From positions 1-63,455 of IMG/VR virus record IMGVR_UViG_3300024974_000006: a DNA stretch of 63,455 bases, one strand, 5' to 3'. Position numbers and translations under genes: made by a program. Under the pieces are notes generated by a model. That model was not told the origin of the DNA. It did not search any database and saw only the letters and a list, made by a program, of their open reading frames with translations. This DNA is from a virus (lineage: Duplodnaviria; Caudoviricetes). Below, one piece after another: positions 1 through 63,455 of this stretch; positions within the stretch are counted from its first letter, which is position 1, and each line of letters begins with the position of its first letter.

Positions 1-15
1 TTATGCCGTTAAAGA
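1..15. repeat. Terminal overlap, copy 1 (circular assembly overlap)
   Basis: ttatgccgttaaaga at 1-15 is identical to 63441-63455. Confidence 0.95.
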
Positions 16-99
16 AAGCTCAGAAAATATGCGCTATATATCCTAATCACATCTTTGTTAAATGTAGTTGAAAAGATTAAATAAGGTGTATTGACAGCT

Positions 100-158
100 A
101 AGTAACTAATCCTTAGTTCTATTAGTTCTGACTAGAACTAAGGGTTCATTAATTACTA
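100..158 (+). promoter_or_regulatory. Long intergenic hairpin, RNase III-site-like
   Basis: ccttagttcta (111-121) pairs with tagaactaagg (133-143); outer stem agtaactaat/attaattact. Confidence 0.5.
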
Positions 159-217
159 ATAGACCTTTACTGTAATACCAGACTATTTAATAACAAGTTT
201 GGTTAGTAAAGGTCTAT
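159..217 (+). promoter_or_regulatory. Second long intergenic hairpin
   Basis: atagacctttact pairs with agtaaaggtctat, just upstream of the GGAG RBS for ORF 240. Confidence 0.5.
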
Positions 218-239
218 CATTAATTAATTGGAGAATGAT

Positions 240-362
240 ATGTTGAACTATATAAAAGTATTATTGATATTGGTATCATTTATATTGGTAACTTTTACCA
301 TATTAAATGTAGTATCTATTGATTACCGTGAAGGTCAGAGACTTTCTCAAGGACAGTATTGA
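240..362 (+). CDS. Small membrane protein, 40 aa (not in ORF track)
   Basis: GGAG RBS; MLNYIKVLLILVSFILVTFTILNVVSIDY..., one hydrophobic helix. Confidence 0.6.
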   Translation: MLNYIKVLLILVSFILVTFTILNVVSIDYREGQRLSQGQY

Positions 363-363
363 T

Positions 364-507
364 ATGAGTAAGCAGGAAGTTAACTTAATACCTTATTCCA
401 AAGTTATCTTGATGATAGTCTCTTCTATTCTCTTCTGTTCTTTAGCCTTTAAAGCTTTTGAAGTAATAGACTATTATCATCTTTCTCTTTTACACTGTGG
501 TGGATAA
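364..507 (+). CDS. Small membrane protein
   Basis: ATG at 364 follows the previous stop; hydrophobic segment VILMIVSSILFCSLAF. Confidence 0.55.
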   Translation: MSKQEVNLIPYSKVILMIVSSILFCSLAFKAFEVIDYYHLSLLHCGG

Positions 508-736
508 TATGGACTGCTGTACACTATTACTTTTCCTATCAATGGTAGCTATGTCTACCTTTACTTTAACCTTAGCCTTAGAGCTTAAGGCAGTCTCTAT
601 ATATGACAGTTTTAACTGGGCTACTCTTTTCCCAGTGGACTATGTCCCACCAAAGAGAAGAGACGCCACTACTATCAGATTACTCACACGCTCAAGATTT
701 GCGTACAATACATTTGACGCATTGATGATAGGATAA
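497..736 (+). CDS. Hypothetical membrane protein
   Basis: ORF in the early operon with an N-terminal hydrophobic stretch. Confidence 0.5.
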   Translation: MVDNMDCCTLLLFLSMVAMSTFTLTLALELKAVSIYDSFNWATLFPVDYVPPKRRDATTIRLLTRSRFAYNTFDALMIG

Positions 737-739
737 CTT

Positions 740-937
740 ATGAATACAAGAGATGAGGACGGTATACCAATTAAACCCGATCTATCTTCTATTAACAAAG
801 AAGAACTGATCAAGAGGTTGATACTAGCTGAAAGCTTAGTAACTCTCTATGAGGCTAAGTTAGATAAGTTAGAAGAACTTCAAAGAATAAGAGAGTTAAG
901 GCAAAGACCTACTGCCCTCTTAAAAGCTGTAAGTTAA
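740..937 (+). CDS. Hypothetical coiled-coil protein
   Basis: AGGA RBS; heptad-like L/E/K pattern. Confidence 0.6.
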   Translation: MNTRDEDGIPIKPDLSSINKEELIKRLILAESLVTLYEAKLDKLEELQRIRELRQRPTALLKAVS

Positions 938-1086
938 TCAGGTTAAAGTTATGATTAGAATAAGAGATCCTACTTAATATTTTTTTATAATCTAATTATC
1001 TTAATAGACACTCCAGGCATAAATATGAGAATAAGAGGCTCTACAATGAATCGAATATAATAGCTTTAACTTCTAAAAACCTAAAG

Positions 1087-1110
1087 CTTAGTAGAACTTA
1101 TTCTACTAAG
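1087..1110. terminator. Perfect 10-bp hairpin; candidate terminator of a - strand transcript
   Basis: cttagtagaa-ctta-ttctactaag, followed on the - strand by CTTTAGGTTTTT. Confidence 0.5.
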
Positions 1111-1205
1111 ATAAATCATCGATAGGTGTTTATAATAGTGATGATATTTGATTAATATTAATAATTAATTATATTCAATAGAGTATAATATAATATACTC
1201 TTACC

Positions 1206-1256
1206 CTCCCTCCTGGGACAAGTGTATTATATCATACTTTCCCTCATTTGTCAATA
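1206..1256 (-). promoter_or_regulatory. Antisense sigma70 promoter cassette, copy 1
   Basis: - strand TTGACA (1254-1249), 17 bp, TATAAT (1231-1226), with TG extension; 48/51 identical to 29221-29271. Confidence 0.85.
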
Positions 1257-1266
1257 GGCATAACTT

Positions 1267-1500
1267 ATGCACCCTCACAATTATCTATCATTTGAACATG
1301 CTACTCTTGTAGCCAATAAGATGACCAAACTCTATAAGGTCTACTTTACTGCTGTGCATTTAGACAATGGTATGTGGGTAGTTTCCTCTAAGTATGCTCC
1401 TAATAATCTAGCAGACCCACCAGTATTAGGATTTTCCCGAAAAGACTTAAGGGCTTTATACAGAGCAACTGCTGGGATGTTAGCTATTATCTATACTTGA
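1267..1500 (+). CDS. Hypothetical protein
   Basis: ORF in the early region. Confidence 0.55.
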   Translation: MHPHNYLSFEHATLVANKMTKLYKVYFTAVHLDNGMWVVSSKYAPNNLADPPVLGFSRKDLRALYRATAGMLAIIYT

Positions 1501-1730
1501 ATATAGGCTCAAATATGCGCCAGATTGTACGATTAGAGAAAACCCCTACAGTCATGTGGGTATCAAACACTTTGCCCCTAGAAAGGCACTGTATGGCTTT
1601 TATTTCATCCTTATTAATCAATGGGGATAAAGCATGGGCTATAGCTGAGAACAGAAAGATTTACCGTTACTTTGAGAAAGTAGAGCCTTCTCATATAAAC
1701 GAATTTAATAAGGGGTTGTATGGTGGATAA
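1497..1730 (+). CDS. Hypothetical protein
   Basis: Overlaps the previous stop codon. Confidence 0.5.
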   Translation: MNIGSNMRQIVRLEKTPTVMWVSNTLPLERHCMAFISSLLINGDKAWAIAENRKIYRYFEKVEPSHINEFNKGLYGG

Positions 1731-1895
1731 GTTTTTAATTATATTTTATATCATGGGTATACTACCTTGGGGTATTATATTTAGAAAGATTGGATTAACA
1801 GCTCAATTAATAGGGTTATTAGTTCAAGCGATAGGACTAATAGGAGTAGTTTATTTTAATTAACAATACGAAACAATTAATTAAGAGGATAGAAA

Positions 1896-2357
1896 ATGGT
1901 TGTAGCATTATTAATTTATTTAGCAGATGTAATAGGATCACTGAAAGCTCTTTTATCAGGGGTTATTCTTATATCATTTATAGCCCTTGCTGTACTAGGC
2001 TTATACTATTTTCTTACAGAAAACTCTGGGTATTTATCTGACGAAGAAAGTATTAACTTAGCAGCCTGCAAAAAATGGATCTCGAATGTAGCTATAGTTA
2101 TAATGGTGGCTGCGGGTTTAAGTGTCATTATCCCATCTAAGAACACATTCTATCTAATGATAGGTGGATATGTAGCCCAATCAGCTTACACAGAAATCAA
2201 GACAAGTCCGCTGACTGATAAGATCAATAAAATCATTCAACTTCGTCTTGACAGTGAATTAAATAACATGCTAAAGGAAGAAGCCGATGTAACTAAAGAG
2301 GAAGGTCTACAAGTGGAAAACAATAGCTCCAAAGAAGGTAATAATAAAAATGAATAA
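1896..2357 (+). CDS. Membrane protein
   Basis: GAGG RBS; several hydrophobic helices; IPSKNTFYLM motif typical of phage membrane proteins. Confidence 0.75.
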   Translation: MVVALLIYLADVIGSLKALLSGVILISFIALAVLGLYYFLTENSGYLSDEESINLAACKKWISNVAIVIMVAAGLSVIIPSKNTFYLMIGGYVAQSAYTEIKTSPLTDKINKIIQLRLDSELNNMLKEEADVTKEEGLQVENNSSKEGNNKNE

Positions 2358-2586
2358 AGTTTTACATATAAATAAACACACCAAAACTATCTACATAGAA
2401 AAAGATGGAAAGGCTAATCACTATACTTGCAATAACCTTAATGTTCTTAACAGGGTTTTTACAAATGATATTGTAAAAGCAAATGGTAGACCCTTCATCA
2501 ATGAACCGAAGAGATATAATAAAGATACTCATATCCCAGTTATGATAGCTAATAATAATTGGGTATTGAGAGACCTTCCCAACTAA
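2350..2586 (+). CDS. Hypothetical protein
   Basis: Coupled to the upstream ORF. Confidence 0.6.
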   Translation: MNKVLHINKHTKTIYIEKDGKANHYTCNNLNVLNRVFTNDIVKANGRPFINEPKRYNKDTHIPVMIANNNWVLRDLPN

Positions 2587-2603
2587 ATAATCACAAGGCC
2601 ACC

Positions 2604-3035
2604 ATGAAACAACCTGTAGACTTTCCATTACCCATCTTTGTAGCAGTTTATGGCTCATTAAAGAAAGGCTTTGGGAATCATCGACTACTATCAGACTCCA
2701 CCTTAATCGGTAGAGGTTCTACTGATACTACTTATGACATGATAAGCTTAGGAGGATTCCCTGGTTTAGTTGAGGGAAATAACCATATTCAAGTAGAAGT
2801 GTATGAAGTAACAGAAGATAAGCTCCTACATTCCCTTGATCGATTGGAAGGTTATCCATCTTTCTATAATCGAGAGCTGATTGATATATCGCTGGACAAT
2901 GGAAGTAAATGTACAGCATGGATATACCATTTGAAGAATAAACAAGGATATACTGGTGGAAGGTATACATCAGTAAATAGCTTTGATATAAAAAGTAGAC
3001 AAGTTTGGGTTAATCCAAACTATTCGATTAATTAA
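2604..3035 (+). CDS. Gamma-glutamyl cyclotransferase (AIG2/YtfP-like)
   Basis: VAVYGSLKKGFGNH and LDRLEGYP motifs; start placed at ATG 2604. Confidence 0.9.
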   Translation: MKQPVDFPLPIFVAVYGSLKKGFGNHRLLSDSTLIGRGSTDTTYDMISLGGFPGLVEGNNHIQVEVYEVTEDKLLHSLDRLEGYPSFYNRELIDISLDNGSKCTAWIYHLKNKQGYTGGRYTSVNSFDIKSRQVWVNPNYSIN

Positions 3036-3045
3036 TAGGAGAAAT

Positions 3046-3891
3046 ATGAGAACACTATTTGTCCATAAAAGAAAATTTAAGAATGGAGATAAAAGGGATG
3101 GTTTAAGTGGTCTATGCTCTACAGCTCTTGCAGTAAAGCTTGAATTACCAATCTTCACTCCAAAGATACGCCCAGTCAAGGATAAATCATTTATTATTAT
3201 CAATTGGGGCCTAACTAAAATCCCTTGGTTATCTAACAACACTGGATCAAAGGTAATAAATCATCCAGACAGTATTAGAAATGCAGTTGATAAGAAGATT
3301 GCGTTCAGAATGATGAATGGAAAAGTTAATATTCCAGATTGGACTACTGATAGGAAAGTAGCTGAGAGTTGGTTTGATAAGGATGGCAAGGCAGTTGTAT
3401 TTTGTAGAACACTTTCTAAATCGTACCAAGGGAAAGGTATTGTAATAGCTACCTCCAAGGAAGAACTAGTCCAAGCCCCTTTATACACTCTTAGAGTACC
3501 TAAAAAATACGAATATAGAGTACACATCGTTAACAATAAACCTGTTCATATCCAGCAAAAGAAGAGGCTTTCAAAAGAAAAGTTAGAAGAAAGAGGTTTA
3601 AGTTTAGAGAGTAACGGGCTAGTTAGATGTTGGAATAATGGATACATCTACAGCACTAACATAGTCCTACCTGAGAAAGAAGATATTCTGAACTCTATTA
3701 TAGAACAATCAAAGAAAGCAATTGAAGCTTTAGATCTTAATTTTGGGGCTGTAGATGTGATTGCTAGTAACAAAGGCAGAATTACTGTGCTAGAAGTTAA
3801 TACAGCTCCAGGAATAGAAAACTCTACTATAGACAGATATGCTTCTGCATTTGCAGAACTGATTAAAGAGGTTGAGAATGAAGAAAAGTGA
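3046..3891 (+). CDS. ATP-grasp peptide ligase (RimK-like, phiEco32-type)
   Basis: IINWG, EYRVHI, DLNFGAVDVI and VLEVNTAPG motifs. Confidence 0.9.
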   Translation: MRTLFVHKRKFKNGDKRDGLSGLCSTALAVKLELPIFTPKIRPVKDKSFIIINWGLTKIPWLSNNTGSKVINHPDSIRNAVDKKIAFRMMNGKVNIPDWTTDRKVAESWFDKDGKAVVFCRTLSKSYQGKGIVIATSKEELVQAPLYTLRVPKKYEYRVHIVNNKPVHIQQKKRLSKEKLEERGLSLESNGLVRCWNNGYIYSTNIVLPEKEDILNSIIEQSKKAIEALDLNFGAVDVIASNKGRITVLEVNTAPGIENSTIDRYASAFAELIKEVENEEK

Positions 3892-4231
3892 GGTAGTAAA
3901 TATAGTTACTCTTATGGGTAAAGATACAAATTATTACAAAATAAAACAATCTCATATAGGAAGAGATAAACCAAGAAGCCATCCTTTATTAAATACTTAT
4001 ATTTTCACGAAAAAGGAGAGTATACTAGGTTTAAAAAAAGGAGATATACTACGATGCGATGGATACCCTTTTATGTCACGCCCTAAAAAACTTAGAGTTT
4101 TTAGGCATCCAAACACTGAACATAGAAACGGTGTTTCTCATAAACACTGGATTAACACTTATATACCTATAAAAATCGGTCAGTTAGGTACTACCGCTTT
4201 CTGGGCATTAAGAGAGGAACAACATGGATAA
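3872..4231 (+). CDS. Hypothetical protein
   Basis: ORF inside the ligase cluster; LKKGDIL..G.PF motif. Confidence 0.6.
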   Translation: MRMKKSEVVNIVTLMGKDTNYYKIKQSHIGRDKPRSHPLLNTYIFTKKESILGLKKGDILRCDGYPFMSRPKKLRVFRHPNTEHRNGVSHKHWINTYIPIKIGQLGTTAFWALREEQHG

Positions 4232-4556
4232 AAGATTAAATAACCCAAGAGTAACTGGTACGAGAAGGCACCCTATTCAGAGAGAAAAAACAGAAATATC
4301 ATTTATGGTTGTTAATGAGACTAATGAGGTGATTCATAGAGTCTCACCAAATCCGTTAGCTATGTCTCATTATGCAACCCCTCTAAGAGTTGGAGACATT
4401 ATCGCGACGTCAGGTGCGCCTTTTATACAAGAACAAGCACCTATTATCATTAACGATAATATAGTTTATAGGCCAGTAAGATTAACATCGACTAACTCAC
4501 CCACACAAAGATTTGCATTAAGGTTTGTAAATTTTGTAACGAATTCAACCAATTGA
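4224..4556 (+). CDS. Hypothetical protein
   Basis: GAGG RBS; LRVGDII..G.PF motif. Confidence 0.6.
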   Translation: MDKRLNNPRVTGTRRHPIQREKTEISFMVVNETNEVIHRVSPNPLAMSHYATPLRVGDIIATSGAPFIQEQAPIIINDNIVYRPVRLTSTNSPTQRFALRFVNFVTNSTN

Positions 4557-4563
4557 GGTCGAT

Positions 4564-5382
4564 ATGAATAAGTACTTTTTAATAGGGTCTGATCCAGAAG
4601 CATTCGTTAGAAACTCTAATGGTGAATTGGTATCAGCTATTGGGGTAGTACCCGGAACAAAACACGAACCATTCAATACAAAGAATGGTAGTGTACAGCA
4701 TGATAACATCTTAGCTGAATTTAATTCACGCCCATCTTCTTCATTAGAAGAGTTTATAGAGAATCATAAACTGATTATTCATGACCTCCAGTCAATATTA
4801 ACTCCATTAGACTTGCATTTGGATTTTATTGCATCTGCTTTAGCATCTGACGAACTACTATCAGATCCGATTAGTAGAGTAGCAGGATGTGACCCTGATT
4901 TTAATGCTTGGTTGCTTTGTCAGAACCCACCAGCAAATTATAATATAACTAATGTTAGAGCAGCTGGTGGACATTTACACTTATCATTTGATCAAGCAGA
5001 AGAAGATTTTGATCATGCTAATCGTTTGAAGTTCGTTAAAGCTATGGATTTTAATGTTGGAGTTGCCTCTGTAATATTCGATGAGGATCAACAAAGAAGA
5101 AAATACTATGGTCAAGCTGGTTCTTTTAGACCAAAAGATAAAAGTATCGGAGATCCTTATAATGGTGTAGAATATCGCACACTCTCTAACTTCTGGTTAA
5201 GATCAGAAGAGATGATGAAATGGGTATATGAGAGAGCTAAGATGGTCTATCATGACTTGGATTATATATCCTCTATAGCTGAGAGTGTTGGTGGAGAGAT
5301 CCAGCAGATCATTAATACTGGAGATAAAGATAAAGCTGAAAAGTTTTGTTATAGGATGGAGATAAATTATGACTTCGGTTGA
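4564..5382 (+). CDS. phiEco32-like COOH-NH2 ligase type 2
   Basis: IGSDPEAF, QHDNILAEFN, GCDPDFNAW, RAAGGHLH, RRKYYG.AG.FR and GVEYRTLSNFW motifs. Confidence 0.92.
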   Translation: MNKYFLIGSDPEAFVRNSNGELVSAIGVVPGTKHEPFNTKNGSVQHDNILAEFNSRPSSSLEEFIENHKLIIHDLQSILTPLDLHLDFIASALASDELLSDPISRVAGCDPDFNAWLLCQNPPANYNITNVRAAGGHLHLSFDQAEEDFDHANRLKFVKAMDFNVGVASVIFDEDQQRRKYYGQAGSFRPKDKSIGDPYNGVEYRTLSNFWLRSEEMMKWVYERAKMVYHDLDYISSIAESVGGEIQQIINTGDKDKAEKFCYRMEINYDFG

Positions 5383-6097
5383 TAGAAAATCTATCTTACA
5401 TAATACCGAACACTATATAGACGAACCCCAAGATTATGCAGTTCGTTACTCTGAGTGCTATGGCATCTATAAAGATAATGTAATAAGAGCTCATGATTTT
5501 GGTATATCGGATAGTGGGGTTTATTGTAGAATTAGAAAAATAGTTAAAAATCAAGATAATATTAATTCATTCTTAAGTGATGCTTCACATATTAAAGTTG
5601 AAGATGTAGGACTTCAATTCCCAATCCCTACTCTAGGTTTTATCAATCTTGGGACTTATGCTATCTTTCTTCAAAGAACACATCTTAAGAGAGGGAATGG
5701 TAGGTATAGAAGAGGTTTTAGGCCGGACACAATATCAGGGTTTAATCCTTTTACAAAAGAACTTAGAGCCATTGGTGAGTACGACATATTAGATGGTGAA
5801 AGAGAAAACTATATGTCAGATGAAGTGTTTATGAGAATAGCTCCTAATTTATTCTTTCCAGAGCCATTCTTATCTTTTGAGGAGGCTTTGAATGAAGTAA
5901 CATCATTTAATCGACTTGGGATAGCCTTTACTCCATCTTTAGCTATTAAGATAGATCTATTATCTAATAGGATAGTCTTATTGAAAAATTGTTGGATTAT
6001 AGGTGACTACGATTTCAAAACAAATGTATTTAATATGCGAGTAGATACATTTAATTCAGAACTGGGTCGATTAAAAGTCCCATTTAAAGAGGTTTAA
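5369..6097 (+). CDS. Hypothetical protein of the amidoligase cluster
   Basis: Lies between the two ligases; LGFIN and R.YRRG motifs. Confidence 0.7.
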   Translation: MTSVDRKSILHNTEHYIDEPQDYAVRYSECYGIYKDNVIRAHDFGISDSGVYCRIRKIVKNQDNINSFLSDASHIKVEDVGLQFPIPTLGFINLGTYAIFLQRTHLKRGNGRYRRGFRPDTISGFNPFTKELRAIGEYDILDGERENYMSDEVFMRIAPNLFFPEPFLSFEEALNEVTSFNRLGIAFTPSLAIKIDLLSNRIVLLKNCWIIGDYDFKTNVFNMRVDTFNSELGRLKVPFKEV

Positions 6098-6098
6098 T

Positions 6099-7496
6099 AT
6101 GTCAAACATAGCAGAAGCTTTCGGATATAAATCTGATGATAAGCTATACAGAACTACTTCTGAGCTAGTGACCTCTGATCATGGGATAGGGGTTGAGGTT
6201 GAGATAGAAAATGTGATTTACGATTGGCAAAGAGATGCTCCAGATATTCCTAAAGCAGTGTACTTTAGGCATAGTAATCAAAACGAGCTTCCTAATTTAT
6301 CCAAATATTGGAATATCGTAAAAGACGGATCATTAAGAAAAGGTGTTGAGTTTATCTTTAGGGAAGCTTATAAAGGGGCTAATATTACAGAAGCTTTAGC
6401 AACAATGAATAGCTTCCTAAGCATCTACAGACATAATGGATTACCACCAATAGCATCAGATAGATGCTCAATCCATGTACATTTAGATGCTAGAGACATG
6501 GATGAATATCAGCTGAATAATATTTTATTAATTTATATTTTGATTGAACGAATTCTATTTAAACATGTTAATCCGTTAAGAGTAAAGAATAATTATTGCC
6601 GACCATTATCTGACTCAGCATTCATATATGTACTGAATGATTTAAAAAGAGTAGCTTTATCAAAGCAGATTTCTGATCTTCCAAACATTATCTCAAACTC
6701 TTGTGATAAGTATTCAGCATTAAACATAAGACCTTTAATTAAATATGGGTCTATTGAGTTTAGACACCATCAAGGGACTACTGATATGTCCCAAGTAAAG
6801 GACTGGATTAATATAATCCTTACTCTAAAATGTCTAGCTATGTCTACAGACATTAAAGATATTTTAGCAATTTATGAGAAGAAGCCAATTAGAGTATTAA
6901 CTGATTTATTTGGTCAAACTGTTCTTGCTGAGCCTACTTTTATAGATAGTTTTGAATGGGAATTGGAACTAGCAAGAGGTTATAATGATGTTAAAGAGAT
7001 ATTTGATTTTGATAACCTTGATAAAGCCTCGAAATTAAAGTACTCTAAAAAGAAGACGAATGAAAAAACTTTAATTGCTAGATACATTGAAAAGAATAAT
7101 ATAACAGTACCTGAAGTTAATAAGTCAACTAAACAAAGTCCTACAGAAGAAATTAATAATGAGCCTAGCACTACTATTGATGCACAAGGAGATGCCTCTG
7201 TAAGAATTAGAATGATGAGTGTTGCGGATAGATCAACACCTTCTGACTACAGCCAATTTTCTGGTAGAGCAACTGGGTTACGTCCTACTCTTACAGACAA
7301 TCTATCTTGGGACTCTATGCCCCCAGGGATGGAAGCTTTGTTGAGGGTTTCTACAAATACGACTGAAACTTCTGAAGAAGTACCAAGGATAGTTAACTTA
7401 AGTTCTTATCAGATTGGCGTCTTATCGCCACGAATTCAAGAACAAATTTATTTACTAAGAACTTTATTCAATCAACCAAGACCCCAGGAACAATAA
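6099..7496 (+). CDS. Putative amidoligase (COOH-NH2 ligase fold) with a low-complexity C-terminal tail
   Basis: GIGVEVEIE, KDGSLR.GVEF, RCSIHVHLD, KYSALN and GSIEFRH motifs. Confidence 0.9.
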   Translation: MSNIAEAFGYKSDDKLYRTTSELVTSDHGIGVEVEIENVIYDWQRDAPDIPKAVYFRHSNQNELPNLSKYWNIVKDGSLRKGVEFIFREAYKGANITEALATMNSFLSIYRHNGLPPIASDRCSIHVHLDARDMDEYQLNNILLIYILIERILFKHVNPLRVKNNYCRPLSDSAFIYVLNDLKRVALSKQISDLPNIISNSCDKYSALNIRPLIKYGSIEFRHHQGTTDMSQVKDWINIILTLKCLAMSTDIKDILAIYEKKPIRVLTDLFGQTVLAEPTFIDSFEWELELARGYNDVKEIFDFDNLDKASKLKYSKKKTNEKTLIARYIEKNNITVPEVNKSTKQSPTEEINNEPSTTIDAQGDASVRIRMMSVADRSTPSDYSQFSGRATGLRPTLTDNLSWDSMPPGMEALLRVSTNTTETSEEVPRIVNLSSYQIGVLSPRIQEQIYLLRTLFNQPRPQEQ

Positions 7497-7497
7497 G

Positions 7498-8721
7498 ATG
7501 TGTGGACATGTAGGATTTGTAAATCGTGGTAATGGATATTTAGCAGACTATGATACTTGGTTTAAACAAGCTTTATATTGTGGGGCTTTGAGAGGAGTGC
7601 ATGGGACCGGCATAGTTGGAGTATCTTCACTAAACCAGATGTCAATGTATAAAAGGGCATTAGCTGCTTCTGACTTTCTAGAACTAGCGGCTACTAAAAA
7701 GATTATTACTGGAACTAATAAAGCTTTGCTAGGTCATAATAGATATGCTACACAAGGCGGCGTATCTTGTGAGAACTCTCATCCATTTAAAGTCGAGCAT
7801 ATTACCCTTCTCCATAATGGTACTTTAACTTCTCATAGATCATTAGCAGGAGGCAATACATTCACTGTTGATAGCGAAGCATTAGCGGCTCATTTGGCTG
7901 TGAGTGAAACATACAAAGAAGCATTAGAGGAAGTTGATGGAGCGTATGCTTTAGTTTGGCATAACGCTAACAATGACACAATTAACTTTGCTAGGAATGA
8001 TGATAGAGCATTATACCTAGGGTTTCACTATGGTAAAGATGGAGATATTAAAACTGGACAGACTATCTTCTATGCCAGTGAAAAAGGTATGTTAGAATGG
8101 TTGTGTGCAAGAAATAATATTAAATTAGAAAGAGTGGCTCTTTTAAAACCAGGAGTTGTATTAACAGTACCATTAGATATAAAAGAGGAAATATCTGATT
8201 CTACATTTACTCCAAAGGAACCAAAAGCTTATGACTACTATCAGACTGGTGGTTATTATGGTAGAGGGGGCACAAATGGAAAAAAGCCAGAAAGCGAGCA
8301 ATCGTCTCCAAGAACAAACATAGTAAAAAGAAATAACTCTTATCCAACATTAAAAAAGTATTCATATTTATTAGGAGTAAAATCTCTTCAATTAAAAATA
8401 ACAGCATTTAAACCATATCAAGCATCAGGCGGCTATGGAGTGCTTTGTGGAATCTATAATAATGATCTTGAAATTCAAATTGGTGGACAGACTAAACAAG
8501 ATATGGATTCTTATTTAGGTAAGATGGTAAAGGTGACCCTTACATCAATGCACTCTGATGAGGTAGCATCAGGAAGGATACTAGGGCTAGCAGACGAGCT
8601 ACCAGATGATAATGAAGAAGATTATGAGGATTATGGTGGTGGTACTGTAGTACAATTTGAAAAAAAAAAGTCTACTGCTCTAATTGTGACGAAGAGGTTA
8701 TTTCAGAGAAACCATTTATAG
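7498..8721 (+). CDS. Class II (Ntn) glutamine amidotransferase; probably extends to 8783 through a -1 shift
   Basis: N-terminal MCG nucleophile; RG.HGTG, GHNRYAT, HNGTL and VDSE motifs. Confidence 0.92.
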   Translation: MCGHVGFVNRGNGYLADYDTWFKQALYCGALRGVHGTGIVGVSSLNQMSMYKRALAASDFLELAATKKIITGTNKALLGHNRYATQGGVSCENSHPFKVEHITLLHNGTLTSHRSLAGGNTFTVDSEALAAHLAVSETYKEALEEVDGAYALVWHNANNDTINFARNDDRALYLGFHYGKDGDIKTGQTIFYASEKGMLEWLCARNNIKLERVALLKPGVVLTVPLDIKEEISDSTFTPKEPKAYDYYQTGGYYGRGGTNGKKPESEQSSPRTNIVKRNNSYPTLKKYSYLLGVKSLQLKITAFKPYQASGGYGVLCGIYNNDLEIQIGGQTKQDMDSYLGKMVKVTLTSMHSDEVASGRILGLADELPDDNEEDYEDYGGGTVVQFEKKKSTALIVTKRLFQRNHL

Positions 8722-8783
8722 CAATTGATAATAAACCTTATTGCAACTATTGCGTTGCCTCATTTCCAGAGAGTATATATTAA
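8661..8783 (+). other. -1 frame extension encoding a CxxC...CxxC zinc finger
   Basis: KKKVYCSNCDEEVISEKPFIAIDNKPYCNYCVASFPESIY*; no start codon of its own; ends 3 nt before the next ATG. Confidence 0.75.
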
Positions 8784-8786
8784 ATT

Positions 8787-9755
8787 ATGAGAATTGTAAA
8801 ATTAGAACTTCCAACAAGTAGAGTAAATGACCACACTTCTATAGATATTAGTAATGCCCCTGCATTTGCTTTATTAAAAATGAAGGAGGATGATACATTC
8901 CTAGAATTAAATTACCCATCTTTATGTAGAGATTTTGTTGGGCCAGCTTGTGTATGTGCTCACAAAAAGGTAAGGAATATATTTTCAAATATGATTCTAG
9001 AAGAAGATCTATTGACTGATACAAACCAAACGTCCATCTCTATCTCTATTAACCCAGATGGAATGAATCATTTATTAAATAACATCAGAATATTGCATGA
9101 GTTTGAACAACATCTCGGTATAAAACTAACTGAAGTCTGTAGTACTAACGAATTAGATAGATTCGGCAGGGCTCATTTAGTTATCATAGGTGATAAATTT
9201 TGGATAAAGGCTCCATTAGCAATCTCATTCTATACTTTTTTCTTAAGATGTTTAACATATTTCGAGTATCATAAGAATATAGGTACTATAGAGAGTGCGT
9301 TTAAATACCTATCGTCAAAAGGCTCTGATAACGTAGATTCTAATTATGCCAAAAAGATTATATCAAATATAGATGTAAGATTATTATTTGGTAATTTAGA
9401 TAGAGTTTTAGGAGATAATCCTTTCACTGGTTTAAATGATAAGGTAATTCTTAAAGATACTTCTTGGATTGAAGATAAAACAAAGAGCTATCCAGATATT
9501 TTAGAAGGAGTTTACAAAAGCTCTTACTTTAATAACAAATATCAGTTTAGAATGAGTAGCCTCTATTCTCAATCAGGGCTAGTCACCTTCTCAGACTGTC
9601 TATTTTTAGTACATCAAGAACGGCAGCACTATATAGGAGTTTCGAATCTTGGTTTAGATTGGGTCTCCAACTATATTGATTTAGCTGTAGAGAATAAAGT
9701 TTTAACCCTTAAAAGAAACCCTACTAATGGTCTTCAGTCATTTGAAGCAAACTAG
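8787..9755 (+). CDS. Hypothetical protein, paralog A
   Basis: CRDFVG, FYTFFLRCL, NLDRVLGDNPFTG and GLDWVSNYIDLA motifs shared with the next ORF. Confidence 0.8.
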   Translation: MRIVKLELPTSRVNDHTSIDISNAPAFALLKMKEDDTFLELNYPSLCRDFVGPACVCAHKKVRNIFSNMILEEDLLTDTNQTSISISINPDGMNHLLNNIRILHEFEQHLGIKLTEVCSTNELDRFGRAHLVIIGDKFWIKAPLAISFYTFFLRCLTYFEYHKNIGTIESAFKYLSSKGSDNVDSNYAKKIISNIDVRLLFGNLDRVLGDNPFTGLNDKVILKDTSWIEDKTKSYPDILEGVYKSSYFNNKYQFRMSSLYSQSGLVTFSDCLFLVHQERQHYIGVSNLGLDWVSNYIDLAVENKVLTLKRNPTNGLQSFEAN

Positions 9756-9774
9756 AGTCTTATTACATTAAAAA

Positions 9775-10797
9775 TTGAGAATAACCAAAATGAATGAAAA
9801 AGTAAATTTAGTAATAGTAGATTATGGCAATAGTTATGGTAGACCACTTTCAACTCAAGCCCCTTTATTCTCTATCCTTCGCAAAGTAGTAGAGTTTGAC
9901 AAGAAAGAAGTCTACTATGAATTAGCACTAGAGTCTAAGTGTAGAGATTTTGTCGGTAGTACTTGTTTAGCTTCTAATCTAAGATTTCATAATCCTTTAA
10001 ATACTAACGATAAAAATAGAATTGCTTCTATTGATGAAGCGCTTGTCTCTATATCAATAAATGCCCTTCATTCAGATTTACCAAAGTCTAGAATAGGCAT
10101 TTTAAATGATATAGAGAGAGAGATGGGTATCACTCCTACAACTGTCCATGAAACCAATGTTAAAATTGGAATTAATGGTAGGAAAAAGTTAGTATTTATC
10201 GGAGATAGCTTATGGATGAAGTCTCCACATGCAATATCTATCTACACTTTCCTAATAAGATGTTTGTGCTATCCATCTGATAAATCAATAACAACTATTG
10301 AAGAATTATTCAATATGATTTTAATAGAGTATACAAACTCTAATGATGCTTCTTTCATATTCAGATTTCTACCTTATATCGATATTAGATTCTATCTAAT
10401 TAACTTAGATAGAATATTAGGTAAGAACCCATTAACAGGTATGAATGATGAAGAGTTAACTAACACAGTTTTTAGTATAGAAAGTAGCTCTTTTGGACAA
10501 TATTCTATGGACCATCAAAGTACTTATTCTAACAAGTATATTAGAACTAATTATAGATTCTCTTTGAATGTAACGCATCCTCAATCAGGAATAGTTCATA
10601 TAACATACTTATTAACCCTTATAGAAAAAGGCACTTTTATGTCAGATATGTCTGAGTCTTGCATGGGCTTAGATTGGGTTTCCAATTATATTGATTTAGC
10701 TATAGAGAAAGGGATTTTCAAATCAGTTAAAGTAGATGAAAAAGAGTCATTTAAAAGAATCACTAAGACATGGGAGAATAATGACAGAAAAAAATAA
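9775..10797 (+). CDS. Hypothetical protein, paralog B
   Basis: CRDFVG, IYTFLIRCL, NLDRILGKNPLTG and GLDWVSNYIDLA motifs. Confidence 0.8.
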   Translation: MRITKMNEKVNLVIVDYGNSYGRPLSTQAPLFSILRKVVEFDKKEVYYELALESKCRDFVGSTCLASNLRFHNPLNTNDKNRIASIDEALVSISINALHSDLPKSRIGILNDIEREMGITPTTVHETNVKIGINGRKKLVFIGDSLWMKSPHAISIYTFLIRCLCYPSDKSITTIEELFNMILIEYTNSNDASFIFRFLPYIDIRFYLINLDRILGKNPLTGMNDEELTNTVFSIESSSFGQYSMDHQSTYSNKYIRTNYRFSLNVTHPQSGIVHITYLLTLIEKGTFMSDMSESCMGLDWVSNYIDLAIEKGIFKSVKVDEKESFKRITKTWENNDRKK

Positions 10798-12412
10798 ATA
10801 TCTAAGAAACGAAAGTTGCCCATCTTGTGGATCGTCTAATGGTCTAGGAGTTTATCTTAGACCTAATGGATCAACATTTGGAAAATGCTTTAAATGTAAT
10901 GAGGTACATAGTATGGATGAAACAAAAGACGTTGTTAGTAATGCTCCATCTAAAATAGATTATGATTATTACAGTGCTGAGTTTCATCCATTAAAAAGTA
11001 GAGGTATATCACAAAAAGTATGCGAGAAGTATGAAGTAAAGAGTGTAGTAGATTCTGATGGAAATGATTTAGTACACTTTTATCCAGTATTAAATGGAGA
11101 CCTGTCTCTATCAGTGTGTATTAGGGAAGTTAAAGGTAAAAAGTTTAAATGGGTGGATGCAGGAGCTAATCAGGAATTCTTTGGACAAAGGGTTGTTGGT
11201 AGTAAGGGTAAGATGATTATTATTACTGAGGGTGTTTGTGATTGCCTAGCGGCAGTTGAAATGCTAGCATTACAAGGAAAGTCCTATAGGGTTGTCTCTG
11301 TTAATAATGGTGCAGGCTCAGCAGTAAAAGTAGTAAAAGATAATTATGAATGGTTAGCCTCTTTTGAGAATATCTTCTTAGCATTTGATCAAGATGAACC
11401 AGGGCAGAAAATGGTTCCTTCTATATCTGAGATGTTTCCCCCTAATAAAGTAAAGAATATAACTTTCTCTGAGAAAGACCCAAATGCCTTACTACTATCA
11501 GGGAAATCCAAGGAATTCTTAGAAGCTATCTATTGTGCTAAAGAAAGCAGGCCAGACGGTATTGTAAGTGTAGAAGATTTGTTTGATGAGGCTATTAAAC
11601 CCCCAGAAATGGGCTTATCTTTTCCTTGGCCTACATTAACTGAGGCTACTTACGGATATAGAGATGGAGAACTTTGGGGTATAGGCGCAGGCTCAGGAAC
11701 TGGAAAAACAGAATTCTTTAAAGAGTGCATTCATCATACAATCAATTTTCACCATGAAACAGCTGGAGTTATCTTTTTAGAAGAGCCAGCAGCCAAAACA
11801 CTTAAAGTATTAGCTGGTAAAAAAGTTAATAAGAGATTCCATATTCCATCAGATAAAGGCGGAGATTGGACTATAGAAGAATTGGTAGATGGTATTAATG
11901 ACTTAAAAGGAAAGGTTTTCCTTTATAATCATTTTGGAGCAAAAGACTGGGAATCTATTAAACCTAAGATAAGATTCATGGTTCAGTCTTTAGGTATTAA
12001 AAGAATTTATTTAGATCATTTAACTGCGTTAGTAGCTCAAGAGGATAATGAGTATAAAGCACTCAATAGGCTTATGGAAGAAATGTCTAGTCTTTGCCAA
12101 GAGCTTAATTGTACTCTTTTTTATGTCTCTCATTTGCGTAAAGCTTCAGGTACTCCACATGAAGAAGGTGGAAGAGTTACAGCAGATCAGTTTAAAGGTA
12201 GTGGGGCAATCGTCTTTTGGTCAAACTTTCTTATTGGGCTTGAAAGGAATCAACAGGCAGAAGATTTGGATGAAAGAAATACAACAACTCTCAGAGTTCT
12301 AAAAGATAGAAATACAGGATTAGCTACAGGAACTACTTTTAGATTAAAGTATAACCATACTACAGGTAGATGGGGAGAAGAAGATGAAGATGAATATAAT
12401 GAATCTTTTTAG
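10781..12412 (+). CDS. T7 gp4-like DNA primase-helicase
   Basis: Zn finger CPSC..CFKC; TOPRIM ITEG and AFDQD; Walker A GAGSGTGKT; LDHL; VSHLRK; acidic tail ending in F. Confidence 0.95.
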   Translation: MTEKNKYLRNESCPSCGSSNGLGVYLRPNGSTFGKCFKCNEVHSMDETKDVVSNAPSKIDYDYYSAEFHPLKSRGISQKVCEKYEVKSVVDSDGNDLVHFYPVLNGDLSLSVCIREVKGKKFKWVDAGANQEFFGQRVVGSKGKMIIITEGVCDCLAAVEMLALQGKSYRVVSVNNGAGSAVKVVKDNYEWLASFENIFLAFDQDEPGQKMVPSISEMFPPNKVKNITFSEKDPNALLLSGKSKEFLEAIYCAKESRPDGIVSVEDLFDEAIKPPEMGLSFPWPTLTEATYGYRDGELWGIGAGSGTGKTEFFKECIHHTINFHHETAGVIFLEEPAAKTLKVLAGKKVNKRFHIPSDKGGDWTIEELVDGINDLKGKVFLYNHFGAKDWESIKPKIRFMVQSLGIKRIYLDHLTALVAQEDNEYKALNRLMEEMSSLCQELNCTLFYVSHLRKASGTPHEEGGRVTADQFKGSGAIVFWSNFLIGLERNQQAEDLDERNTTTLRVLKDRNTGLATGTTFRLKYNHTTGRWGEEDEDEYNESF

Positions 12413-12444
12413 TATTTCATTATTTACAATTAATAAGGATTAAG

Positions 12445-12744
12445 ATGATTGAACAACAGTCGAACATGCTTTATCAGCTCTTCTCTATGGAAGAAGAAGA
12501 GAAACAAAATAGAAAGTTATATAGATTATTAGCAGTAGCATTACTAACGATTAATGTAGACAGAGACATTATCACACTCCAATTTAGTAATAAAATAGAA
12601 GTAAAGATAACTATATATGAGTTCCATTTTTATATAGATTTTTCTGATAAAAGTCTATTTCAAAATGGTGAGAACAAAGAGACAAAACAAAGTAAAGATA
12701 GAATATTATACTATCTTGAATATATAGGAAATCTTAGATCATGA
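12445..12744 (+). CDS. Hypothetical protein
   Basis: AAGGA RBS. Confidence 0.6.
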   Translation: MIEQQSNMLYQLFSMEEEEKQNRKLYRLLAVALLTINVDRDIITLQFSNKIEVKITIYEFHFYIDFSDKSLFQNGENKETKQSKDRILYYLEYIGNLRS

Positions 12745-13025
12745 AACTAAAGACTATTAGAATTGATAAAGCCTATGGTAAAAATAAATTTTCATTTTAT
12801 ATAACTAAGGCAACAGAAGATGTGTATGTAAATGGAAAAACTGAACCATATCCACTTGGATTTTATCATTTTAACCCAGATAAAGTGACAGATAAAGAAG
12901 CTTTTATTAAGTTAGTAACTTGTATGGAGAAGGCGCATAATGATAAAATAAAAGAAATAAAACTATCATTATCTAGTCTAATAACTTTTAAGGAGTCAGT
13001 TATTAATGGAAAGAATAGTCTTTGA
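12741..13025 (+). CDS. Hypothetical protein
   Basis: ATGA overlap with the previous ORF. Confidence 0.6.
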   Translation: MKLKTIRIDKAYGKNKFSFYITKATEDVYVNGKTEPYPLGFYHFNPDKVTDKEAFIKLVTCMEKAHNDKIKEIKLSLSSLITFKESVINGKNSL

Positions 13026-13536
13026 TATAGAAGCTGATGGACTATTAGAAGAATCTGAAAATATTTGGTGTATTTCTTATAAAAACTTAGAGACTACAGA
13101 AGTTAATACTTTATATGGACCATCTCTAAACAAGTATAAAATATCTGCTCTATTCAAGGATAAAATAGTCATTGGGCATAATATAATAAAGTATGATATT
13201 CCAATGCTTAAGAAATTCTATAAGTTAGATCTAATAGATACTTTAGAAAATGAAAACATAATTGACACCTATTTAATGTCTAAAGTACTTTATCCAGATA
13301 GACCTATGCCTAAGAATTGTCCTACCTCCATATTAAATCCAGTTACTAACAGATCAAAGAAAATTGGCCCTCATGGATTAGAGAGTTGGGCTTGGAGAGT
13401 AGGAGAAAGAAAATTAGCCATTCACGATTGGAGAGAATTTACTCCAGAGATTATTCAAAGATGTGAAGGAGATGTAATTATAAATGAGAAGGTTTATTAT
13501 AAACTATTAAAAGAAGCTAATCTTAAGGAACTGTAA
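13006..13536 (+). CDS. DNA polymerase A, stand-alone 3'-5' exonuclease domain
   Basis: ExoI VFDIEADG, ExoII GHNIIKYD, ExoIII CEGDV; HGLESW. Confidence 0.92.
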   Translation: MERIVFDIEADGLLEESENIWCISYKNLETTEVNTLYGPSLNKYKISALFKDKIVIGHNIIKYDIPMLKKFYKLDLIDTLENENIIDTYLMSKVLYPDRPMPKNCPTSILNPVTNRSKKIGPHGLESWAWRVGERKLAIHDWREFTPEIIQRCEGDVIINEKVYYKLLKEANLKEL

Positions 13537-13799
13537 TGTTATCTAAAACAGAAGAATGCCAGAGACTATTTGATTCTATTCCAATAGAGACTACATTAAA
13601 ACTTAAATTTAATTTAAGCTACTCTGATATAATTGGGGAGATAGTTAAGAAAGTAAGACATAATGCTTACTCATACTCTTTGTTTCTAGTAAATAGAGAT
13701 GATAGAACTGGTGGATTTTTCTGGATAAAGCCAGACTATATAGATTATTTTGGTAGAAAGGTAATAGATTTTGAAATAATATCTAAGGAAGAAATATGA
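13536..13799 (+). CDS. Hypothetical protein
   Basis: TAATG coupling to the upstream gene. Confidence 0.6.
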   Translation: MLSKTEECQRLFDSIPIETTLKLKFNLSYSDIIGEIVKKVRHNAYSYSLFLVNRDDRTGGFFWIKPDYIDYFGRKVIDFEIISKEEI

Positions 13800-14023
13800 A
13801 AGAAGAAACTAATAATTACAAACATCTATACGAGTTAGAAAGAGATTCATACTTTAAAATAGCTTCTACAAATGAAGTTAATGAATTCCCTATTTTACAT
13901 CTGAAACGTATCGATGGTATGTACTCTCTTTGTTATGATGAACAAGGTAAAACATATCACTTAGCAGCATTCACAATAGTTGAGCAAGTAGATAAACCGA
14001 ATAATTGGAGTGGAATAAAATGA
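13796..14023 (+). CDS. Hypothetical protein
   Basis: IDGMYSLC motif; ATGA overlap. Confidence 0.65.
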   Translation: MKEETNNYKHLYELERDSYFKIASTNEVNEFPILHLKRIDGMYSLCYDEQGKTYHLAAFTIVEQVDKPNNWSGIK

Positions 14024-15099
14024 GTAGAAAACTAGCTACTATCAGAAGAATAGCAGAAATAAAAAGCATTGAAGGTGCTGATAGGATTGTGGCTTATCGA
14101 GTAGATGGCTGGTGGGTAATAGGGCAAAAGGATCAATTTAATATAGATGATTTAGTTCTTTATTTAGAGATTGACTCTTGGGTACCTACCAAATTAGCTC
14201 CATTCTTAAGTAGAGGAAAGGAGCCTAGAGAGTTCAAAGGGATTAAAGGAGAAAAACTAAAAACAATTAGAATGAAAGGTCAAATATCCCAAGGTCTAAT
14301 TTTACCTTTAGTAAAAGAAGGCACCTTCTGGGGGTATCAGGAGACTACTCCAGCAGGAAGAACTTTACTAATAGTTGTAGATGAATATGAAGATCTTACG
14401 GAAACTCTAGGAATTATGGTATGGGAGGCCCCCACTAAATATGATAGCAGAGGTAACTACATAGGGAACCCTGAAGCTAGAGAAGGTGGTTTTCCTTGGT
14501 ACATACCTAAAACAGATCAAGAAAGAATACAAAATTGTTCTAAGCAGTTATCAAGATGGATTCAAAATAGAGAGGAATTTGAAGTAACCGAGAAATTACA
14601 TGGTTCTTCTATGACAGTGTATGTTAATGATCAGGATGAGGGAGTATGTTCTAGGAATATTAATCTTAAAGTTCCAGAAAATGGAGTATTTAATCCTTAT
14701 TGGCTTGTAGCTCAATCAAATGAGTTAATACCAAAGTTAAGAAGCACTGGTAGAAACCTTGCTATTCAAGGAGAGCTGATAGGACCAGGAGTACATGGTA
14801 ATATGTACAACCTAGATAAGATAGATTTCTATCTATTTAATATCTGGGATATTATACATCAAAGATGGTTCTCTTCAGAAGAAAGAGTACAACTATGTGA
14901 ATTATTGAATATAAAGCATGTTCCCATTCTACCTGTATTTAAAGTAACACCTGAAACAACTATTGATTCACTATTAAGTTCAGCAGATGGAAACTCTATA
15001 CTTAATCCTAATGCCTTTAGAGAAGGGTTAGTATTTAAAAGTTTAAAATCTAGTGAATCATTTAAAGCAGTATCTAATTATTTCTTGGAAAGAGAATAG
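14020..15099 (+). CDS. ATP-dependent RNA ligase, DRB0094/Rnl5-like family
   Basis: N-terminal MSRKLATIRRI..I.GADRI module; PKTDQERIQN; motif I EKLHGSS; QGELIG; REGLVFK; FKAVSN. Confidence 0.9.
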   Translation: MSRKLATIRRIAEIKSIEGADRIVAYRVDGWWVIGQKDQFNIDDLVLYLEIDSWVPTKLAPFLSRGKEPREFKGIKGEKLKTIRMKGQISQGLILPLVKEGTFWGYQETTPAGRTLLIVVDEYEDLTETLGIMVWEAPTKYDSRGNYIGNPEAREGGFPWYIPKTDQERIQNCSKQLSRWIQNREEFEVTEKLHGSSMTVYVNDQDEGVCSRNINLKVPENGVFNPYWLVAQSNELIPKLRSTGRNLAIQGELIGPGVHGNMYNLDKIDFYLFNIWDIIHQRWFSSEERVQLCELLNIKHVPILPVFKVTPETTIDSLLSSADGNSILNPNAFREGLVFKSLKSSESFKAVSNYFLERE

Positions 15100-15102
15100 A
15101 AA

Positions 15103-15279
15103 ATGAGTACACAAGTAGCAGTATTTATAAGAGGTGGAGTAGTACAGTCAGTCTACTCTAATAAGACTGATGTTGAAGTAGAAGTATTTGATATGGATGA
15201 CCTTAAAGAGTTCCATGACTTTAAACAAAGAGAAGAGGAACTTGAAAAATATCTAAAAAGTAAAAATAGAGTCTACTAG
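15103..15279 (+). CDS. Small hypothetical protein, 58 aa (not in ORF track)
   Basis: MSTQVAVFIRGGVVQSVYSNKTDVEVEVFDMD...; fills the gap between ligase and polymerase. Confidence 0.65.
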   Translation: MSTQVAVFIRGGVVQSVYSNKTDVEVEVFDMDDLKEFHDFKQREEELEKYLKSKNRVY

Positions 15280-15292
15280 TCATTGAACAAAG

Positions 15293-16645
15293 ATGGCACA
15301 TATTAAATGGGATGAGGCGCTAGCATTAGAGAGAGATGTAGCTATTATCTGCCAAGCTCAGGAAGAGCATGGTATATACTTTGACTTAGACAAAGCTTAT
15401 AGATTAATAGATGAATTAGAAACTCTAAAAGAGGAGAGGTATAATGAGATAAGAGAGTTTCTAAACTTTGAAATAATAAAAGAAGAAACAAAAATTCTAT
15501 TAGAAAACTCATGGAATTATGTTAAGAAAATTAAACTTAAAAATGGTAACTATGTCGAATCAGTTCTTTCTAGGTATAGTGATCCTTCTATCGTTGTTGG
15601 GCCATTCAGTAGGATCAGAATTGATGAGCCATCGATTAGTAAGAGACAGTCTATTGTACAGCAGCTTCTTAAACTCGGCTGGAAACCAAAGGAGTTTACC
15701 GAGAAGGGGTTCCCACAATTAACAGTTAAGGGAGAACCAGTAGATACATTAGAAGAAGTTGGACCTTTTGGTAAAGCTTTATCTGATTGGTATGTTTACA
15801 ATCATAGACAATCCCAGGTAACTGGATTTCTTCCTCATGTTCGTAATGACCATAGAATAGCTGCACAGATAGATACTTGTGCAACCAACACTTATAGAGG
15901 GGTTCATAGGGTAGTAGCTAATATCCCTAGGCCATCTTCTGTATTTGGGAAGGAGATGAGAAGTTTATTTACCGTCCCTCCTAATAAAGTGTTTGTTGGA
16001 GCCGATGTATCTGGCTTAGAGTTAAGAATGTTGGCTCATCATATGAATGATCCTAATTATATTGATCAAATATTAAATGGAGATATTCATACTTATAACA
16101 TGAATATGGGACAACCCTATTTAACTGATAGGGATTTAGCTAAAACATTCATCTACATGTTTATATATGGAGGCGGCGATGAGAAAGCAGGTAGAGTAAT
16201 AAATAGCACTGCTAAAGATGGAAAACGTCTTAAAGACACCTTCTTGGAGGGAATTCCAGCATTAGCTAATCTAATTGCTAAATGTAAGAGATTCTCAGAG
16301 AAACATGGATACATCCCTTCAATCGATAATAGAAAGATCTATATCCGTACTTTTGAAGGAAGGGTATTAGTTCATACAGCCCTTAATGCTAAGTTACAAA
16401 CAGATGGAAGTATTGTAACTAAGAGGGCTATGGCTATAACCAACTATGAAATAAAAAGAAGAGGGTTAAATGCTAATCAAATACTATTCTATCATGATGA
16501 GTATGCTTATGAATCTGATCCAGATTGTGCAGAGGAGGTAGGTGAGATTATGGTCGATTCTATGAGATTAGCTGGTGAATACTATAGACTAAGAATTCCA
16601 ATAACTGGAAAGTATGCTATTGGTAGAGATTGGGGAGTTCATTAA
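15293..16645 (+). CDS. DNA polymerase A, polymerase domain (T7-like, Tyr at the 762-equivalent position)
   Basis: Motif A ADVSGLELR, motif B RDLAKTFIYMFIYG, motif C YHDE. Confidence 0.95.
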   Translation: MAHIKWDEALALERDVAIICQAQEEHGIYFDLDKAYRLIDELETLKEERYNEIREFLNFEIIKEETKILLENSWNYVKKIKLKNGNYVESVLSRYSDPSIVVGPFSRIRIDEPSISKRQSIVQQLLKLGWKPKEFTEKGFPQLTVKGEPVDTLEEVGPFGKALSDWYVYNHRQSQVTGFLPHVRNDHRIAAQIDTCATNTYRGVHRVVANIPRPSSVFGKEMRSLFTVPPNKVFVGADVSGLELRMLAHHMNDPNYIDQILNGDIHTYNMNMGQPYLTDRDLAKTFIYMFIYGGGDEKAGRVINSTAKDGKRLKDTFLEGIPALANLIAKCKRFSEKHGYIPSIDNRKIYIRTFEGRVLVHTALNAKLQTDGSIVTKRAMAITNYEIKRRGLNANQILFYHDEYAYESDPDCAEEVGEIMVDSMRLAGEYYRLRIPITGKYAIGRDWGVH

Positions 16646-16867
16646 ATGAAAGCGTATGGAATACCTAGAGTTATAAGTAGAGAATTTCCAGATCCATTAG
16701 ATATTAAAGAGTTTGGAATGGCAAGTCATGTAGGACAATTAATTACTAAATCAGGAGAATATAAATCTTATACTCGTTCTTCCAAGGAAAGGAGGGCTAC
16801 TAGAATTTATTGGAAAAAGAAAGAAAGATACAGGATTAAAAGAATTATGTATAATGAGAGTCATTAA
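16646..16867 (+). CDS. Basic hypothetical protein
   Basis: GGGGAG RBS; R/K-rich C-terminus. Confidence 0.65.
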   Translation: MKAYGIPRVISREFPDPLDIKEFGMASHVGQLITKSGEYKSYTRSSKERRATRIYWKKKERYRIKRIMYNESH

Positions 16868-17110
16868 ATGCTAGATATGAGTAAGTTAACACTTAAAGAA
16901 ATGGAGAAGTTACAGGATGAACTACCTAGTGTAATAGCGCAAAAAAGAACTGACAATATAGATATGGAGGATCTACTACATTACTTTTTTTGCAAACAAA
17001 AAGAACTATTGGAAAATCTGGATTTATCAGAATTGATAGGAATAGCAGAAGAGGAAGAACTTAAAGAAGAGGAGTATTTAAAACTATTAAAAAGCTTGAC
17101 AAATAAGTAA
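16868..17110 (+). CDS. Acidic hypothetical protein
   Basis: Directly follows the previous ORF. Confidence 0.6.
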   Translation: MLDMSKLTLKEMEKLQDELPSVIAQKRTDNIDMEDLLHYFFCKQKELLENLDLSELIGIAEEEELKEEEYLKLLKSLTNK

Positions 17111-17124
17111 ATCCATGGTATAAT
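17096..17124 (+). promoter_or_regulatory. Consensus sigma70 promoter
   Basis: TTGACA, 17 bp, TATAAT, with extended TGG. Confidence 0.85.
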
Positions 17125-17168
17125 ATTCATATTAAATAGAGATAGATTATGAAAAAGGTAAAATAATA

Positions 17169-17336
17169 ATGACTACGGAAGTTCGTAAGTGTTCTTGTAA
17201 AAACATATTTCAGGATCAAGAGTATGGTAGTGGAATGAGAGTTTGTAACTATGATGATAAAGGAGGAAGTACTTGTACAGTTTGTGGAGTTACTCATAAA
17301 GGGCATTTAGAAGTTAAAAAGACTACTAAGAAATAG
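17169..17336 (+). CDS. Small zinc-ribbon-like protein, 55 aa (not in ORF track)
   Basis: MTTEVRKCSCKNIFQDQEYGSGMRVCNYDDKGGSTCTVCG... Confidence 0.7.
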   Translation: MTTEVRKCSCKNIFQDQEYGSGMRVCNYDDKGGSTCTVCGVTHKGHLEVKKTTKK

Positions 17337-17344
17337 GTGGGTTT

Positions 17345-17524
17345 ATGTCAGGAGTACCATATGAACATTCATTACTTATCGAATCAAATAATAATGAATT
17401 TTTAAATAGAAGTAGATTCTTTGAAACAGATGATACTGAATCAATTATAGATGCTATAGCTGATAAAGAACATTCAGATTGGCTAATAGATTTAGATGAA
17501 AGTGAGTTTAATGAAGGCTGTTAA
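17345..17524 (+). CDS. Small acidic protein, 59 aa (not in ORF track)
   Basis: GGTGG RBS; D/E-rich sequence. Confidence 0.55.
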   Translation: MSGVPYEHSLLIESNNNEFLNRSRFFETDDTESIIDAIADKEHSDWLIDLDESEFNEGC

Positions 17525-17642
17525 ATATAGATCAACGCTAGTATTATTACTAGTAATATCTGTAGTTACACCTTTTGTAGTATATTATCTTGTATTAAAT
17601 ATAATACAATTTGTTTTAAATAAAGCTTAGGAGAATTAAAGA

Positions 17643-18143
17643 ATGCCAATTTTAAGAGAAGTTCCTGTTATGTGGGCGCAAGTGTTATCCCCTAGCACAC
17701 AGTTTGAGCCTGCTTGGGAAATTCAAGTGTTGCTAACAGATGAACAAGCTGCTCAACTTAAGGAAGAAGCTAAAGCTGTTAATAAGAAAGGGATTAAGTT
17801 GAAAACGGAAGATGGAGCTACTTCTTTTAGATTCCGTAGGAAGGTAGCACGAGCAGATGGTAATGGAGAAAATAAGCCACCGTTGGTCTGTGGACCAAAA
17901 GGTAAAGACGATCATTGGGACAAACTTATAGGGAATGGGAGCATCTGCAATATTCAATATTCTTTCTCCGAATTTAATAATAAATATGGTGTTGGAGTTA
18001 CATCTGATTTAAAAGGGGTCCAAGTAATTAAGCATATCCCATTTGGAGAACAGGATGGAGAAGGGTTTGGGGAAGTAAATGTATCTGTTGACAGCCGTAA
18101 TACCCCTAATAAAGAGTCTTTTGATGATGAAGACTTCTCATAA
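17643..18143 (+). CDS. ssDNA-binding protein (gp2.5-like)
   Basis: LIGNGS and LKGVQVI motifs; acidic aromatic C-terminus FDDEDFS. Confidence 0.85.
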   Translation: MPILREVPVMWAQVLSPSTQFEPAWEIQVLLTDEQAAQLKEEAKAVNKKGIKLKTEDGATSFRFRRKVARADGNGENKPPLVCGPKGKDDHWDKLIGNGSICNIQYSFSEFNNKYGVGVTSDLKGVQVIKHIPFGEQDGEGFGEVNVSVDSRNTPNKESFDDEDFS

Positions 18144-18190
18144 TAATTATTATAAACTAAATTAAATCTTATAAATTCAAAAGGAACTAA

Positions 18191-18442
18191 ATGACTCAGA
18201 TTATTAAAGAAACTCAAGATTATATTTTATGTGCTACCTCAAATGCAAAAGGATCAGAATCAGAAGATTCTTATCAAATTAGAAATAAACAATATGGGAT
18301 TATTGAATTAGACACTCAGATATTACCACAAGCTTTAAAGTTTGTAGATGATCTACAAGTAGCTCTAGATGCTATTAGAGATATGGGTAAGACAGATGGG
18401 AAGAAGGTTGTACAATTAAGTAGTGCTAAGCCAACTATCTGA
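18191..18442 (+). CDS. Hypothetical protein
   Basis: AAGGA RBS. Confidence 0.65.
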   Translation: MTQIIKETQDYILCATSNAKGSESEDSYQIRNKQYGIIELDTQILPQALKFVDDLQVALDAIRDMGKTDGKKVVQLSSAKPTI

Positions 18443-18456
18443 TAAATTAAAAGTAC

Positions 18457-18492
18457 TAGAAGTAATAGTAATTGTAGTGCTATTACTTCTAG
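18457..18492. terminator. Intergenic hairpin
   Basis: tagaagtaatag pairs with ctattacttcta. Confidence 0.4.
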
Positions 18493-18526
18493 GATTTACT
18501 GAAATAATAATAGGATTAAAATAATA

Positions 18527-18817
18527 ATGAGTAATGATACTATAACCTTTGCAGATACTTTTCAATTAGGTGAGGGTTGGGAAAAAGATCCAGTAACATC
18601 TGTTACTAACTTTATAGAGAGAGCTAATAGAGCATCTAGATTCATTAAGAAAGTATCAGATGATAAAAATGTAAAGCTGGTAAACATAGTTTATCATGTA
18701 GAAGTTATAATTGCTGAACCAGATGCTTTAGTAGATGAGCAAGTAGAAGTAAGTAAAGATGAATCTTTAGATGAAAATTTCTGGATTAAAGTAGCTAATG
18801 GGGCTAAGTATGAATAG
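18527..18817 (+). CDS. Hypothetical protein
   Basis: AGGA RBS. Confidence 0.6.
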   Translation: MSNDTITFADTFQLGEGWEKDPVTSVTNFIERANRASRFIKKVSDDKNVKLVNIVYHVEVIIAEPDALVDEQVEVSKDESLDENFWIKVANGAKYE

Positions 18818-18965
18818 GATAGCTCTGTCTATATTTTTCTCTACATTCTATCTCTCTTCGATATATGAACTAACTCATTCTATGCCTTTTCAAGGACTCT
18901 TTGATTTTTTAATAGCTTTAGTTCCATTGTATTTCTTTCTCTCTAGTAATAGAGAGAGTACTTAA
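18810..18965 (+). CDS. Small membrane protein (not in ORF track)
   Basis: MNRIALSIFFSTFYLSS...FLIALVPLYFF. Confidence 0.45.
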   Translation: MNRIALSIFFSTFYLSSIYELTHSMPFQGLFDFLIALVPLYFFLSSNREST

Positions 18966-19065
18966 AACCAATGAGAGGAGACTGGAGAAATAGAAGTATT
19001 ACTTTAACTAAACTATACCTAATCATAATAGTAGGTTATATTATAATTAGAGCATGGGGCTATGT

Positions 19066-19974
19066 ATGCAAACTGCTTTAATAGATGGAGATGAGGTAGC
19101 TTATAAAATTGCATCTACTTATCAAAATAAATACTATGTAGTTTTAAAAGATGATAAAGTTTTATGGAAAACCAAAACAAAGGAGGAAGCAGTAGAGTCT
19201 ATAGGTAATAGAGATGATCTTGAGATTGAACCAGCGGTAGAGGAATTAGATACAAATGGTTACAAAGACAGAATTACGAAATTCATTGATAGCATTATTA
19301 GTGATACTAATAGCTCTAATTATCGATTATTCTTTTCTGGAGAAAACAATTTCAGACATGCACTTGCAACCTTGCAACCCTATAAAGGTAATCGAGACCC
19401 CACCCTTAAACCAGTATGCTATTCACTCATTAGAAAGGAGTGTGAGGATAGAGGAGCTGAGTATGTAGATTATCTAGAAGCGGACGATCTATTATCTGCA
19501 TATAATGTAATCTTACCAGAAAAAACAATAATTTGTTCAAGTGATAAAGATTTAAGGACAGTTAGTTGTACTAACTATAATATCACAACTAAGAAGATAA
19601 TAGAAATTGATCAAGATGAAGCTATGTATAATTTCTATTATCAACTGTTAGTAGGAGACGAAGTAGATAATATTCCCTCTCCTTATTACCTAGGACCAGT
19701 AACAGCTAAAGCTGTATTGAAAGAACTATATGGTTCTTCATATTATTTCTACTACGAAGGCATTTTACCTTGCTATGAAAAGTATTTATTATCAGTAGAT
19801 AAAGAAGGTAACTACAAAACTAAATGGTATAATGGACAAGACATACATGATGTACTTTGGGAAGTAGGAAATCTATTATGGATGCACAGAACATTAGACA
19901 AGGATGAGAGATGGGGGACTCCTGATTCCTATAAACAAATGATTAAATTAATAGGAGTTGGCGATATTGACTAA
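19066..19974 (+). CDS. 5'-3' exonuclease (T7 gp6/RNase H-like)
   Basis: LIDGD, NFR, YKGNR, LEADD, SDKDL and GDEVDNIP motifs. Confidence 0.92.
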   Translation: MQTALIDGDEVAYKIASTYQNKYYVVLKDDKVLWKTKTKEEAVESIGNRDDLEIEPAVEELDTNGYKDRITKFIDSIISDTNSSNYRLFFSGENNFRHALATLQPYKGNRDPTLKPVCYSLIRKECEDRGAEYVDYLEADDLLSAYNVILPEKTIICSSDKDLRTVSCTNYNITTKKIIEIDQDEAMYNFYYQLLVGDEVDNIPSPYYLGPVTAKAVLKELYGSSYYFYYEGILPCYEKYLLSVDKEGNYKTKWYNGQDIHDVLWEVGNLLWMHRTLDKDERWGTPDSYKQMIKLIGVGDID

Positions 19975-20389
19975 AAGGAAAAGTATTAACCCTTTAAAGA
20001 AAAAGAATTGGTGTCAATGGAAAGCTTCTCAAGTTCGTAGCTCATGGAGGACTAGAGCTAGAAAGTTTGGACTATCTTTAGATGAAGTGCCTACTAGAGC
20101 TGAAATTCAGAAATGGTTAGAGGATCAACATCCAGTCAAATGTTATTTTACAGGTGGTTTTATTGTTCTAGATACAATAGAATTAGATCATAAAACCCCA
20201 TTAAGTAGGGGCGGTAAATTACATTTAGATAATGTAGGTATTACATCAAGATGGTATAATAATATAAAAGGACAGATGACTGAAAAGGAGTTCAGACAAC
20301 TATTAAGATTAGTTTCTAAATGGGAAGACAAAGGTCTGTCTTTATTTAAAAGACTATCTTCTTCAAATAATATATATAAAAGGAAATAA
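19958..20389 (+). CDS. HNH endonuclease-like protein
   Basis: CYFTG...LDHKTPLSRGG..HLDNV...NNIKG. Confidence 0.8.
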   Translation: MAILTKRKSINPLKKKNWCQWKASQVRSSWRTRARKFGLSLDEVPTRAEIQKWLEDQHPVKCYFTGGFIVLDTIELDHKTPLSRGGKLHLDNVGITSRWYNNIKGQMTEKEFRQLLRLVSKWEDKGLSLFKRLSSSNNIYKRK

Positions 20390-20429
20390 TGGATATTTTT
20401 GTATTTACAGCTCTTTTACTATTAGTTCT

Positions 20430-20690
20430 TTGGGTATTGTATTAATGAAAGATAATTTAACACTTTTAAATTTTGAGAAAGAAGATTCTTCATCTGGTCT
20501 AGTTAATATTACCTATCATACAGGAGAGGTAGAAGTAATAAAAGCAGACTATATGGGAATATCTCAGGAAGTTCCAGGATTCTTAATGCTATGGAATGAA
20601 GAGCCCTATAGTTTAGAAGGCTTTTATAATACTAGGTATATTGCTAAAATAACTACAGAGAGAATTAATGATAACAGCAAAAGTAATTAA
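20430..20690 (+). CDS. Hypothetical protein
   Basis: ORF in the operon. Confidence 0.6.
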   Translation: MGIVLMKDNLTLLNFEKEDSSSGLVNITYHTGEVEVIKADYMGISQEVPGFLMLWNEEPYSLEGFYNTRYIAKITTERINDNSKSN

Positions 20691-21453
20691 AGATTCAATC
20701 TATAATGGAAAAAGATTAACTACTTTAGAATTAGAGTATCCAAGATACATTCATTCAGAATTTATGACTCATAGAGTCTTCTCTAGAAATGCTCAAAGTA
20801 GTAGAGCGATACCAATTGATAGAATGATTAGTAGAGTAGAAGAAAGCAAATGGTACCCAATCTTTATGAAGAATCAATCAGGGATGACAGCTTCTGTACC
20901 TTTATCGTTTAACGAAGAACAAATAGCTAAAGCAGATTGGGATAATGCTAAAGCAGAAATGATTAGGAGGGCTAGAGTATTAGCTAGGAGTGGAATACAT
21001 AAGCAAATAGTTAATAGACTCTTAGAGCCTTTTTCAACGATTAAGGTTATTGTTAGTGCTACTGAATGGAATAATTTCTTTAGGTTAAGAATCCATCCAG
21101 CAGCTCAACAAGAGATACAAGTACTAGCGACTACTATCAGAGACGCTATGCTTAATTCTAACCCTGATCATTTGGATATAGGTGAATGGCACTTGCCTTA
21201 CCTAAAAGAGGATGAGAGTATATTAGAATTATCTATTCAAAAGAAACTAAGCACAGCTCGTTGTGCTAGAGTATCTTATCTAAATCATGATAAGAAATTA
21301 GATATAGATAGGGATGAAGGTTTACATGAGTCACTTTTAAAAGAGAGGCATATGTCCCCGTTTGAACATATAGCAACCCCTTGGAATAACGACAGAACCT
21401 CTAACTTTAAAGGTTGGAGACAGTATAGGTATGACATGGAGAGTTTATCATAA
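20668..21453 (+). CDS. thyX: Flavin-dependent thymidylate synthase
   Basis: EFMTHRVFSRNAQSSRA, HKQIVNRLLEPF, NFFRLR...AQ.EI and HMSPFEH motifs. Confidence 0.92.
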   Translation: MITAKVIKDSIYNGKRLTTLELEYPRYIHSEFMTHRVFSRNAQSSRAIPIDRMISRVEESKWYPIFMKNQSGMTASVPLSFNEEQIAKADWDNAKAEMIRRARVLARSGIHKQIVNRLLEPFSTIKVIVSATEWNNFFRLRIHPAAQQEIQVLATTIRDAMLNSNPDHLDIGEWHLPYLKEDESILELSIQKKLSTARCARVSYLNHDKKLDIDRDEGLHESLLKERHMSPFEHIATPWNNDRTSNFKGWRQYRYDMESLS

Positions 21454-21671
21454 TGTATTTGTTTTATATACTACTTGGGTGTGCTATAGCTCTTTTAATA
21501 AATACTAGGGAAAGAAAGAGTCTTCCTGATCTTTCAAATTCAGAAATTATAGGTGTAACTATTGCTATTATTTTTGGATGGCTTATTCTACTCCCATTCA
21601 TTATTAGTGAGTATTTTAAAAACATTGATCTAAATTTATCATGTAAGAAAAAGTTCTTCTGGGAGAAATAA
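21453..21671 (+). CDS. Membrane protein
   Basis: Two hydrophobic helices. Confidence 0.6.
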   Translation: MYLFYILLGCAIALLINTRERKSLPDLSNSEIIGVTIAIIFGWLILLPFIISEYFKNIDLNLSCKKKFFWEK

Positions 21672-21674
21672 ATA

Positions 21675-22235
21675 ATGACTGTTTACTTTGGGGCTGACTG
21701 GCATCTATATCATAAGAAAGTCTTAGAATTCTCTAATCGGCCTTTCTTAACTATTGATGATATGAAAGATTATTTTATACATGAGTACTTAAGCAAAGTA
21801 AAGAGGAATGATACAGTATATCTTTTAGGCGATATTTCCTTTTCTAATAAAGCAATTATAGATTTAAAAGACTTACCAGGGTATAAAGTATTAATTAAAG
21901 GAAACCATGATCCAAAGGGATTCTCTAATAAATTAAATGGTATTTGGGATGAAGTCTATGACTATAGAAAAATACATTCAGAAAGAGGTAGAAAACTTAT
22001 TCTCTGTCATTTCCCAATAGAATCATGGGACGGAATGGATAAGCAAAGATCTATACACCTACACGGACACACACACAATAATCTATCTCACTCTATTTCT
22101 ACAAAATTTGATAGAATAGATGTTGGATATGATGCTACAGGACAAGCTCTATCTACATTAGAAGAATTATTAGCAATGCAAGAACAAGGACTAATTAACG
22201 AGAGATTTAAAAGAATTATGAATTATGAATTATGA
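21675..22235 (+). CDS. Calcineurin-like metallophosphoesterase
   Basis: DWH, LGD, GNHD, CHFP and HGHTH motifs. Confidence 0.92.
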   Translation: MTVYFGADWHLYHKKVLEFSNRPFLTIDDMKDYFIHEYLSKVKRNDTVYLLGDISFSNKAIIDLKDLPGYKVLIKGNHDPKGFSNKLNGIWDEVYDYRKIHSERGRKLILCHFPIESWDGMDKQRSIHLHGHTHNNLSHSISTKFDRIDVGYDATGQALSTLEELLAMQEQGLINERFKRIMNYEL

Positions 22236-22492
22236 AGATTGAAAATTGGATAATCCTGAATAAACGTATTCTTGGGGAGGTATATGGAAACCCTAACTTT
22301 CCAAATGGGTGCTACATCCATACCAGCACAGTTGTAAACTACTACGAAGATGATGGAGTATATTATGTAGTAACTGCATCAGGAAGTGTATATGGATTAG
22401 GTAAACCAGATAGATACGCTACTAAAGAAGCAATTGATTTATCCCTTCTCAATACAATAGAAGGAATAGATACTTTAAAAGGTCAAGAATGA
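22232..22492 (+). CDS. Hypothetical phage protein
   Basis: IENW...G.VYG.P.F..G..IHTS motif. Confidence 0.7.
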   Translation: MKIENWIILNKRILGEVYGNPNFPNGCYIHTSTVVNYYEDDGVYYVVTASGSVYGLGKPDRYATKEAIDLSLLNTIEGIDTLKGQE

Positions 22493-22866
22493 ATATAAAG
22501 TATAAAGATAATGATGGATTTGTAATTTACCATAATGGAGGCAAAGTAAACGTGGAACCAGATATTAACTCATTAGCACATCAAATAGAGGAATGGGGGA
22601 GAAAAAGAGGGATATTAGAGTCTTCTGATCCTAAAACTCAAGCACTAAAAACTATTAGTGAAATTGGAGAGTTTGCTGATAACGTAGCTAAAGGGAGAGA
22701 TTGTAGGGATGATATTGGGGATATTGTGGTAACATTAGTTCTTCAATGTGCTTTACAAGGGTATTCATTTGCTGAATGTATTCAATTAGCCTACGATGAG
22801 ATTGCTGGTAGAAAGGGTAAGATGGTTAACGGTATCTTTGTAAAAGAGGGTGATAATTGTGAGTGA
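22489..22866 (+). CDS. MazG-like nucleotide pyrophosphohydrolase
   Basis: Q.LK..SE.GE, DDIGD and AYDEI..RKGKMVNG.FVKE motifs. Confidence 0.88.
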   Translation: MNIKYKDNDGFVIYHNGGKVNVEPDINSLAHQIEEWGRKRGILESSDPKTQALKTISEIGEFADNVAKGRDCRDDIGDIVVTLVLQCALQGYSFAECIQLAYDEIAGRKGKMVNGIFVKEGDNCE

Positions 22867-23019
22867 TTCACGAGATGTACCACAAGAAATATATGTAGAC
22901 AGTGATGGTGATTTAGTTACTAAAGAGAATATGTTTGTATCAATCGATGAAATTATCCATGCTTATGAAGAGCAAGGATATACTATCTCAATTGTAAAAC
23001 TACCTATCGAGGAAGAAGA

Positions 23020-23274
23020 ATGAGAGGGGCAGTATCTAAAAGATTAAAGAGAGAAACTTTGTTAGTAATTGCTGATATGGGGTCTCTTAGTACGATTTCA
23101 ATGGAATCTAAGTATAGAATAACAAGTAAACTAAGTAAAACTAGAAAAGGGGAGGATATAGTTAAAAGAAATTTTAGATTATCTTCTTGTTTTAGAGCTC
23201 TATACCAAAGTAAAAAGAAGAACTACCTAAATTCAATTAGAGCTACTACTAGGATGTTGCCTAATGCTAATTAA
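23020..23274 (+). CDS. Basic hypothetical protein
   Basis: MRG..SKRLK start; GAGG RBS. Confidence 0.6.
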   Translation: MRGAVSKRLKRETLLVIADMGSLSTISMESKYRITSKLSKTRKGEDIVKRNFRLSSCFRALYQSKKKNYLNSIRATTRMLPNAN

Positions 23275-23671
23275 TGATCATTTAACTGAAGATTACTTGA
23301 TTAAATTAAATAATGCCCTTATAAAAAGTGACAGTGGAACTTTTATCAAAAAAGAGAACTCTAAGATGAGTAATGTAGATGAAACATTACAAGAACGTGG
23401 AAATAGATATGGTGAATTTGCAAACCACTCAGCTATTACACAAGCATTAAAAAGAGTAGCAGAGGGTGATATTACATTACCTATTGGAGATGGTGTAGAG
23501 ACTATATATGTCCCTGAGACTAATTTTAAAACTCTTTCTCCAGCACACAAAGAAGCTTTAGATATGATTTTTCATAAAATCGGTAGGATACTTAATGGTG
23601 ATCCTAACTATACAGACAGCTGGCATGACATTGCTGGGTATGCTACTCTTGCAGAAAAAGAATGCCAATAA
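23264..23671 (+). CDS. DUF6378-like protein (start may be 23366)
   Basis: ERGNRYGEF, KIGRILNGDPNY and DSWHDIAGYA motifs. Confidence 0.8.
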   Translation: MLINDHLTEDYLIKLNNALIKSDSGTFIKKENSKMSNVDETLQERGNRYGEFANHSAITQALKRVAEGDITLPIGDGVETIYVPETNFKTLSPAHKEALDMIFHKIGRILNGDPNYTDSWHDIAGYATLAEKECQ

Positions 23672-23865
23672 TAAGGATACCTTTTACAAAAGAGGATGAT
23701 GAACTAGGCGCTTGGTTAAGTGCTGCACTAGAAGATCCTAATGTATGTAAAGAATTTAAAGAGGTAATCAATAATTGGTTTAATTCTAAAACTATAACTA
23801 TTAAAGATATTTCACAATCTAGGAAAACTATTGAAAAAAGAATGTGGGAATCTTTAAAAAAATAG
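23662..23865 (+). CDS. Hypothetical protein
   Basis: GAWLSAALEDP.VC.EFK motif. Confidence 0.65.
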   Translation: MPIIRIPFTKEDDELGAWLSAALEDPNVCKEFKEVINNWFNSKTITIKDISQSRKTIEKRMWESLKK

Positions 23866-23924
23866 GAGATTACTATGAAATTATCAGTAACTAGATTCAG
23901 CAGGATGCGAATCAAGATGAGTGG

Positions 23925-24290
23925 ATAATAATAGCTGCATCCGCCTTATTATGTTTAACATTAAACATTTATATGGAGGCACGCAGTGAGCCAATAGAAA
24001 GTCAGGTTGCTATAGCTGCTGTGACTATGAATAGGGTGATGGAGAAGGATCAGAAATCAACTATTTGTAGAGTAGTATATCAACCAGGGTCTTTTTCTTG
24101 GACAAAGAAGCGAGTAAAGATAAAAGAGCCTAAAGCTTATAATAAAGCTAAGCAAGTGGCCTCACTTTACTTATCTGGTAAACTAAACAATCCTATAGGG
24201 AATAGGAAGTATTTTAATCATATATCCCTTGGAAAGAGATTTAGTACACCACATAAACCTATAAGAATTAGTAAGTTAGTTTACTATTAA
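23925..24290 (+). CDS. Cell wall hydrolase, SleB/Hydrolase_2 family (start uncertain, upstream of ATG 23973)
   Basis: CLTLNIYMEARSEP..QVAIA.V.MNRV, IC.VVYQ..SFSW; the in-frame conserved motif begins before the first ATG. Confidence 0.8.
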   Translation: MIIAASALLCLTLNIYMEARSEPIESQVAIAAVTMNRVMEKDQKSTICRVVYQPGSFSWTKKRVKIKEPKAYNKAKQVASLYLSGKLNNPIGNRKYFNHISLGKRFSTPHKPIRISKLVYY

Positions 24291-24296
24291 TTTTAT

Positions 24297-24331
24297 ACGC
24301 CTACTGGGGATTCTCGGTGGGCGTTTTTTTT
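24297..24331 (+). terminator. Rho-independent terminator
   Basis: acgcctactgggg-att-ctcggtgggcgt followed by a T run. Confidence 0.85.
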
Positions 24332-24359
24332 CCTCTAAAATTTAGTAAGAGAGTGTAGC

Positions 24360-24590
24360 ATGTTGTTTGGAAAAGACTTTGAAATAGTTGAATTTGTAGA
24401 TGGAACTTATGGAGTTAGAGCAGTAACCTACTTCTTTTGGTTTAAAATAATAGAATATTACTTAGATGAAGAGTGTGCAAGATGGACCCTACCTGATATA
24501 ATAGTAAAACGTTGTAAATTCAAGTGTCTTGAAGAAGCTAAAGTAATCAAAGATAGATCCTATTTTAAAATAAAGAGGATAGTTGAATGA
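24360..24590 (+). CDS. Hypothetical protein
   Basis: ORF directly after the terminator. Confidence 0.6.
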   Translation: MLFGKDFEIVEFVDGTYGVRAVTYFFWFKIIEYYLDEECARWTLPDIIVKRCKFKCLEEAKVIKDRSYFKIKRIVE

Positions 24591-24627
24591 TAAAGATAGA
24601 TATAGTTAGATTTGCAAGGAGAGTGTA

Positions 24628-25614
24628 TTGACAGTAAGAATATTAGAACCAAAAGAGACTTACATAATGGATTACCCTCAGTTTGTAGAACTAGCCAAAC
24701 GACAAGCTGAGATTATATGGCTTCCAGATGAGATAGAAGTAGAGAAGGATTTACATGATATAAAGACTAATTTCTCTCCTAGCGAATATCATGGAATTGT
24801 AACAGTCTTAAAATTGTTTACTCTTTATGAAACTAGGGTGGGAAATGAGTACTGGAAAGACTATGTATCTAAAGTCTTCCCTAGGCCAGACATACAAAGA
24901 ATGGCAGCCACTTTCTCCTATATGGAATTAGGGGTTCATGCTCCATTCTACGCAAAGCTTAATGAGGTATTAGGATTAGATACACCAGAATTCTTTAATT
25001 CATATTTAGAAGATGAAGTTCTATCTAATAGAATGGATTGGGTGGCTAAAAGATTAAGAAGAAAAGGGACACATTTAGATAGATTAAAGTCAGTAGCAAT
25101 CTTCTCTATGATTGAAGGTGCTATTCTTTATTCCTCATTTGCATTTATTAAACATTTTCAAACTAAAGGGAAGAATAAATTAATAAACGTAAATGCAGGT
25201 ATTAACTTCTCAGTACAAGATGAGGACATCCATTCTGTAGGAGGGGCTTTATTATTTAAAACTTACTTACAAGAGGTCTTAGTAGAAAACTCTAATTTCA
25301 ATCTAGTAGAATTAGTAGAAGAAATTATAAATACTGCTAAAATTATTTACGAACATGAGAGTATTATAAACAACAAGATATTTGAAACAGGTGAGATGGA
25401 AGGGATTACAGCTCTCCAATTAAATAACTTTGTTCAATCTAGATTAGACCTGTGTTTATCTCAACTTAATATTGAACCTATCTTCAAACCTAAATATAAC
25501 CCTATAGCTGAATGGTTTTATAATAATATTAATAGTTCTATTCTACATGATTTCTTTGTTAAACAAGGAAGTGACTATAATAGAAACTGGAAAGAGACAG
25601 CATTCAAATGGTAA
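24628..25614 (+). CDS. nrdB: Ribonucleotide reductase class I beta subunit
   Basis: W.P.EI, E..VH..FY, IEG..LYSSF and DEDIH motifs; TTG start. Confidence 0.92.
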   Translation: MTVRILEPKETYIMDYPQFVELAKRQAEIIWLPDEIEVEKDLHDIKTNFSPSEYHGIVTVLKLFTLYETRVGNEYWKDYVSKVFPRPDIQRMAATFSYMELGVHAPFYAKLNEVLGLDTPEFFNSYLEDEVLSNRMDWVAKRLRRKGTHLDRLKSVAIFSMIEGAILYSSFAFIKHFQTKGKNKLINVNAGINFSVQDEDIHSVGGALLFKTYLQEVLVENSNFNLVELVEEIINTAKIIYEHESIINNKIFETGEMEGITALQLNNFVQSRLDLCLSQLNIEPIFKPKYNPIAEWFYNNINSSILHDFFVKQGSDYNRNWKETAFKW

Positions 25615-25626
25615 AGGAGTAAGAAA

Positions 25627-25989
25627 ATGAAACCATTCTATGAGTATAGTACTAGTAGCGAGATTCACAATAATGAAATTACTATTAAAGTTGTAATACC
25701 ATCTAAATTCGGGAGGTTAATTACTCCAGAGGATGCAGAAATAATCGAATGTATTATATTATCTAGAATTGATGATGTGCTACTTTATATAATCAATAAG
25801 CATATCTATTTAACTATTGATAAAGTCAAATCATCCTTTATTCATGATAAGAGAGTACATAATATAAATGAATATATAAGATTATTTAAAAGGATATTTT
25901 ATAGGACTAAGCCTGCATTGATGACAGATAAAGAACACCATGAGATAAAAGAAACTCTAAAATATAGCAATCAACTAGATGTGGAGTAA
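25627..25989 (+). CDS. Hypothetical protein between nrdB and nrdA
   Basis: AGGAG RBS. Confidence 0.65.
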   Translation: MKPFYEYSTSSEIHNNEITIKVVIPSKFGRLITPEDAEIIECIILSRIDDVLLYIINKHIYLTIDKVKSSFIHDKRVHNINEYIRLFKRIFYRTKPALMTDKEHHEIKETLKYSNQLDVE

Positions 25990-25992
25990 GTA

Positions 25993-27690
25993 TTGAGTAT
26001 CTATAAAGAATTAAGTGAAGAAAGAAAAGAACTTCAAGCTAAAGGAGAATTACCTAATTGGATAACTACTAACTCTTGGCAAATGTTAAAGAGTAAATAC
26101 TTAGATAAAGATGAGACTTTATTAAGTAGATTTGCTTCTATTAGTAATAGAGCTGCTAGTTATATGCCAGACAATATAAAACATGAATGGTTTGATAAGT
26201 TCTTTTTATTAATGTGGAATGGATGGCTAATTCCATCTACTCCAGTACTAGCTAATATGGGTAGAGATAAAGGATGCCAAGTCTCTTGCTCAGGAGGGTA
26301 CATTGGTGATTCAGTATATGATTTCTATAATGGACAAGTGGAAGCGGCTCTACTCTCGAAGAATGGATTTGGTACATCAGGATACCTTGGAGCTATTCGT
26401 CCAAGAGGCTCCGGTATTAATGGGATTCGTGGTAGTGCTTCTGGTGTTCTACCAGTATTTAAAGATTATATACAAGTTAGTAAAGACATCTCTCAAGGGT
26501 CTTCTAGAAGAGGTGCTTGGGCAGGATACTTAGAAATAGATCATCCAGATTTCTTAGAAATACTAAACTTTATCTCTAAGACACCTGATGATGCTAATGT
26601 AGGATGGATAATATCAGATAAGTTTATAGATAGACTTAATAATGGTGATTCTGACGCCATAGAACGTTACCAGAAGACTTTAAAGTTAAAGATGATTACT
26701 GGTAAGGGCTACTACTTCTTCATTGATAAGGTGAATAGATTAGCACCTTCTTGGTATAGAGAGCAAAATAGAAAAATAGTAGCTTCTAACCTTTGTACTG
26801 AGATAGCCCTTCCATCTACCCTAGAGGAGACTTTTACCTGTGTACTCTCATCTAATAACTTATCTAAATGGGATGAATGGAAATCAAAAAATGTTTTCTT
26901 TGATTCTCTTGTATTTCTCCATTGTGTGGCTTTGGACTTTATTAATAATGGTTCAAACATTCTCGGACTTGAAAAAGCTATTAATTTTACTAGGAACCAT
27001 ATGGCTCTTGGTCTGGGTACTCTTGGATACCATACCTATCTTCAAGATAACCTAATACCTTATGAGTCTCTAACAGCTCATCTGTGGAATGTAGAAGTTT
27101 ATAGACAAATGCACTCAGAGACACTGGATGCTTCTCAATGGTTAGCAACTATATTTGGAGAAGCCCCTATCACTCAAGGTTATGGAGTAGCTAATGCAAC
27201 TCGTATAGCTATCGCACCTAATCTATCTTCGGCTCTATATGCTGGTGGGGTCTCTCAAGGGATAGAACCTATCTATAAGAATGTGTATATTCAAGGAAGT
27301 GCTGCTGGAGAAATGGATAGAGTTAATCCATCTCTATTAAAGATAATGAGAGAGAGAGGAAAGTACTCTAAGAAAACTTTAGATAATATTATAAAAGATA
27401 AAGGCTCTGTTAGAAACGTAGACTGGTTGAGTAATGAAGAGAAAGAAGTTTTTAAGACAGCCTTTGAAATAGATCAAAGGGTAATCCTAAGAGCAGCATC
27501 AACTAGACAAAGATTTATTGATCAGGCTCAATCAATTAATTTATTCTTTTCAGCAGATGAAAGTGAAGAGTATATTTCAGAGGTACATAAAATAGCATTT
27601 GAAGATAAATATATAAAATCATTGTATTATATTCGTAGTGAAACGGGAGTGGTATCCCATAAAGGTGAGTGTGTAGCATGTGGAAGTTAA
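25993..27690 (+). CDS. nrdA: Ribonucleotide reductase class I alpha subunit (short, no evident ATP cone)
   Basis: PSTPVLAN, VSC, SNLCTEI, TCVLSS, AIAP, DQAQS, SLYY motifs and C-terminal CVAC. Confidence 0.93.
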   Translation: MSIYKELSEERKELQAKGELPNWITTNSWQMLKSKYLDKDETLLSRFASISNRAASYMPDNIKHEWFDKFFLLMWNGWLIPSTPVLANMGRDKGCQVSCSGGYIGDSVYDFYNGQVEAALLSKNGFGTSGYLGAIRPRGSGINGIRGSASGVLPVFKDYIQVSKDISQGSSRRGAWAGYLEIDHPDFLEILNFISKTPDDANVGWIISDKFIDRLNNGDSDAIERYQKTLKLKMITGKGYYFFIDKVNRLAPSWYREQNRKIVASNLCTEIALPSTLEETFTCVLSSNNLSKWDEWKSKNVFFDSLVFLHCVALDFINNGSNILGLEKAINFTRNHMALGLGTLGYHTYLQDNLIPYESLTAHLWNVEVYRQMHSETLDASQWLATIFGEAPITQGYGVANATRIAIAPNLSSALYAGGVSQGIEPIYKNVYIQGSAAGEMDRVNPSLLKIMRERGKYSKKTLDNIIKDKGSVRNVDWLSNEEKEVFKTAFEIDQRVILRAASTRQRFIDQAQSINLFFSADESEEYISEVHKIAFEDKYIKSLYYIRSETGVVSHKGECVACGS

Positions 27691-27941
27691 TAGTATTAGT
27701 AGTGCTCTTATCAGGTTGTTCATATATTACTTATGAGGGTAAACCAGATGGAAGTACAGTTGTAAAAGGATGGGAAATAGGATCAACTACAGCTCTCTCA
27801 GGGGCTGATTTTAGTACTACTGGAACAAGTAGATCACTTAAGATAGATTCGTTTAATAAGGATCAAGTAGAAGGCTTAAAACAAGTTAATCAAGGTTTAT
27901 CATTAATCGTAGAAGGCGCTGCTAAAGGGGCATTGAAATGA
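27678..27941 (+). CDS. Lipoprotein
   Basis: MWKLIVLVVLLSGC lipobox. Confidence 0.75.
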   Translation: MWKLIVLVVLLSGCSYITYEGKPDGSTVVKGWEIGSTTALSGADFSTTGTSRSLKIDSFNKDQVEGLKQVNQGLSLIVEGAAKGALK

Positions 27942-28189
27942 AAAAGTTAGTATTACTATTTTTACTATTTACTACGCAAGTAATAGCAGAAGATTTAGAT
28001 AAAAGGCATGATGGCTCTGTATTCTCATGTAATGAGATTAGGGCTGATTATGTAACTTCAGGTAAAGAAGTGTTCTTTAAAGAATATCAAGAGTGGTGCA
28101 AAGGAAGTAAATTATATCCGCAGGAAGAGTTAAGTAGAGGTGAGGTAAACCCTACTGGTAATTTCATTGAATTAAGAAAGCAGTTATGA
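27938..28189 (+). CDS. Secreted protein
   Basis: Signal peptide MKKLVLLFLLFTTQVIA. Confidence 0.65.
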   Translation: MKKLVLLFLLFTTQVIAEDLDKRHDGSVFSCNEIRADYVTSGKEVFFKEYQEWCKGSKLYPQEELSRGEVNPTGNFIELRKQL

Positions 28190-28340
28190 TTGCTAAATTA
28201 TTTAAAGTATTAGGATGGATAGTTCTAGCACTTACCTTTTTATTCTGGGTAGAGATTGAGATGCAATCCCAAAATCCATGTAGTGTATGGGCTAAACATC
28301 CAAATGAATGTAGTTCAAACCATTATCCAAATATTAAATA

Positions 28341-28985
28341 ATGCCTAGAAGACTTAAGTTTTCAGGAATGAAGAGGAGGGGGGTAGTAAGTCAACTCCCT
28401 CCTGAAGGTACAGATGAGGAACTAATGGAAGCTTTTAATGTAGCTGAATCTTATCTTTATAAGATCTTATCTTATGCAGATAAGGAGGAAGTAATACCTA
28501 AAGAAGAGCTAGATAAAGAAAGAAGAATATTTCAGTTTGTAAAACAAGGACCAAAGGCAGCATCATTTAGATTTACTAAACATGGCAAACTTACATCTGC
28601 TGATGTTCTTTATTTCTTATCTACTACTCAATCAGCAGATAGACTGTCCGAGACCTATGGTGTATCTGCTACTAAAATAAGAGCTATTAGAAGAGGAGAT
28701 AGCCCAGACTGGCATTGGGAGTATTTATTTGTTAGAAGATTAAAAGCTATCCTTAAAGGAATAGCAATTAAATCAGATGCAACAGAATTTAGGACTCACA
28801 GAATATATTCTATATCTCATAGAACTACTCCTAGTAATATTGAAATATTATATTATACTACTTCTCTTCTTAAAGCTAAGAAATTAAGACAAGGTATTAT
28901 AAAAGAAAAGGAATATGATAAGATGGTCAAGGAAGGAACTTTAGATATAATCTATCCTATAGATAGAATATTAGTAATGAAGTAA
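28341..28985 (+). CDS. Putative HTH DNA-binding protein
   Basis: SADRLSETYGVSATKIRAIRRG is helix-turn-helix-like. Confidence 0.55.
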   Translation: MPRRLKFSGMKRRGVVSQLPPEGTDEELMEAFNVAESYLYKILSYADKEEVIPKEELDKERRIFQFVKQGPKAASFRFTKHGKLTSADVLYFLSTTQSADRLSETYGVSATKIRAIRRGDSPDWHWEYLFVRRLKAILKGIAIKSDATEFRTHRIYSISHRTTPSNIEILYYTTSLLKAKKLRQGIIKEKEYDKMVKEGTLDIIYPIDRILVMK

Positions 28986-28991
28986 ATAATT

Positions 28992-29213
28992 ATGCAACCT
29001 ATTAAGAAATATGCTAAAGATGATAATGATCCACTATGGGAGAGTGAGGATGGATGGTTAGTTAATGTTAAAGATTATGAAGTACTAGAATCAGAGTATA
29101 AAAGAGTATTAACTGAGTATAGTAAATTAGTTGAATCATATGTAGATATTAGGTCTAAATACACTATGCTTATAGTTAAGTTAAAAGAGATGACTGATAT
29201 TATATCTAAGTAA
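28992..29213 (+). CDS. Hypothetical coiled-coil protein
   Basis: Last + strand gene of the arm. Confidence 0.6.
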   Translation: MQPIKKYAKDDNDPLWESEDGWLVNVKDYEVLESEYKRVLTEYSKLVESYVDIRSKYTMLIVKLKEMTDIISK

Positions 29214-29220
29214 TACTACT

Positions 29221-29271
29221 CTCCCTTCTGGGACAAGTGTATTATATCATACTTTCTTTCATTTGTCAATA
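29221..29271 (-). promoter_or_regulatory. Antisense sigma70 promoter cassette, copy 2
   Basis: - strand TTGACA (29269-29264), 17 bp, TATAAT (29246-29241). Confidence 0.85.
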
Positions 29272-29276
29272 CCCAC

Positions 29277-29318
29277 AAAAAAGCCCCTATAGGAATTAAT
29301 ACTCCTATAGGGGCTTTT
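29277..29318. terminator. Bidirectional rho-independent terminator between the two arms
   Basis: aaaagcccctatagga-attaatac-tcctataggggctttt. Confidence 0.92.
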
Positions 29319-29324
29319 ATTTGT

Positions 29325-32300
29325 TTAAAATTCTTCTTGCATTTGAGTTCTAATTAACTTAGATCTACTGTTAATATCTCTTAGTTTAGAAGCTCTGTCT
29401 TCAAATGATAAATTACGATCATGCACTACCTTACTTCTTAAAGTAGCCACTTCCTGTAATCTCTTCTGATAATATTTCTTTCTATTGTAATCCCCAGATT
29501 CACTCACACCAATAGCACCAAATCCAGTAATACCGGCTAATACCTGTCCAGGAGTAGATTTAATATCACCAAACCTATCTTTAGGTGGGGTATTAGTAAC
29601 AAAAGTATCAACCATCTTGCTAGCCCATCCATGGGATGAAAGCCAAGCAGGAGTCATAATGTTCATAGAAAACAACATCAATTCAGAGAGTTGTTGACTT
29701 CCAGAAGCTCCAGGGGTCATAATGTTCTTTCCAGTAAAACTATCCTTACCATTTAGCATTGCTGCAACAGCAGTAGGGGTAGGACCACCTAAGAATCCAA
29801 ACTCATTAAATACTGTGCCTACTGATTGAACACCAGTAGAAATAGGTGATTCCATCCCATCTTCTACATAATTCTCATGAACTTTTCTAGCAGCAGTTAC
29901 ATACTGACTCCAAGGAATCAGATAATCTAATGGTAGTATTTGAGGACGATTAGAACTATCTTTGAAAGGTAAGAAAGCAGTACCTGCATTATGTCTATAA
30001 TAATCTGGTAATCTTCTTTTAAACTTTCTAATATCTTCATCGTCCCAATCATTAGCCATTTGAGAGATCATAGTAAGTAAAGCCGGAAGAGTAGCATACT
30101 GAGCAAACTTTAATGGATGTTTAATCATAGCTCTTATAGCAGCTGGACCAGCCTTATAAGTAAAAGTTAAGAAAGGAGCACCAAAAGGTATCCTTCTCAA
30201 AGTCCTTACCCAACTATGTACTTGGGTATAATCGAATAAAGTTTCATTAGCATGATTAGCCGCTTTAGTCAATAGAACTTGCTTATGATTATTATCTAGA
30301 TCATCTAACTTCTTATTATTTTGAGTTTCCCAAGTTTGAATATAATCTCTAAAAGCAACTGTTTTAAATGTGCCTTCAAGAAATGCAAACATCTTGGAAG
30401 TAGTAGCACTAGTTTTATGACCAGCCATTTTTAACATAGCCATAACTCTTTCATCAGTAAAATGAAGAATATCATCTAAACTAGTAGATTTTCTTTGAGC
30501 ATAAGCAGCTTGAGCAGCTTCTAATTCATCACCATATTGACTATAAATATCTTGCAGTTCTACGGCACTAAAAGTAGTACCAAATAATCCATAATCATTA
30601 GCCATCTTCCAGTAACTACTTTGCTGTCCATTTTTAGCTTTAATTAACTCATCAGTGAGCATCCCAATCAATTTAACTTTAGATGTGCTAGTACCTAGAT
30701 CTAACAGTGCAAAATTACCAAAGAAGTTTCTAACCCAACTAGCAGGATTCAACCCTACCATGCTAAGTTTCCAAAATCTATTAACTCTTTCTAGAGTACC
30801 ATTAGGAGCAAAGAATTTCTCAATGTTATCCTTATGTGCAGTATTATAAGGTGCTACAAATGACTCCAAATCATTAGCCACTTCCTTTCGTACATATTTA
30901 CCAGATAGAGCACCCATTTGTTTGTTCTTAGGGAGCCTAACATAGTTATCCTTTAAGAAAGCATCTTTATCATCAGAGGTTGTCTGTCCTATTTGTAGAG
31001 CATGTTCATGAGCATCAGTAATAATCTTATCTTCTATCTTCCTAATATCTTCTTCCAATTTTACTGTACTTTCTTTAAAAGCGTCGATAGATACTTTAGA
31101 ATTACTAAAGAAATTATTTTGATCTTCTTTATTTAACTCATTAATAATATATAAATTTTGTTCTAATTGCTCATACGCCTTATCTATACTTAGTCTATGT
31201 CCACTATATTTTATTTCAGCGTTATTAGTTAGTACCCAATAAGTACTATCTGTTTTAGACACTTTATTAATGGTATTAAACATCTCTAATAATAAGTGGT
31301 CTCTAGCCATAACTCCATAAGTCTCAGCGACTAAGAATCTAACATCCTTTATCTGTCCTAAAGCTAGCTTATCTAGTTCACTTCTCTCCTTCTTCTTTTT
31401 CATCCAAGAGAGGGCAGAAGGTCTTTTACCTGATCCTCTATAAGCTTTAACAAACTTTAAATATTGGACATGTAAGTAAGCATCTTCATTCTTCTCAAAC
31501 ACATTCTTATCTATTGCACCTAGATCGGATAGATACTTTCCTGTTTCTCTAATTGCAGTTTTAGCTTTAAGAATAACTTTCTTTTGGATGGCAGTTACAG
31601 GTAAGTCATCTACTTTAGCACCTTTAGTAATAAAATACTCTAACACCGCTTGGTTTTGTAATGGATCTAAGCCTTTTAAAGCATGGGAGAGGGCAGTAGT
31701 AGCCTCTTCTATATTAGCAATCTTACCTTTGGTAATATTAGCAATACCAGAATAAGCTTCTTCATATTGCATATCCCCGAAGACTCTCATAGATTTTAAG
31801 ATAGGAGTATGTTTAAGAGTATTATTAAACTTCTTATATGCCCTAGTAAATACATTATCTGATAATTCACCAAATCCACTTAAGAACACAGACCCAAAAG
31901 CTTTCTCATCTTCTAATAGACTATAAGGAGAGTATTGATGAATAATCTGTTCTGGAGGTAATTGAGTGTCACCAATAGAGTAAGATTGATTTCCATCCCT
32001 AACATCACTATTAACTTCAGCACTCTCATTAGCAACAGTTGGAATCTTACCAAAAGGTTTATCTGAGAACCATTGTTCTGCTGGATTAATAGTATCAAAG
32101 ATACGATCAGTGGATTCAGCTATAGCACTTTCTAAATCTTCTCTAGTAAGAGTATCAAAACTATTACCATAATACCTTTTTAATAAGTGTTTAATCTTAC
32201 TAATAATATTATTTAACCAGTTCTCTCTATTCCTTCTAAGGTCAGTCCTTTTAGGACTTGATTTATCACCTAATCCAACTCTATTCTTAATAAACGTAGT

Positions 32301-35300
32301 ATCACTAATAAACTTAGCTTTTGCTAACTCAGCCATGTATTCATCAGCTAATTTGAGGGCTACACTTAGAGGTATAACCTTTTTTATTGCTTTACCATTA
32401 GTATCTACAGAATTAAATACTACTTTCTGATGAGAAGGGAGGTTATTAACTCTATCTATATAAGCCTGTTTCTTTTGAGTAGAGTTCATATTAGCAAAGC
32501 CGTCAATATTAACAGCCATCCATGAGTATAGATAGGAGTCCCACCCAGTCATAGTAGCCATAATATCATCTTTTAGTTTACCACCATCCTTGTTATTAAG
32601 CATGGATAATAAAAACTCATCGTACTTATTCTCAATAATTAAGTTACCATCCCTGTCCATTACCTCAACATCAAATAAAGCTCTAACACCATAATGACCA
32701 ACTAGCTCATGAGCAATAGTCCCAACCATATTCATAGGATTAGGGAATCTAGCACCATTGATATAAATATGAGTAGTGCCATCAGCTAACTTCTTATGTA
32801 CACCATTAGCATACATTAGATCTGTAGAATGAGCGATAGGAGTCTTAGACCAATCTTTAGTAGCAAAATCTTCTACATATTCAAATGTTAATCCATTACC
32901 TAATAAAATTTGATTCAACCCATTTTTGATTTTAGTAAATATATCAAAGTTGGCAGCATGATTAATAACTATTTTAGTAGGCTTTCTCCAAGCATCCTTA
33001 TCAGAAATATCTAGTCTTAAAGTCTGAACTTCACCTTCACTATCTACTTCATCCCTAGTCTCCATGTCTGAGGCTCTAATTCTTGTTTTAACTACGTCCT
33101 TCCTTTCAACAACAACTATAGCATCTCGTCTAGAAGCTAATACTCCTCTCTCTAATCTAAGCTCATTTAATAGTTCTTTATCAGGATCAGCAGCTCCTTT
33201 TTCATAAGCAATCTGTTTGTCTATAGCATCTATAGATGCTAATAGATTAGCATATTCCTCATCTTGTTCTGGAGTTAATTCTGTAGAAGCTTCTTTAGCT
33301 TTATTAGTAGCTTTATTAATCTCATTAATAATTGCTTGATCTATAATAGAATCATCTACTACAGTCTCCTCATCACTAACTAAGTCATCTAGTACTTTTG
33401 GAACATACTCAGTAGAGTCTTCTTCTACATCATTAATAACTGTCTGAGGAGGAAGGTTTTCTTCAAATACTTCTTTAGCTACTTCTATATCAACTTGATC
33501 TTCTACATTATCTATAGCAACTAATGCTTCATTAATAGTATTATTTTTCTTTATTACATCTTTAACTTCTAAGACTTTAGCAGGTAGATTGATAATAGAT
33601 TTAATAGGGATAGATACTGTCTTATACCCTTTGCTTCCATTAGCGTTGGTATACTCTATCATGACATCAGCTTTCTGAGCTTGTTTAGATGGAGTTTTTA
33701 CTACTACTGCCTTAATAGATTTTTGTTCTTCTGGAGTTAGTTTATTAGTTAAAATACTAAGTCCATAAGGATCATTTTCAGTTGGTAGATTAGAAGCATC
33801 AAAAGTTATCTCTTGTTGTTTAACTAAGTTATGAGTGGGCTCTTTAACTACCTTCTTTGCTTTAGGAGCAGCTTTCTTTTCAGGTGTAACTTTAGTTGTA
33901 GGAACTTTAGTTTTTAAATGGGCTTCTAATTCAGCTTCTAACTTTACAATCTCAGCAGCTCTATCCCTAAATCCATGTGTATCCTCACCAGCTTTCTTTT
34001 GATCAGCCATAGCTCTAAGCTCTTGAGTCTTAGTAGCTATTTGATCTCTTAGTTCTTTTGTCTTCCTGTCTTTTTCAATCTTCCCATTTTCTGATCCGCT
34101 TGTACGAACTCCTCCGCTACTTCCTGTGGTATCTTTACTTTCTTGGCGAACTTGGGATTGTGTGCTGCCGCTAACATTAGTCGTTGTTGGGCCTTTGATC
34201 TTGTTGGCATTTTGTTTCTGTGCCTCATCTATCTTATTTTGAATATAATCTGTAGCCTCTAAAGAATTAGAGATAGAAGAAGCCTCAATTACTATTTTTT
34301 GAGCCTCTACTTTAGATAAATCGCCATCTTTAACAGCGGCATCTAATTCATCTTTAGTAGACTGCATGTATCCTTTAACATCAGATCTTCTAGAATCTCT
34401 TGCATCTCTCTTTTGTAATTCAGGAATTAAATCATTATACTCTTTATTTTGATTAGTAAAATGTTCTATATTAGATTTTAATTCTTCTACATATTGTTTA
34501 GAATTCTTATCTGTGCTTCCTTCAAATAAAGATAATTCTGCTTTAAGACCCTCTAATTCTCTAGTATTCTTAGATATTTTTTCTTGTACTAACGCTTCTC
34601 TAGTTTTAGTTTTAAAGAGAGTACCCTGAATATTTATAGGTGCTTTTCTATTCTCTATAGATTCTATTTCTTCTAGTAAAGAATTATTTTCTACTTTAGT
34701 AGATTTCTCTGTAGATTTCTCTTTTTGAGAAGGTATAACTTCTGTAGGTACTGCTTCTTTTGATTTAGGTTTATCAGTTAAAAGATTAACTGGAGCTAAA
34801 CCACTAACTTGCTTACCATTCTTTTGATAAGTAAAATCAGCGGTGCCATCTGGATTAATAGAAGTAATATTAACTTCACCAAATCTAGGATGATAAGCTA
34901 TGGTTGGTTCTTTAATAGCTTCAGGGGCTTTAGGAACCTCTGGGGTAGCTTCAGGGGCTTTAGGAACCTCTTGGATAGCTTCAGGGGCTTTAGGAACCTC
35001 TGGGGTAGCTTCAGGGGCTTTAGGAACCTCTGGGATAGCTTCAGGGGCTTTAGGAACCTCTGGGGTAGCTTCAGGGGCTTTAGGAACCTCTGGGGTAGCT
35101 TTAGAAGAAGTAGCCTTAAGCTCTTCTTCAGGTGTTAACTTATTATCAGAAGCAACACTACTATCAGCACTCTCCTGTCCAACTTTAACTGCGTTATTCT
35201 TTTCTTCTTGTAAAGATTTAGAAATAGCTTCAGTCCTTGCTCTACTTTCATGGGCAGAGGTAATATCCTTAATAGCTTGTTCAGCTTCCTGTTTAATAAT

Positions 35301-36578
35301 TGGATCTACAGGTTTATCTTTCTTAGGAAGAGTAAGATTTCTTAAATTAGAGAGGGTAGCATTATAAACTTTAGAATAATTTTCATCTTCATTATTGATA
35401 CTTCTAGCAAAGCTATCAGCATATTTATTATATACTTTTGAAACTGTAGGATTAGAAATAGAGGATTGATCAGAGAACTTATCAATCTTTTTATTCTCTT
35501 CTCCAGGCTTAACAGGCTGTCCAGTAAATGGATGAGTGACTCCAGCCATACCACCACCCATTACACCACCTACAATACCTCCTTCTACCAATGCATTTAA
35601 TGCACCTTCATGAATATCTTTAGTAGGGTCAACATAATCTTTAATAGCTTTATTAGAAATTAATTGCTCACCATAAGATTGTGGCATTTCTTGAGCAGCT
35701 TCTTTAGCAGCATCCTTGCCTATAGCTTTAAATACATTCCTGGTAATCTTACCAGCGCCACCACCTACCAACGTGCCAATAGCACCACCACCAGTAAGTA
35801 ATCCAATACCCCCAGTACTAATAGATGTATCAGTGAATACATCATTAGCAGCCTTATCAGCTAAGATACCTTTAGCTAACTCTTCTCTTTGAGGAAGTGG
35901 TAGGGTAGGATCAATCTCCGAGAGGGTTTGATGAAATAAAGGATTCTTCCTATAAACTTCAATAGGAGTATTAAGAGCCTCTTGTCTAGTTTGATTAGCA
36001 TTCTCTGCACCAGCGACTACCCCCTCAGCCATACTAGCGCCTAAAGCACCACCTACTCCCAGCTCCTTTACAATCTTAGAAGCATTAGCTAATTTAGTTA
36101 AACCTCCAGCAGGAGCAATAGTAGCTAAAATATCTGGAGCACTGGCAGCCAATCTATGAGCTAGGGTAGTAGCTGTAAAATCTCCAGTATAGTTACCATC
36201 TTTATCAAATAATTGTTTAGCAGCTTCTTCCTTGAAAGATGGAGAAGTAGATTCAACTAACTTCTTAGCTGATTCAGCGCCTTTAATTTGTTCTCTAGTA
36301 GCTGTATCATCAGGGATTAATCCTAGTTTTCTACCTACTTCAATAGTAGCTCCACCAAGGTTAACAGTACTAGCTAAGAAGGTTTTTCTTAAATTTCCTG
36401 TTAATCCTGGTTCATCTTCAGAGGGCGCTTTTTGGAGATACTCAGAGAAATAATCCCTAGAAGGAGTTGTTCCTAGTTGTTTCTTTTGGGGACTTGTTCT
36501 CCTACCTACAGTAGGTAAAGGAGAAGACTCATAAGAATCACCACCATAACCCTCTAAATTTCCTAAGTAATTCGCCAT
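29325..36578 (-). CDS. Large internal virion/ejection protein (polyvalent-protein-like) with a zincin motif
   Basis: 2417 aa; last gene of the structural arm; Gly/Ala-rich N-terminus; AHELVGHYG; C-terminal region resembling LPD38. Confidence 0.7.
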   Translation of the reverse strand: MANYLGNLEGYGGDSYESSPLPTVGRRTSPQKKQLGTTPSRDYFSEYLQKAPSEDEPGLTGNLRKTFLASTVNLGGATIEVGRKLGLIPDDTATREQIKGAESAKKLVESTSPSFKEEAAKQLFDKDGNYTGDFTATTLAHRLAASAPDILATIAPAGGLTKLANASKIVKELGVGGALGASMAEGVVAGAENANQTRQEALNTPIEVYRKNPLFHQTLSEIDPTLPLPQREELAKGILADKAANDVFTDTSISTGGIGLLTGGGAIGTLVGGGAGKITRNVFKAIGKDAAKEAAQEMPQSYGEQLISNKAIKDYVDPTKDIHEGALNALVEGGIVGGVMGGGMAGVTHPFTGQPVKPGEENKKIDKFSDQSSISNPTVSKVYNKYADSFARSINNEDENYSKVYNATLSNLRNLTLPKKDKPVDPIIKQEAEQAIKDITSAHESRARTEAISKSLQEEKNNAVKVGQESADSSVASDNKLTPEEELKATSSKATPEVPKAPEATPEVPKAPEAIPEVPKAPEATPEVPKAPEAIQEVPKAPEATPEVPKAPEAIKEPTIAYHPRFGEVNITSINPDGTADFTYQKNGKQVSGLAPVNLLTDKPKSKEAVPTEVIPSQKEKSTEKSTKVENNSLLEEIESIENRKAPINIQGTLFKTKTREALVQEKISKNTRELEGLKAELSLFEGSTDKNSKQYVEELKSNIEHFTNQNKEYNDLIPELQKRDARDSRRSDVKGYMQSTKDELDAAVKDGDLSKVEAQKIVIEASSISNSLEATDYIQNKIDEAQKQNANKIKGPTTTNVSGSTQSQVRQESKDTTGSSGGVRTSGSENGKIEKDRKTKELRDQIATKTQELRAMADQKKAGEDTHGFRDRAAEIVKLEAELEAHLKTKVPTTKVTPEKKAAPKAKKVVKEPTHNLVKQQEITFDASNLPTENDPYGLSILTNKLTPEEQKSIKAVVVKTPSKQAQKADVMIEYTNANGSKGYKTVSIPIKSIINLPAKVLEVKDVIKKNNTINEALVAIDNVEDQVDIEVAKEVFEENLPPQTVINDVEEDSTEYVPKVLDDLVSDEETVVDDSIIDQAIINEINKATNKAKEASTELTPEQDEEYANLLASIDAIDKQIAYEKGAADPDKELLNELRLERGVLASRRDAIVVVERKDVVKTRIRASDMETRDEVDSEGEVQTLRLDISDKDAWRKPTKIVINHAANFDIFTKIKNGLNQILLGNGLTFEYVEDFATKDWSKTPIAHSTDLMYANGVHKKLADGTTHIYINGARFPNPMNMVGTIAHELVGHYGVRALFDVEVMDRDGNLIIENKYDEFLLSMLNNKDGGKLKDDIMATMTGWDSYLYSWMAVNIDGFANMNSTQKKQAYIDRVNNLPSHQKVVFNSVDTNGKAIKKVIPLSVALKLADEYMAELAKAKFISDTTFIKNRVGLGDKSSPKRTDLRRNRENWLNNIISKIKHLLKRYYGNSFDTLTREDLESAIAESTDRIFDTINPAEQWFSDKPFGKIPTVANESAEVNSDVRDGNQSYSIGDTQLPPEQIIHQYSPYSLLEDEKAFGSVFLSGFGELSDNVFTRAYKKFNNTLKHTPILKSMRVFGDMQYEEAYSGIANITKGKIANIEEATTALSHALKGLDPLQNQAVLEYFITKGAKVDDLPVTAIQKKVILKAKTAIRETGKYLSDLGAIDKNVFEKNEDAYLHVQYLKFVKAYRGSGKRPSALSWMKKKKERSELDKLALGQIKDVRFLVAETYGVMARDHLLLEMFNTINKVSKTDSTYWVLTNNAEIKYSGHRLSIDKAYEQLEQNLYIINELNKEDQNNFFSNSKVSIDAFKESTVKLEEDIRKIEDKIITDAHEHALQIGQTTSDDKDAFLKDNYVRLPKNKQMGALSGKYVRKEVANDLESFVAPYNTAHKDNIEKFFAPNGTLERVNRFWKLSMVGLNPASWVRNFFGNFALLDLGTSTSKVKLIGMLTDELIKAKNGQQSSYWKMANDYGLFGTTFSAVELQDIYSQYGDELEAAQAAYAQRKSTSLDDILHFTDERVMAMLKMAGHKTSATTSKMFAFLEGTFKTVAFRDYIQTWETQNNKKLDDLDNNHKQVLLTKAANHANETLFDYTQVHSWVRTLRRIPFGAPFLTFTYKAGPAAIRAMIKHPLKFAQYATLPALLTMISQMANDWDDEDIRKFKRRLPDYYRHNAGTAFLPFKDSSNRPQILPLDYLIPWSQYVTAARKVHENYVEDGMESPISTGVQSVGTVFNEFGFLGGPTPTAVAAMLNGKDSFTGKNIMTPGASGSQQLSELMLFSMNIMTPAWLSSHGWASKMVDTFVTNTPPKDRFGDIKSTPGQVLAGITGFGAIGVSESGDYNRKKYYQKRLQEVATLRSKVVHDRNLSFEDRASKLRDINSRSKLIRTQMQEEF
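34916..35102. repeat. 30-bp tandem repeat, six copies, encoding A(T/I)PEVPKAPE
   Basis: Unit tagcttcaggggctttaggaacctctgggg. Confidence 0.97.
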
Positions 36579-36591
36579 TTGGTTCCTTTAA

Positions 36592-37824
36592 TTATTGTTG
36601 TAAACTTGCAAGTACCGAGTTAGCACTTTCTTTATCTATACCATTTTTAGCTAGTATTTTAGCAATTATAGAAGGATCATTATTAGAACTAGTAATTTCT
36701 GTCATATCCTCACTTGGAAGAATTAAACTTAAATCACTATGGGTAATAGGTCTTCCATAAATTTGTTTAAAAGCTCCAGCTCCAGCAGAAGGAGAAAAGG
36801 TACCAGATGTTTCAGCACTTTGTCTGAAATTTAAAAAACTTTTATTTTGTTCATTCTCTAAGTTACCTATAGATATATTTTCTTTACCAGCAGCTTCCCT
36901 ACGTTTAAAAGCTATGTCAGCCATCTTAGCATTTTCAGTAATACCTTGTGTATTCGCATCAGTACTAGCGGACAATTCCTGTTTGTATAGGTCTCCTAGT
37001 CTACCAGATAATTCACTCCTACCTTGAGCAGATGCTTTTAGATAAGCATTTCTTAAACCTTCTAATTTAGATGATTTATCCATCGCTGCTGCATCAGCGT
37101 ATCTTTGATTAGATATTTCAGCTTGTTTAGCAAAGTTAGCTTGTATTTCAGGTCTACTATTCCTATCAATAGTTTTAGATAAATAATCTAAACTCTCTGG
37201 AGATAGCATTTTACCATTATTAAATTGAATTGTGCTAGTTGATCCATTAGGAGTATTAATACTTAACTTACCTTTTTCATCTTGAGAAAGAGAAGTATCT
37301 CCAGATATCGACCCTCTATTTGGGCCCGTTGCTTCTGATACAGGTTTGAATGCAGCAGGAGCTTGAGTTATAGGTGTAGAAGGAGTAGTTGATACAGGAG
37401 TTACATCAGTAGATTCTGGTATACCCCCTTTACCAAATAATACATTTCTGCCTACTTCTATTAACGCCTTTCCAGAATTAGTTGATTCAGTAGCTAGTTC
37501 TTTAGCAGAAGTAGCTGCGCCTTGAGCAGCAGCCCCAAAAATACCTTTATTACTTATATTACTAGCAGTATTAGATAGAGTAGTGCCTATAGATTGATCT
37601 AAGATTCCAGGATCACCTCCCAGTATCTTTACTACATTTTGAGCACCAGTTTTAATAGCTGATGGAGTATTAGCGCCTGTTCCACTAGCATCTGCATTAC
37701 CAGCGATGGTGCTCTTAGTCCCAGCAGAAGCTTGGGAACGTTGAGTACTTCTTCCAGCAGGAGAAGGGGTAGGAGAAGTAAAATTAGCTCCTATTTTCTT
37801 TAATTGTTCTGGACTATACGCCAT
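36592..37824 (-). CDS. Putative internal virion protein
   Basis: S/T/A/G-rich; lies next to the giant gene. Confidence 0.55.
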   Translation of the reverse strand: MAYSPEQLKKIGANFTSPTPSPAGRSTQRSQASAGTKSTIAGNADASGTGANTPSAIKTGAQNVVKILGGDPGILDQSIGTTLSNTASNISNKGIFGAAAQGAATSAKELATESTNSGKALIEVGRNVLFGKGGIPESTDVTPVSTTPSTPITQAPAAFKPVSEATGPNRGSISGDTSLSQDEKGKLSINTPNGSTSTIQFNNGKMLSPESLDYLSKTIDRNSRPEIQANFAKQAEISNQRYADAAAMDKSSKLEGLRNAYLKASAQGRSELSGRLGDLYKQELSASTDANTQGITENAKMADIAFKRREAAGKENISIGNLENEQNKSFLNFRQSAETSGTFSPSAGAGAFKQIYGRPITHSDLSLILPSEDMTEITSSNNDPSIIAKILAKNGIDKESANSVLASLQQ

Positions 37825-37835
37825 TAATTGTTTCC

Positions 37836-39692
37836 TTATAAAGCATAATTTCTATTTTCATTACCACTATAGCTAACACCACCAGATAGACTAGCAGATA
37901 CATTTATAGCGGATAAAGCAGAAGTACCTATAGATTGATATATAGAACCAGCAGCTATTCTAGCATTAAGCATAGCAGTGTATGAACTCTTTAAACTCTC
38001 TAAAGTAATTTGAGCATTTGTAATACCTAAATCAGATTTATATTTATTCTGTATTATAGTGTTTTCAGCAGATTTTAGAGCTAGTTCACTTGATGCTTGA
38101 GCTAATTGTACATCAGCCAAATACATCTGAGTCTCACCTTTATAAAGATCAACAGCTGCTTGATATACTAACTGATCAGCTTGTACTTGTTTAATAAATG
38201 CTTCTATATCAGCTTCATATTTCTTAATATTCAATTCTTGAATATCTACAGCCATTTGAGCTTTTTTAATTACTACATCTGAAGTAGCTGCATATCCTTG
38301 TATTCTAGATACAAAAGCTTTGACCTTAGCTTCAAATACATCTACCTTGGCTAACTCACCTTTCATCTGATCTGCATACATTCCATATTCAGCAGCCTTA
38401 GCTCCTACAAGAGCTGTATACGCTTGAATATCAGATTTATAAGTCTCTAATTTAAGATTTTCAGCTTTAAGCTTTTCAGAGATAGTCTCTACTAATGTTT
38501 TATATATCTCTACATTAACTTTAACACCATCTAATCTAGCAAGATAGATTCTAATATTCTGTTCGTTAATATCTCCTTTTAACTTTTCAGCTTCTATCTC
38601 AGCTTTGAATATTTCTATTTTACTAAGTTCTGCTTGGACTCTAGCTGAGTAGGCAGTGGCAAATGCTTTATATGCTTCTACTTCACTTTGAAATACACTA
38701 ACTTGAATCTTAAATATTTCAACTGCAATATCTTGAATATATTTAGCAACTTCAAAAGCTCTTTGGACTATTTGCTGATGCTCTTTAATTAGTAAATCTT
38801 CAAGAGTTATAGCTTGCTGAATAGAAGTTTTTATATTCTCTTGTTCTAACTCAGCTTGTTTAATCATTATCTCTCTACTAAGATCTATAATCTTAGCTTG
38901 AGTTTCTTGTACAATCTGATCTAAGGCAGCTTGAGTAGCCCCCGTTGGACGACTAAATCCTGTAGAAGCCCTATCTATCAATAGAGTTCTTTCAGCTAAT
39001 AATGAAGCCCTAGACTCTCTATCCCTAGCTCTAGACCATAAAGCCTCCTCTACTTCTGGTGATAACCCAGTGCCACCAGCTAATCTAGAGAGCAACTCAT
39101 CCTTTATACCAGTTAATAGTGGAGATGAATATAAATCTTCATTAAAAGAAAAAGTAACTCCTGGAACTACTAAAGAGTTGGAAGTAGGAAAATCTAAATC
39201 AAATAAAGGGATGTCTAAAGCTGAAGCTGTAGGTATATTTAGCGATAGTAAAGTAGGGACATCTGGTAATGGATCACTAGGAGCAATAGGATAATCAAAA
39301 CTAGTATTTATAGTAAAATCTTTTACTGGGATACTTGCATCTAATGGAGAGGGAACTGTGGGTATATTTAATGAGGGGTCAGGCTCAGTAAAAGTAGGAG
39401 GAACTCCTATATCTTCTATTACTGGTAATGTAATTAAAGGTGGAGATGGTGGAGTATGTGTGGTAGTATTAATACTTGGAGCTACTGGTTTAGTAGCAGT
39501 ACCTACTCCTACATGTGTAGTAATAGAGTCGAAAGTAACATTAGGCTGATATGAATCAGCGCTAAACCCTAATAAACCTTGAGCTACACTATCTGCCGAT
39601 CTTACTGCTGATTCAGCATAATCATTTAAAACATTTAACCAATTATCTACATCAGGGACAATTACTTCCCCATTCATATCTTGAAATGCCAT
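37836..39692 (-). CDS. Putative virion/DNA-transfer protein (Pro-rich N-terminus, long coiled coil)
   Basis: Pro-rich first third followed by heptad-rich helices. Confidence 0.55.
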   Translation of the reverse strand: MAFQDMNGEVIVPDVDNWLNVLNDYAESAVRSADSVAQGLLGFSADSYQPNVTFDSITTHVGVGTATKPVAPSINTTTHTPPSPPLITLPVIEDIGVPPTFTEPDPSLNIPTVPSPLDASIPVKDFTINTSFDYPIAPSDPLPDVPTLLSLNIPTASALDIPLFDLDFPTSNSLVVPGVTFSFNEDLYSSPLLTGIKDELLSRLAGGTGLSPEVEEALWSRARDRESRASLLAERTLLIDRASTGFSRPTGATQAALDQIVQETQAKIIDLSREIMIKQAELEQENIKTSIQQAITLEDLLIKEHQQIVQRAFEVAKYIQDIAVEIFKIQVSVFQSEVEAYKAFATAYSARVQAELSKIEIFKAEIEAEKLKGDINEQNIRIYLARLDGVKVNVEIYKTLVETISEKLKAENLKLETYKSDIQAYTALVGAKAAEYGMYADQMKGELAKVDVFEAKVKAFVSRIQGYAATSDVVIKKAQMAVDIQELNIKKYEADIEAFIKQVQADQLVYQAAVDLYKGETQMYLADVQLAQASSELALKSAENTIIQNKYKSDLGITNAQITLESLKSSYTAMLNARIAAGSIYQSIGTSALSAINVSASLSGGVSYSGNENRNYAL

Positions 39693-40846
39693 TATAATTT
39701 CCTCTTAACTTCCATAGGCATAAAATCTATACTCTCCATATCAAAAGAAGTTGCATCAACTATTAATTCAAATTGAAAATACCTAGCAAGTAAACCCTTG
39801 CCTACATCAATTTTCTGTGTTTGTAAATGATTAGTATACTTATTTAACTTATAGAATATTTCGCCTATACCATCTACTCTAACTTTTAAAATTAATCCAC
39901 CTGAGTTTGTAGCTCCTAAATATATACTTGGGATAGATTTTTTATTAGTAGTGCCAAAACTCATTCCAGCAGTTTCTATAATAGATCGGATAGCTACATT
40001 ATTATCAGTAGTTCCACCATACTTATATAACCCTGTAGAATTATAGAAATAATAATTACCTTCATATTCACAACTACCATCAAAATTATAATTAGTATAA
40101 GTAGTTATAGAATTTGTCTCTGGAGATAGAGCATATCCTAAATACGCATTCTGGCCAGAAGTAGTAGGAACAGAAAGAATAAAATCATCGATAATGACAT
40201 TGTATATTTGTGATTTAGATGTTGAAGTTCCTAATAGACTCCATTCATCTGATAAAGATATAATAGATATATGACTAGGTGATAAAGTATCAGTATTAAT
40301 TACTGATTCTATTAAAGTAGCGTAAGATTTATATAAATCCACTAAAGTTGCATCTAATACTAATAGATCTACTATAGTTTCTTGAGTACCATAGTCAATA
40401 CTATCTATTATAGAAAGTATATTGCTAATAGCGTTAATAAAAATAACTTTATCACTAACAGAATCACTTAGACTAACACTTTCTATTAATAGTTCTAGTT
40501 GATAAATTAATCCAGTAAGAGTAGAAGTATAAACTATACTCTCAGAAATAGTAGAATTATAACTAACTAGTATATCATCTATAATAGTTATGATCTCTGT
40601 TATTGTAAGAGACGAGTTAATAGTTTGTAATTCAGTTAATACTAAAGATACAACTTCTGATATAGTAAATGTCTGAGTATATGTTAAATCAGTTGTATAC
40701 TCAATAGAAGAGGATACAGGATAATATGGACCAAGTGGAGTGTCATACCCTTGAAGTTGTGTAGATTCAGAGATAGACACTGAATACACTTCTCCAATTA
40801 GGCTATTTATAGCTGCTCCATTGATTGTAGATCCGTTAATAGCCAT
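39692..40846 (-). CDS. Tail-associated structural protein
   Basis: S/T/I-rich repeats; C-terminal KGL.ARYFQF motif. Confidence 0.6.
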   Translation of the reverse strand: MAINGSTINGAAINSLIGEVYSVSISESTQLQGYDTPLGPYYPVSSSIEYTTDLTYTQTFTISEVVSLVLTELQTINSSLTITEIITIIDDILVSYNSTISESIVYTSTLTGLIYQLELLIESVSLSDSVSDKVIFINAISNILSIIDSIDYGTQETIVDLLVLDATLVDLYKSYATLIESVINTDTLSPSHISIISLSDEWSLLGTSTSKSQIYNVIIDDFILSVPTTSGQNAYLGYALSPETNSITTYTNYNFDGSCEYEGNYYFYNSTGLYKYGGTTDNNVAIRSIIETAGMSFGTTNKKSIPSIYLGATNSGGLILKVRVDGIGEIFYKLNKYTNHLQTQKIDVGKGLLARYFQFELIVDATSFDMESIDFMPMEVKRKL

Positions 40847-40848
40847 TA

Positions 40849-42435
40849 TTAATCCTCAATAAGAATACCCTTCCAGTAAAATCTTCCAGATAAGGTAGTT
40901 GCAGTAGCACCAATTTTGACACTGGCTGTTAGAGTTGTTAAACCATCCCCATGTAAAGGTGCAAATTTATCCCTCCCTTTAACAGCAGCTTTAGTAGTTA
41001 ATGTAGCTGCTAGTAAATCAGTAGTGGCGCCAGTCTTACCAAAAGACACAGTAGGTTGTACTGTAACCGTATTAGATGAAGTTACAATTACACCTACCTC
41101 ATCTACATAAAAAGAAGCTCCAGTAGGAATAGTAATAGTAGATACATCATCTGCTGTCGTCTTTAAGTCAACTATATTAGAAACAATAATAGACTCATTA
41201 CCAGATTGATTTACAAATGGATCACCTGCTCCACTAGCATGTATTAGATTAACACCTGCCATAACATAGCTATTGTCTATTACATTATAAGCACCCCCAC
41301 CAAAGGCAGAAGAGTAACTCTTAGAACCATCAATATAAGCATTAGCACCAATAGCAGTATTATAAAGACCACCTCCGAAGTCTACAGTAACACCATGCCC
41401 TATACCTATAGCCTTCTCTCCCCATGCGAAACAGTTTCCTCCAACAGCTACACCATGATAACCTGTTAAAGCAATATCACCTACAGCCACTCCTTCTAAT
41501 CCAGACGCAGATTGACTACCAATAGAAACTGCACCAAAATCGTAAGCTTTAGATCTATAACCTATAGCTGTGTTTTCAAAGATACTGGCTGAAGCAGTAT
41601 TACCAACATATACCCAAGTGACACCATTATCAGATGTGCTAGTACCTATAGAAGTTGTAACCCAAGTAGGTTCAGTAGTAGCATGTGTAGTTCCTGAGTT
41701 AGTACATACAAAAGCAGAGTTACCAGCACTTGATCCTATTACATCTCCAGCTATTACTGCTAATCCAGTACTCCATGTTTGTCTAAATGCTGCTTTAGAC
41801 AGCCTACCAATAGATAGACTTCTATCGACTTGAGCGTCTGAATTTCTACCCATGGCTATTGAATCAGCACCTTCACATGAAGAATAAGCCCCAATAGCAA
41901 TAGCATAAGTGCCTGTTTGAGCTACAGCATTTGTTCCAATAGATACAGCATAATCTATAGTGGCCTCATTACCGTACCCTACACTAATAGAATAAGGCCC
42001 AGAAGCTTTAGTGTCATAGCCTACTGCTACAGTTCCAGTTCCACTAGCAACTCTAGTTGTTCCAGTTCTACCAGATTGCAGGTTTACTGCATTAGTCCCT
42101 TTAGCATCCCCAGCGTTATTAAATCCTTGTGGAAAAGTCTCTAAAGTAGCCTGAGTAATACCCATATAGATAAAGTCAGAAGTAGTCCAAGATAAGGCAG
42201 TAGTACCTTCTTGTGCTCTAACTACTGTTAGATTATTTCCAGAACGAGCAGTTACTTTAACGATCTCAAATAAAGTAACAGCTATATTAGATAGAGTAGC
42301 ATAGTACCATTCAGTCCCTCCTGGAGTAGGAAAAACTCCACCTATAGTTTCAGCAGTAATAGGGATAGTTGTAGTACTATTATTTATACCTGCTGATAAA
42401 GTCGTCTTTGCATTATTTTCAAATATTTGTGTCAT
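40849..42435 (-). CDS. Tail fibre/spike with YadA-head-like repeats
   Basis: N-terminal FENNA.TTL...EIVKVTARSG..LTVVRAQEGT; repeated (S/A)(I/V)A(I/V)G motifs. Confidence 0.8.
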   Translation of the reverse strand: MTQIFENNAKTTLSAGINNSTTTIPITAETIGGVFPTPGGTEWYYATLSNIAVTLFEIVKVTARSGNNLTVVRAQEGTTALSWTTSDFIYMGITQATLETFPQGFNNAGDAKGTNAVNLQSGRTGTTRVASGTGTVAVGYDTKASGPYSISVGYGNEATIDYAVSIGTNAVAQTGTYAIAIGAYSSCEGADSIAMGRNSDAQVDRSLSIGRLSKAAFRQTWSTGLAVIAGDVIGSSAGNSAFVCTNSGTTHATTEPTWVTTSIGTSTSDNGVTWVYVGNTASASIFENTAIGYRSKAYDFGAVSIGSQSASGLEGVAVGDIALTGYHGVAVGGNCFAWGEKAIGIGHGVTVDFGGGLYNTAIGANAYIDGSKSYSSAFGGGAYNVIDNSYVMAGVNLIHASGAGDPFVNQSGNESIIVSNIVDLKTTADDVSTITIPTGASFYVDEVGVIVTSSNTVTVQPTVSFGKTGATTDLLAATLTTKAAVKGRDKFAPLHGDGLTTLTASVKIGATATTLSGRFYWKGILIED

Positions 42436-42436
42436 C

Positions 42437-44755
42437 TTATATACTGAATCCTATTCCAAACCCCTGATTTGCAGGAAAATTATTAAAAGCATTTATATTT
42501 ATTAATTGGGGGATTGTTACTCCATTTATTAATAAATAATTAGTTATTCTTCCAGATCCAGATACATTAGTATTACACCATGCTAGATAACTATTAGGAC
42601 CCATTTTAATATAGATACCATTACCTCCACCTACTACAGTATGTATAGCCCTACTTTCAGTAGTAGTGGTTGATGGAGCAGGTATACTAGTATAAACTCC
42701 CTGGACGGTACTGATACTAGCAGGAGTAGAAGAGGTAGTCTCCTTAGTATTTACTATTCCTAATAAAGAAGTAATAGTAGTATTTATATTACTATTCAGT
42801 ACCTGTGAATAATAATCTACTACTGCATTAGAATGAGTTATTTGTACCCCATTAGGAAATCTATAAGCATTAGCTGATATTACAGCCTCATATTTTTTAT
42901 TCCAAGTATTTATTGTATTTCTAAACGATGTAAAATCTATCGATTTATTATAATTAAATACACCTACAGAAGTAGATCCATTTATAGCATCATAGAAAAA
43001 AGAATTATTATTCTGTATTGATCTTGTTTTAATAAAATAATGGTTAATTGGATAGATGTATTTATACCCTAAAGCAAGGCCTACTGAATTATCAAAAGTC
43101 CAATCAAGAGTATATTTACTCTCAGTTATTACATCCGTATCCATAACTCCTTCCATAGAAGAGTCAAATTGAGTTAATATTTTACCTTTAATAACCCCTT
43201 CTAATTTAACTAAAGCTACTAACCTAGCATCTCTCTTATAAGTCCTTATCAATGATCTACCTATATTAAATCCAGAAAGAATTGATATATCTCCAGGGTC
43301 ATACATGGTCACTTCACTTATACCACCAGTTAAAGCACTATAATCTAAATCAGTATAATCGTAATTATCTGTAATACCTACATCACCAGTTACTTTAGTC
43401 CCAGTTTTATCTTGGAATTCGTAATTTAAAGTAATCCAGTGTCTGTTATAATAAGTATTGGTTATAGTTGAATCATAAAGAAAACCAACTACCGAACTAC
43501 CTTTAGAGATTACATTATAGGTATAATCAGTACTGGATACATTTCTAGCCCAGTACGCTATTCTTGTTACAGTAGGATAAGTAGGATTATGTGTAAAATC
43601 ATGATTACCTGAAGTTGTAGCAGTTGAAGATATTACTTTAACTCTATTAATACTCTCTACATAGTTAAATGTTGATATATTATAACTAACATTATTATTA
43701 ATAGCAGTTAAATAGTTTGATGAATTAGGAGTACCATTTACTAAAGAAGTATCATTAGATATATTATATGTTATAGCAGGAGAAGGATTAGGGTCTGCCC
43801 ATACTCCATTAGAGTCTAACTTTATTACAAAATCTAGAACAACCATTTTTGAATTAGGGGAAGAAGCTACTCGTTGTTGGAGCAATATACTTAAATAAGC
43901 TCCATCAGGAGAAAATCTAGCATCCCAAACTCTTGGATTATCAAAGAAAGTCATTGTAGGTAACGAAGATACTTTATTAGAAGTAACAGTACCTAAAGTA
44001 TCATGATAGGTAGTTATAGTAAATGTTAGTGGGCTAGCTTCATAATATATATCCATTTTATTAGTAATAGTATCCCCCACTACTTTATCTAAATATATAT
44101 GAATAAAATCCGCAGATTGATAAAGAGAACATACCATACTATACGCACTAGAATAGTAAGCATCAACTACCCCACTTATCCCAGTAACAGATAATGGAGA
44201 ACCAGTCATATCAGAACTATAAACCTTATCCCAATGAGGAGAGACTCCAGAAGTATTAGAAATACTACCTAATACTGGCTGTCTATTATGTAATATACTC
44301 CCAGTAGAAGTAGCATTAAAAGTGGAATACACTTTATCATTTTTAGCAATGAGTGTATCTACATTACTATTAATTAAGGTAGAAATTCCTAATGTTGGGG
44401 GTATGCTAAAAGGAGGAGTGTTTCCATCTACATAAATTGCTCCATCCATTTCTAAACTTGTAGGAAGAGCAGTATAATAATAAGTACAATATACTCCAGT
44501 CTCATTTAATTTTTTAATAGAAATAGGAGAAGTAATTTTAATAGAATTGAATCTATTATTATAGTTACTTTGTTTACTAGATATTACACTGATGATAGAA
44601 CCATCAGACAGTATCTTTTTCCTAGAAATAGAATTAACTCCCTCCTTCTCTGCTTGACTAGAAATAAAATTACTAAACTGTAATGCCTCAGATTTGAGAG
44701 AAATAGCCTTTGTTTTATCACCTTTAAAACTATAAGAAGGGGGGAGGTTATTCAT
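42437..44755 (-). CDS. Putative tail/receptor-binding protein
   Basis: 772 aa; S/T/N/Y-rich, beta-type composition; in the tail module. Confidence 0.55.
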   Translation of the reverse strand: MNNLPPSYSFKGDKTKAISLKSEALQFSNFISSQAEKEGVNSISRKKILSDGSIISVISSKQSNYNNRFNSIKITSPISIKKLNETGVYCTYYYTALPTSLEMDGAIYVDGNTPPFSIPPTLGISTLINSNVDTLIAKNDKVYSTFNATSTGSILHNRQPVLGSISNTSGVSPHWDKVYSSDMTGSPLSVTGISGVVDAYYSSAYSMVCSLYQSADFIHIYLDKVVGDTITNKMDIYYEASPLTFTITTYHDTLGTVTSNKVSSLPTMTFFDNPRVWDARFSPDGAYLSILLQQRVASSPNSKMVVLDFVIKLDSNGVWADPNPSPAITYNISNDTSLVNGTPNSSNYLTAINNNVSYNISTFNYVESINRVKVISSTATTSGNHDFTHNPTYPTVTRIAYWARNVSSTDYTYNVISKGSSVVGFLYDSTITNTYYNRHWITLNYEFQDKTGTKVTGDVGITDNYDYTDLDYSALTGGISEVTMYDPGDISILSGFNIGRSLIRTYKRDARLVALVKLEGVIKGKILTQFDSSMEGVMDTDVITESKYTLDWTFDNSVGLALGYKYIYPINHYFIKTRSIQNNNSFFYDAINGSTSVGVFNYNKSIDFTSFRNTINTWNKKYEAVISANAYRFPNGVQITHSNAVVDYYSQVLNSNINTTITSLLGIVNTKETTSSTPASISTVQGVYTSIPAPSTTTTESRAIHTVVGGGNGIYIKMGPNSYLAWCNTNVSGSGRITNYLLINGVTIPQLININAFNNFPANQGFGIGFSI

Positions 44756-44756
44756 A

Positions 44757-45266
44757 TTATGTAGAGGATATTGTAAGAGTATAAGTAATATTTAACTTAT
44801 CTGCCGTTAACATAGTTCTTACTGCACTAAACTTAGATGCAGCCCCTAAAGTACCAGAAGTGCCTGCTTTTACAGAAGAACTAGACAAGAAGGCTCCATA
44901 AATAGAGACACCACTAGCAAATGTAAATACTGCTGGAGAAGCAGAGTTAGTAATAGTTTTAGAAGAGACTCCTGCCTCAGTCCATGCTGGACGAGTAGTT
45001 TCAGAATACTCTGAGTTAGCTTCGTTAGCTACACCAGCACCAGGAAATGTAGCCATAACATTAGCTGCTATAGGTGTATAGTTATTTTTATATATTCCAA
45101 CAAACCACGAAGTAATAGGAGTCCCACCTGAAAAAGAGGCATCTAAAGCATAGTTAAGCCCTTCATCTACTACTAAATTAGGCTCTTCCCATGTATCAAT
45201 CACTTCTCCATTACGAACATGCTCAAATCTGAAGATACCGCCAATTTTTAAATTCTTTTCAATCAT
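44757..45266 (-). CDS. Virion structural (tail) protein
   Basis: W...NLVV.EGLN motif typical of phage tail proteins. Confidence 0.65.
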   Translation of the reverse strand: MIEKNLKIGGIFRFEHVRNGEVIDTWEEPNLVVDEGLNYALDASFSGGTPITSWFVGIYKNNYTPIAANVMATFPGAGVANEANSEYSETTRPAWTEAGVSSKTITNSASPAVFTFASGVSIYGAFLSSSSVKAGTSGTLGAASKFSAVRTMLTADKLNITYTLTISST

Positions 45267-45274
45267 TTATTTTC

Positions 45275-46546
45275 CTAAGTTATAATAATGCCATTTCTGA
45301 CTATTGTTGTTTCAACCAAATCTCCCACAACTGAATTATTAGGATTTTGATTAGTTTTTAAAATAGAGAGATATTGATTCATACCCTCAGTTTTTAAAAA
45401 TGTAGCCATTCCTGAATCCGCTGCTTTAAGATTAATATTCTGAGCAGATAAATTAATAGTCATACCTTGATTAAATAATATAAAGATACCTAAATTAGAA
45501 GTAACTAACCATTTATATCCTATTGGAGTATTATCGATATGAACATAACTCCCACTTAATTTATGACCAGTCCCTTCAACTATCTTAACTTCTTCTTTAG
45601 TAGTCCTTTTAAATGTTAAAGCATCCTCACCAGACAGATAATATAGTTTATCAGACCCTATCCATATACCGTCCTCTACTGGCATAACTTCCCTAATTTT
45701 ACTGGGGAACTCTATATAATTAGAATCAATCTTAAAGTGTTCATATTGATATGGTTCTGAATACCATAATATATTATCCTGAGCAACATACATCCTTCCT
45801 CTATAATACTTAATTATATGGCCTAAAGGAGGATTGTATAGTCCAAACATTCTAAGAGGAGAGATAAGATTACGAGAATCTGTAATTTTAATAGTTTCTC
45901 CAGGGGTTCCTATTTTAGAGAAATATAAAGTATTACCATCTGTTGTAGAGCAATACACTCTACAATAGACTATATTAGTGTTAGTATATACAGGTAGAGT
46001 AAGAGTAATGCCGCCTGTAGAGCTAAGAGTAATAGTAGAAGTAGTAGTAAGTCCAGACTCCCTCCCATCTGATGTTACTGTAGTAAAACCAACCATATAA
46101 GTACCAGCTGGCATTTCTCCTACTGTTTGAGTAAGAGTAACTCCCATATTTACAGGAGGTAAACCCCAATCTCTTAAACCATCAAAGTCTATTATACCAT
46201 TAGTAGAGATTGAAGAAAAATAAATTTTCCCATCTATTTCTTCAAAAGAGAGTGTATCAGAAGTAATTCCACTTTTTATTATAGTAGAATAACCATCTGC
46301 ATATTTTCTAAGCAGCGTCCCATTTTTAACTGCATACATACCTAGAGTAGTCTCTGAAGACCATAAGGATGTATAAAGACCTGAATCCTCTAAAGTATAT
46401 CCTTTTCTTTTTTTAATCCCGCCTAACTTATCTATATTGACATTATCAGCTTTTTTAAGATACTCAGGAGGAGTACTTTCAGCATCTAAAACATTATTAA
46501 TACCTTTAAATTGCGAAATATGAACTGTTTTAGGATGTATTGGCAT
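45275..46546 (-). CDS. Putative tail nozzle/stabilisation protein
   Basis: FKGINNV, NVNID..G.IKKRKG; beta-propeller-like C-terminal half. Confidence 0.65.
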   Translation of the reverse strand: MPIHPKTVHISQFKGINNVLDAESTPPEYLKKADNVNIDKLGGIKKRKGYTLEDSGLYTSLWSSETTLGMYAVKNGTLLRKYADGYSTIIKSGITSDTLSFEEIDGKIYFSSISTNGIIDFDGLRDWGLPPVNMGVTLTQTVGEMPAGTYMVGFTTVTSDGRESGLTTTSTITLSSTGGITLTLPVYTNTNIVYCRVYCSTTDGNTLYFSKIGTPGETIKITDSRNLISPLRMFGLYNPPLGHIIKYYRGRMYVAQDNILWYSEPYQYEHFKIDSNYIEFPSKIREVMPVEDGIWIGSDKLYYLSGEDALTFKRTTKEEVKIVEGTGHKLSGSYVHIDNTPIGYKWLVTSNLGIFILFNQGMTINLSAQNINLKAADSGMATFLKTEGMNQYLSILKTNQNPNNSVVGDLVETTIVRNGIIIT

Positions 46547-47241
46547 TAAATACCTCCATACCTAATAGGTCTTTTAGCATTTCTACTCTTTCTAATAGTA
46601 GAGTACACCGAAGTAAATGGAAACTCTCTATCAAAAAGACCACTTAGATAAGCAGATCTATTAGGATCAAAAGTATTTGCTTCATCTTTCATATAACATA
46701 ATGAAGCTGCTCCAAATAACATAGGTACTTGATAATCCTCAGCTAATTCTGGAGAAGAATCAGGGTCATCCCAAGTTAATTTTACTTTAGGTAATCTATA
46801 TACAAATAAAGTAACAATCTCATCTTTAGTAGGAGTAGGGTATATTCTAAGTTTACCAGTAGATGTATCTGGTATGTAATTTTCTATGTCGCCTGTTCTA
46901 GTATCAAAATCTATAATATGAGTAAAATCACTTAATTCTAATTCTACTAATGATTTACCATCTTCTCTTCTTCCTGACCTAACTTGTTTAATATAAGATG
47001 GGAGGGTATAGTTTATAGTACTAATTTTAACTGGTAGACTATAAGTATCTTTTATAGGAGAGGTTCTACGATAAACTTGATTAATAGCTTCATTAATATT
47101 AGCAACTAGCTCTTCATTAGTCCATCTTAATTGCATAGAGTCAGCATCTGTATCTGAGAACTGCGTCCAATCTACACCTGTACCGCCTGTGTCATAAAGA
47201 ATATTAGTCCTAAGATGAGTTACTAGTTCTAATAGTGTCAT
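46546..47241 (-). CDS. Putative head-to-tail adaptor
   Basis: MTLLEL...R, W...EL...INEA and LRIYPTP motifs. Confidence 0.7.
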   Translation of the reverse strand: MTLLELVTHLRTNILYDTGGTGVDWTQFSDTDADSMQLRWTNEELVANINEAINQVYRRTSPIKDTYSLPVKISTINYTLPSYIKQVRSGRREDGKSLVELELSDFTHIIDFDTRTGDIENYIPDTSTGKLRIYPTPTKDEIVTLFVYRLPKVKLTWDDPDSSPELAEDYQVPMLFGAASLCYMKDEANTFDPNRSAYLSGLFDREFPFTSVYSTIRKSRNAKRPIRYGGI

Positions 47242-47242
47242 A

Positions 47243-47638
47243 TTATACCTCTGATTCTTTTGTTACTTCAGACCAAATGCTATCCAATTCATCTTTCTTA
47301 ACAGGCTTACCAATATAAGTAATTGCTTTTCTATGTATCAAATTACCTTTAGAGTCTACAACATCTTTAGGGTTCTCGAATAGAGACTTCAAAATGCCTT
47401 TAACTTCATCTCTTTCTAATGCTGCTTTTTCATCTGCTTCCCTTTTTTTAGAAGCAATATAGTCTTCCATGGATTCAGATTTAATATCTTCTGAAGTGGC
47501 ACCAGCTGCATAAGCATGTGACCATAAAAACTCTGGTAAATCTCTTAATTCATTTCCTATGATGGCTACATGCCCATCAGTAGTTGCAATCCTGATTTCC
47601 TTACCATTTGGACTTCTAAATTTCTTAACTTTACTCAT
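47243..47638 (-). CDS. Hypothetical virion morphogenesis protein
   Basis: Position between the head genes and the adaptor. Confidence 0.55.
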   Translation of the reverse strand: MSKVKKFRSPNGKEIRIATTDGHVAIIGNELRDLPEFLWSHAYAAGATSEDIKSESMEDYIASKKREADEKAALERDEVKGILKSLFENPKDVVDSKGNLIHRKAITYIGKPVKKDELDSIWSEVTKESEV

Positions 47639-47656
47639 GTATAATCCTTTAGTTAT

Positions 47657-47698
47657 AAAAAAACCCTATGACCTCGATTAATCAAGACCATAGGGCTT
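47657..47698 (-). terminator. Rho-independent terminator
   Basis: - strand gccctatggtcttga-ttaa-tcgaggtcatagggt followed by a T run. Confidence 0.85.
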
Positions 47699-47704
47699 AG
47701 TTTC

Positions 47705-48499
47705 TTAGCCCTCTGAAAAGGAGGCTCTACCATCTACAATATACTGCACTTCTAATCTTAAAGTACCAGCAGTAGGGACATCCACTGTAGTATTAGCTAC
47801 ATCCCAAATTAAATCAACAGTATCAACTGCGCTTAATTTAGTACCTGTAGGAACTAAAGCTGTTCTACCTGTTGCATCTACGGAAGTAGCAGTCAAATAG
47901 GTTTCACTTCCAATCTTAACTGCGACAGTATCAGCTGGAGCTGCACCATTAGCAAGAGTGACTGCTCCCCAAGTAGCATTAGCATGGGTTTCAGTAGTAG
48001 CAATTGAGTTGCCAGCAGTTCCACCTGTTTTAGCCGTGACGGTAACAGTATGAACACCATTAGAGACAGCAGTAACAGTTGGATGAACAAGAGTACCAGT
48101 AGAGTAGGTAGTACCTACACCAGCTCCAGCATTAATAGCAGCAGCTAAATTATTGAGAGAGGTGGCTTCACTAACCCCAATAAGAACTTCATAAGCTACA
48201 GCAGGACCAGCTGATAACGCTGTTTTAAAGGTATATACTGTAGCGCCAATGGTTACAGTATTAGTGTCAGCAGGGGCTGCAGATGAAGTTAGGACTCCAG
48301 TAGCATGTACACCACCAGTATTCCAAGCTGTATCTACAATTAAACTACCACCAGTAATAATTGCTTTTTCTGGTAATTGGATAGCTTCCATAGTAGAAGT
48401 CCCAGCTGTTCCGATGATAGTTGTATCAAAATCATCATAAGTAGCTTCTACCAATGCACTAATTAATTCTTGTCTATCGCATTTCTTAGTGATAGCCAT
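47705..48499 (-). CDS. Putative head decoration protein, long paralog
   Basis: MAITK..RQE start and Y.VDGRA.FS.G end shared with 48504-48899. Confidence 0.7.
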   Translation of the reverse strand: MAITKKCDRQELISALVEATYDDFDTTIIGTAGTSTMEAIQLPEKAIITGGSLIVDTAWNTGGVHATGVLTSSAAPADTNTVTIGATVYTFKTALSAGPAVAYEVLIGVSEATSLNNLAAAINAGAGVGTTYSTGTLVHPTVTAVSNGVHTVTVTAKTGGTAGNSIATTETHANATWGAVTLANGAAPADTVAVKIGSETYLTATSVDATGRTALVPTGTKLSAVDTVDLIWDVANTTVDVPTAGTLRLEVQYIVDGRASFSEG

Positions 48500-48503
48500 G
48501 ATA

Positions 48504-48899
48504 TTAACCTTGTGAGAATGCAGCTCTACCGTCTACAACATACAGAACAATCAATTCAAATTGACCAGCAGCCGCAGGATCAGCAGTGTCAACCATAATA
48601 TCTAGAGTGTCTGCGACAGTATACTTATAACCTGTTAGAGTCAAAGCAGTGACACCAGTAGCTGCACCATCAATATTATCCAGATAACGATTAGCTACAC
48701 CACCATCACCTAAGTGAATATCAACTGTAGCAGTTGTTGCATCTGATACATTAATAAAACCACCAACTACCACTGCACCTTCTGGTACATCAATAGCAGC
48801 ATAAGTTCCTTGAACACCAATGTCAGTACCAGTACCCAGAGTAACAACTACTCTAGCGGCAATAACTTCTTGACGACCTACATCTTTTGTAATAGCCAT
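48504..48899 (-). CDS. Putative head decoration protein, short paralog
   Basis: Follows the capsid gene; AGGAG RBS. Confidence 0.7.
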   Translation of the reverse strand: MAITKDVGRQEVIAARVVVTLGTGTDIGVQGTYAAIDVPEGAVVVGGFINVSDATTATVDIHLGDGGVANRYLDNIDGAATGVTALTLTGYKYTVADTLDIMVDTADPAAAGQFELIVLYVVDGRAAFSQG

Positions 48900-48996
48900 T
48901 TATATTTCTCCTAATTGATGACAATTAAAGATAAAGAAGAGAGCATCATCAATATCTCTTCTCGGTTTAGAACCATCAATAGGTTCTTTAATTTAC

Positions 48997-49080
48997 TTAG
49001 CAAGGCATCTTCTTGCCTTTACCTTTAGGTGGCATACCTTTAGGTGGCATCTTTTGAAATGGGTTTTTACCTTTAGCCAT
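48997..49080 (-). CDS. 27-aa basic peptide (not in ORF track)
   Basis: GAGG RBS; MAKGKNPFQKMPPKGMPPKGKGKKMPC*. Confidence 0.65.
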   Translation of the reverse strand: MAKGKNPFQKMPPKGMPPKGKGKKMPC

Positions 49081-49098
49081 TATTATTTCCTCATATAT

Positions 49099-49139
49099 AA
49101 AAAAGAACCCCCTAGTACCCACTAGGAGCAAAGGGGGCC
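49099..49139 (-). terminator. Terminator-like hairpin after the capsid gene
   Basis: - strand cctagt-gggt-actagg inside CCCCC/GGGGG, followed by TTCTTTTT. Confidence 0.6.
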
Positions 49140-49152
49140 GTGTTATTAATTA

Positions 49153-50253
49153 TTAGATAGCGTGATCAACTACCAGTACACCGAAATCTTCTACAGATTT
49201 ATCGTAGATACTATAGAATTTAGGTTTCAAGAAACCAAACATTTTATCTACGTTGATACCAGGAGAAGATTCGTACTCAAACCATTTTTCATTCCATTCT
49301 GGAGCGCCTAGATCGGCCATACCCAAAGCTTGAGAACCACAGACTAACAGACGTGAACCGTCAACCAGATTACCAGCACCCCATTTGTCAACACCACTTG
49401 TTTTACCAAGAGTATTATAGACCAAACGATGCTCATGGAAAATCAAACCATCAACAGTAACAATACCACCAGTAAAGAAAGGATTATCTTTACCACGATC
49501 TGCACCAGTTACAACAGCTCTTTGATAATCCGCATCCTTCTTTAATTGAGCTAAACCTTCAGGACGAATAAATACAATATAGTATTCTTTTCCACCTTGA
49601 ATCAAAGGTTTAATATAATGAGTTTTAGCATAGGTATTAATATCTACCATTGCTTTATAAGTTAATACATCAACAGCAGCTACAGCAGTAGTATCACCAG
49701 CAACCAAACCATCAGTTGTATCCCATCTACGATGACGTTTGGTAGTAGGAGCAGATACATCAGCAGCAAAAGCTAATGAATTAAATGCACCAGAAGTACG
49801 AGCAGAACCATCATTGTTGTAAGCATAAGAGACACCTGAGAGTGTCAAGAATGCCAATTGATCCATGCGATTTGCAAGCCAGTATGCCAGACGATCACGA
49901 GCATTTTCACGGAAGGAAACAACAGTTTTTTGTTCTGCTAATTTACCTTTTTGACGCAGACCATGAGAGATCAGATCGATAGTGATCTTATCATTGTAGG
50001 TCTTCATTTCTTCCTCGAAACCCTCACGTTGATTGTCACCGACGACACCATCTTCAACTAAGTCAGCTAACAAGTGCATAATGACTTGTTCCCCTTTCTC
50101 AGTTTTTGTCAATTCAGTAATACGTTGAATGACAGCATCAGCACCACCAACGAATTTATTAATAAAAGTCATATCACGAGCTTGTTTCCACAGATCCCTT
50201 GACCAGACTAATTTTTGATCCGCAGTTAAAGATGCGAAATTAGTTAATGACAT
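49153..50253 (-). CDS. Major capsid protein (N4-gp56/DUF4043-like)
   Basis: WSRDLW, ITELTK..KG, G.VGDN..EG.EE, FR..ARD.L..W and EDFGV motifs. Confidence 0.9.
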   Translation of the reverse strand: MSLTNFASLTADQKLVWSRDLWKQARDMTFINKFVGGADAVIQRITELTKTEKGEQVIMHLLADLVEDGVVGDNQREGFEEEMKTYNDKITIDLISHGLRQKGKLAEQKTVVSFRENARDRLAYWLANRMDQLAFLTLSGVSYAYNNDGSARTSGAFNSLAFAADVSAPTTKRHRRWDTTDGLVAGDTTAVAAVDVLTYKAMVDINTYAKTHYIKPLIQGGKEYYIVFIRPEGLAQLKKDADYQRAVVTGADRGKDNPFFTGGIVTVDGLIFHEHRLVYNTLGKTSGVDKWGAGNLVDGSRLLVCGSQALGMADLGAPEWNEKWFEYESSPGINVDKMFGFLKPKFYSIYDKSVEDFGVLVVDHAI

Positions 50254-50404
50254 TTTTTCATTTCCTATTTTTAAAATTATAAGTTAAAGTTAATAGACAT
50301 ACGGAGTCATAGCCGGTCTGCTCTCGTGTAGACAAACGAAATTGTTCTACTTTAAGCCAAGTAGTAGGCACCTCTTTGTACCAATGGTACATGAGCAAAA
50401 TTAG

Positions 50405-50439
50405 GTGCAGTAAATTTATAAAGCGGCCTGCACTCCGCT
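50405..50439 (-). ncRNA. Predicted H-type RNA pseudoknot in the capsid gene leader
   Basis: S1 AGCGG/CCGCU, L1 A, S2 GUGCAG/CUGCAC, 11-nt AU-rich L3. Confidence 0.6.
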
Positions 50440-50445
50440 ATGAGG

Positions 50446-51369
50446 CTAGTCGCCTCGTAATAGTGCTAATTCTTTAGCAGTAAGTTTGTTAAAATCTCTT
50501 TCTGACATCTTAGAAACATTTACTTTTCCAAGATCAACATCTGTTTTAGTAGTTGATTTAGTTTTAGTTGGTTGAGAGTTGGCGGCTTGAGCAGCTTTCT
50601 TTCTAGCTTCAACTGCCCTCTTACCTCCTAAACCTGTTTTCTTAGGCGGGGTTTCAACTTTAGTAAACATTGGTACTACCTTTCCAACTGCCAATTTCAA
50701 AGCTTCAACCTTTGTCTTACCAGCAGCAACATACCCAGCTAATAAAGTATTAACTGTATCTACTGCTTCTTCATTATACTCATCTGCTTCACTATCTAAG
50801 AACTTATATTGTTCTTCAAATGAAGTAATTAAAGTTTGAAATGAAGTTGTTTCAGTTGATTGATTAATTTTATCAGTTGCTTCTTTAACTGAAGTATCTT
50901 TAATAGATTGAATTAAAGCTTTAAATTCTTTTTGTCTTTCATTATCTATTTGTCTTCGTAAAGCAGATGCTTTAGCAGCTTCACCTTCAATTAGGAGAGT
51001 GGCATAATTTTCTTCAGCTTGATCAAAGTCAAATGCAACTACAGGATCAACTGGTTTTATAGAAGTTGATTGATTTTTATTATTAAGATCAATCAGTTTC
51101 TCTAATTGTTCTTCAAGCCATAAACTTCTTTCTCTAAGCTCATCCGCTTTTCTTTTTTCCCTTTCTAAGCGAGCTTTAGGAACCATTATTTCTTTAGGTT
51201 CTTCCTCATCTTCATCATCCGTATCTTCTTCAATCTCTTCTGATTCAGAGTCGTTAGTATTCTCAGTATCCTCCAATGAGTCTTCGTCAGTTTCTGACTC
51301 TTCAAGCTCCTCATCTTCGTCAAGTTCAAATTCATCACCACGATCTAATGTGTCATTATCTACAGCCAT
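50446..51369 (-). CDS. Capsid scaffolding protein
   Basis: Acidic N-terminus, coiled coil, basic C-terminus; lies upstream of the MCP. Confidence 0.8.
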   Translation of the reverse strand: MAVDNDTLDRGDEFELDEDEELEESETDEDSLEDTENTNDSESEEIEEDTDDEDEEEPKEIMVPKARLEREKRKADELRERSLWLEEQLEKLIDLNNKNQSTSIKPVDPVVAFDFDQAEENYATLLIEGEAAKASALRRQIDNERQKEFKALIQSIKDTSVKEATDKINQSTETTSFQTLITSFEEQYKFLDSEADEYNEEAVDTVNTLLAGYVAAGKTKVEALKLAVGKVVPMFTKVETPPKKTGLGGKRAVEARKKAAQAANSQPTKTKSTTKTDVDLGKVNVSKMSERDFNKLTAKELALLRGD

Positions 51370-51416
51370 ATGTTCCTTTTGGGGTTATGTTTAGTACTGA
51401 GTCATTCAGTAAATAA

Positions 51417-51830
51417 TTAAATTGTTTTTCCAGATTGGAAGTCTTTTAAAGTTAATCCATTTGTAAACTGAAGATGAGCAAACTCTTTAAAGCTAACCCA
51501 ATCCCCAGCCCATTCTAATCCTAGTTTCTTACCTATTTCACCACATCTCTTAAATGCATTTAAATCACTCCATTGAGCCTTACCATTAATAATAGGAACA
51601 AAGTCAAAAGCAACTTTATAGTTATGAAATGATTGACCGCCTCTAGCATTAGTAACTTTCTTTCCTGGAGAAGTTCTTCCTTGAGCATATAAAGCATTTT
51701 GAGATTCAATATCTCGATAAGTAGAGGTGATGATTACATCTATACCTTCTTTATTACAATTAAGTATAAATGCTCTACACATACCTTCTACTTTAGGATG
51801 AAGGTCTTCTAATTTTCTAGAGTTAATCAT
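51417..51830 (-). CDS. Endolysin, M15 (L-Ala-D-Glu peptidase-like)
   Basis: YR..ESQNALYAQGRT..G.KVTNA.GGQSFHNY..AFD and HLQ motifs. Confidence 0.92.
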   Translation of the reverse strand: MINSRKLEDLHPKVEGMCRAFILNCNKEGIDVIITSTYRDIESQNALYAQGRTSPGKKVTNARGGQSFHNYKVAFDFVPIINGKAQWSDLNAFKRCGEIGKKLGLEWAGDWVSFKEFAHLQFTNGLTLKDFQSGKTI

Positions 51831-51832
51831 TA

Positions 51833-53839
51833 TTACATCATTCCTAATTGTTGATGAGTCATTTCAGGTAACTCAGGTTCTTGCTCTTGCTCAGAGGTTT
51901 CTTTACCAATAGACGCCATTAAAGCATCCATAATAGGAGCTAGTGTTGGCTTATCAGCTATTAACATAGCGACATCTGCTACAGTCTTAAGAGTATCTGC
52001 TTCCTTATCTTTTGCTTTAGCTTCTAACTCTTCAATAGTCTTCTGCATACTTTCCATTTGCAGTTCCATTTGCTTTTGTATTTGCTTTTGTTGCTCTTCA
52101 TCTGGACCACCTTCCATCTTTTTAGCGATCTCATTTTTACGAGAAAGAGTACTCATTTTAACCATTTCATCATCAGGTATTTGAACACCAAATTTACGAA
52201 GTTCAATTGCCTGAGCAAATTGAGCATTTTGAAAAGTTATTTGAGTAGGTACATCAGCTATAACTACATCATATTTACCGACAGTTACATCATTAATTAA
52301 CCTAGATGAATCTGGTTGTTCTTGATTAATTGTAATTGGAGTATTAACAGACTTACCTTTATCATCAGGGCCAACTATAATGAAAGTACGTTCTTGAGTG
52401 TAAAAAGCTTGTATTAGTTTAAGAACCCTTTCAGCAATCATATTACGAGTTCTAAATAGATTATCTATAGGGGCAGCTAATTGGACTGCTGCTTGATGAA
52501 CTCTTGATTGGATTGCAGTTCCACTTACTTCTGGCCCTTTACCACCTTGGAATGTTTCAGATACACCAGAGATTAATCTGATTAAATCTACTCCAGAAGT
52601 TACTAAATCCTTTAGACCAGTTGGAACCTGATTTGGTTCAATTTTTTCTGGTTTTTGTCTACCAGATTTATATTCTAATACTAATCCAGTTTGAGAACCT
52701 ACATCCTCCAGATCCTCAACTTCCATATTAACAAGAGAGTTTTCTTCAATAATCCATCCAGAATTAGCTGTAGTATTAACTACATGTAAAATCTGAGAGT
52801 AGACTTTATTAAGCATCTCTTGAGTTTTTACTAAATTATCAACTAGACCTACTGTTACCCCTCGTCTGAAATAAGGGAAATAAGGGACTATAGTAAAATG
52901 ATCATAAGGGCTCCAAGCATCATGAAGAATAGTATCTCTAGTAGATACTGTCCATCTAATCCTCTTAGTTACTCGCTTAATTGTTTCCCAGCCTTTCTCT
53001 TTAGCAATTCTCTTCTTTTCAGACGCTTTTATATCGTCAGGTACAGGATATAAATCACCTGTATTAACATCGAAATAAAACTCTCTGTTCTGCAATTTCC
53101 AATATTGTCTATTAATTATTCTAGCATGTTCTACCCCAACTTCATCTTGATAAAAGGCAGAATAATTCTCTATAGTACCAAACTTATTTCTAGGCTGTTC
53201 TAAATTGTCTGTTCCAAAATCAGGATCATTAGAAATAGATGAAACTACTTGTCTCCACTTATTTAATCCATAAGTCTCTTTAATATCATCAAAGGACATC
53301 CATGAAGTAACTAGAACATCAGCCCAATCATCTGGATCGTAAGATTTAGCATCTGGATCTGGTATAACATCTAATGGATCTAATGATTCAATTTCAATAT
53401 CCCCATAGATATTTTCATTGAAATTCATCTTTATCTCAAAGTACCCTCTTTGTTGGATTAATCCATCAGAGAATACTTGGCTCTCCTTCCACGGATATTT
53501 ATTAGTATCCGTTAGGTACATACTTAGTTTAGAGAGTATGTCAGAAATATCCTGATCATCTACTTCTCTAGGTTTATAAGCAATATCCATACGAGATTGA
53601 GTTTGATACCCAATAACAGTATTTACAGTAGAAAATATTATATTCTCTTCTAAGTAAGGCCTTCCAATATCATCTAAGGTTTTCTTATCCTCATCAGACC
53701 ACTGTCTACCCCCACCTAAATAAAAATTCTCACATAATTTAGCTTGTTTCTGGTAGTCTCCATGACCACGAGTGATGGCAGTTTGATAGCGAGACCATTG
53801 CTTTTTAGCTAAATCATAATCCTTTAGTATATTCGCCAT
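51833..53839 (-). CDS. Portal protein (P22-like)
   Basis: FYLG..QW, DPDA..YD, G.V..L...Q...NK and SGTAI motifs; follows terL. Confidence 0.9.
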   Translation of the reverse strand: MANILKDYDLAKKQWSRYQTAITRGHGDYQKQAKLCENFYLGGGRQWSDEDKKTLDDIGRPYLEENIIFSTVNTVIGYQTQSRMDIAYKPREVDDQDISDILSKLSMYLTDTNKYPWKESQVFSDGLIQQRGYFEIKMNFNENIYGDIEIESLDPLDVIPDPDAKSYDPDDWADVLVTSWMSFDDIKETYGLNKWRQVVSSISNDPDFGTDNLEQPRNKFGTIENYSAFYQDEVGVEHARIINRQYWKLQNREFYFDVNTGDLYPVPDDIKASEKKRIAKEKGWETIKRVTKRIRWTVSTRDTILHDAWSPYDHFTIVPYFPYFRRGVTVGLVDNLVKTQEMLNKVYSQILHVVNTTANSGWIIEENSLVNMEVEDLEDVGSQTGLVLEYKSGRQKPEKIEPNQVPTGLKDLVTSGVDLIRLISGVSETFQGGKGPEVSGTAIQSRVHQAAVQLAAPIDNLFRTRNMIAERVLKLIQAFYTQERTFIIVGPDDKGKSVNTPITINQEQPDSSRLINDVTVGKYDVVIADVPTQITFQNAQFAQAIELRKFGVQIPDDEMVKMSTLSRKNEIAKKMEGGPDEEQQKQIQKQMELQMESMQKTIEELEAKAKDKEADTLKTVADVAMLIADKPTLAPIMDALMASIGKETSEQEQEPELPEMTHQQLGMM

Positions 53840-53842
53840 TTG

Positions 53843-55180
53843 TTAAGCGACCCTCCAATTCTTCGTGGAAATAACTCTTTGATTGGCTTTCATCATCTCA
53901 GACCTAAATGATCTAGATTTAGGAAGGGTTAAACCTACAGCCATATATCTAAAAGCGTCAGCGGGATCAGATGCCCAGTCATGTACTGGGGTGTTTTTAT
54001 AAACTTGATTCTTCTCATCCCATTCTTTTCTATAATTCTTTAAACCATCTAAGCCGATATTACACCTAACCTTATCAAAATTACAGAGAGGAAGAATGGC
54101 TCTAACAGCATTAATACCTTCTTCTTTAGATAATTTAGGAACTATGTTTAATCTAGTACCTTTGAATAACTCCTCTGCCATTTCAAATCTAGTTCTACCT
54201 GTTCCAAATTCAATATTAATCATGTCATGTGGAAAGTTTATAGATTTGTAAACATAGTTTTTATTCTGTAAAACTTTAGCGTAATGCTCTAGTCCTTTAT
54301 TTAGAGAAGTATAATAATCAATTACATTAATCTCTTTACCTAAAGTTTGAGTAAACCATATTGAGGTAGAATCTCCTACTCCTATATCCCACCAAGTTTC
54401 TACTGGGGCTGAAGGATTATGTGGTACTCTACCAACTCGCTTCTCTTTTTCTAATTCTTCTAGCATAGCTAAGTAGTAGAACCCAGAAGCATTTGAAGTC
54501 CATGAATTATAAAACTCTTGTTGGATCATCTCTTCAGACATTCCAGAAGCTCTTTCTTCATCGATCACTTCATCAGATATATATCTATTTCCATTCTCAT
54601 CTAATGTTTGTAGAACGTTATAGTTCTGAACAAACCAACTAGGGTTTCTCATAGCTAGGTTATACATATCATAAAAATGATTTTTTCCATTTACTGAACT
54701 ATTAAATATAGCCCATCCATTATTCTCAGCTAAAATTGGTCTTACAATATTCCAAGCTTTTGGATTTTGGAAAGCATATTCAGAGAATACACAACCTACT
54801 GGGTTACTGCCTCTAATCTTATTAAACTTATCAGTCCCCATGATTTGTATAATTGAGCCATTAGTCAATTGTACTTTCATATCTGTAGAATTCTTAGATT
54901 GTATTAGTGGTTCAGGGATATGATCTAAGAATTTGAAGCCTGAGCCATCAATACCATCCCAAATAACTCTTCGTCCTTGAGCGTATTCAGGAAAGAAGTA
55001 ATAGTAGACACCTCGTCTCTTTAATGCTTCTTTAATAACAACATTGAACATAGTCTTATCCTTACCAGCGCGTCTATGATATACACAGATAGCCCTTCTA
55101 TAACCAGAATCTAATGCAGCTAATAACTCTTTCTGATAGACTCTTGGTTCAAATTGGTAAGGAATAGTTATAATGCTCAT
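53843..55180 (-). CDS. terL: Terminase large subunit
   Basis: HRRAGKD, VFSEYA, GKNHFY, QEFY, WDIG and HDWASD.ADAFRY motifs. Confidence 0.93.
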   Translation of the reverse strand: MSIITIPYQFEPRVYQKELLAALDSGYRRAICVYHRRAGKDKTMFNVVIKEALKRRGVYYYFFPEYAQGRRVIWDGIDGSGFKFLDHIPEPLIQSKNSTDMKVQLTNGSIIQIMGTDKFNKIRGSNPVGCVFSEYAFQNPKAWNIVRPILAENNGWAIFNSSVNGKNHFYDMYNLAMRNPSWFVQNYNVLQTLDENGNRYISDEVIDEERASGMSEEMIQQEFYNSWTSNASGFYYLAMLEELEKEKRVGRVPHNPSAPVETWWDIGVGDSTSIWFTQTLGKEINVIDYYTSLNKGLEHYAKVLQNKNYVYKSINFPHDMINIEFGTGRTRFEMAEELFKGTRLNIVPKLSKEEGINAVRAILPLCNFDKVRCNIGLDGLKNYRKEWDEKNQVYKNTPVHDWASDPADAFRYMAVGLTLPKSRSFRSEMMKANQRVISTKNWRVA

Positions 55181-55270
55181 TTTATCTCTGTACACTCAAT
55201 GTAGAATAGAATATATCCATATGGATTTTGTTGAGTAATAACCTCTTCAGTTACTACTCTGGCTTTTTGT

Positions 55271-55525
55271 TTACAATCCAATTTTAGTTGTTGTTGCTGC
55301 TGTGAAGTAAGTAAAGAGCACGCTACCAAGAGTGGCAAGCCCAAAATTAATAGCATTAAGCGCATCTTGAGGAACATCAATTCCAGTAAAATTAAAAATA
55401 GCTGAAGTAATAATACCAAACGGTACCATTAGTAAACTACGGTTCTTCCATTTTGCTGGATCTTGTAAACTTTCACCAGCTTTAACTGCATTAGCAGCAG
55501 TAATTAGTTTTTGTAATAAAGTCAT
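55271..55525 (-). CDS. Putative holin
   Basis: Two TM helices; GESL.DPA.WKN...T.ATT.KIGL. Confidence 0.65.
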   Translation of the reverse strand: MTLLQKLITAANAVKAGESLQDPAKWKNRSLLMVPFGIITSAIFNFTGIDVPQDALNAINFGLATLGSVLFTYFTAATTTKIGL

Positions 55526-55540
55526 AATTATATTTAATTA

Positions 55541-55777
55541 TTATAATTTAAAGAACCCTTTACTTTGAAGATAAAGAGCGGCTCCAAGAACCAATGCACC
55601 TAAGAATTGAAAAGATCTATTTATAAAAGTCTTCCCTACTTGCTGATACATCTTAGATTCCATTTTAATAACTGCTTTCTCAGCAGCTCTTTCTGCTATC
55701 TCTTCAATCACTTCTTCTGTTATCATTGGATGTCGTCTTCGTTCTACAAATATATCGTTTATTTCTGAAGTATTCAT
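55541..55777 (-). CDS. Membrane protein (lysis-module-like)
   Basis: ERRR motif; C-terminal TM helix. Confidence 0.55.
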   Translation of the reverse strand: MNTSEINDIFVERRRHPMITEEVIEEIAERAAEKAVIKMESKMYQQVGKTFINRSFQFLGALVLGAALYLQSKGFFKL

Positions 55778-55778
55778 A

Positions 55779-56306
55779 CTATAAATCCGCTATAGTTATA
55801 ATTAAACTTTTATCAAATTCTTCAGTTATGCCAGAAGCCCTAGTTACAGTAATATGATTAGTCAAAGTAAGTGTAGTAGTACCAGTAGGAACTATCATAG
55901 CCGTTACTTTACATCTAGTAATCCTGTTATCTATAATATCAGCGATATTTGCAAGTGTTACCCAACTAGGTCCAGTCCAAGTTGATGTAGTAATAACATC
56001 TCCTGCCATTAAACGAACATTAGCAGGCTTACATTTCCATTTCACATCTCCATCATCTGTAGTACCACCTTCTACAGTACCCCATGTAGGCTCTGTTAAA
56101 CTAGAGATACCCCCACTCACACATTCATAAATACATCCATTAGGAGTAGAAGGTATAACAATAGAAATTCCTTTTATATACTCTTGAGATGATAACCTAA
56201 CAGGAGGTCGGTACATTATATAGTAGTATTTCTTAGAATCAGGGTCATGTAAATCCGTCTCAGGCCATATAACTTGACCTGAATCATCAGAGTATAATAT
56301 AGTCAT
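55779..56306 (-). CDS. Tail/fibre-associated protein
   Basis: HDPDSK..Y motif and YEC..GG.S...EPTW...G.T.DG.V.W module. Confidence 0.6.
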   Translation of the reverse strand: MTILYSDDSGQVIWPETDLHDPDSKKYYYIMYRPPVRLSSQEYIKGISIVIPSTPNGCIYECVSGGISSLTEPTWGTVEGGTTDDGDVKWKCKPANVRLMAGDVITTSTWTGPSWVTLANIADIIDNRITRCKVTAMIVPTGTTTLTLTNHITVTRASGITEEFDKSLIITIADL

Positions 56307-56307
56307 A

Positions 56308-56715
56308 TTAGGTTATAGTAAATAATCCGTTAACATTATCGAAATCTAATGTAAATGTCTCAGCAGAGGCCATAGTAATAGATGAACCATAGTCTGACCA
56401 ACCAATCAATTCTTTGTTAGTAGCAGTATCATTATAAATTACCGCATATCTAAATGGACCAACAGAACCGGAAGCAGTTAATACTAAATCAGCCAGGACT
56501 AACTTATAAACACCAGATGTCTGAGTTGAGGAAGTAGTTGTTATATTACGAGTAGATAAGTTTGTATAACTTATTTCAGTTATATCAGCTAATACAGCAT
56601 TTGTAGCTACTGGAGCTGAATTAGTTAAAGCTACTTTTAACTGATCAGAAGCTAGATTATGTACTTTTTCAGCTGCTGCTTTAGCAAAGGTATTAAATTT
56701 ATTTAAAGTTGCCAT
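56308..56715 (-). CDS. Virion structural protein
   Basis: MAT.NKF..F, LKVALTN and GPFRYAVIYNDT motifs. Confidence 0.65.
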   Translation of the reverse strand: MATLNKFNTFAKAAAEKVHNLASDQLKVALTNSAPVATNAVLADITEISYTNLSTRNITTTSSTQTSGVYKLVLADLVLTASGSVGPFRYAVIYNDTATNKELIGWSDYGSSITMASAETFTLDFDNVNGLFTIT

Positions 56716-56724
56716 TAGTTTCCT

Positions 56725-57780
56725 TTAAGGAGAGATTATATCCGTTACAGTATTGCAAGTAGATATAGATAGTATTTTGTTATCTTCTACTGTATTAAGT
56801 AATATCGGTAAAGATGTTATTGTAAAAATTGGAATATTAGGATAATCTAAGACTATTATATCAGTTGGTATCTTATAAGAGTATAATAATTTTATTTTAT
56901 TATTATTTATACTAAGAGTAGCTACATCTTGAATATAAAATGGTCTAGTAAAAGCTATACCTATGGATACAGGATCAATAATATAATTATTAAAGTCTAT
57001 TATAAATAATCTGTTATAAACATTAGCAATATCAGTAGGACTTACTGCATAATTAACAGTATCTAATACTATCGCCCTACCTAATATATAATTAGGTTCT
57101 ACTGTAGTTATATCATAGAGACTAGTAGTTATACTAATTTTATTATATTTGACTAAATCTATATTAGATGTAACTATAGACATGCTATCAGTTATTATGG
57201 GCAACTGAAAGGTCCTAGAAAATATAATTTCATTAGTAGTTATATCTATAGGAGTAGACATAACATAACTATCTCTTCCTAATGGAAAAATCATTCCATT
57301 AGTGTTTATAGAATGAGCAGAATAATCTATAGTTAATGTTCTATTATAATACTCATTTAGAGTATTAGTACTAATTAAGTAGTTTTGAGTAGAGATACTC
57401 AAAAAATTATTATATAATAAAAATAAATCAGATGGAACTACGCTAAATAGTCCAGTGTTAATTAAGAGAACCTTATCTATAAGGTAAGATATACTATTAG
57501 TTGAAATAATATAACTACCAGCTGTTATAGAAACCTCTCTATCAAATAATAAATTTAAATTATTTGGAGTAATTACAAATGAATTAGTAGTTGTACTTAT
57601 TAATCGATTAAATAATAAATTTAATGAACTATTAGAGATTGAATAACTTTGATTACTAATAGTTAATGTGTAACTATTAGTATCTCCAAAATTAAGTGCA
57701 ACAGCATTGCTAGATGGAGCGGTATAACTAGTATTAAAATTTAATACTACTGCATTATAATTTGGAGGAGTGTATGACAT
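56725..57780 (-). CDS. Fibre-like protein with ~22-aa repeats
   Basis: Periodic units such as TLTISNQSYSISNSSLNLLFNR. Confidence 0.65.
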   Translation of the reverse strand: MSYTPPNYNAVVLNFNTSYTAPSSNAVALNFGDTNSYTLTISNQSYSISNSSLNLLFNRLISTTTNSFVITPNNLNLLFDREVSITAGSYIISTNSISYLIDKVLLINTGLFSVVPSDLFLLYNNFLSISTQNYLISTNTLNEYYNRTLTIDYSAHSINTNGMIFPLGRDSYVMSTPIDITTNEIIFSRTFQLPIITDSMSIVTSNIDLVKYNKISITTSLYDITTVEPNYILGRAIVLDTVNYAVSPTDIANVYNRLFIIDFNNYIIDPVSIGIAFTRPFYIQDVATLSINNNKIKLLYSYKIPTDIIVLDYPNIPIFTITSLPILLNTVEDNKILSISTCNTVTDIISP

Positions 57781-57783
57781 AGA

Positions 57784-58131
57784 TTATCCTGGAACTATCT
57801 TATCAAAGATAACAGCATTATAACTAGGTCCACCATCTTTTTCTACGGCTAAAACATAATATTTATTATTTTTATCTAGGCCAGAAAAAGAGAAAGTACC
57901 ATTAGCTGCGGAGATGGTTGATTGTAATAGAATACCAGATCTTATCTCATAGATATTAACAACCCTGTTCTGAACTGGTACTGTGAGTTCAGTTACAGTA
58001 CCACTTATTACTCCATTACCAGATGAGTATCCAGACTTAACATCCTCTAGTTTAGTGACTATCTTACCTGTCCAAGTAGATTGAGATGGGATAAAAGAAG
58101 TGGTACTAGGATCATTAATATAATCTGTCAT
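57784..58131 (-). CDS. Tail accessory protein (carboxypeptidase-regulatory-like beta sandwich)
   Basis: G.ISGTV...V.NR.V..Y....G.L...T.S..NG.F.F.GL...YNAVI.D. Confidence 0.65.
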   Translation of the reverse strand: MTDYINDPSTTSFIPSQSTWTGKIVTKLEDVKSGYSSGNGVISGTVTELTVPVQNRVVNIYEIRSGILLQSTISAANGTFSFSGLDKNNKYYVLAVEKDGGPSYNAVIFDKIVPG

Positions 58132-58132
58132 C

Positions 58133-59362
58133 CTATCTCCATGGACCTGTCATATCTACATGAACACTTCCTGTTAATTCAGCTGTCACTGTCGCTGATC
58201 CTATATTAATAGAATAAAACCTTCTACCTGTAGTAAGTGGAGAAGTAGAAACATAAGTATTAGTATGAGGTATACTTCTATATTGGAGAGGTACATATAC
58301 TCCAGGAACCCATCCTCTAATTCCTACAGATAAAGGGGCAGCACCTCCAGTAACCTGTAAAACGCCTATACGAGTAGCGTAATAACCTCCATTAGCATTA
58401 TTAGGTGTGCTCATAACATAAGAAGCGGTTGTATAATAAGAGCCAACTATTGTTTTAACTGAAGTACTCGCTCCCTTTAAAGAGTATGGGTCCCACTGAT
58501 AAACACCTGCATTCTTAGTCACTCCAGAGCCATCCCTAGATAATCTCCCAGAAATAGAGAAGTCAGTAGTGGTATTAGAGATATATGTTGGTAGGTTGAT
58601 AGCACATATTGAAAAACAAACACCTGGACTAGCAGGGGTGGCTGTTGAGTTATGTGCAATACTCATAGCTCCATAGAGATCCCCTGTAACTTCAGACGTA
58701 ACATCCCCTGCTACATAATAAGCATAATTATTAGCATTGGAGGCGTGGAAAGCAGCAAAGAATAAAATAACTCTATCATCAGTGAAGAGTATCCATGGAC
58801 GAGCAGTGGCATCAGCAGTAGACGATTTATGCCAATAGTTGGTAGTAGTTGCATCAATTCCAGTATCTACATCTGTCATACTCTCATAGACAGCATGAGA
58901 AGCGTAGGTAGTTGTAGAGTCTTCAAATCTATGATAAAACCTGCTTCCTCCTGAAGTATCCCCAGTACGATATACTGCTTTATTAGTACCACTATAAGTC
59001 CTAGCCCAAATATCATTAGGCATTACCTTAGCAGTTATAGTACCAGTAGCTGGAGTGGCTGGAGTACCTGTAACAGTGAAATCAAAGGTATTAGCTGTTA
59101 CATTAAAGATTGGGGTATTAATATTATACTCTGTTTGATCTGCCCCACTGATCCTTAGAGCTTGAAAGGCATCAGAAGTAAATCCATGAGCAGTGCATGT
59201 TGCAGTAGCTGTAGATCCAGAACGAGTAATGGTGATTGTTTTAGAGTTGTATCCATCTATTAAACAAGCTTTAATTACAGCTTCCAATGCTCCAGCAGAA
59301 CCAGAGAGAACTGGTGCTCCTGTATCAGTACTTCTATATATTTTTACAGCATTAACAGCCAT
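58133..59362 (-). CDS. Tail protein
   Basis: YRSTDTGAPVLSG.AG.L..V.KACL.DGY N-terminus; C-terminal D.TGPWR. Confidence 0.75.
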   Translation of the reverse strand: MAVNAVKIYRSTDTGAPVLSGSAGALEAVIKACLIDGYNSKTITITRSGSTATATCTAHGFTSDAFQALRISGADQTEYNINTPIFNVTANTFDFTVTGTPATPATGTITAKVMPNDIWARTYSGTNKAVYRTGDTSGGSRFYHRFEDSTTTYASHAVYESMTDVDTGIDATTTNYWHKSSTADATARPWILFTDDRVILFFAAFHASNANNYAYYVAGDVTSEVTGDLYGAMSIAHNSTATPASPGVCFSICAINLPTYISNTTTDFSISGRLSRDGSGVTKNAGVYQWDPYSLKGASTSVKTIVGSYYTTASYVMSTPNNANGGYYATRIGVLQVTGGAAPLSVGIRGWVPGVYVPLQYRSIPHTNTYVSTSPLTTGRRFYSINIGSATVTAELTGSVHVDMTGPWR

Positions 59363-59370
59363 GTTTACCT

Positions 59371-59883
59371 CTAATTATATTCAATTATTTCAACCATATC
59401 CTCTAAATCTAAGGATGATAATTCTACTTCTTCTTTAATTTCAATTTGATCTATATCTCCTTGAGTAACTTGGATCTTAGACCCAGAGGGAGCATAGTGG
59501 ATAATGTTAAATGTATGATTTTCAGTTTCTTTCTTATCAGTAAATATTCCTAGATGTTTACCTAGGACAGTTAAAGCTGCTATTCGAGCAGAGTGAGAAG
59601 AAGTTCTATCTTCTCTAATAGCCTCCTTATACATCTTCTCAATGATAATTTCAGGTTTTAATTCAAGAGCTTCAGTTCTTTCTTGGAGTGCTGATTGAAT
59701 ATGGAATTGAATGTTAGTTCTACGAGAATAAGGATTATCCTCTTTAGGATGTTTTATCTCTGGGACTACTTGAGAATGAGCATAGGAGTGAGATAGTTTA
59801 GAAAGATACGCTCTTACATACAATTTTTCTACTGGGTCTAATCTAGGAGTTTTTAATTCTAATATTTCTTCATTGTTTTCCAT
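59371..59883 (-). CDS. terS: Terminase small subunit
   Basis: ARIAAL..LGKHLG.F motif. Confidence 0.7.
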   Translation of the reverse strand: MENNEEILELKTPRLDPVEKLYVRAYLSKLSHSYAHSQVVPEIKHPKEDNPYSRRTNIQFHIQSALQERTEALELKPEIIIEKMYKEAIREDRTSSHSARIAALTVLGKHLGIFTDKKETENHTFNIIHYAPSGSKIQVTQGDIDQIEIKEEVELSSLDLEDMVEIIEYN

Positions 59884-60147
59884 TTATTTTTTACCAGCTC
59901 TCTTATTACGAGGATAAGATCTGTTAGCACTTTTAGATTTTACTCTAAGGTTAGATGAAGAGTTATTATTAGCGTTGGTATCAGCATGATCTACATCTAA
60001 CCCATCTCCTAATCTTACTTTCCCCTTTTTCATTAAGGAGTATCTAGCCCTGCCTCTACTTGCTCTTTTCTTTTTCTGAGAAGGGGCAGCATGATAATTA
60101 GCATACTCCTGAGCATAATCTCTTTTATAGTTTGGAGATGATGGCAT
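59884..60147 (-). CDS. HNH endonuclease (packaging-associated type)
   Basis: RDY..EY, GDGLDVDH...N....NLRV...ANRS. Confidence 0.8.
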   Translation of the reverse strand: MPSSPNYKRDYAQEYANYHAAPSQKKKRASRGRARYSLMKKGKVRLGDGLDVDHADTNANNNSSSNLRVKSKSANRSYPRNKRAGKK

Positions 60148-60560
60148 TATGGTGCTTCCTTTACTTGTTTATTGTTATTTGGAGAAGATGCTGGATCAGC
60201 AAATAATCTTACTGCTTGATAGACCATTTTAGCTCTAAGGGGCAGCATACCATCTTTTAGACAAATAGTTACTAGAATCTTATCTGCCATTTCTCTATGA
60301 ATATGATGGTCTAAGTGAGACTCTCTCATTAATTGATAGAGAGCATCATGAACTAGACTCCCCCTCATGAAAGAAGGGGTATCAATAGTTGGACCTGAAG
60401 GACCATCCCAAGCATATCCTTTGAATATGATTAATCTTCCATCTTCATATAAATTAATGAAGGGAGTAGTAATAGCTTCATGGGGATAGATAGGAATCTT
60501 AATGGAGTAGTCTTCATTTAATTGATATTTATAACCATCTTTAAATCTTATTTTATCCAT
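60147..60560 (-). CDS. DUF1353-like protein
   Basis: GYAWDG, SLVHDALYQ, AD and Y.AVR.F motifs. Confidence 0.8.
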   Translation of the reverse strand: MDKIRFKDGYKYQLNEDYSIKIPIYPHEAITTPFINLYEDGRLIIFKGYAWDGPSGPTIDTPSFMRGSLVHDALYQLMRESHLDHHIHREMADKILVTICLKDGMLPLRAKMVYQAVRLFADPASSPNNNKQVKEAP

Positions 60561-60922
60561 TAAGGCACCTTGCTTAGTGTAACAGTCGTAGACTCTTAAG
60601 GTGGACTATAAGTCCTATAAGTCTTATTGTTTATTCTTTTAGTCTTATTTATTATATTTTAAACATTAAGGGATTAATAGTCTATATAATACATATAGAC
60701 CCCCCTATCCCCCCATACGGTCTTAGACAAGATAAAATTATAAAAAGTTCAATTAATGAATTAAGGGATAAAAAATTATAATTTTAAGACTTTTAGAGCT
60801 ATTAGTACTATTAGTGTGGTTCAATGTTAAGACCTGTAAGGTCACCTTTTTCTCTGAATGCTTTTAGTCCCCCAGGAAGGGGGTTTGGAGATATTGGGAT
60901 CTATGGGAATAAGGGTTATATT

Positions 60923-61024
60923 ATTTATATTTGTATTTCTGGAAAGTAGGTGTAGTGGGCATGTGGGTCATACGATTTATATTTGTATTTCTGGAAAGTA
61001 GGTGTAGTGGGTATGAGGGTCATA
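60923..61024. repeat. Two tandem ~50-bp copies with a 52-bp period
   Basis: atttatatttgtatttctggaaagtaggtgtagtgggYatgWgggtcata at 60923 and 60975. Confidence 0.95.
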
Positions 61025-61134
61025 TACATATACCTTATAAAACTCAAAGAACCTTCTCTAATACCCCCCCCTTGGTTCTAGCAGTTTCTCTCAGTCCTTT
61101 TTATACTATTAGTATTATTACTTCTGTCAGTAAC

Positions 61135-61164
61135 ATTGTACCATGGGACTTAGGGTTGTGTCAA
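61135..61164 (-). promoter_or_regulatory. Leftward sigma70-type promoter facing the structural arm
   Basis: TTGACA, 18 bp, TACAAT, with TGG extension. Confidence 0.65.
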
Positions 61165-61293
61165 TGAGAACAGAAAGAAAACACAAGATGTAGTAGTATT
61201 ATGGTACTGGAGGCACTAGATATAGTGTTTCTAAGGGATATATCAATAGCTCCTATCCCACTCCTTATTATATATAAGCTCTCTCAGCCCCTA

Positions 61294-61322
61294 TTGACAT
61301 TCCATACAGGATATGAGAGACT
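61294..61322 (+). promoter_or_regulatory. Early promoter 1
   Basis: TTGACA, 17 bp, GAGACT, preceded by TGA. Confidence 0.65.
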
Positions 61323-61388
61323 ATAAGCGTTCCAAAGAGAGACTTTGGAAGCTCTAAATCCCACGCTACTATATAAGCCTAGCAGGGA

Positions 61389-61417
61389 TTGACAAATTGA
61401 GCGGGGTGTGAGAGAAT
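61389..61417 (+). promoter_or_regulatory. Early promoter 2
   Basis: TTGACA, 17 bp, GAGAAT, preceded by TGA; same layout as promoter 1. Confidence 0.65.
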
Positions 61418-61421
61418 TTAG

Positions 61422-61830
61422 CCGTACCAAATAGAACACTTGGTACAGAACACCTTTAGAGTAAAAGGTATAGCAAAACCTTTGCCACTCTATCGATGCA
61501 CAAGTATGTGTAGACTAGTGTGATACCTAGCAGGCTGGCAACCTTTGGAGCTTTTAGAGCAAAGCTAATAGTGCCGACATGAGTATGCACTCAAGTAATG
61601 TAATTTAATTACCAAGCTTGAATGAGGAACAGGCATAGATTAGCATATACGCTGAAATAGCGCGTATGTGGATATGGGTAAGTGCGTCATAAAACCGACT
61701 GACTGCGGGGACGTATGCCATATTTGAAGAGGATGAAACCTTGAATAAAGGGCTACAGTCTAAACAAGGTCTAATTATGTTTGTATAAAACATGGTTAGG
61801 GTAATGAGAATTGGCTTATTACCCTGGATA
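61422..61830 (+). ncRNA. Candidate structured non-coding RNA or leader
   Basis: No credible ORF; series of hairpins and long-range pairings directly after the promoters. Confidence 0.45.
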
Positions 61831-61887
61831 ACTAATAAGCCTTTATTACATTAATAAGGGTTTATCATTTATTCAATTAACTTGTAG

Positions 61888-62121
61888 GTGATTATCATGG
61901 CTAGAACTAAAGATGCTATCCGCCTAATGGATAAAATAGGGCAGAAAGTATGCTCTTCTAATCCTTTAGATAGGAACATGTCTAAAGACAAAATTGTAAA
62001 GAATGTCTATAAACATAAGTCAGGTATGATGACGGGCAATACTACCAATCGCTTCGGTACTAAAGTCCATACTGTTTTTGATGTAAAACTCCAGGCTTGG
62101 ATTTATACACAAGTAGTTTAG
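61888..62121 (+). CDS. Early hypothetical protein
   Basis: AGGTGA RBS; likely start is ATG 61897. Confidence 0.65.
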   Translation: MIIMARTKDAIRLMDKIGQKVCSSNPLDRNMSKDKIVKNVYKHKSGMMTGNTTNRFGTKVHTVFDVKLQAWIYTQVV

Positions 62122-62217
62122 TCTACTCTCTTCAGCCTCCTAAAGGCAAACTCCACACCCTTAGTCCTTCATTGGACTAGGGGTACTTTTGTTCACTTAA
62201 AATCTATAGACTCAATT

Positions 62218-62439
62218 ATGAATCCATCAATCGAGAAGAAAATAATAAAGGCTGAATTATTGTTTGTTAGATTAAGAGACTTAGGTGCTTTTCCGCACTT
62301 CTACGGAATGAAAAAGCTTAGAAGAAAATACAAGAAACTTCGCAGAATCGGCGAGGAGTGTAGAAAATCTTTAGATGTAGACCTATGGGACTATACAGTG
62401 ATAACGAATGAACTGTGTATAAAACATAATATTACTTAA
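62218..62439 (+). CDS. Early hypothetical protein
   Basis: ORF between two hairpins. Confidence 0.55.
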   Translation: MNPSIEKKIIKAELLFVRLRDLGAFPHFYGMKKLRRKYKKLRRIGEECRKSLDVDLWDYTVITNELCIKHNIT

Positions 62440-62542
62440 TTATCCACCATTATTCCAGCTACTTTAAGTTCTAACTTATTAGCTGGAATACTAGTGCATA
62501 AATGTAATTTATAAGCACTATCCCATAAACTTAATTAGATAG

Positions 62543-63283
62543 GTGAATACAATGGCTGAATACACACAAAAACAAAGAGAAACTGAGAGGAACAATATAA
62601 TGTCCAAACTCGGTGTTCTCTTAAAACAAATCGGTACGGTACAAGGTAACGCTCACAATCTATTGATTGATGTAGTTCTTTACACTTTCAAGAACCGCTC
62701 TGACTTATCGGTAGTAACCAGTGTAATGAATAGTATTACATCCCATAAAGGATCATTCAGGGTCGAGTCTATCGGCTACTGGTTAACGGAAGTCGCTGGA
62801 GTGTCGTGTACTGTTAAAGATAACGTATGGGCATGTAAGTTGAACCGTGACTCTTCTAAACACGGTGTAGAGTTTACATACGACCGAAAGCATCTTGATA
62901 GATGTAAGGAGGACGGATTAAGATTCTGGATAATAGCTCCGGTAGTAATGAAGGAACTAAAGATTGCGGATGACTTAGATAAGGTTACATCCTCGGCTGA
63001 GACTCAACTTGCTAGAGCATTGGCGGCTGGTAAGATTAGCGAGGACGCTTTAGCTTTGCATGTGTCTAACATGGTGTCAAGAATCCGGCAATTAGCTGGT
63101 TCTGGTAAGACCAAAGACTTTCTTGAAGAGTTTTATGCCTCACATCCTGACCAGCGTCCAGTCCTCCGGCAATTGGAGGATGAATTGAATGAAGAGAGGT
63201 CGATAGTGGAATTAGAAGGCGAGGTAATCACTGCCTCTCTATCTCCTACTAACTCTCTCGAACTAGCAACGATTACCGCATAA
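62543..63283 (+). CDS. Early hypothetical protein
   Basis: AGGTGA RBS; 246 aa; GC-richer than neighbouring genes. Confidence 0.8.
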   Translation: MNTMAEYTQKQRETERNNIMSKLGVLLKQIGTVQGNAHNLLIDVVLYTFKNRSDLSVVTSVMNSITSHKGSFRVESIGYWLTEVAGVSCTVKDNVWACKLNRDSSKHGVEFTYDRKHLDRCKEDGLRFWIIAPVVMKELKIADDLDKVTSSAETQLARALAAGKISEDALALHVSNMVSRIRQLAGSGKTKDFLEEFYASHPDQRPVLRQLEDELNEERSIVELEGEVITASLSPTNSLELATITA

Positions 63284-63373
63284 GCTTAACCCTTAACCCC
63301 TTAGTACCATTAATAGCTTTCAGTTATCTGAATGGATTGATGGTACTTCCTTACTTCATATAGGATTAATACA

Positions 63374-63455
63374 ATGAAAGCTTTCATACAATTCAAATCA
63401 GCTGCTCATGGTATTGAATTATCCCACGTACTTCCTGGCTTTATGCCGTTAAAGA
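63374..63455 (+). CDS. Small ORF that continues across the junction to position 70 (45 aa)
   Basis: MKAFIQFKSAAHGIELSHVLPGFMPLK|KAQKICAIYPNHIFVKCS*; AGGA RBS. Confidence 0.7.
   Translation, partial: MKAFIQFKSAAHGIELSHVLPGFMPLK
63441..63455. repeat. Terminal overlap, copy 2
   Basis: Identical to 1-15. Confidence 0.95.

Follow-up and report, generated by a model that had tools for sequence, protein, structure and literature searches.

Does a phage glutamine amidotransferase (GATase) gene whose last domain lies in another reading frame still yield the complete protein and, if so, is the frame switch a selected recoding device or a lesion that leaks? The locus discussed here, which lies in a window of 63,455 bp (the whole stretch of DNA analysed, a phage genome from an uncultured freshwater sediment community), raises this question at a homopolymer of ten A residues (A10) near the end of the gene. 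The explanation that we favour, to which we give about an even chance, is a real homopolymer frameshift that leaks and that represents a tolerated lesion rather than a selected recoding signal.

The GATase gene and its cassette

The frame-0 open reading frame (ORF) at 7498-8721 (+) encodes a class-II (Ntn) GATase of 407 aa, identified by its match to the GATase_6 profile PF13522 (51 bits, the cut-off being 27; E=1.9 × 10−13), by alignment to the family profile and by C2, which is invariant in an alignment of 20 sequences; the protein begins MCGHVG, with the catalytic Cys right after the initiator Met. From the N-terminus, the Ntn GATase body (residues 1 to ~230) is joined by a linker to a beta-rich middle domain, after which come an acidic/Gly/Lys linker and a 16-aa tail. 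The AF2 model of homolog P0010, which is 37% identical to the window protein, had a mean pLDDT of 87 and gave the glutaminase domains of GlmS and PurF as its top Foldseek matches (E=7 × 10−13); the Ntn glutaminase fold is thus predicted by modelling of this homolog and not of the window protein itself.

The gene belongs to an amidoligase cassette, all on the + strand, that comprises a RimK-like ATP-grasp gene (3046-3891), a COOH-NH2 ligase type 2 gene (4564-5382), a 242-aa ORF without assigned function (5369-6097) and an Amidoligase_2 gene (6099-7496); the matches behind these assignments were PF14395 (E=1.3 × 10−8), PF12224 (E=6.6 × 10−13) and phrog_2599 (E=6.1 × 10−55). The operon junctions are tight (5382/5369, an overlap; 6097/6099; 7496/7498). 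The apparent 65-nt ‘intergenic’ gap at 8722-8786 (+), ahead of a 322-aa gene of no family (8787-9755, +; the first of two tandem paralogs), arises solely from the premature frame-0 stop; when the stop of the −1 frame is used, the gap shrinks to 3 nt, as at the other junctions. The ORF map of the genome was dense under translation table 11. The genome gave no match to the T7-type RNA polymerase profile PF00940, to which control genomes were equally silent, and a tRNA scan found none, so that the phage supplies no tRNA-Lys of its own.

A frame switch at the A10 run

Sequence inspection and a run count placed the A10 homopolymer, the longest run of the genome, at 8660-8669 (+). Across it frame 0 reads TTT GAA AAA AAA AAG TCT (F387, E388, K389-391, S392) and continues into the 16-aa tail STALIVTKRLFQRNHL, which ends at TAG 8719-8721 and has no match in the GATase family. 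The −1 frame at 8661-8783 (+) encodes KKK and a 37-aa CxxC-x19-CxxC Zn ribbon, its peptide being KKKVYCSNCDEEVISEKPFIAIDNKPYCNYCVASFPESIY, and stops at TAA 8781-8783, with the next ATG at 8787. The junction accordingly reads ...FEKKK-VYCSNCDEEVISEK if shifted and ...FEKKK-STALIVTK in frame 0, and residues 1-391 joined to the −1 segment make a protein of 428 aa (...FEKKK-VYCSNC...ESIY), the frame switch being confined to 8661-8675. Independent translation of the Zn ribbon was considered and ruled out by a TGA at 8658-8660 (+), which closes the −1 frame upstream, and by the lack of any ATG, GTG or TTG ahead of the first Cys codon (8676); the −1 frame also holds no listed ORF of at least 30 aa. 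Only if the ribosome shifts by −1 or the mRNA gains one A can the ribbon be joined to the body. An earlier note, made from the sequence alone, had described the A10 site, the two frames, the TGA, the CxxC...CxxC peptide without a start of its own and the stop 3 nt before the next ATG; each of these was confirmed.

The Zn ribbon as the family C-terminus

When all 1442 six-frame pieces of the window were searched with a profile of homolog tails, the −1 piece came top (E=4.3 × 10−5; next best 0.058). Alignment to the family profile (444 positions) was collinear, with frame-0 residues 1-368 falling on positions 1-352 and the −1 piece on positions 401-440. The last 90 aa of 119 listed homologs carry CxxC..CxxC in 68 cases and CxxC..H..C in 25, so that the motif is in frame in 93 of 119 and absent in 26. 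It is likewise in frame in 31 of 74 related viral loci and in the closest non-self homolog (40% identical); in all seven relatives that were inspected it is in frame (7/7), with the stop at the start of the next gene (TAATG) or near it. The −1 segment is the ancestral C-terminus of the GATase family, and the predicted metal ligands of a four-ligand Zn ribbon, which for the family follow CxxC-(x8-45)-CxxC, are all present, although not in the same frame as the body. On these alignments, what goes beyond chance is that the A10 run falls just where the reading frame changes from one homologous segment to the other. The finger that the earlier note called hidden is a genuine Zn-binding module of the GATase in the −1 frame; it is not a special addition but the ordinary end of the family.

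Against the Pfam LIM profile the −1 peptide scored below threshold (18.7 bits where 22.9 is required; E=0.0021), which we read as the sign of a Cys-rich Zn module and no more. In 38 family members scanned with Pfam the tail matched no named domain, and the profile libraries used hold no name for this Zn module. The tail shows no decay, its four Cys, family residues and stop placement all being kept, which fits a lesion of very recent date as well as a tail that is still translated and under selection.

Reproducibility of the run

The phage is present in 14 DNA sequencing runs at a level of at least 55% of the sampled words. DNA contigs of two sequencing runs, X3 (depth 16.6) and X5 (depth 10.2), cover 8300-9000, aligning without a gap and with one SNP; both have A10. 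An RNA-library contig (X15; 8645-8795, 151 nt, depth 3.2) likewise has A10 with 0 gaps, contigs being a form of evidence that drops minority variants. Among the RNA-library contigs, that of X16 and another of X15 end before the run, and 8554-8644 is uncovered. The 90% protein cluster contains two sequences only, both of 407 aa and represented by 6 and 7 contigs (13 contig entries from several sources); the two haplotypes, K295 and I295, have A10 in every assembly seen, and no near-identical form of ~428 aa was found among proteins of 223-713 aa. The run is therefore probably not an assembly error, the possibility that the earlier note had set against its own proposal. Nor does it look like a phase-variable tract, as it is A10 in the window and in the X3, X5 and X15 contigs, which would hide minorities. 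A long homopolymer should revert often, yet A10 is found in every assembly seen, so that the out-of-frame state seems stable rather than transient; this apparent stability is weakly sampled, since the samples may all stem from one campaign and one population.

Relatives of intermediate similarity, between 40% and 99% identity, were not found in the collections searched. A blastn search of 7498-8790 against phage records gave no match, and neither did a pattern of the run flanks with 7-13 free bases against viral and metagenome contigs, from which the window's own or near records may be excluded; a protein-based search for related loci in metagenome contigs gave 52 pattern matches, with 0 relatives among them.

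Is the run a selected recoding site?

Among the alternatives, the one that survives best, though we consider it unlikely, holds that the A10 run is kept because the phage needs a Zn-less and a Zn-ribbon GATase at a set ratio. The route would be transcriptional slippage and/or −1 frameshifting at A_AAA_AAG, as in dnaX and tssM1. The earlier note's further suggestion was that the finger might retarget the enzyme. A fuller form of this proposal, which we rate a shade lower still, has the run fixing the proportions in which the glutaminase is made Zn-less and free or tethered by a Zn ribbon. That ribbon would dock the ammonia donor onto a partner from the amidoligase/ATP-grasp cassette; the isoform ratio would then set the share of glutaminase that is coupled to the ligases.

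Several observations speak for selection. The heptamer A_AAA_AAG noted earlier is present in phase with frame 0 at 8664-8670 (+; P-site AAA 8665-8667, A-site AAG 8668-8670) and is the most shift-prone heptamer known in E. coli, according to a review (PMC5009743), with which the earlier note's background on dnaX and on slippage at runs of A9 or longer also agrees. The −1 tail has been kept whole, with its stop still 3 nt ahead of the next ATG, A10 is stable over the independent assemblies seen and both haplotypes, and in tssM1 the two length variants were both necessary, as was the ratio between them (PMC4256274). Furthermore, A10 is the single long run of a run-avoiding genome: there are 19 A-runs of length 6 and 4 of length 7 (at 4033, 10788, 23856 and 47657), lengths 8 and 9 are missing and a single run has length 10, and A8/T8 matches, which include a T8 at 24324, are depleted (4 observed against 11.2 expected). 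AAA makes up 67% of Lys codons, and Lys-Lys pairs are written AAG-AAA 33 times, AAA-AAA 14, AAA-AAG 14 and AAG-AAG 12. Since the genome avoids A-runs, an ancestral in-frame A11 or A8 would be unexpected, and a selected slippery run would explain this better. By itself, however, the run is not beyond chance, because A10/T10 occurs at least once in 59 of 100 dinucleotide-preserving shuffles of the genome.

The signals expected of a programmed site give a different picture. Further in-phase A_AAA_AAG sites lie upstream in the GATase gene at 8280 and 8352; these bare heptamers would waste product if the sequence were very shifty in the host. The phase of the heptamer at the run carries no independent weight, because the loss of one A from GAA AAA AAA AAA GTC yields A_AAA_AAG automatically. 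The SD-like element of dnaX lies ~10 nt upstream of its heptamer. Here the SD-like string GGTGGTGGT (8635-8643, +) is indeed present upstream, as the earlier note had pointed out, but it lies 20 nt 5′ of the heptamer, too distant when compared with dnaX, and is a poor GGAGG match without the GGAGG core, explained by its coding for Gly-Gly-Gly of the linker in frame 0. No 3′ structure was predicted in a search that covered nested, pseudoknot-free folds: 8671-8730, 8671-8760 and 8671-8790 gave z-scores of −0.08, −0.37 and −0.11, and 75-90 of 200 shuffles folded as well. A hairpin enclosing the run (8635-8646 with 8669-8680; −13.7 kcal/mol) was also considered and rejected as not significant (z=−0.99; equalled by 38 of 200 shuffles).

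Comparison among relatives also argues against selection. No relative shares the run, and at the 31 related viral loci whose motif is in frame the 90 nt upstream of the motif contain no homopolymer above length 6. The only other out-of-frame case (L006) has A8; in its 99% twin (L007) that tract is A7 and in frame, and a different C-run indel lies upstream; the pair bears the signature of homopolymer indels or errors. Taken together, of the features of a dnaX-type site the locus has the in-phase heptamer and lacks the 3′ stem-loop, the 5′ SD at ~10 nt and conservation in relatives, while the feature typical of transcriptional slippage as in T. thermophilus dnaX, tssM1 and IS elements, a run of at least ~9 A or T inside the ORF, is present as A10 at the frame junction. 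The idea of a programmed two-isoform device consequently fares poorly, with no 3′ structure, a weak SD, an automatic heptamer phase and no run above A6 in the 31 relatives; the homolog alignment that had been suggested as a check largely came out against it, with the finger in frame in 93 of 119 homologs and no slippery run in the 31 loci.

Less likely readings: a dead tail or an assembly artefact

A decidedly unlikely alternative is that the ribbon has been lost and the phage lives with a Zn-less GATase, the −1 ORF being a recent remnant without meaningful expression. Such an enzyme is a viable architecture, since 26 of the 119 homologs are without the motif, and loci L008-L012 have none near the gene end in any frame; the in-frame allele, moreover, is absent from every assembly seen, and poly(A) insertion by E. 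coli RNA polymerase gave weak rescue in reporters with runs of up to 8 (PMC6260861). Against this stand the −1 tail, free of any decay, and the length of the run: according to PMC5009743, slippage in vivo is efficient at nine A's or T's, and in C. rodentium tssM1, whose A11 has no signals close to it, transcriptional slippage yields ~20% of the protein at full length (PMC4256274), so that zero expression from A10 is unlikely.

Very unlikely is an artefact or heterogeneity, in which assemblers report A10 although the phage DNA truly has A11, or has A10 and A11 mixed by replication slippage (a phase-variable tract). In favour of it, sequencing and assembly indels typically arise in homopolymers, L006 and L007 show such indels within the GATase family itself, and contigs hide minority variants in samples that may be of one campaign. 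Against it, A10 recurs without a gap in the window, in another two DNA assemblies and in an RNA-library contig, and the 13 contig entries are all of exactly 407-aa products with the 428-aa form not on record. The dense ORF map, moreover, showed no further gene that was broken or hit by a homopolymer indel.

A leaky frameshift as the best explanation

We return to the reading of a frameshift that leaks without being programmed, which rests on a ribbon that is ancestral and in frame in relatives, a reproducible A10, the lack of stimulators, the lack of comparative support for recoding, the viability of a Zn-less enzyme and the precedents for leakage from long runs. Members of the family normally consist of an Ntn glutaminase domain followed by a beta-rich middle domain, with a flexible linker leading to a four-Cys Zn ribbon at the C-terminus; here a one-base frameshift has struck the homopolymer of the lysine linker, leaving A10 where A11 (or A8) would keep the ribbon in frame. 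Standard decoding gives the 407-aa Zn-less enzyme, presumably the major product. At ten A's RNA polymerase can insert one A that is not templated, A_AAA_AAG permits a −1 ribosomal slip, and both routes lead to an identical 428-aa protein, of which a minor fraction is to be expected. In view of the weak poly(A) rescue in E. coli, its yield in the host could be small. What the sequences themselves establish is the run with its two frames, a ribbon that is homologous to the family's and collinear with the body, and an A10 that recurs between assemblies; the slippage in the host, the ratio of the products and any need for either of them are inferred from these. A leaky homopolymer frameshift is a known kind of event, and programming is unsupported.

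The proper annotation of the locus is accordingly a GATase whose C-terminal Zn ribbon is frameshifted (7498-8783, with slippage at 8660-8669), and not a 407-aa protein followed by a 65-nt spacer. The locus also draws attention to a widespread phage GATase that in most cases (93 of 119 homologs) has a small tethered Zn module at its end, a handle for finding its partner or substrate, and it offers a natural test case in which a homopolymer in a phage would both make and partly heal a lesion.

Comparison with known systems

A cassette of amidoligase, class-II GATase and ATP-grasp genes has been described in phiEco32, LUZ24-like and OM43 phages (Iyer et al. 2009, via PMC10580990; PMC3890496), with the same genes in the same order as here: COOH-NH2 ligase type 2, Amidoligase_2, GATase_6 and RimK-like ATP-grasp. 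The window's GATase is homologous to the enzymes of these phages, a Vibrio phage ‘nucleophile aminohydrolase’ being among its database matches. The function of the cassette is so far a prediction, and the portions of this literature that were consulted make no mention of a C-terminal Zn ribbon or a frameshifted GATase. If the recoding were selected after all, it would be, as far as searched, the first recoding event described in an amidoligase cassette and a phage counterpart of tssM1.

The two dnaX systems resemble the locus in part. E. coli dnaX has the same in-phase heptamer and makes two products with a common N-terminus; its shift, however, leads to a near-immediate stop and the shorter gamma, whereas the GATase shift would lengthen the protein, and its 5′ SD and 3′ stem-loop are absent or misplaced in the GATase gene, whose site is not conserved in relatives. 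T. thermophilus dnaX, which slips at a run of nine, likewise has a homopolymer of at least 9 in the coding region, with heterogeneous mRNA and two protein lengths, but its DNA frame specifies the long form and the short one arises by slippage, at ~1:1 (PMC5009743), whereas the DNA frame of the GATase encodes the short form.

tssM1 of C. rodentium, together with tssM of Y. pseudotuberculosis, is a gene cut short by a premature stop and mended by transcriptional slippage on poly-A; it is similar in that a C-terminal domain lies out of frame behind an A-run (A11 there, A10 here; PMC4256274), in that no SD or stem-loop signals lie nearby, in that a short major and a full-length minor product are made or, for the GATase, would be, and in that the domain is in frame in relatives. 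The systems differ in gene, in organism and in direction (one added A or a −1 ribosomal shift here), as well as in the evidence, slippage in tssM1 having been shown by mass spectrometry of cDNA, with both forms needed, and the phage case having been read from its sequence. If both forms of the GATase are needed, the tssM1 type of two length variants made by slippage would extend to phage auxiliary genes; otherwise the locus is an ordinary leaky frameshift.

A Zn ribbon out of frame in a phage GATase gene

The class-II GATase ORF (407 aa; 7498-8721, + strand) carries an A10 run at 8660-8669, which frame 0 reads as TTT GAA AAA AAA AAG TCT before a tail of 16 residues (STALIVTKRLFQRNHL) and a TAG at 8719-8721. 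A TGA at 8658-8660 closes the −1 frame, in which no start codon precedes the first Cys; behind the run this frame reads KKK-VYCSNCDEEVISEKPFIAIDNKPYCNYCVASFPESIY to a stop at 8781-8783. The heptamer A_AAA_AAG (8664-8670) lies in zero-frame phase, and GGTGGTGGT is found upstream of the run at 8635-8643. These sequence statements had been made in the earlier note, and re-reading the run, frames, stops and heptamer in the window bore all of them out. The gap to the next gene (ATG at 8787) is 3 nt from the −1 stop versus 65 nt from the frame-0 stop; the 3-nt gap resembles neighbouring operon junctions, and the GATase genes of relatives stop at or close to the start of the next gene, a packing that agrees with the Zn ribbon as the C-terminus of the gene.

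The Zn finger itself, which the earlier note had placed in the −1 frame, proved to be real. Among 1442 stop-to-stop pieces of at least 20 aa from the six frames of the window, the best match (E 4.3e-5; runner-up 0.058) to a profile built from 68 four-Cys tails of homologs was the −1 piece (8661-8780). A full-length profile (19 homologs, 444 positions) placed frame-0 residues 1-368 at 1-352 and the −1 piece at 401-440, so body and tail are collinear across a variable linker. The finger is not 'hidden', as had been suggested; it is the ordinary C-terminus of the GATase family, the motif being present in 93 of 119 listed homologs (the window's own cluster left out; last 90 residues scored), as CxxC...CxxC in 68 and CxxC...H..C in 25, with neither form in 26. 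A 20-sequence alignment gave the tail consensus GCxxCxxxI...W...G...CxDC, and in a Pfam scan no model covered the module. The AlphaFold model of one homolog (P0010, 413 aa; mean pLDDT 87) has five parts, in which an Ntn glutaminase domain (1-231) is followed by a beta-rich domain (273-344), then a helix, disordered residues 362-372 and, at the end, a small module with pLDDT of about 70-80. Foldseek matches of this model, to GlmS and PurF, were confined to the glutaminase domain.

Genomic context

The window is a complete IMG/VR virus record (63,455 bp, 34% G+C) with phage replication genes for a primase-helicase, DNA polymerase, RNA ligase, exonuclease, ThyA and RNR. The GATase gene, whose class-II family membership is shown by PF13522 GATase_6 (51 bits; cut-off 27), belongs to a closely packed + strand operon with genes for a RimK-like ATP-grasp protein (3046-3891; phrog_2599, E 6.1e-55), a phiEco32-type COOH-NH2 ligase (4564-5382; PF14395), an unknown protein of 242 aa (5369-6097) and an Amidoligase_2 protein (6099-7496; PF12224). 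This operon is the known phage amidoligase/GATase/ATP-grasp cassette, which is listed in accounts of LUZ24-like phages (PMC3890496) and OM43 phages (PMC10580990), the latter citing Iyer et al. 2009 for a predicted role in peptide or cell-wall modification.

Directly 3' of the GATase gene lie two tandem paralogs (8787-9755 and 9775-10797; 34% identity over 292 aa, E 1e-50), which share the motifs CRDFVG and GLDWVSNYIDLA, have no match in Pfam or PHROG and may be part of the cassette. The 450-aa DNA polymerase ORF (15293-16645) covers only 831-1231 in a profile of 1445 positions, and an N-terminal exonuclease portion must either lie elsewhere or be missing; LUZ24-like phages are a group for which split polymerases have been noted (PMC3890496). 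In a 2417-aa ORF (29325-36578, − strand), residues 109-551 alone show weak similarity (E 3.8e-15) to an N4-type 'virion RNA polymerase' PHROG, within its N-terminal part, overlapped by an endolysin-like match; a T7-type RNA polymerase domain had no match in the window, in a search that was also silent on control genomes. Few ORFs lie in a stretch of about 2.6 kb (59883-62543), which could be an origin, promoter region or terminal region. It contains a tandem direct repeat of 52 nt (60904-61007; 88% identity), short repeats of 21-24 nt, C6..C6 (60700-60714) and a C8 run (61064-61071).

Rarity of the A10 run

By composition alone the run is not beyond chance, A10 or T10 being present in 59 of 100 dinucleotide-preserving shuffles. 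The genome avoids long A-runs, however, which makes A10 exceptional within it: A8/T8 matches numbered 4 against 11.2 expected, and A-runs of length 6, 7, 8 or 9, and 10 occurred 19, 4, 0 and 1 times, respectively. Lys-Lys codon pairs are strongly biased: AAA supplies 67% of Lys codons, yet AAA-AAA pairs (14) are outnumbered by AAG-AAA (33), with 14 AAA-AAG and 12 AAG-AAG pairs. The window's other three stretches of three or more Lys are each interrupted by AAG. A10 falls at the very place to which the frame switch is confined (8661-8675).

Expected products and origin of the frameshift

Standard decoding would yield a 407-aa Zn-less enzyme, an architecture that is viable since 26 of the 119 homologs lack the motif, whereas the same 428-aa protein would result from one A added to the mRNA or from the ribosome slipping by −1 on A_AAA_AAG. 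A10 exceeds a run length with reported slippage: runs of 9 are described as sites of efficient slippage by bacterial RNA polymerase in vivo (PMC5009743), and the A11 run of C. rodentium tssM1, described with no SD or hairpin close by, yields transcripts of 10-15 A's, with full-length protein at about 20% (PMC4256274). The heptamer is reported as the most shift-prone in E. coli, a property needing a single tRNA-Lys, as found in about half of bacteria (PMC5009743). In GFP reporters with runs of up to 8, poly(A) frameshift rescue is given as poor with E. coli RNA polymerase and strong with T7 (PMC6260861); ribosome sliding on poly(A) could contribute further (PMC4363877). On mechanistic grounds two products are likely, and the yield of the 428-aa form is uncertain. 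The reading we favour, at roughly even odds, is a leaky lesion, a real frameshift with some slippage to the full-length form. An ancestral GAA AAA AAA AAA GTC (E-K-K-K-V, A11) losing one A would become GAA AAA AAA AAG TCT; because this loss yields the heptamer in phase, the in-phase A_AAA_AAG is not independent evidence.

Selected recoding at A10 appears unlikely. In its favour, the run is an oddity in this genome, is stable across assemblies and both haplotypes, and precedes an undecayed −1 tail; the lack of conservation and of a stimulator favours accident. A programmed device making the two isoforms proposed in the earlier note was not supported, neither dnaX-type stimulators nor conservation in the relatives covered being found, and the case for a programmed site is weaker than its appearance. 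As a 3' stimulatory structure, predicted folds of the sequence that follows the site (60, 90 and 120 nt) were no better than shuffles (z −0.08, −0.37 and −0.11). The upstream GGTGGTGGT consists of three Gly codons without a GGAGG core and ends 20 nt before the heptamer, the spacing in dnaX being about 10 nt. The closest non-self homolog (40% identical) has its ribbon in frame, and none of the 31 in-frame loci among 74 related viral loci had a homopolymer longer than 6 within 90 nt before the motif. Four in-phase A_AAA_AAG heptamers occur in ORFs of at least 100 aa (17,533 codons), one at 32385 (− strand) and three in the GATase gene, where those at 8280-8286 and 8352-8358 lead into short −1 dead ends; were bare heptamers highly shifty in the host, these two sites would waste product.

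Accident is also favoured by the precedent of two viral contigs from a distant family member. In L006 (3560-3800), one of the 74 related loci, a Zn domain of the CAWC...HRDVC type lies out of frame behind an A8 in the opposite direction (+1), while the 99% identical L007 (3150-3800) has an in-frame A7 at that spot and a frame broken earlier, by C5 versus C4 in L006 about 430 nt upstream. Over 1.6 kb the two differ by 4 gaps, 2 or more of them at homopolymers, probably sequencing or assembly indels and not a conserved signal.

That the ribbon has been lost, leaving a dead tail, fits the viability of Zn-less homologs and sits poorly with the undecayed −1 tail; we consider it improbable. Least probable, and quite doubtful, is artefact or heterogeneity of run length, as A10 is probably real and not an assembly error: Logan contigs, which drop minority variants, had no indel, the length noted earlier being reproduced in two other DNA runs (X3, depth 16.6; X5, depth 10.2) spanning 8300-9000 with no gap and one SNP (8381 A>T) and in a 151-nt RNA-library contig (X15, 8645-8795, depth 3.2) with no gap. 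At the protein level this SNP is the K295I change of variant P0001; the 90% cluster holds two sequences, each exactly 407 aa, on 6 and 7 contigs (JGI/IMG, Logan, MetaClust), and a search of 223-713-aa proteins returned no near-identical form of ~428 aa. The runs with the phage come from one year and one habitat and may be a single campaign.

Comparison with known systems

The two-isoform reading, if confirmed, would raise the interest of the site. The literature passages covered describe neither a frameshifted GATase nor a GATase Zn tail, and we do not claim the site as unpublished. With dnaX the site shares the heptamer and differs in three of the four dnaX-type features tested; on our reading, it would work like C. 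rodentium tssM1 and like the "compensatory" frameshifting class of the Atkins review.
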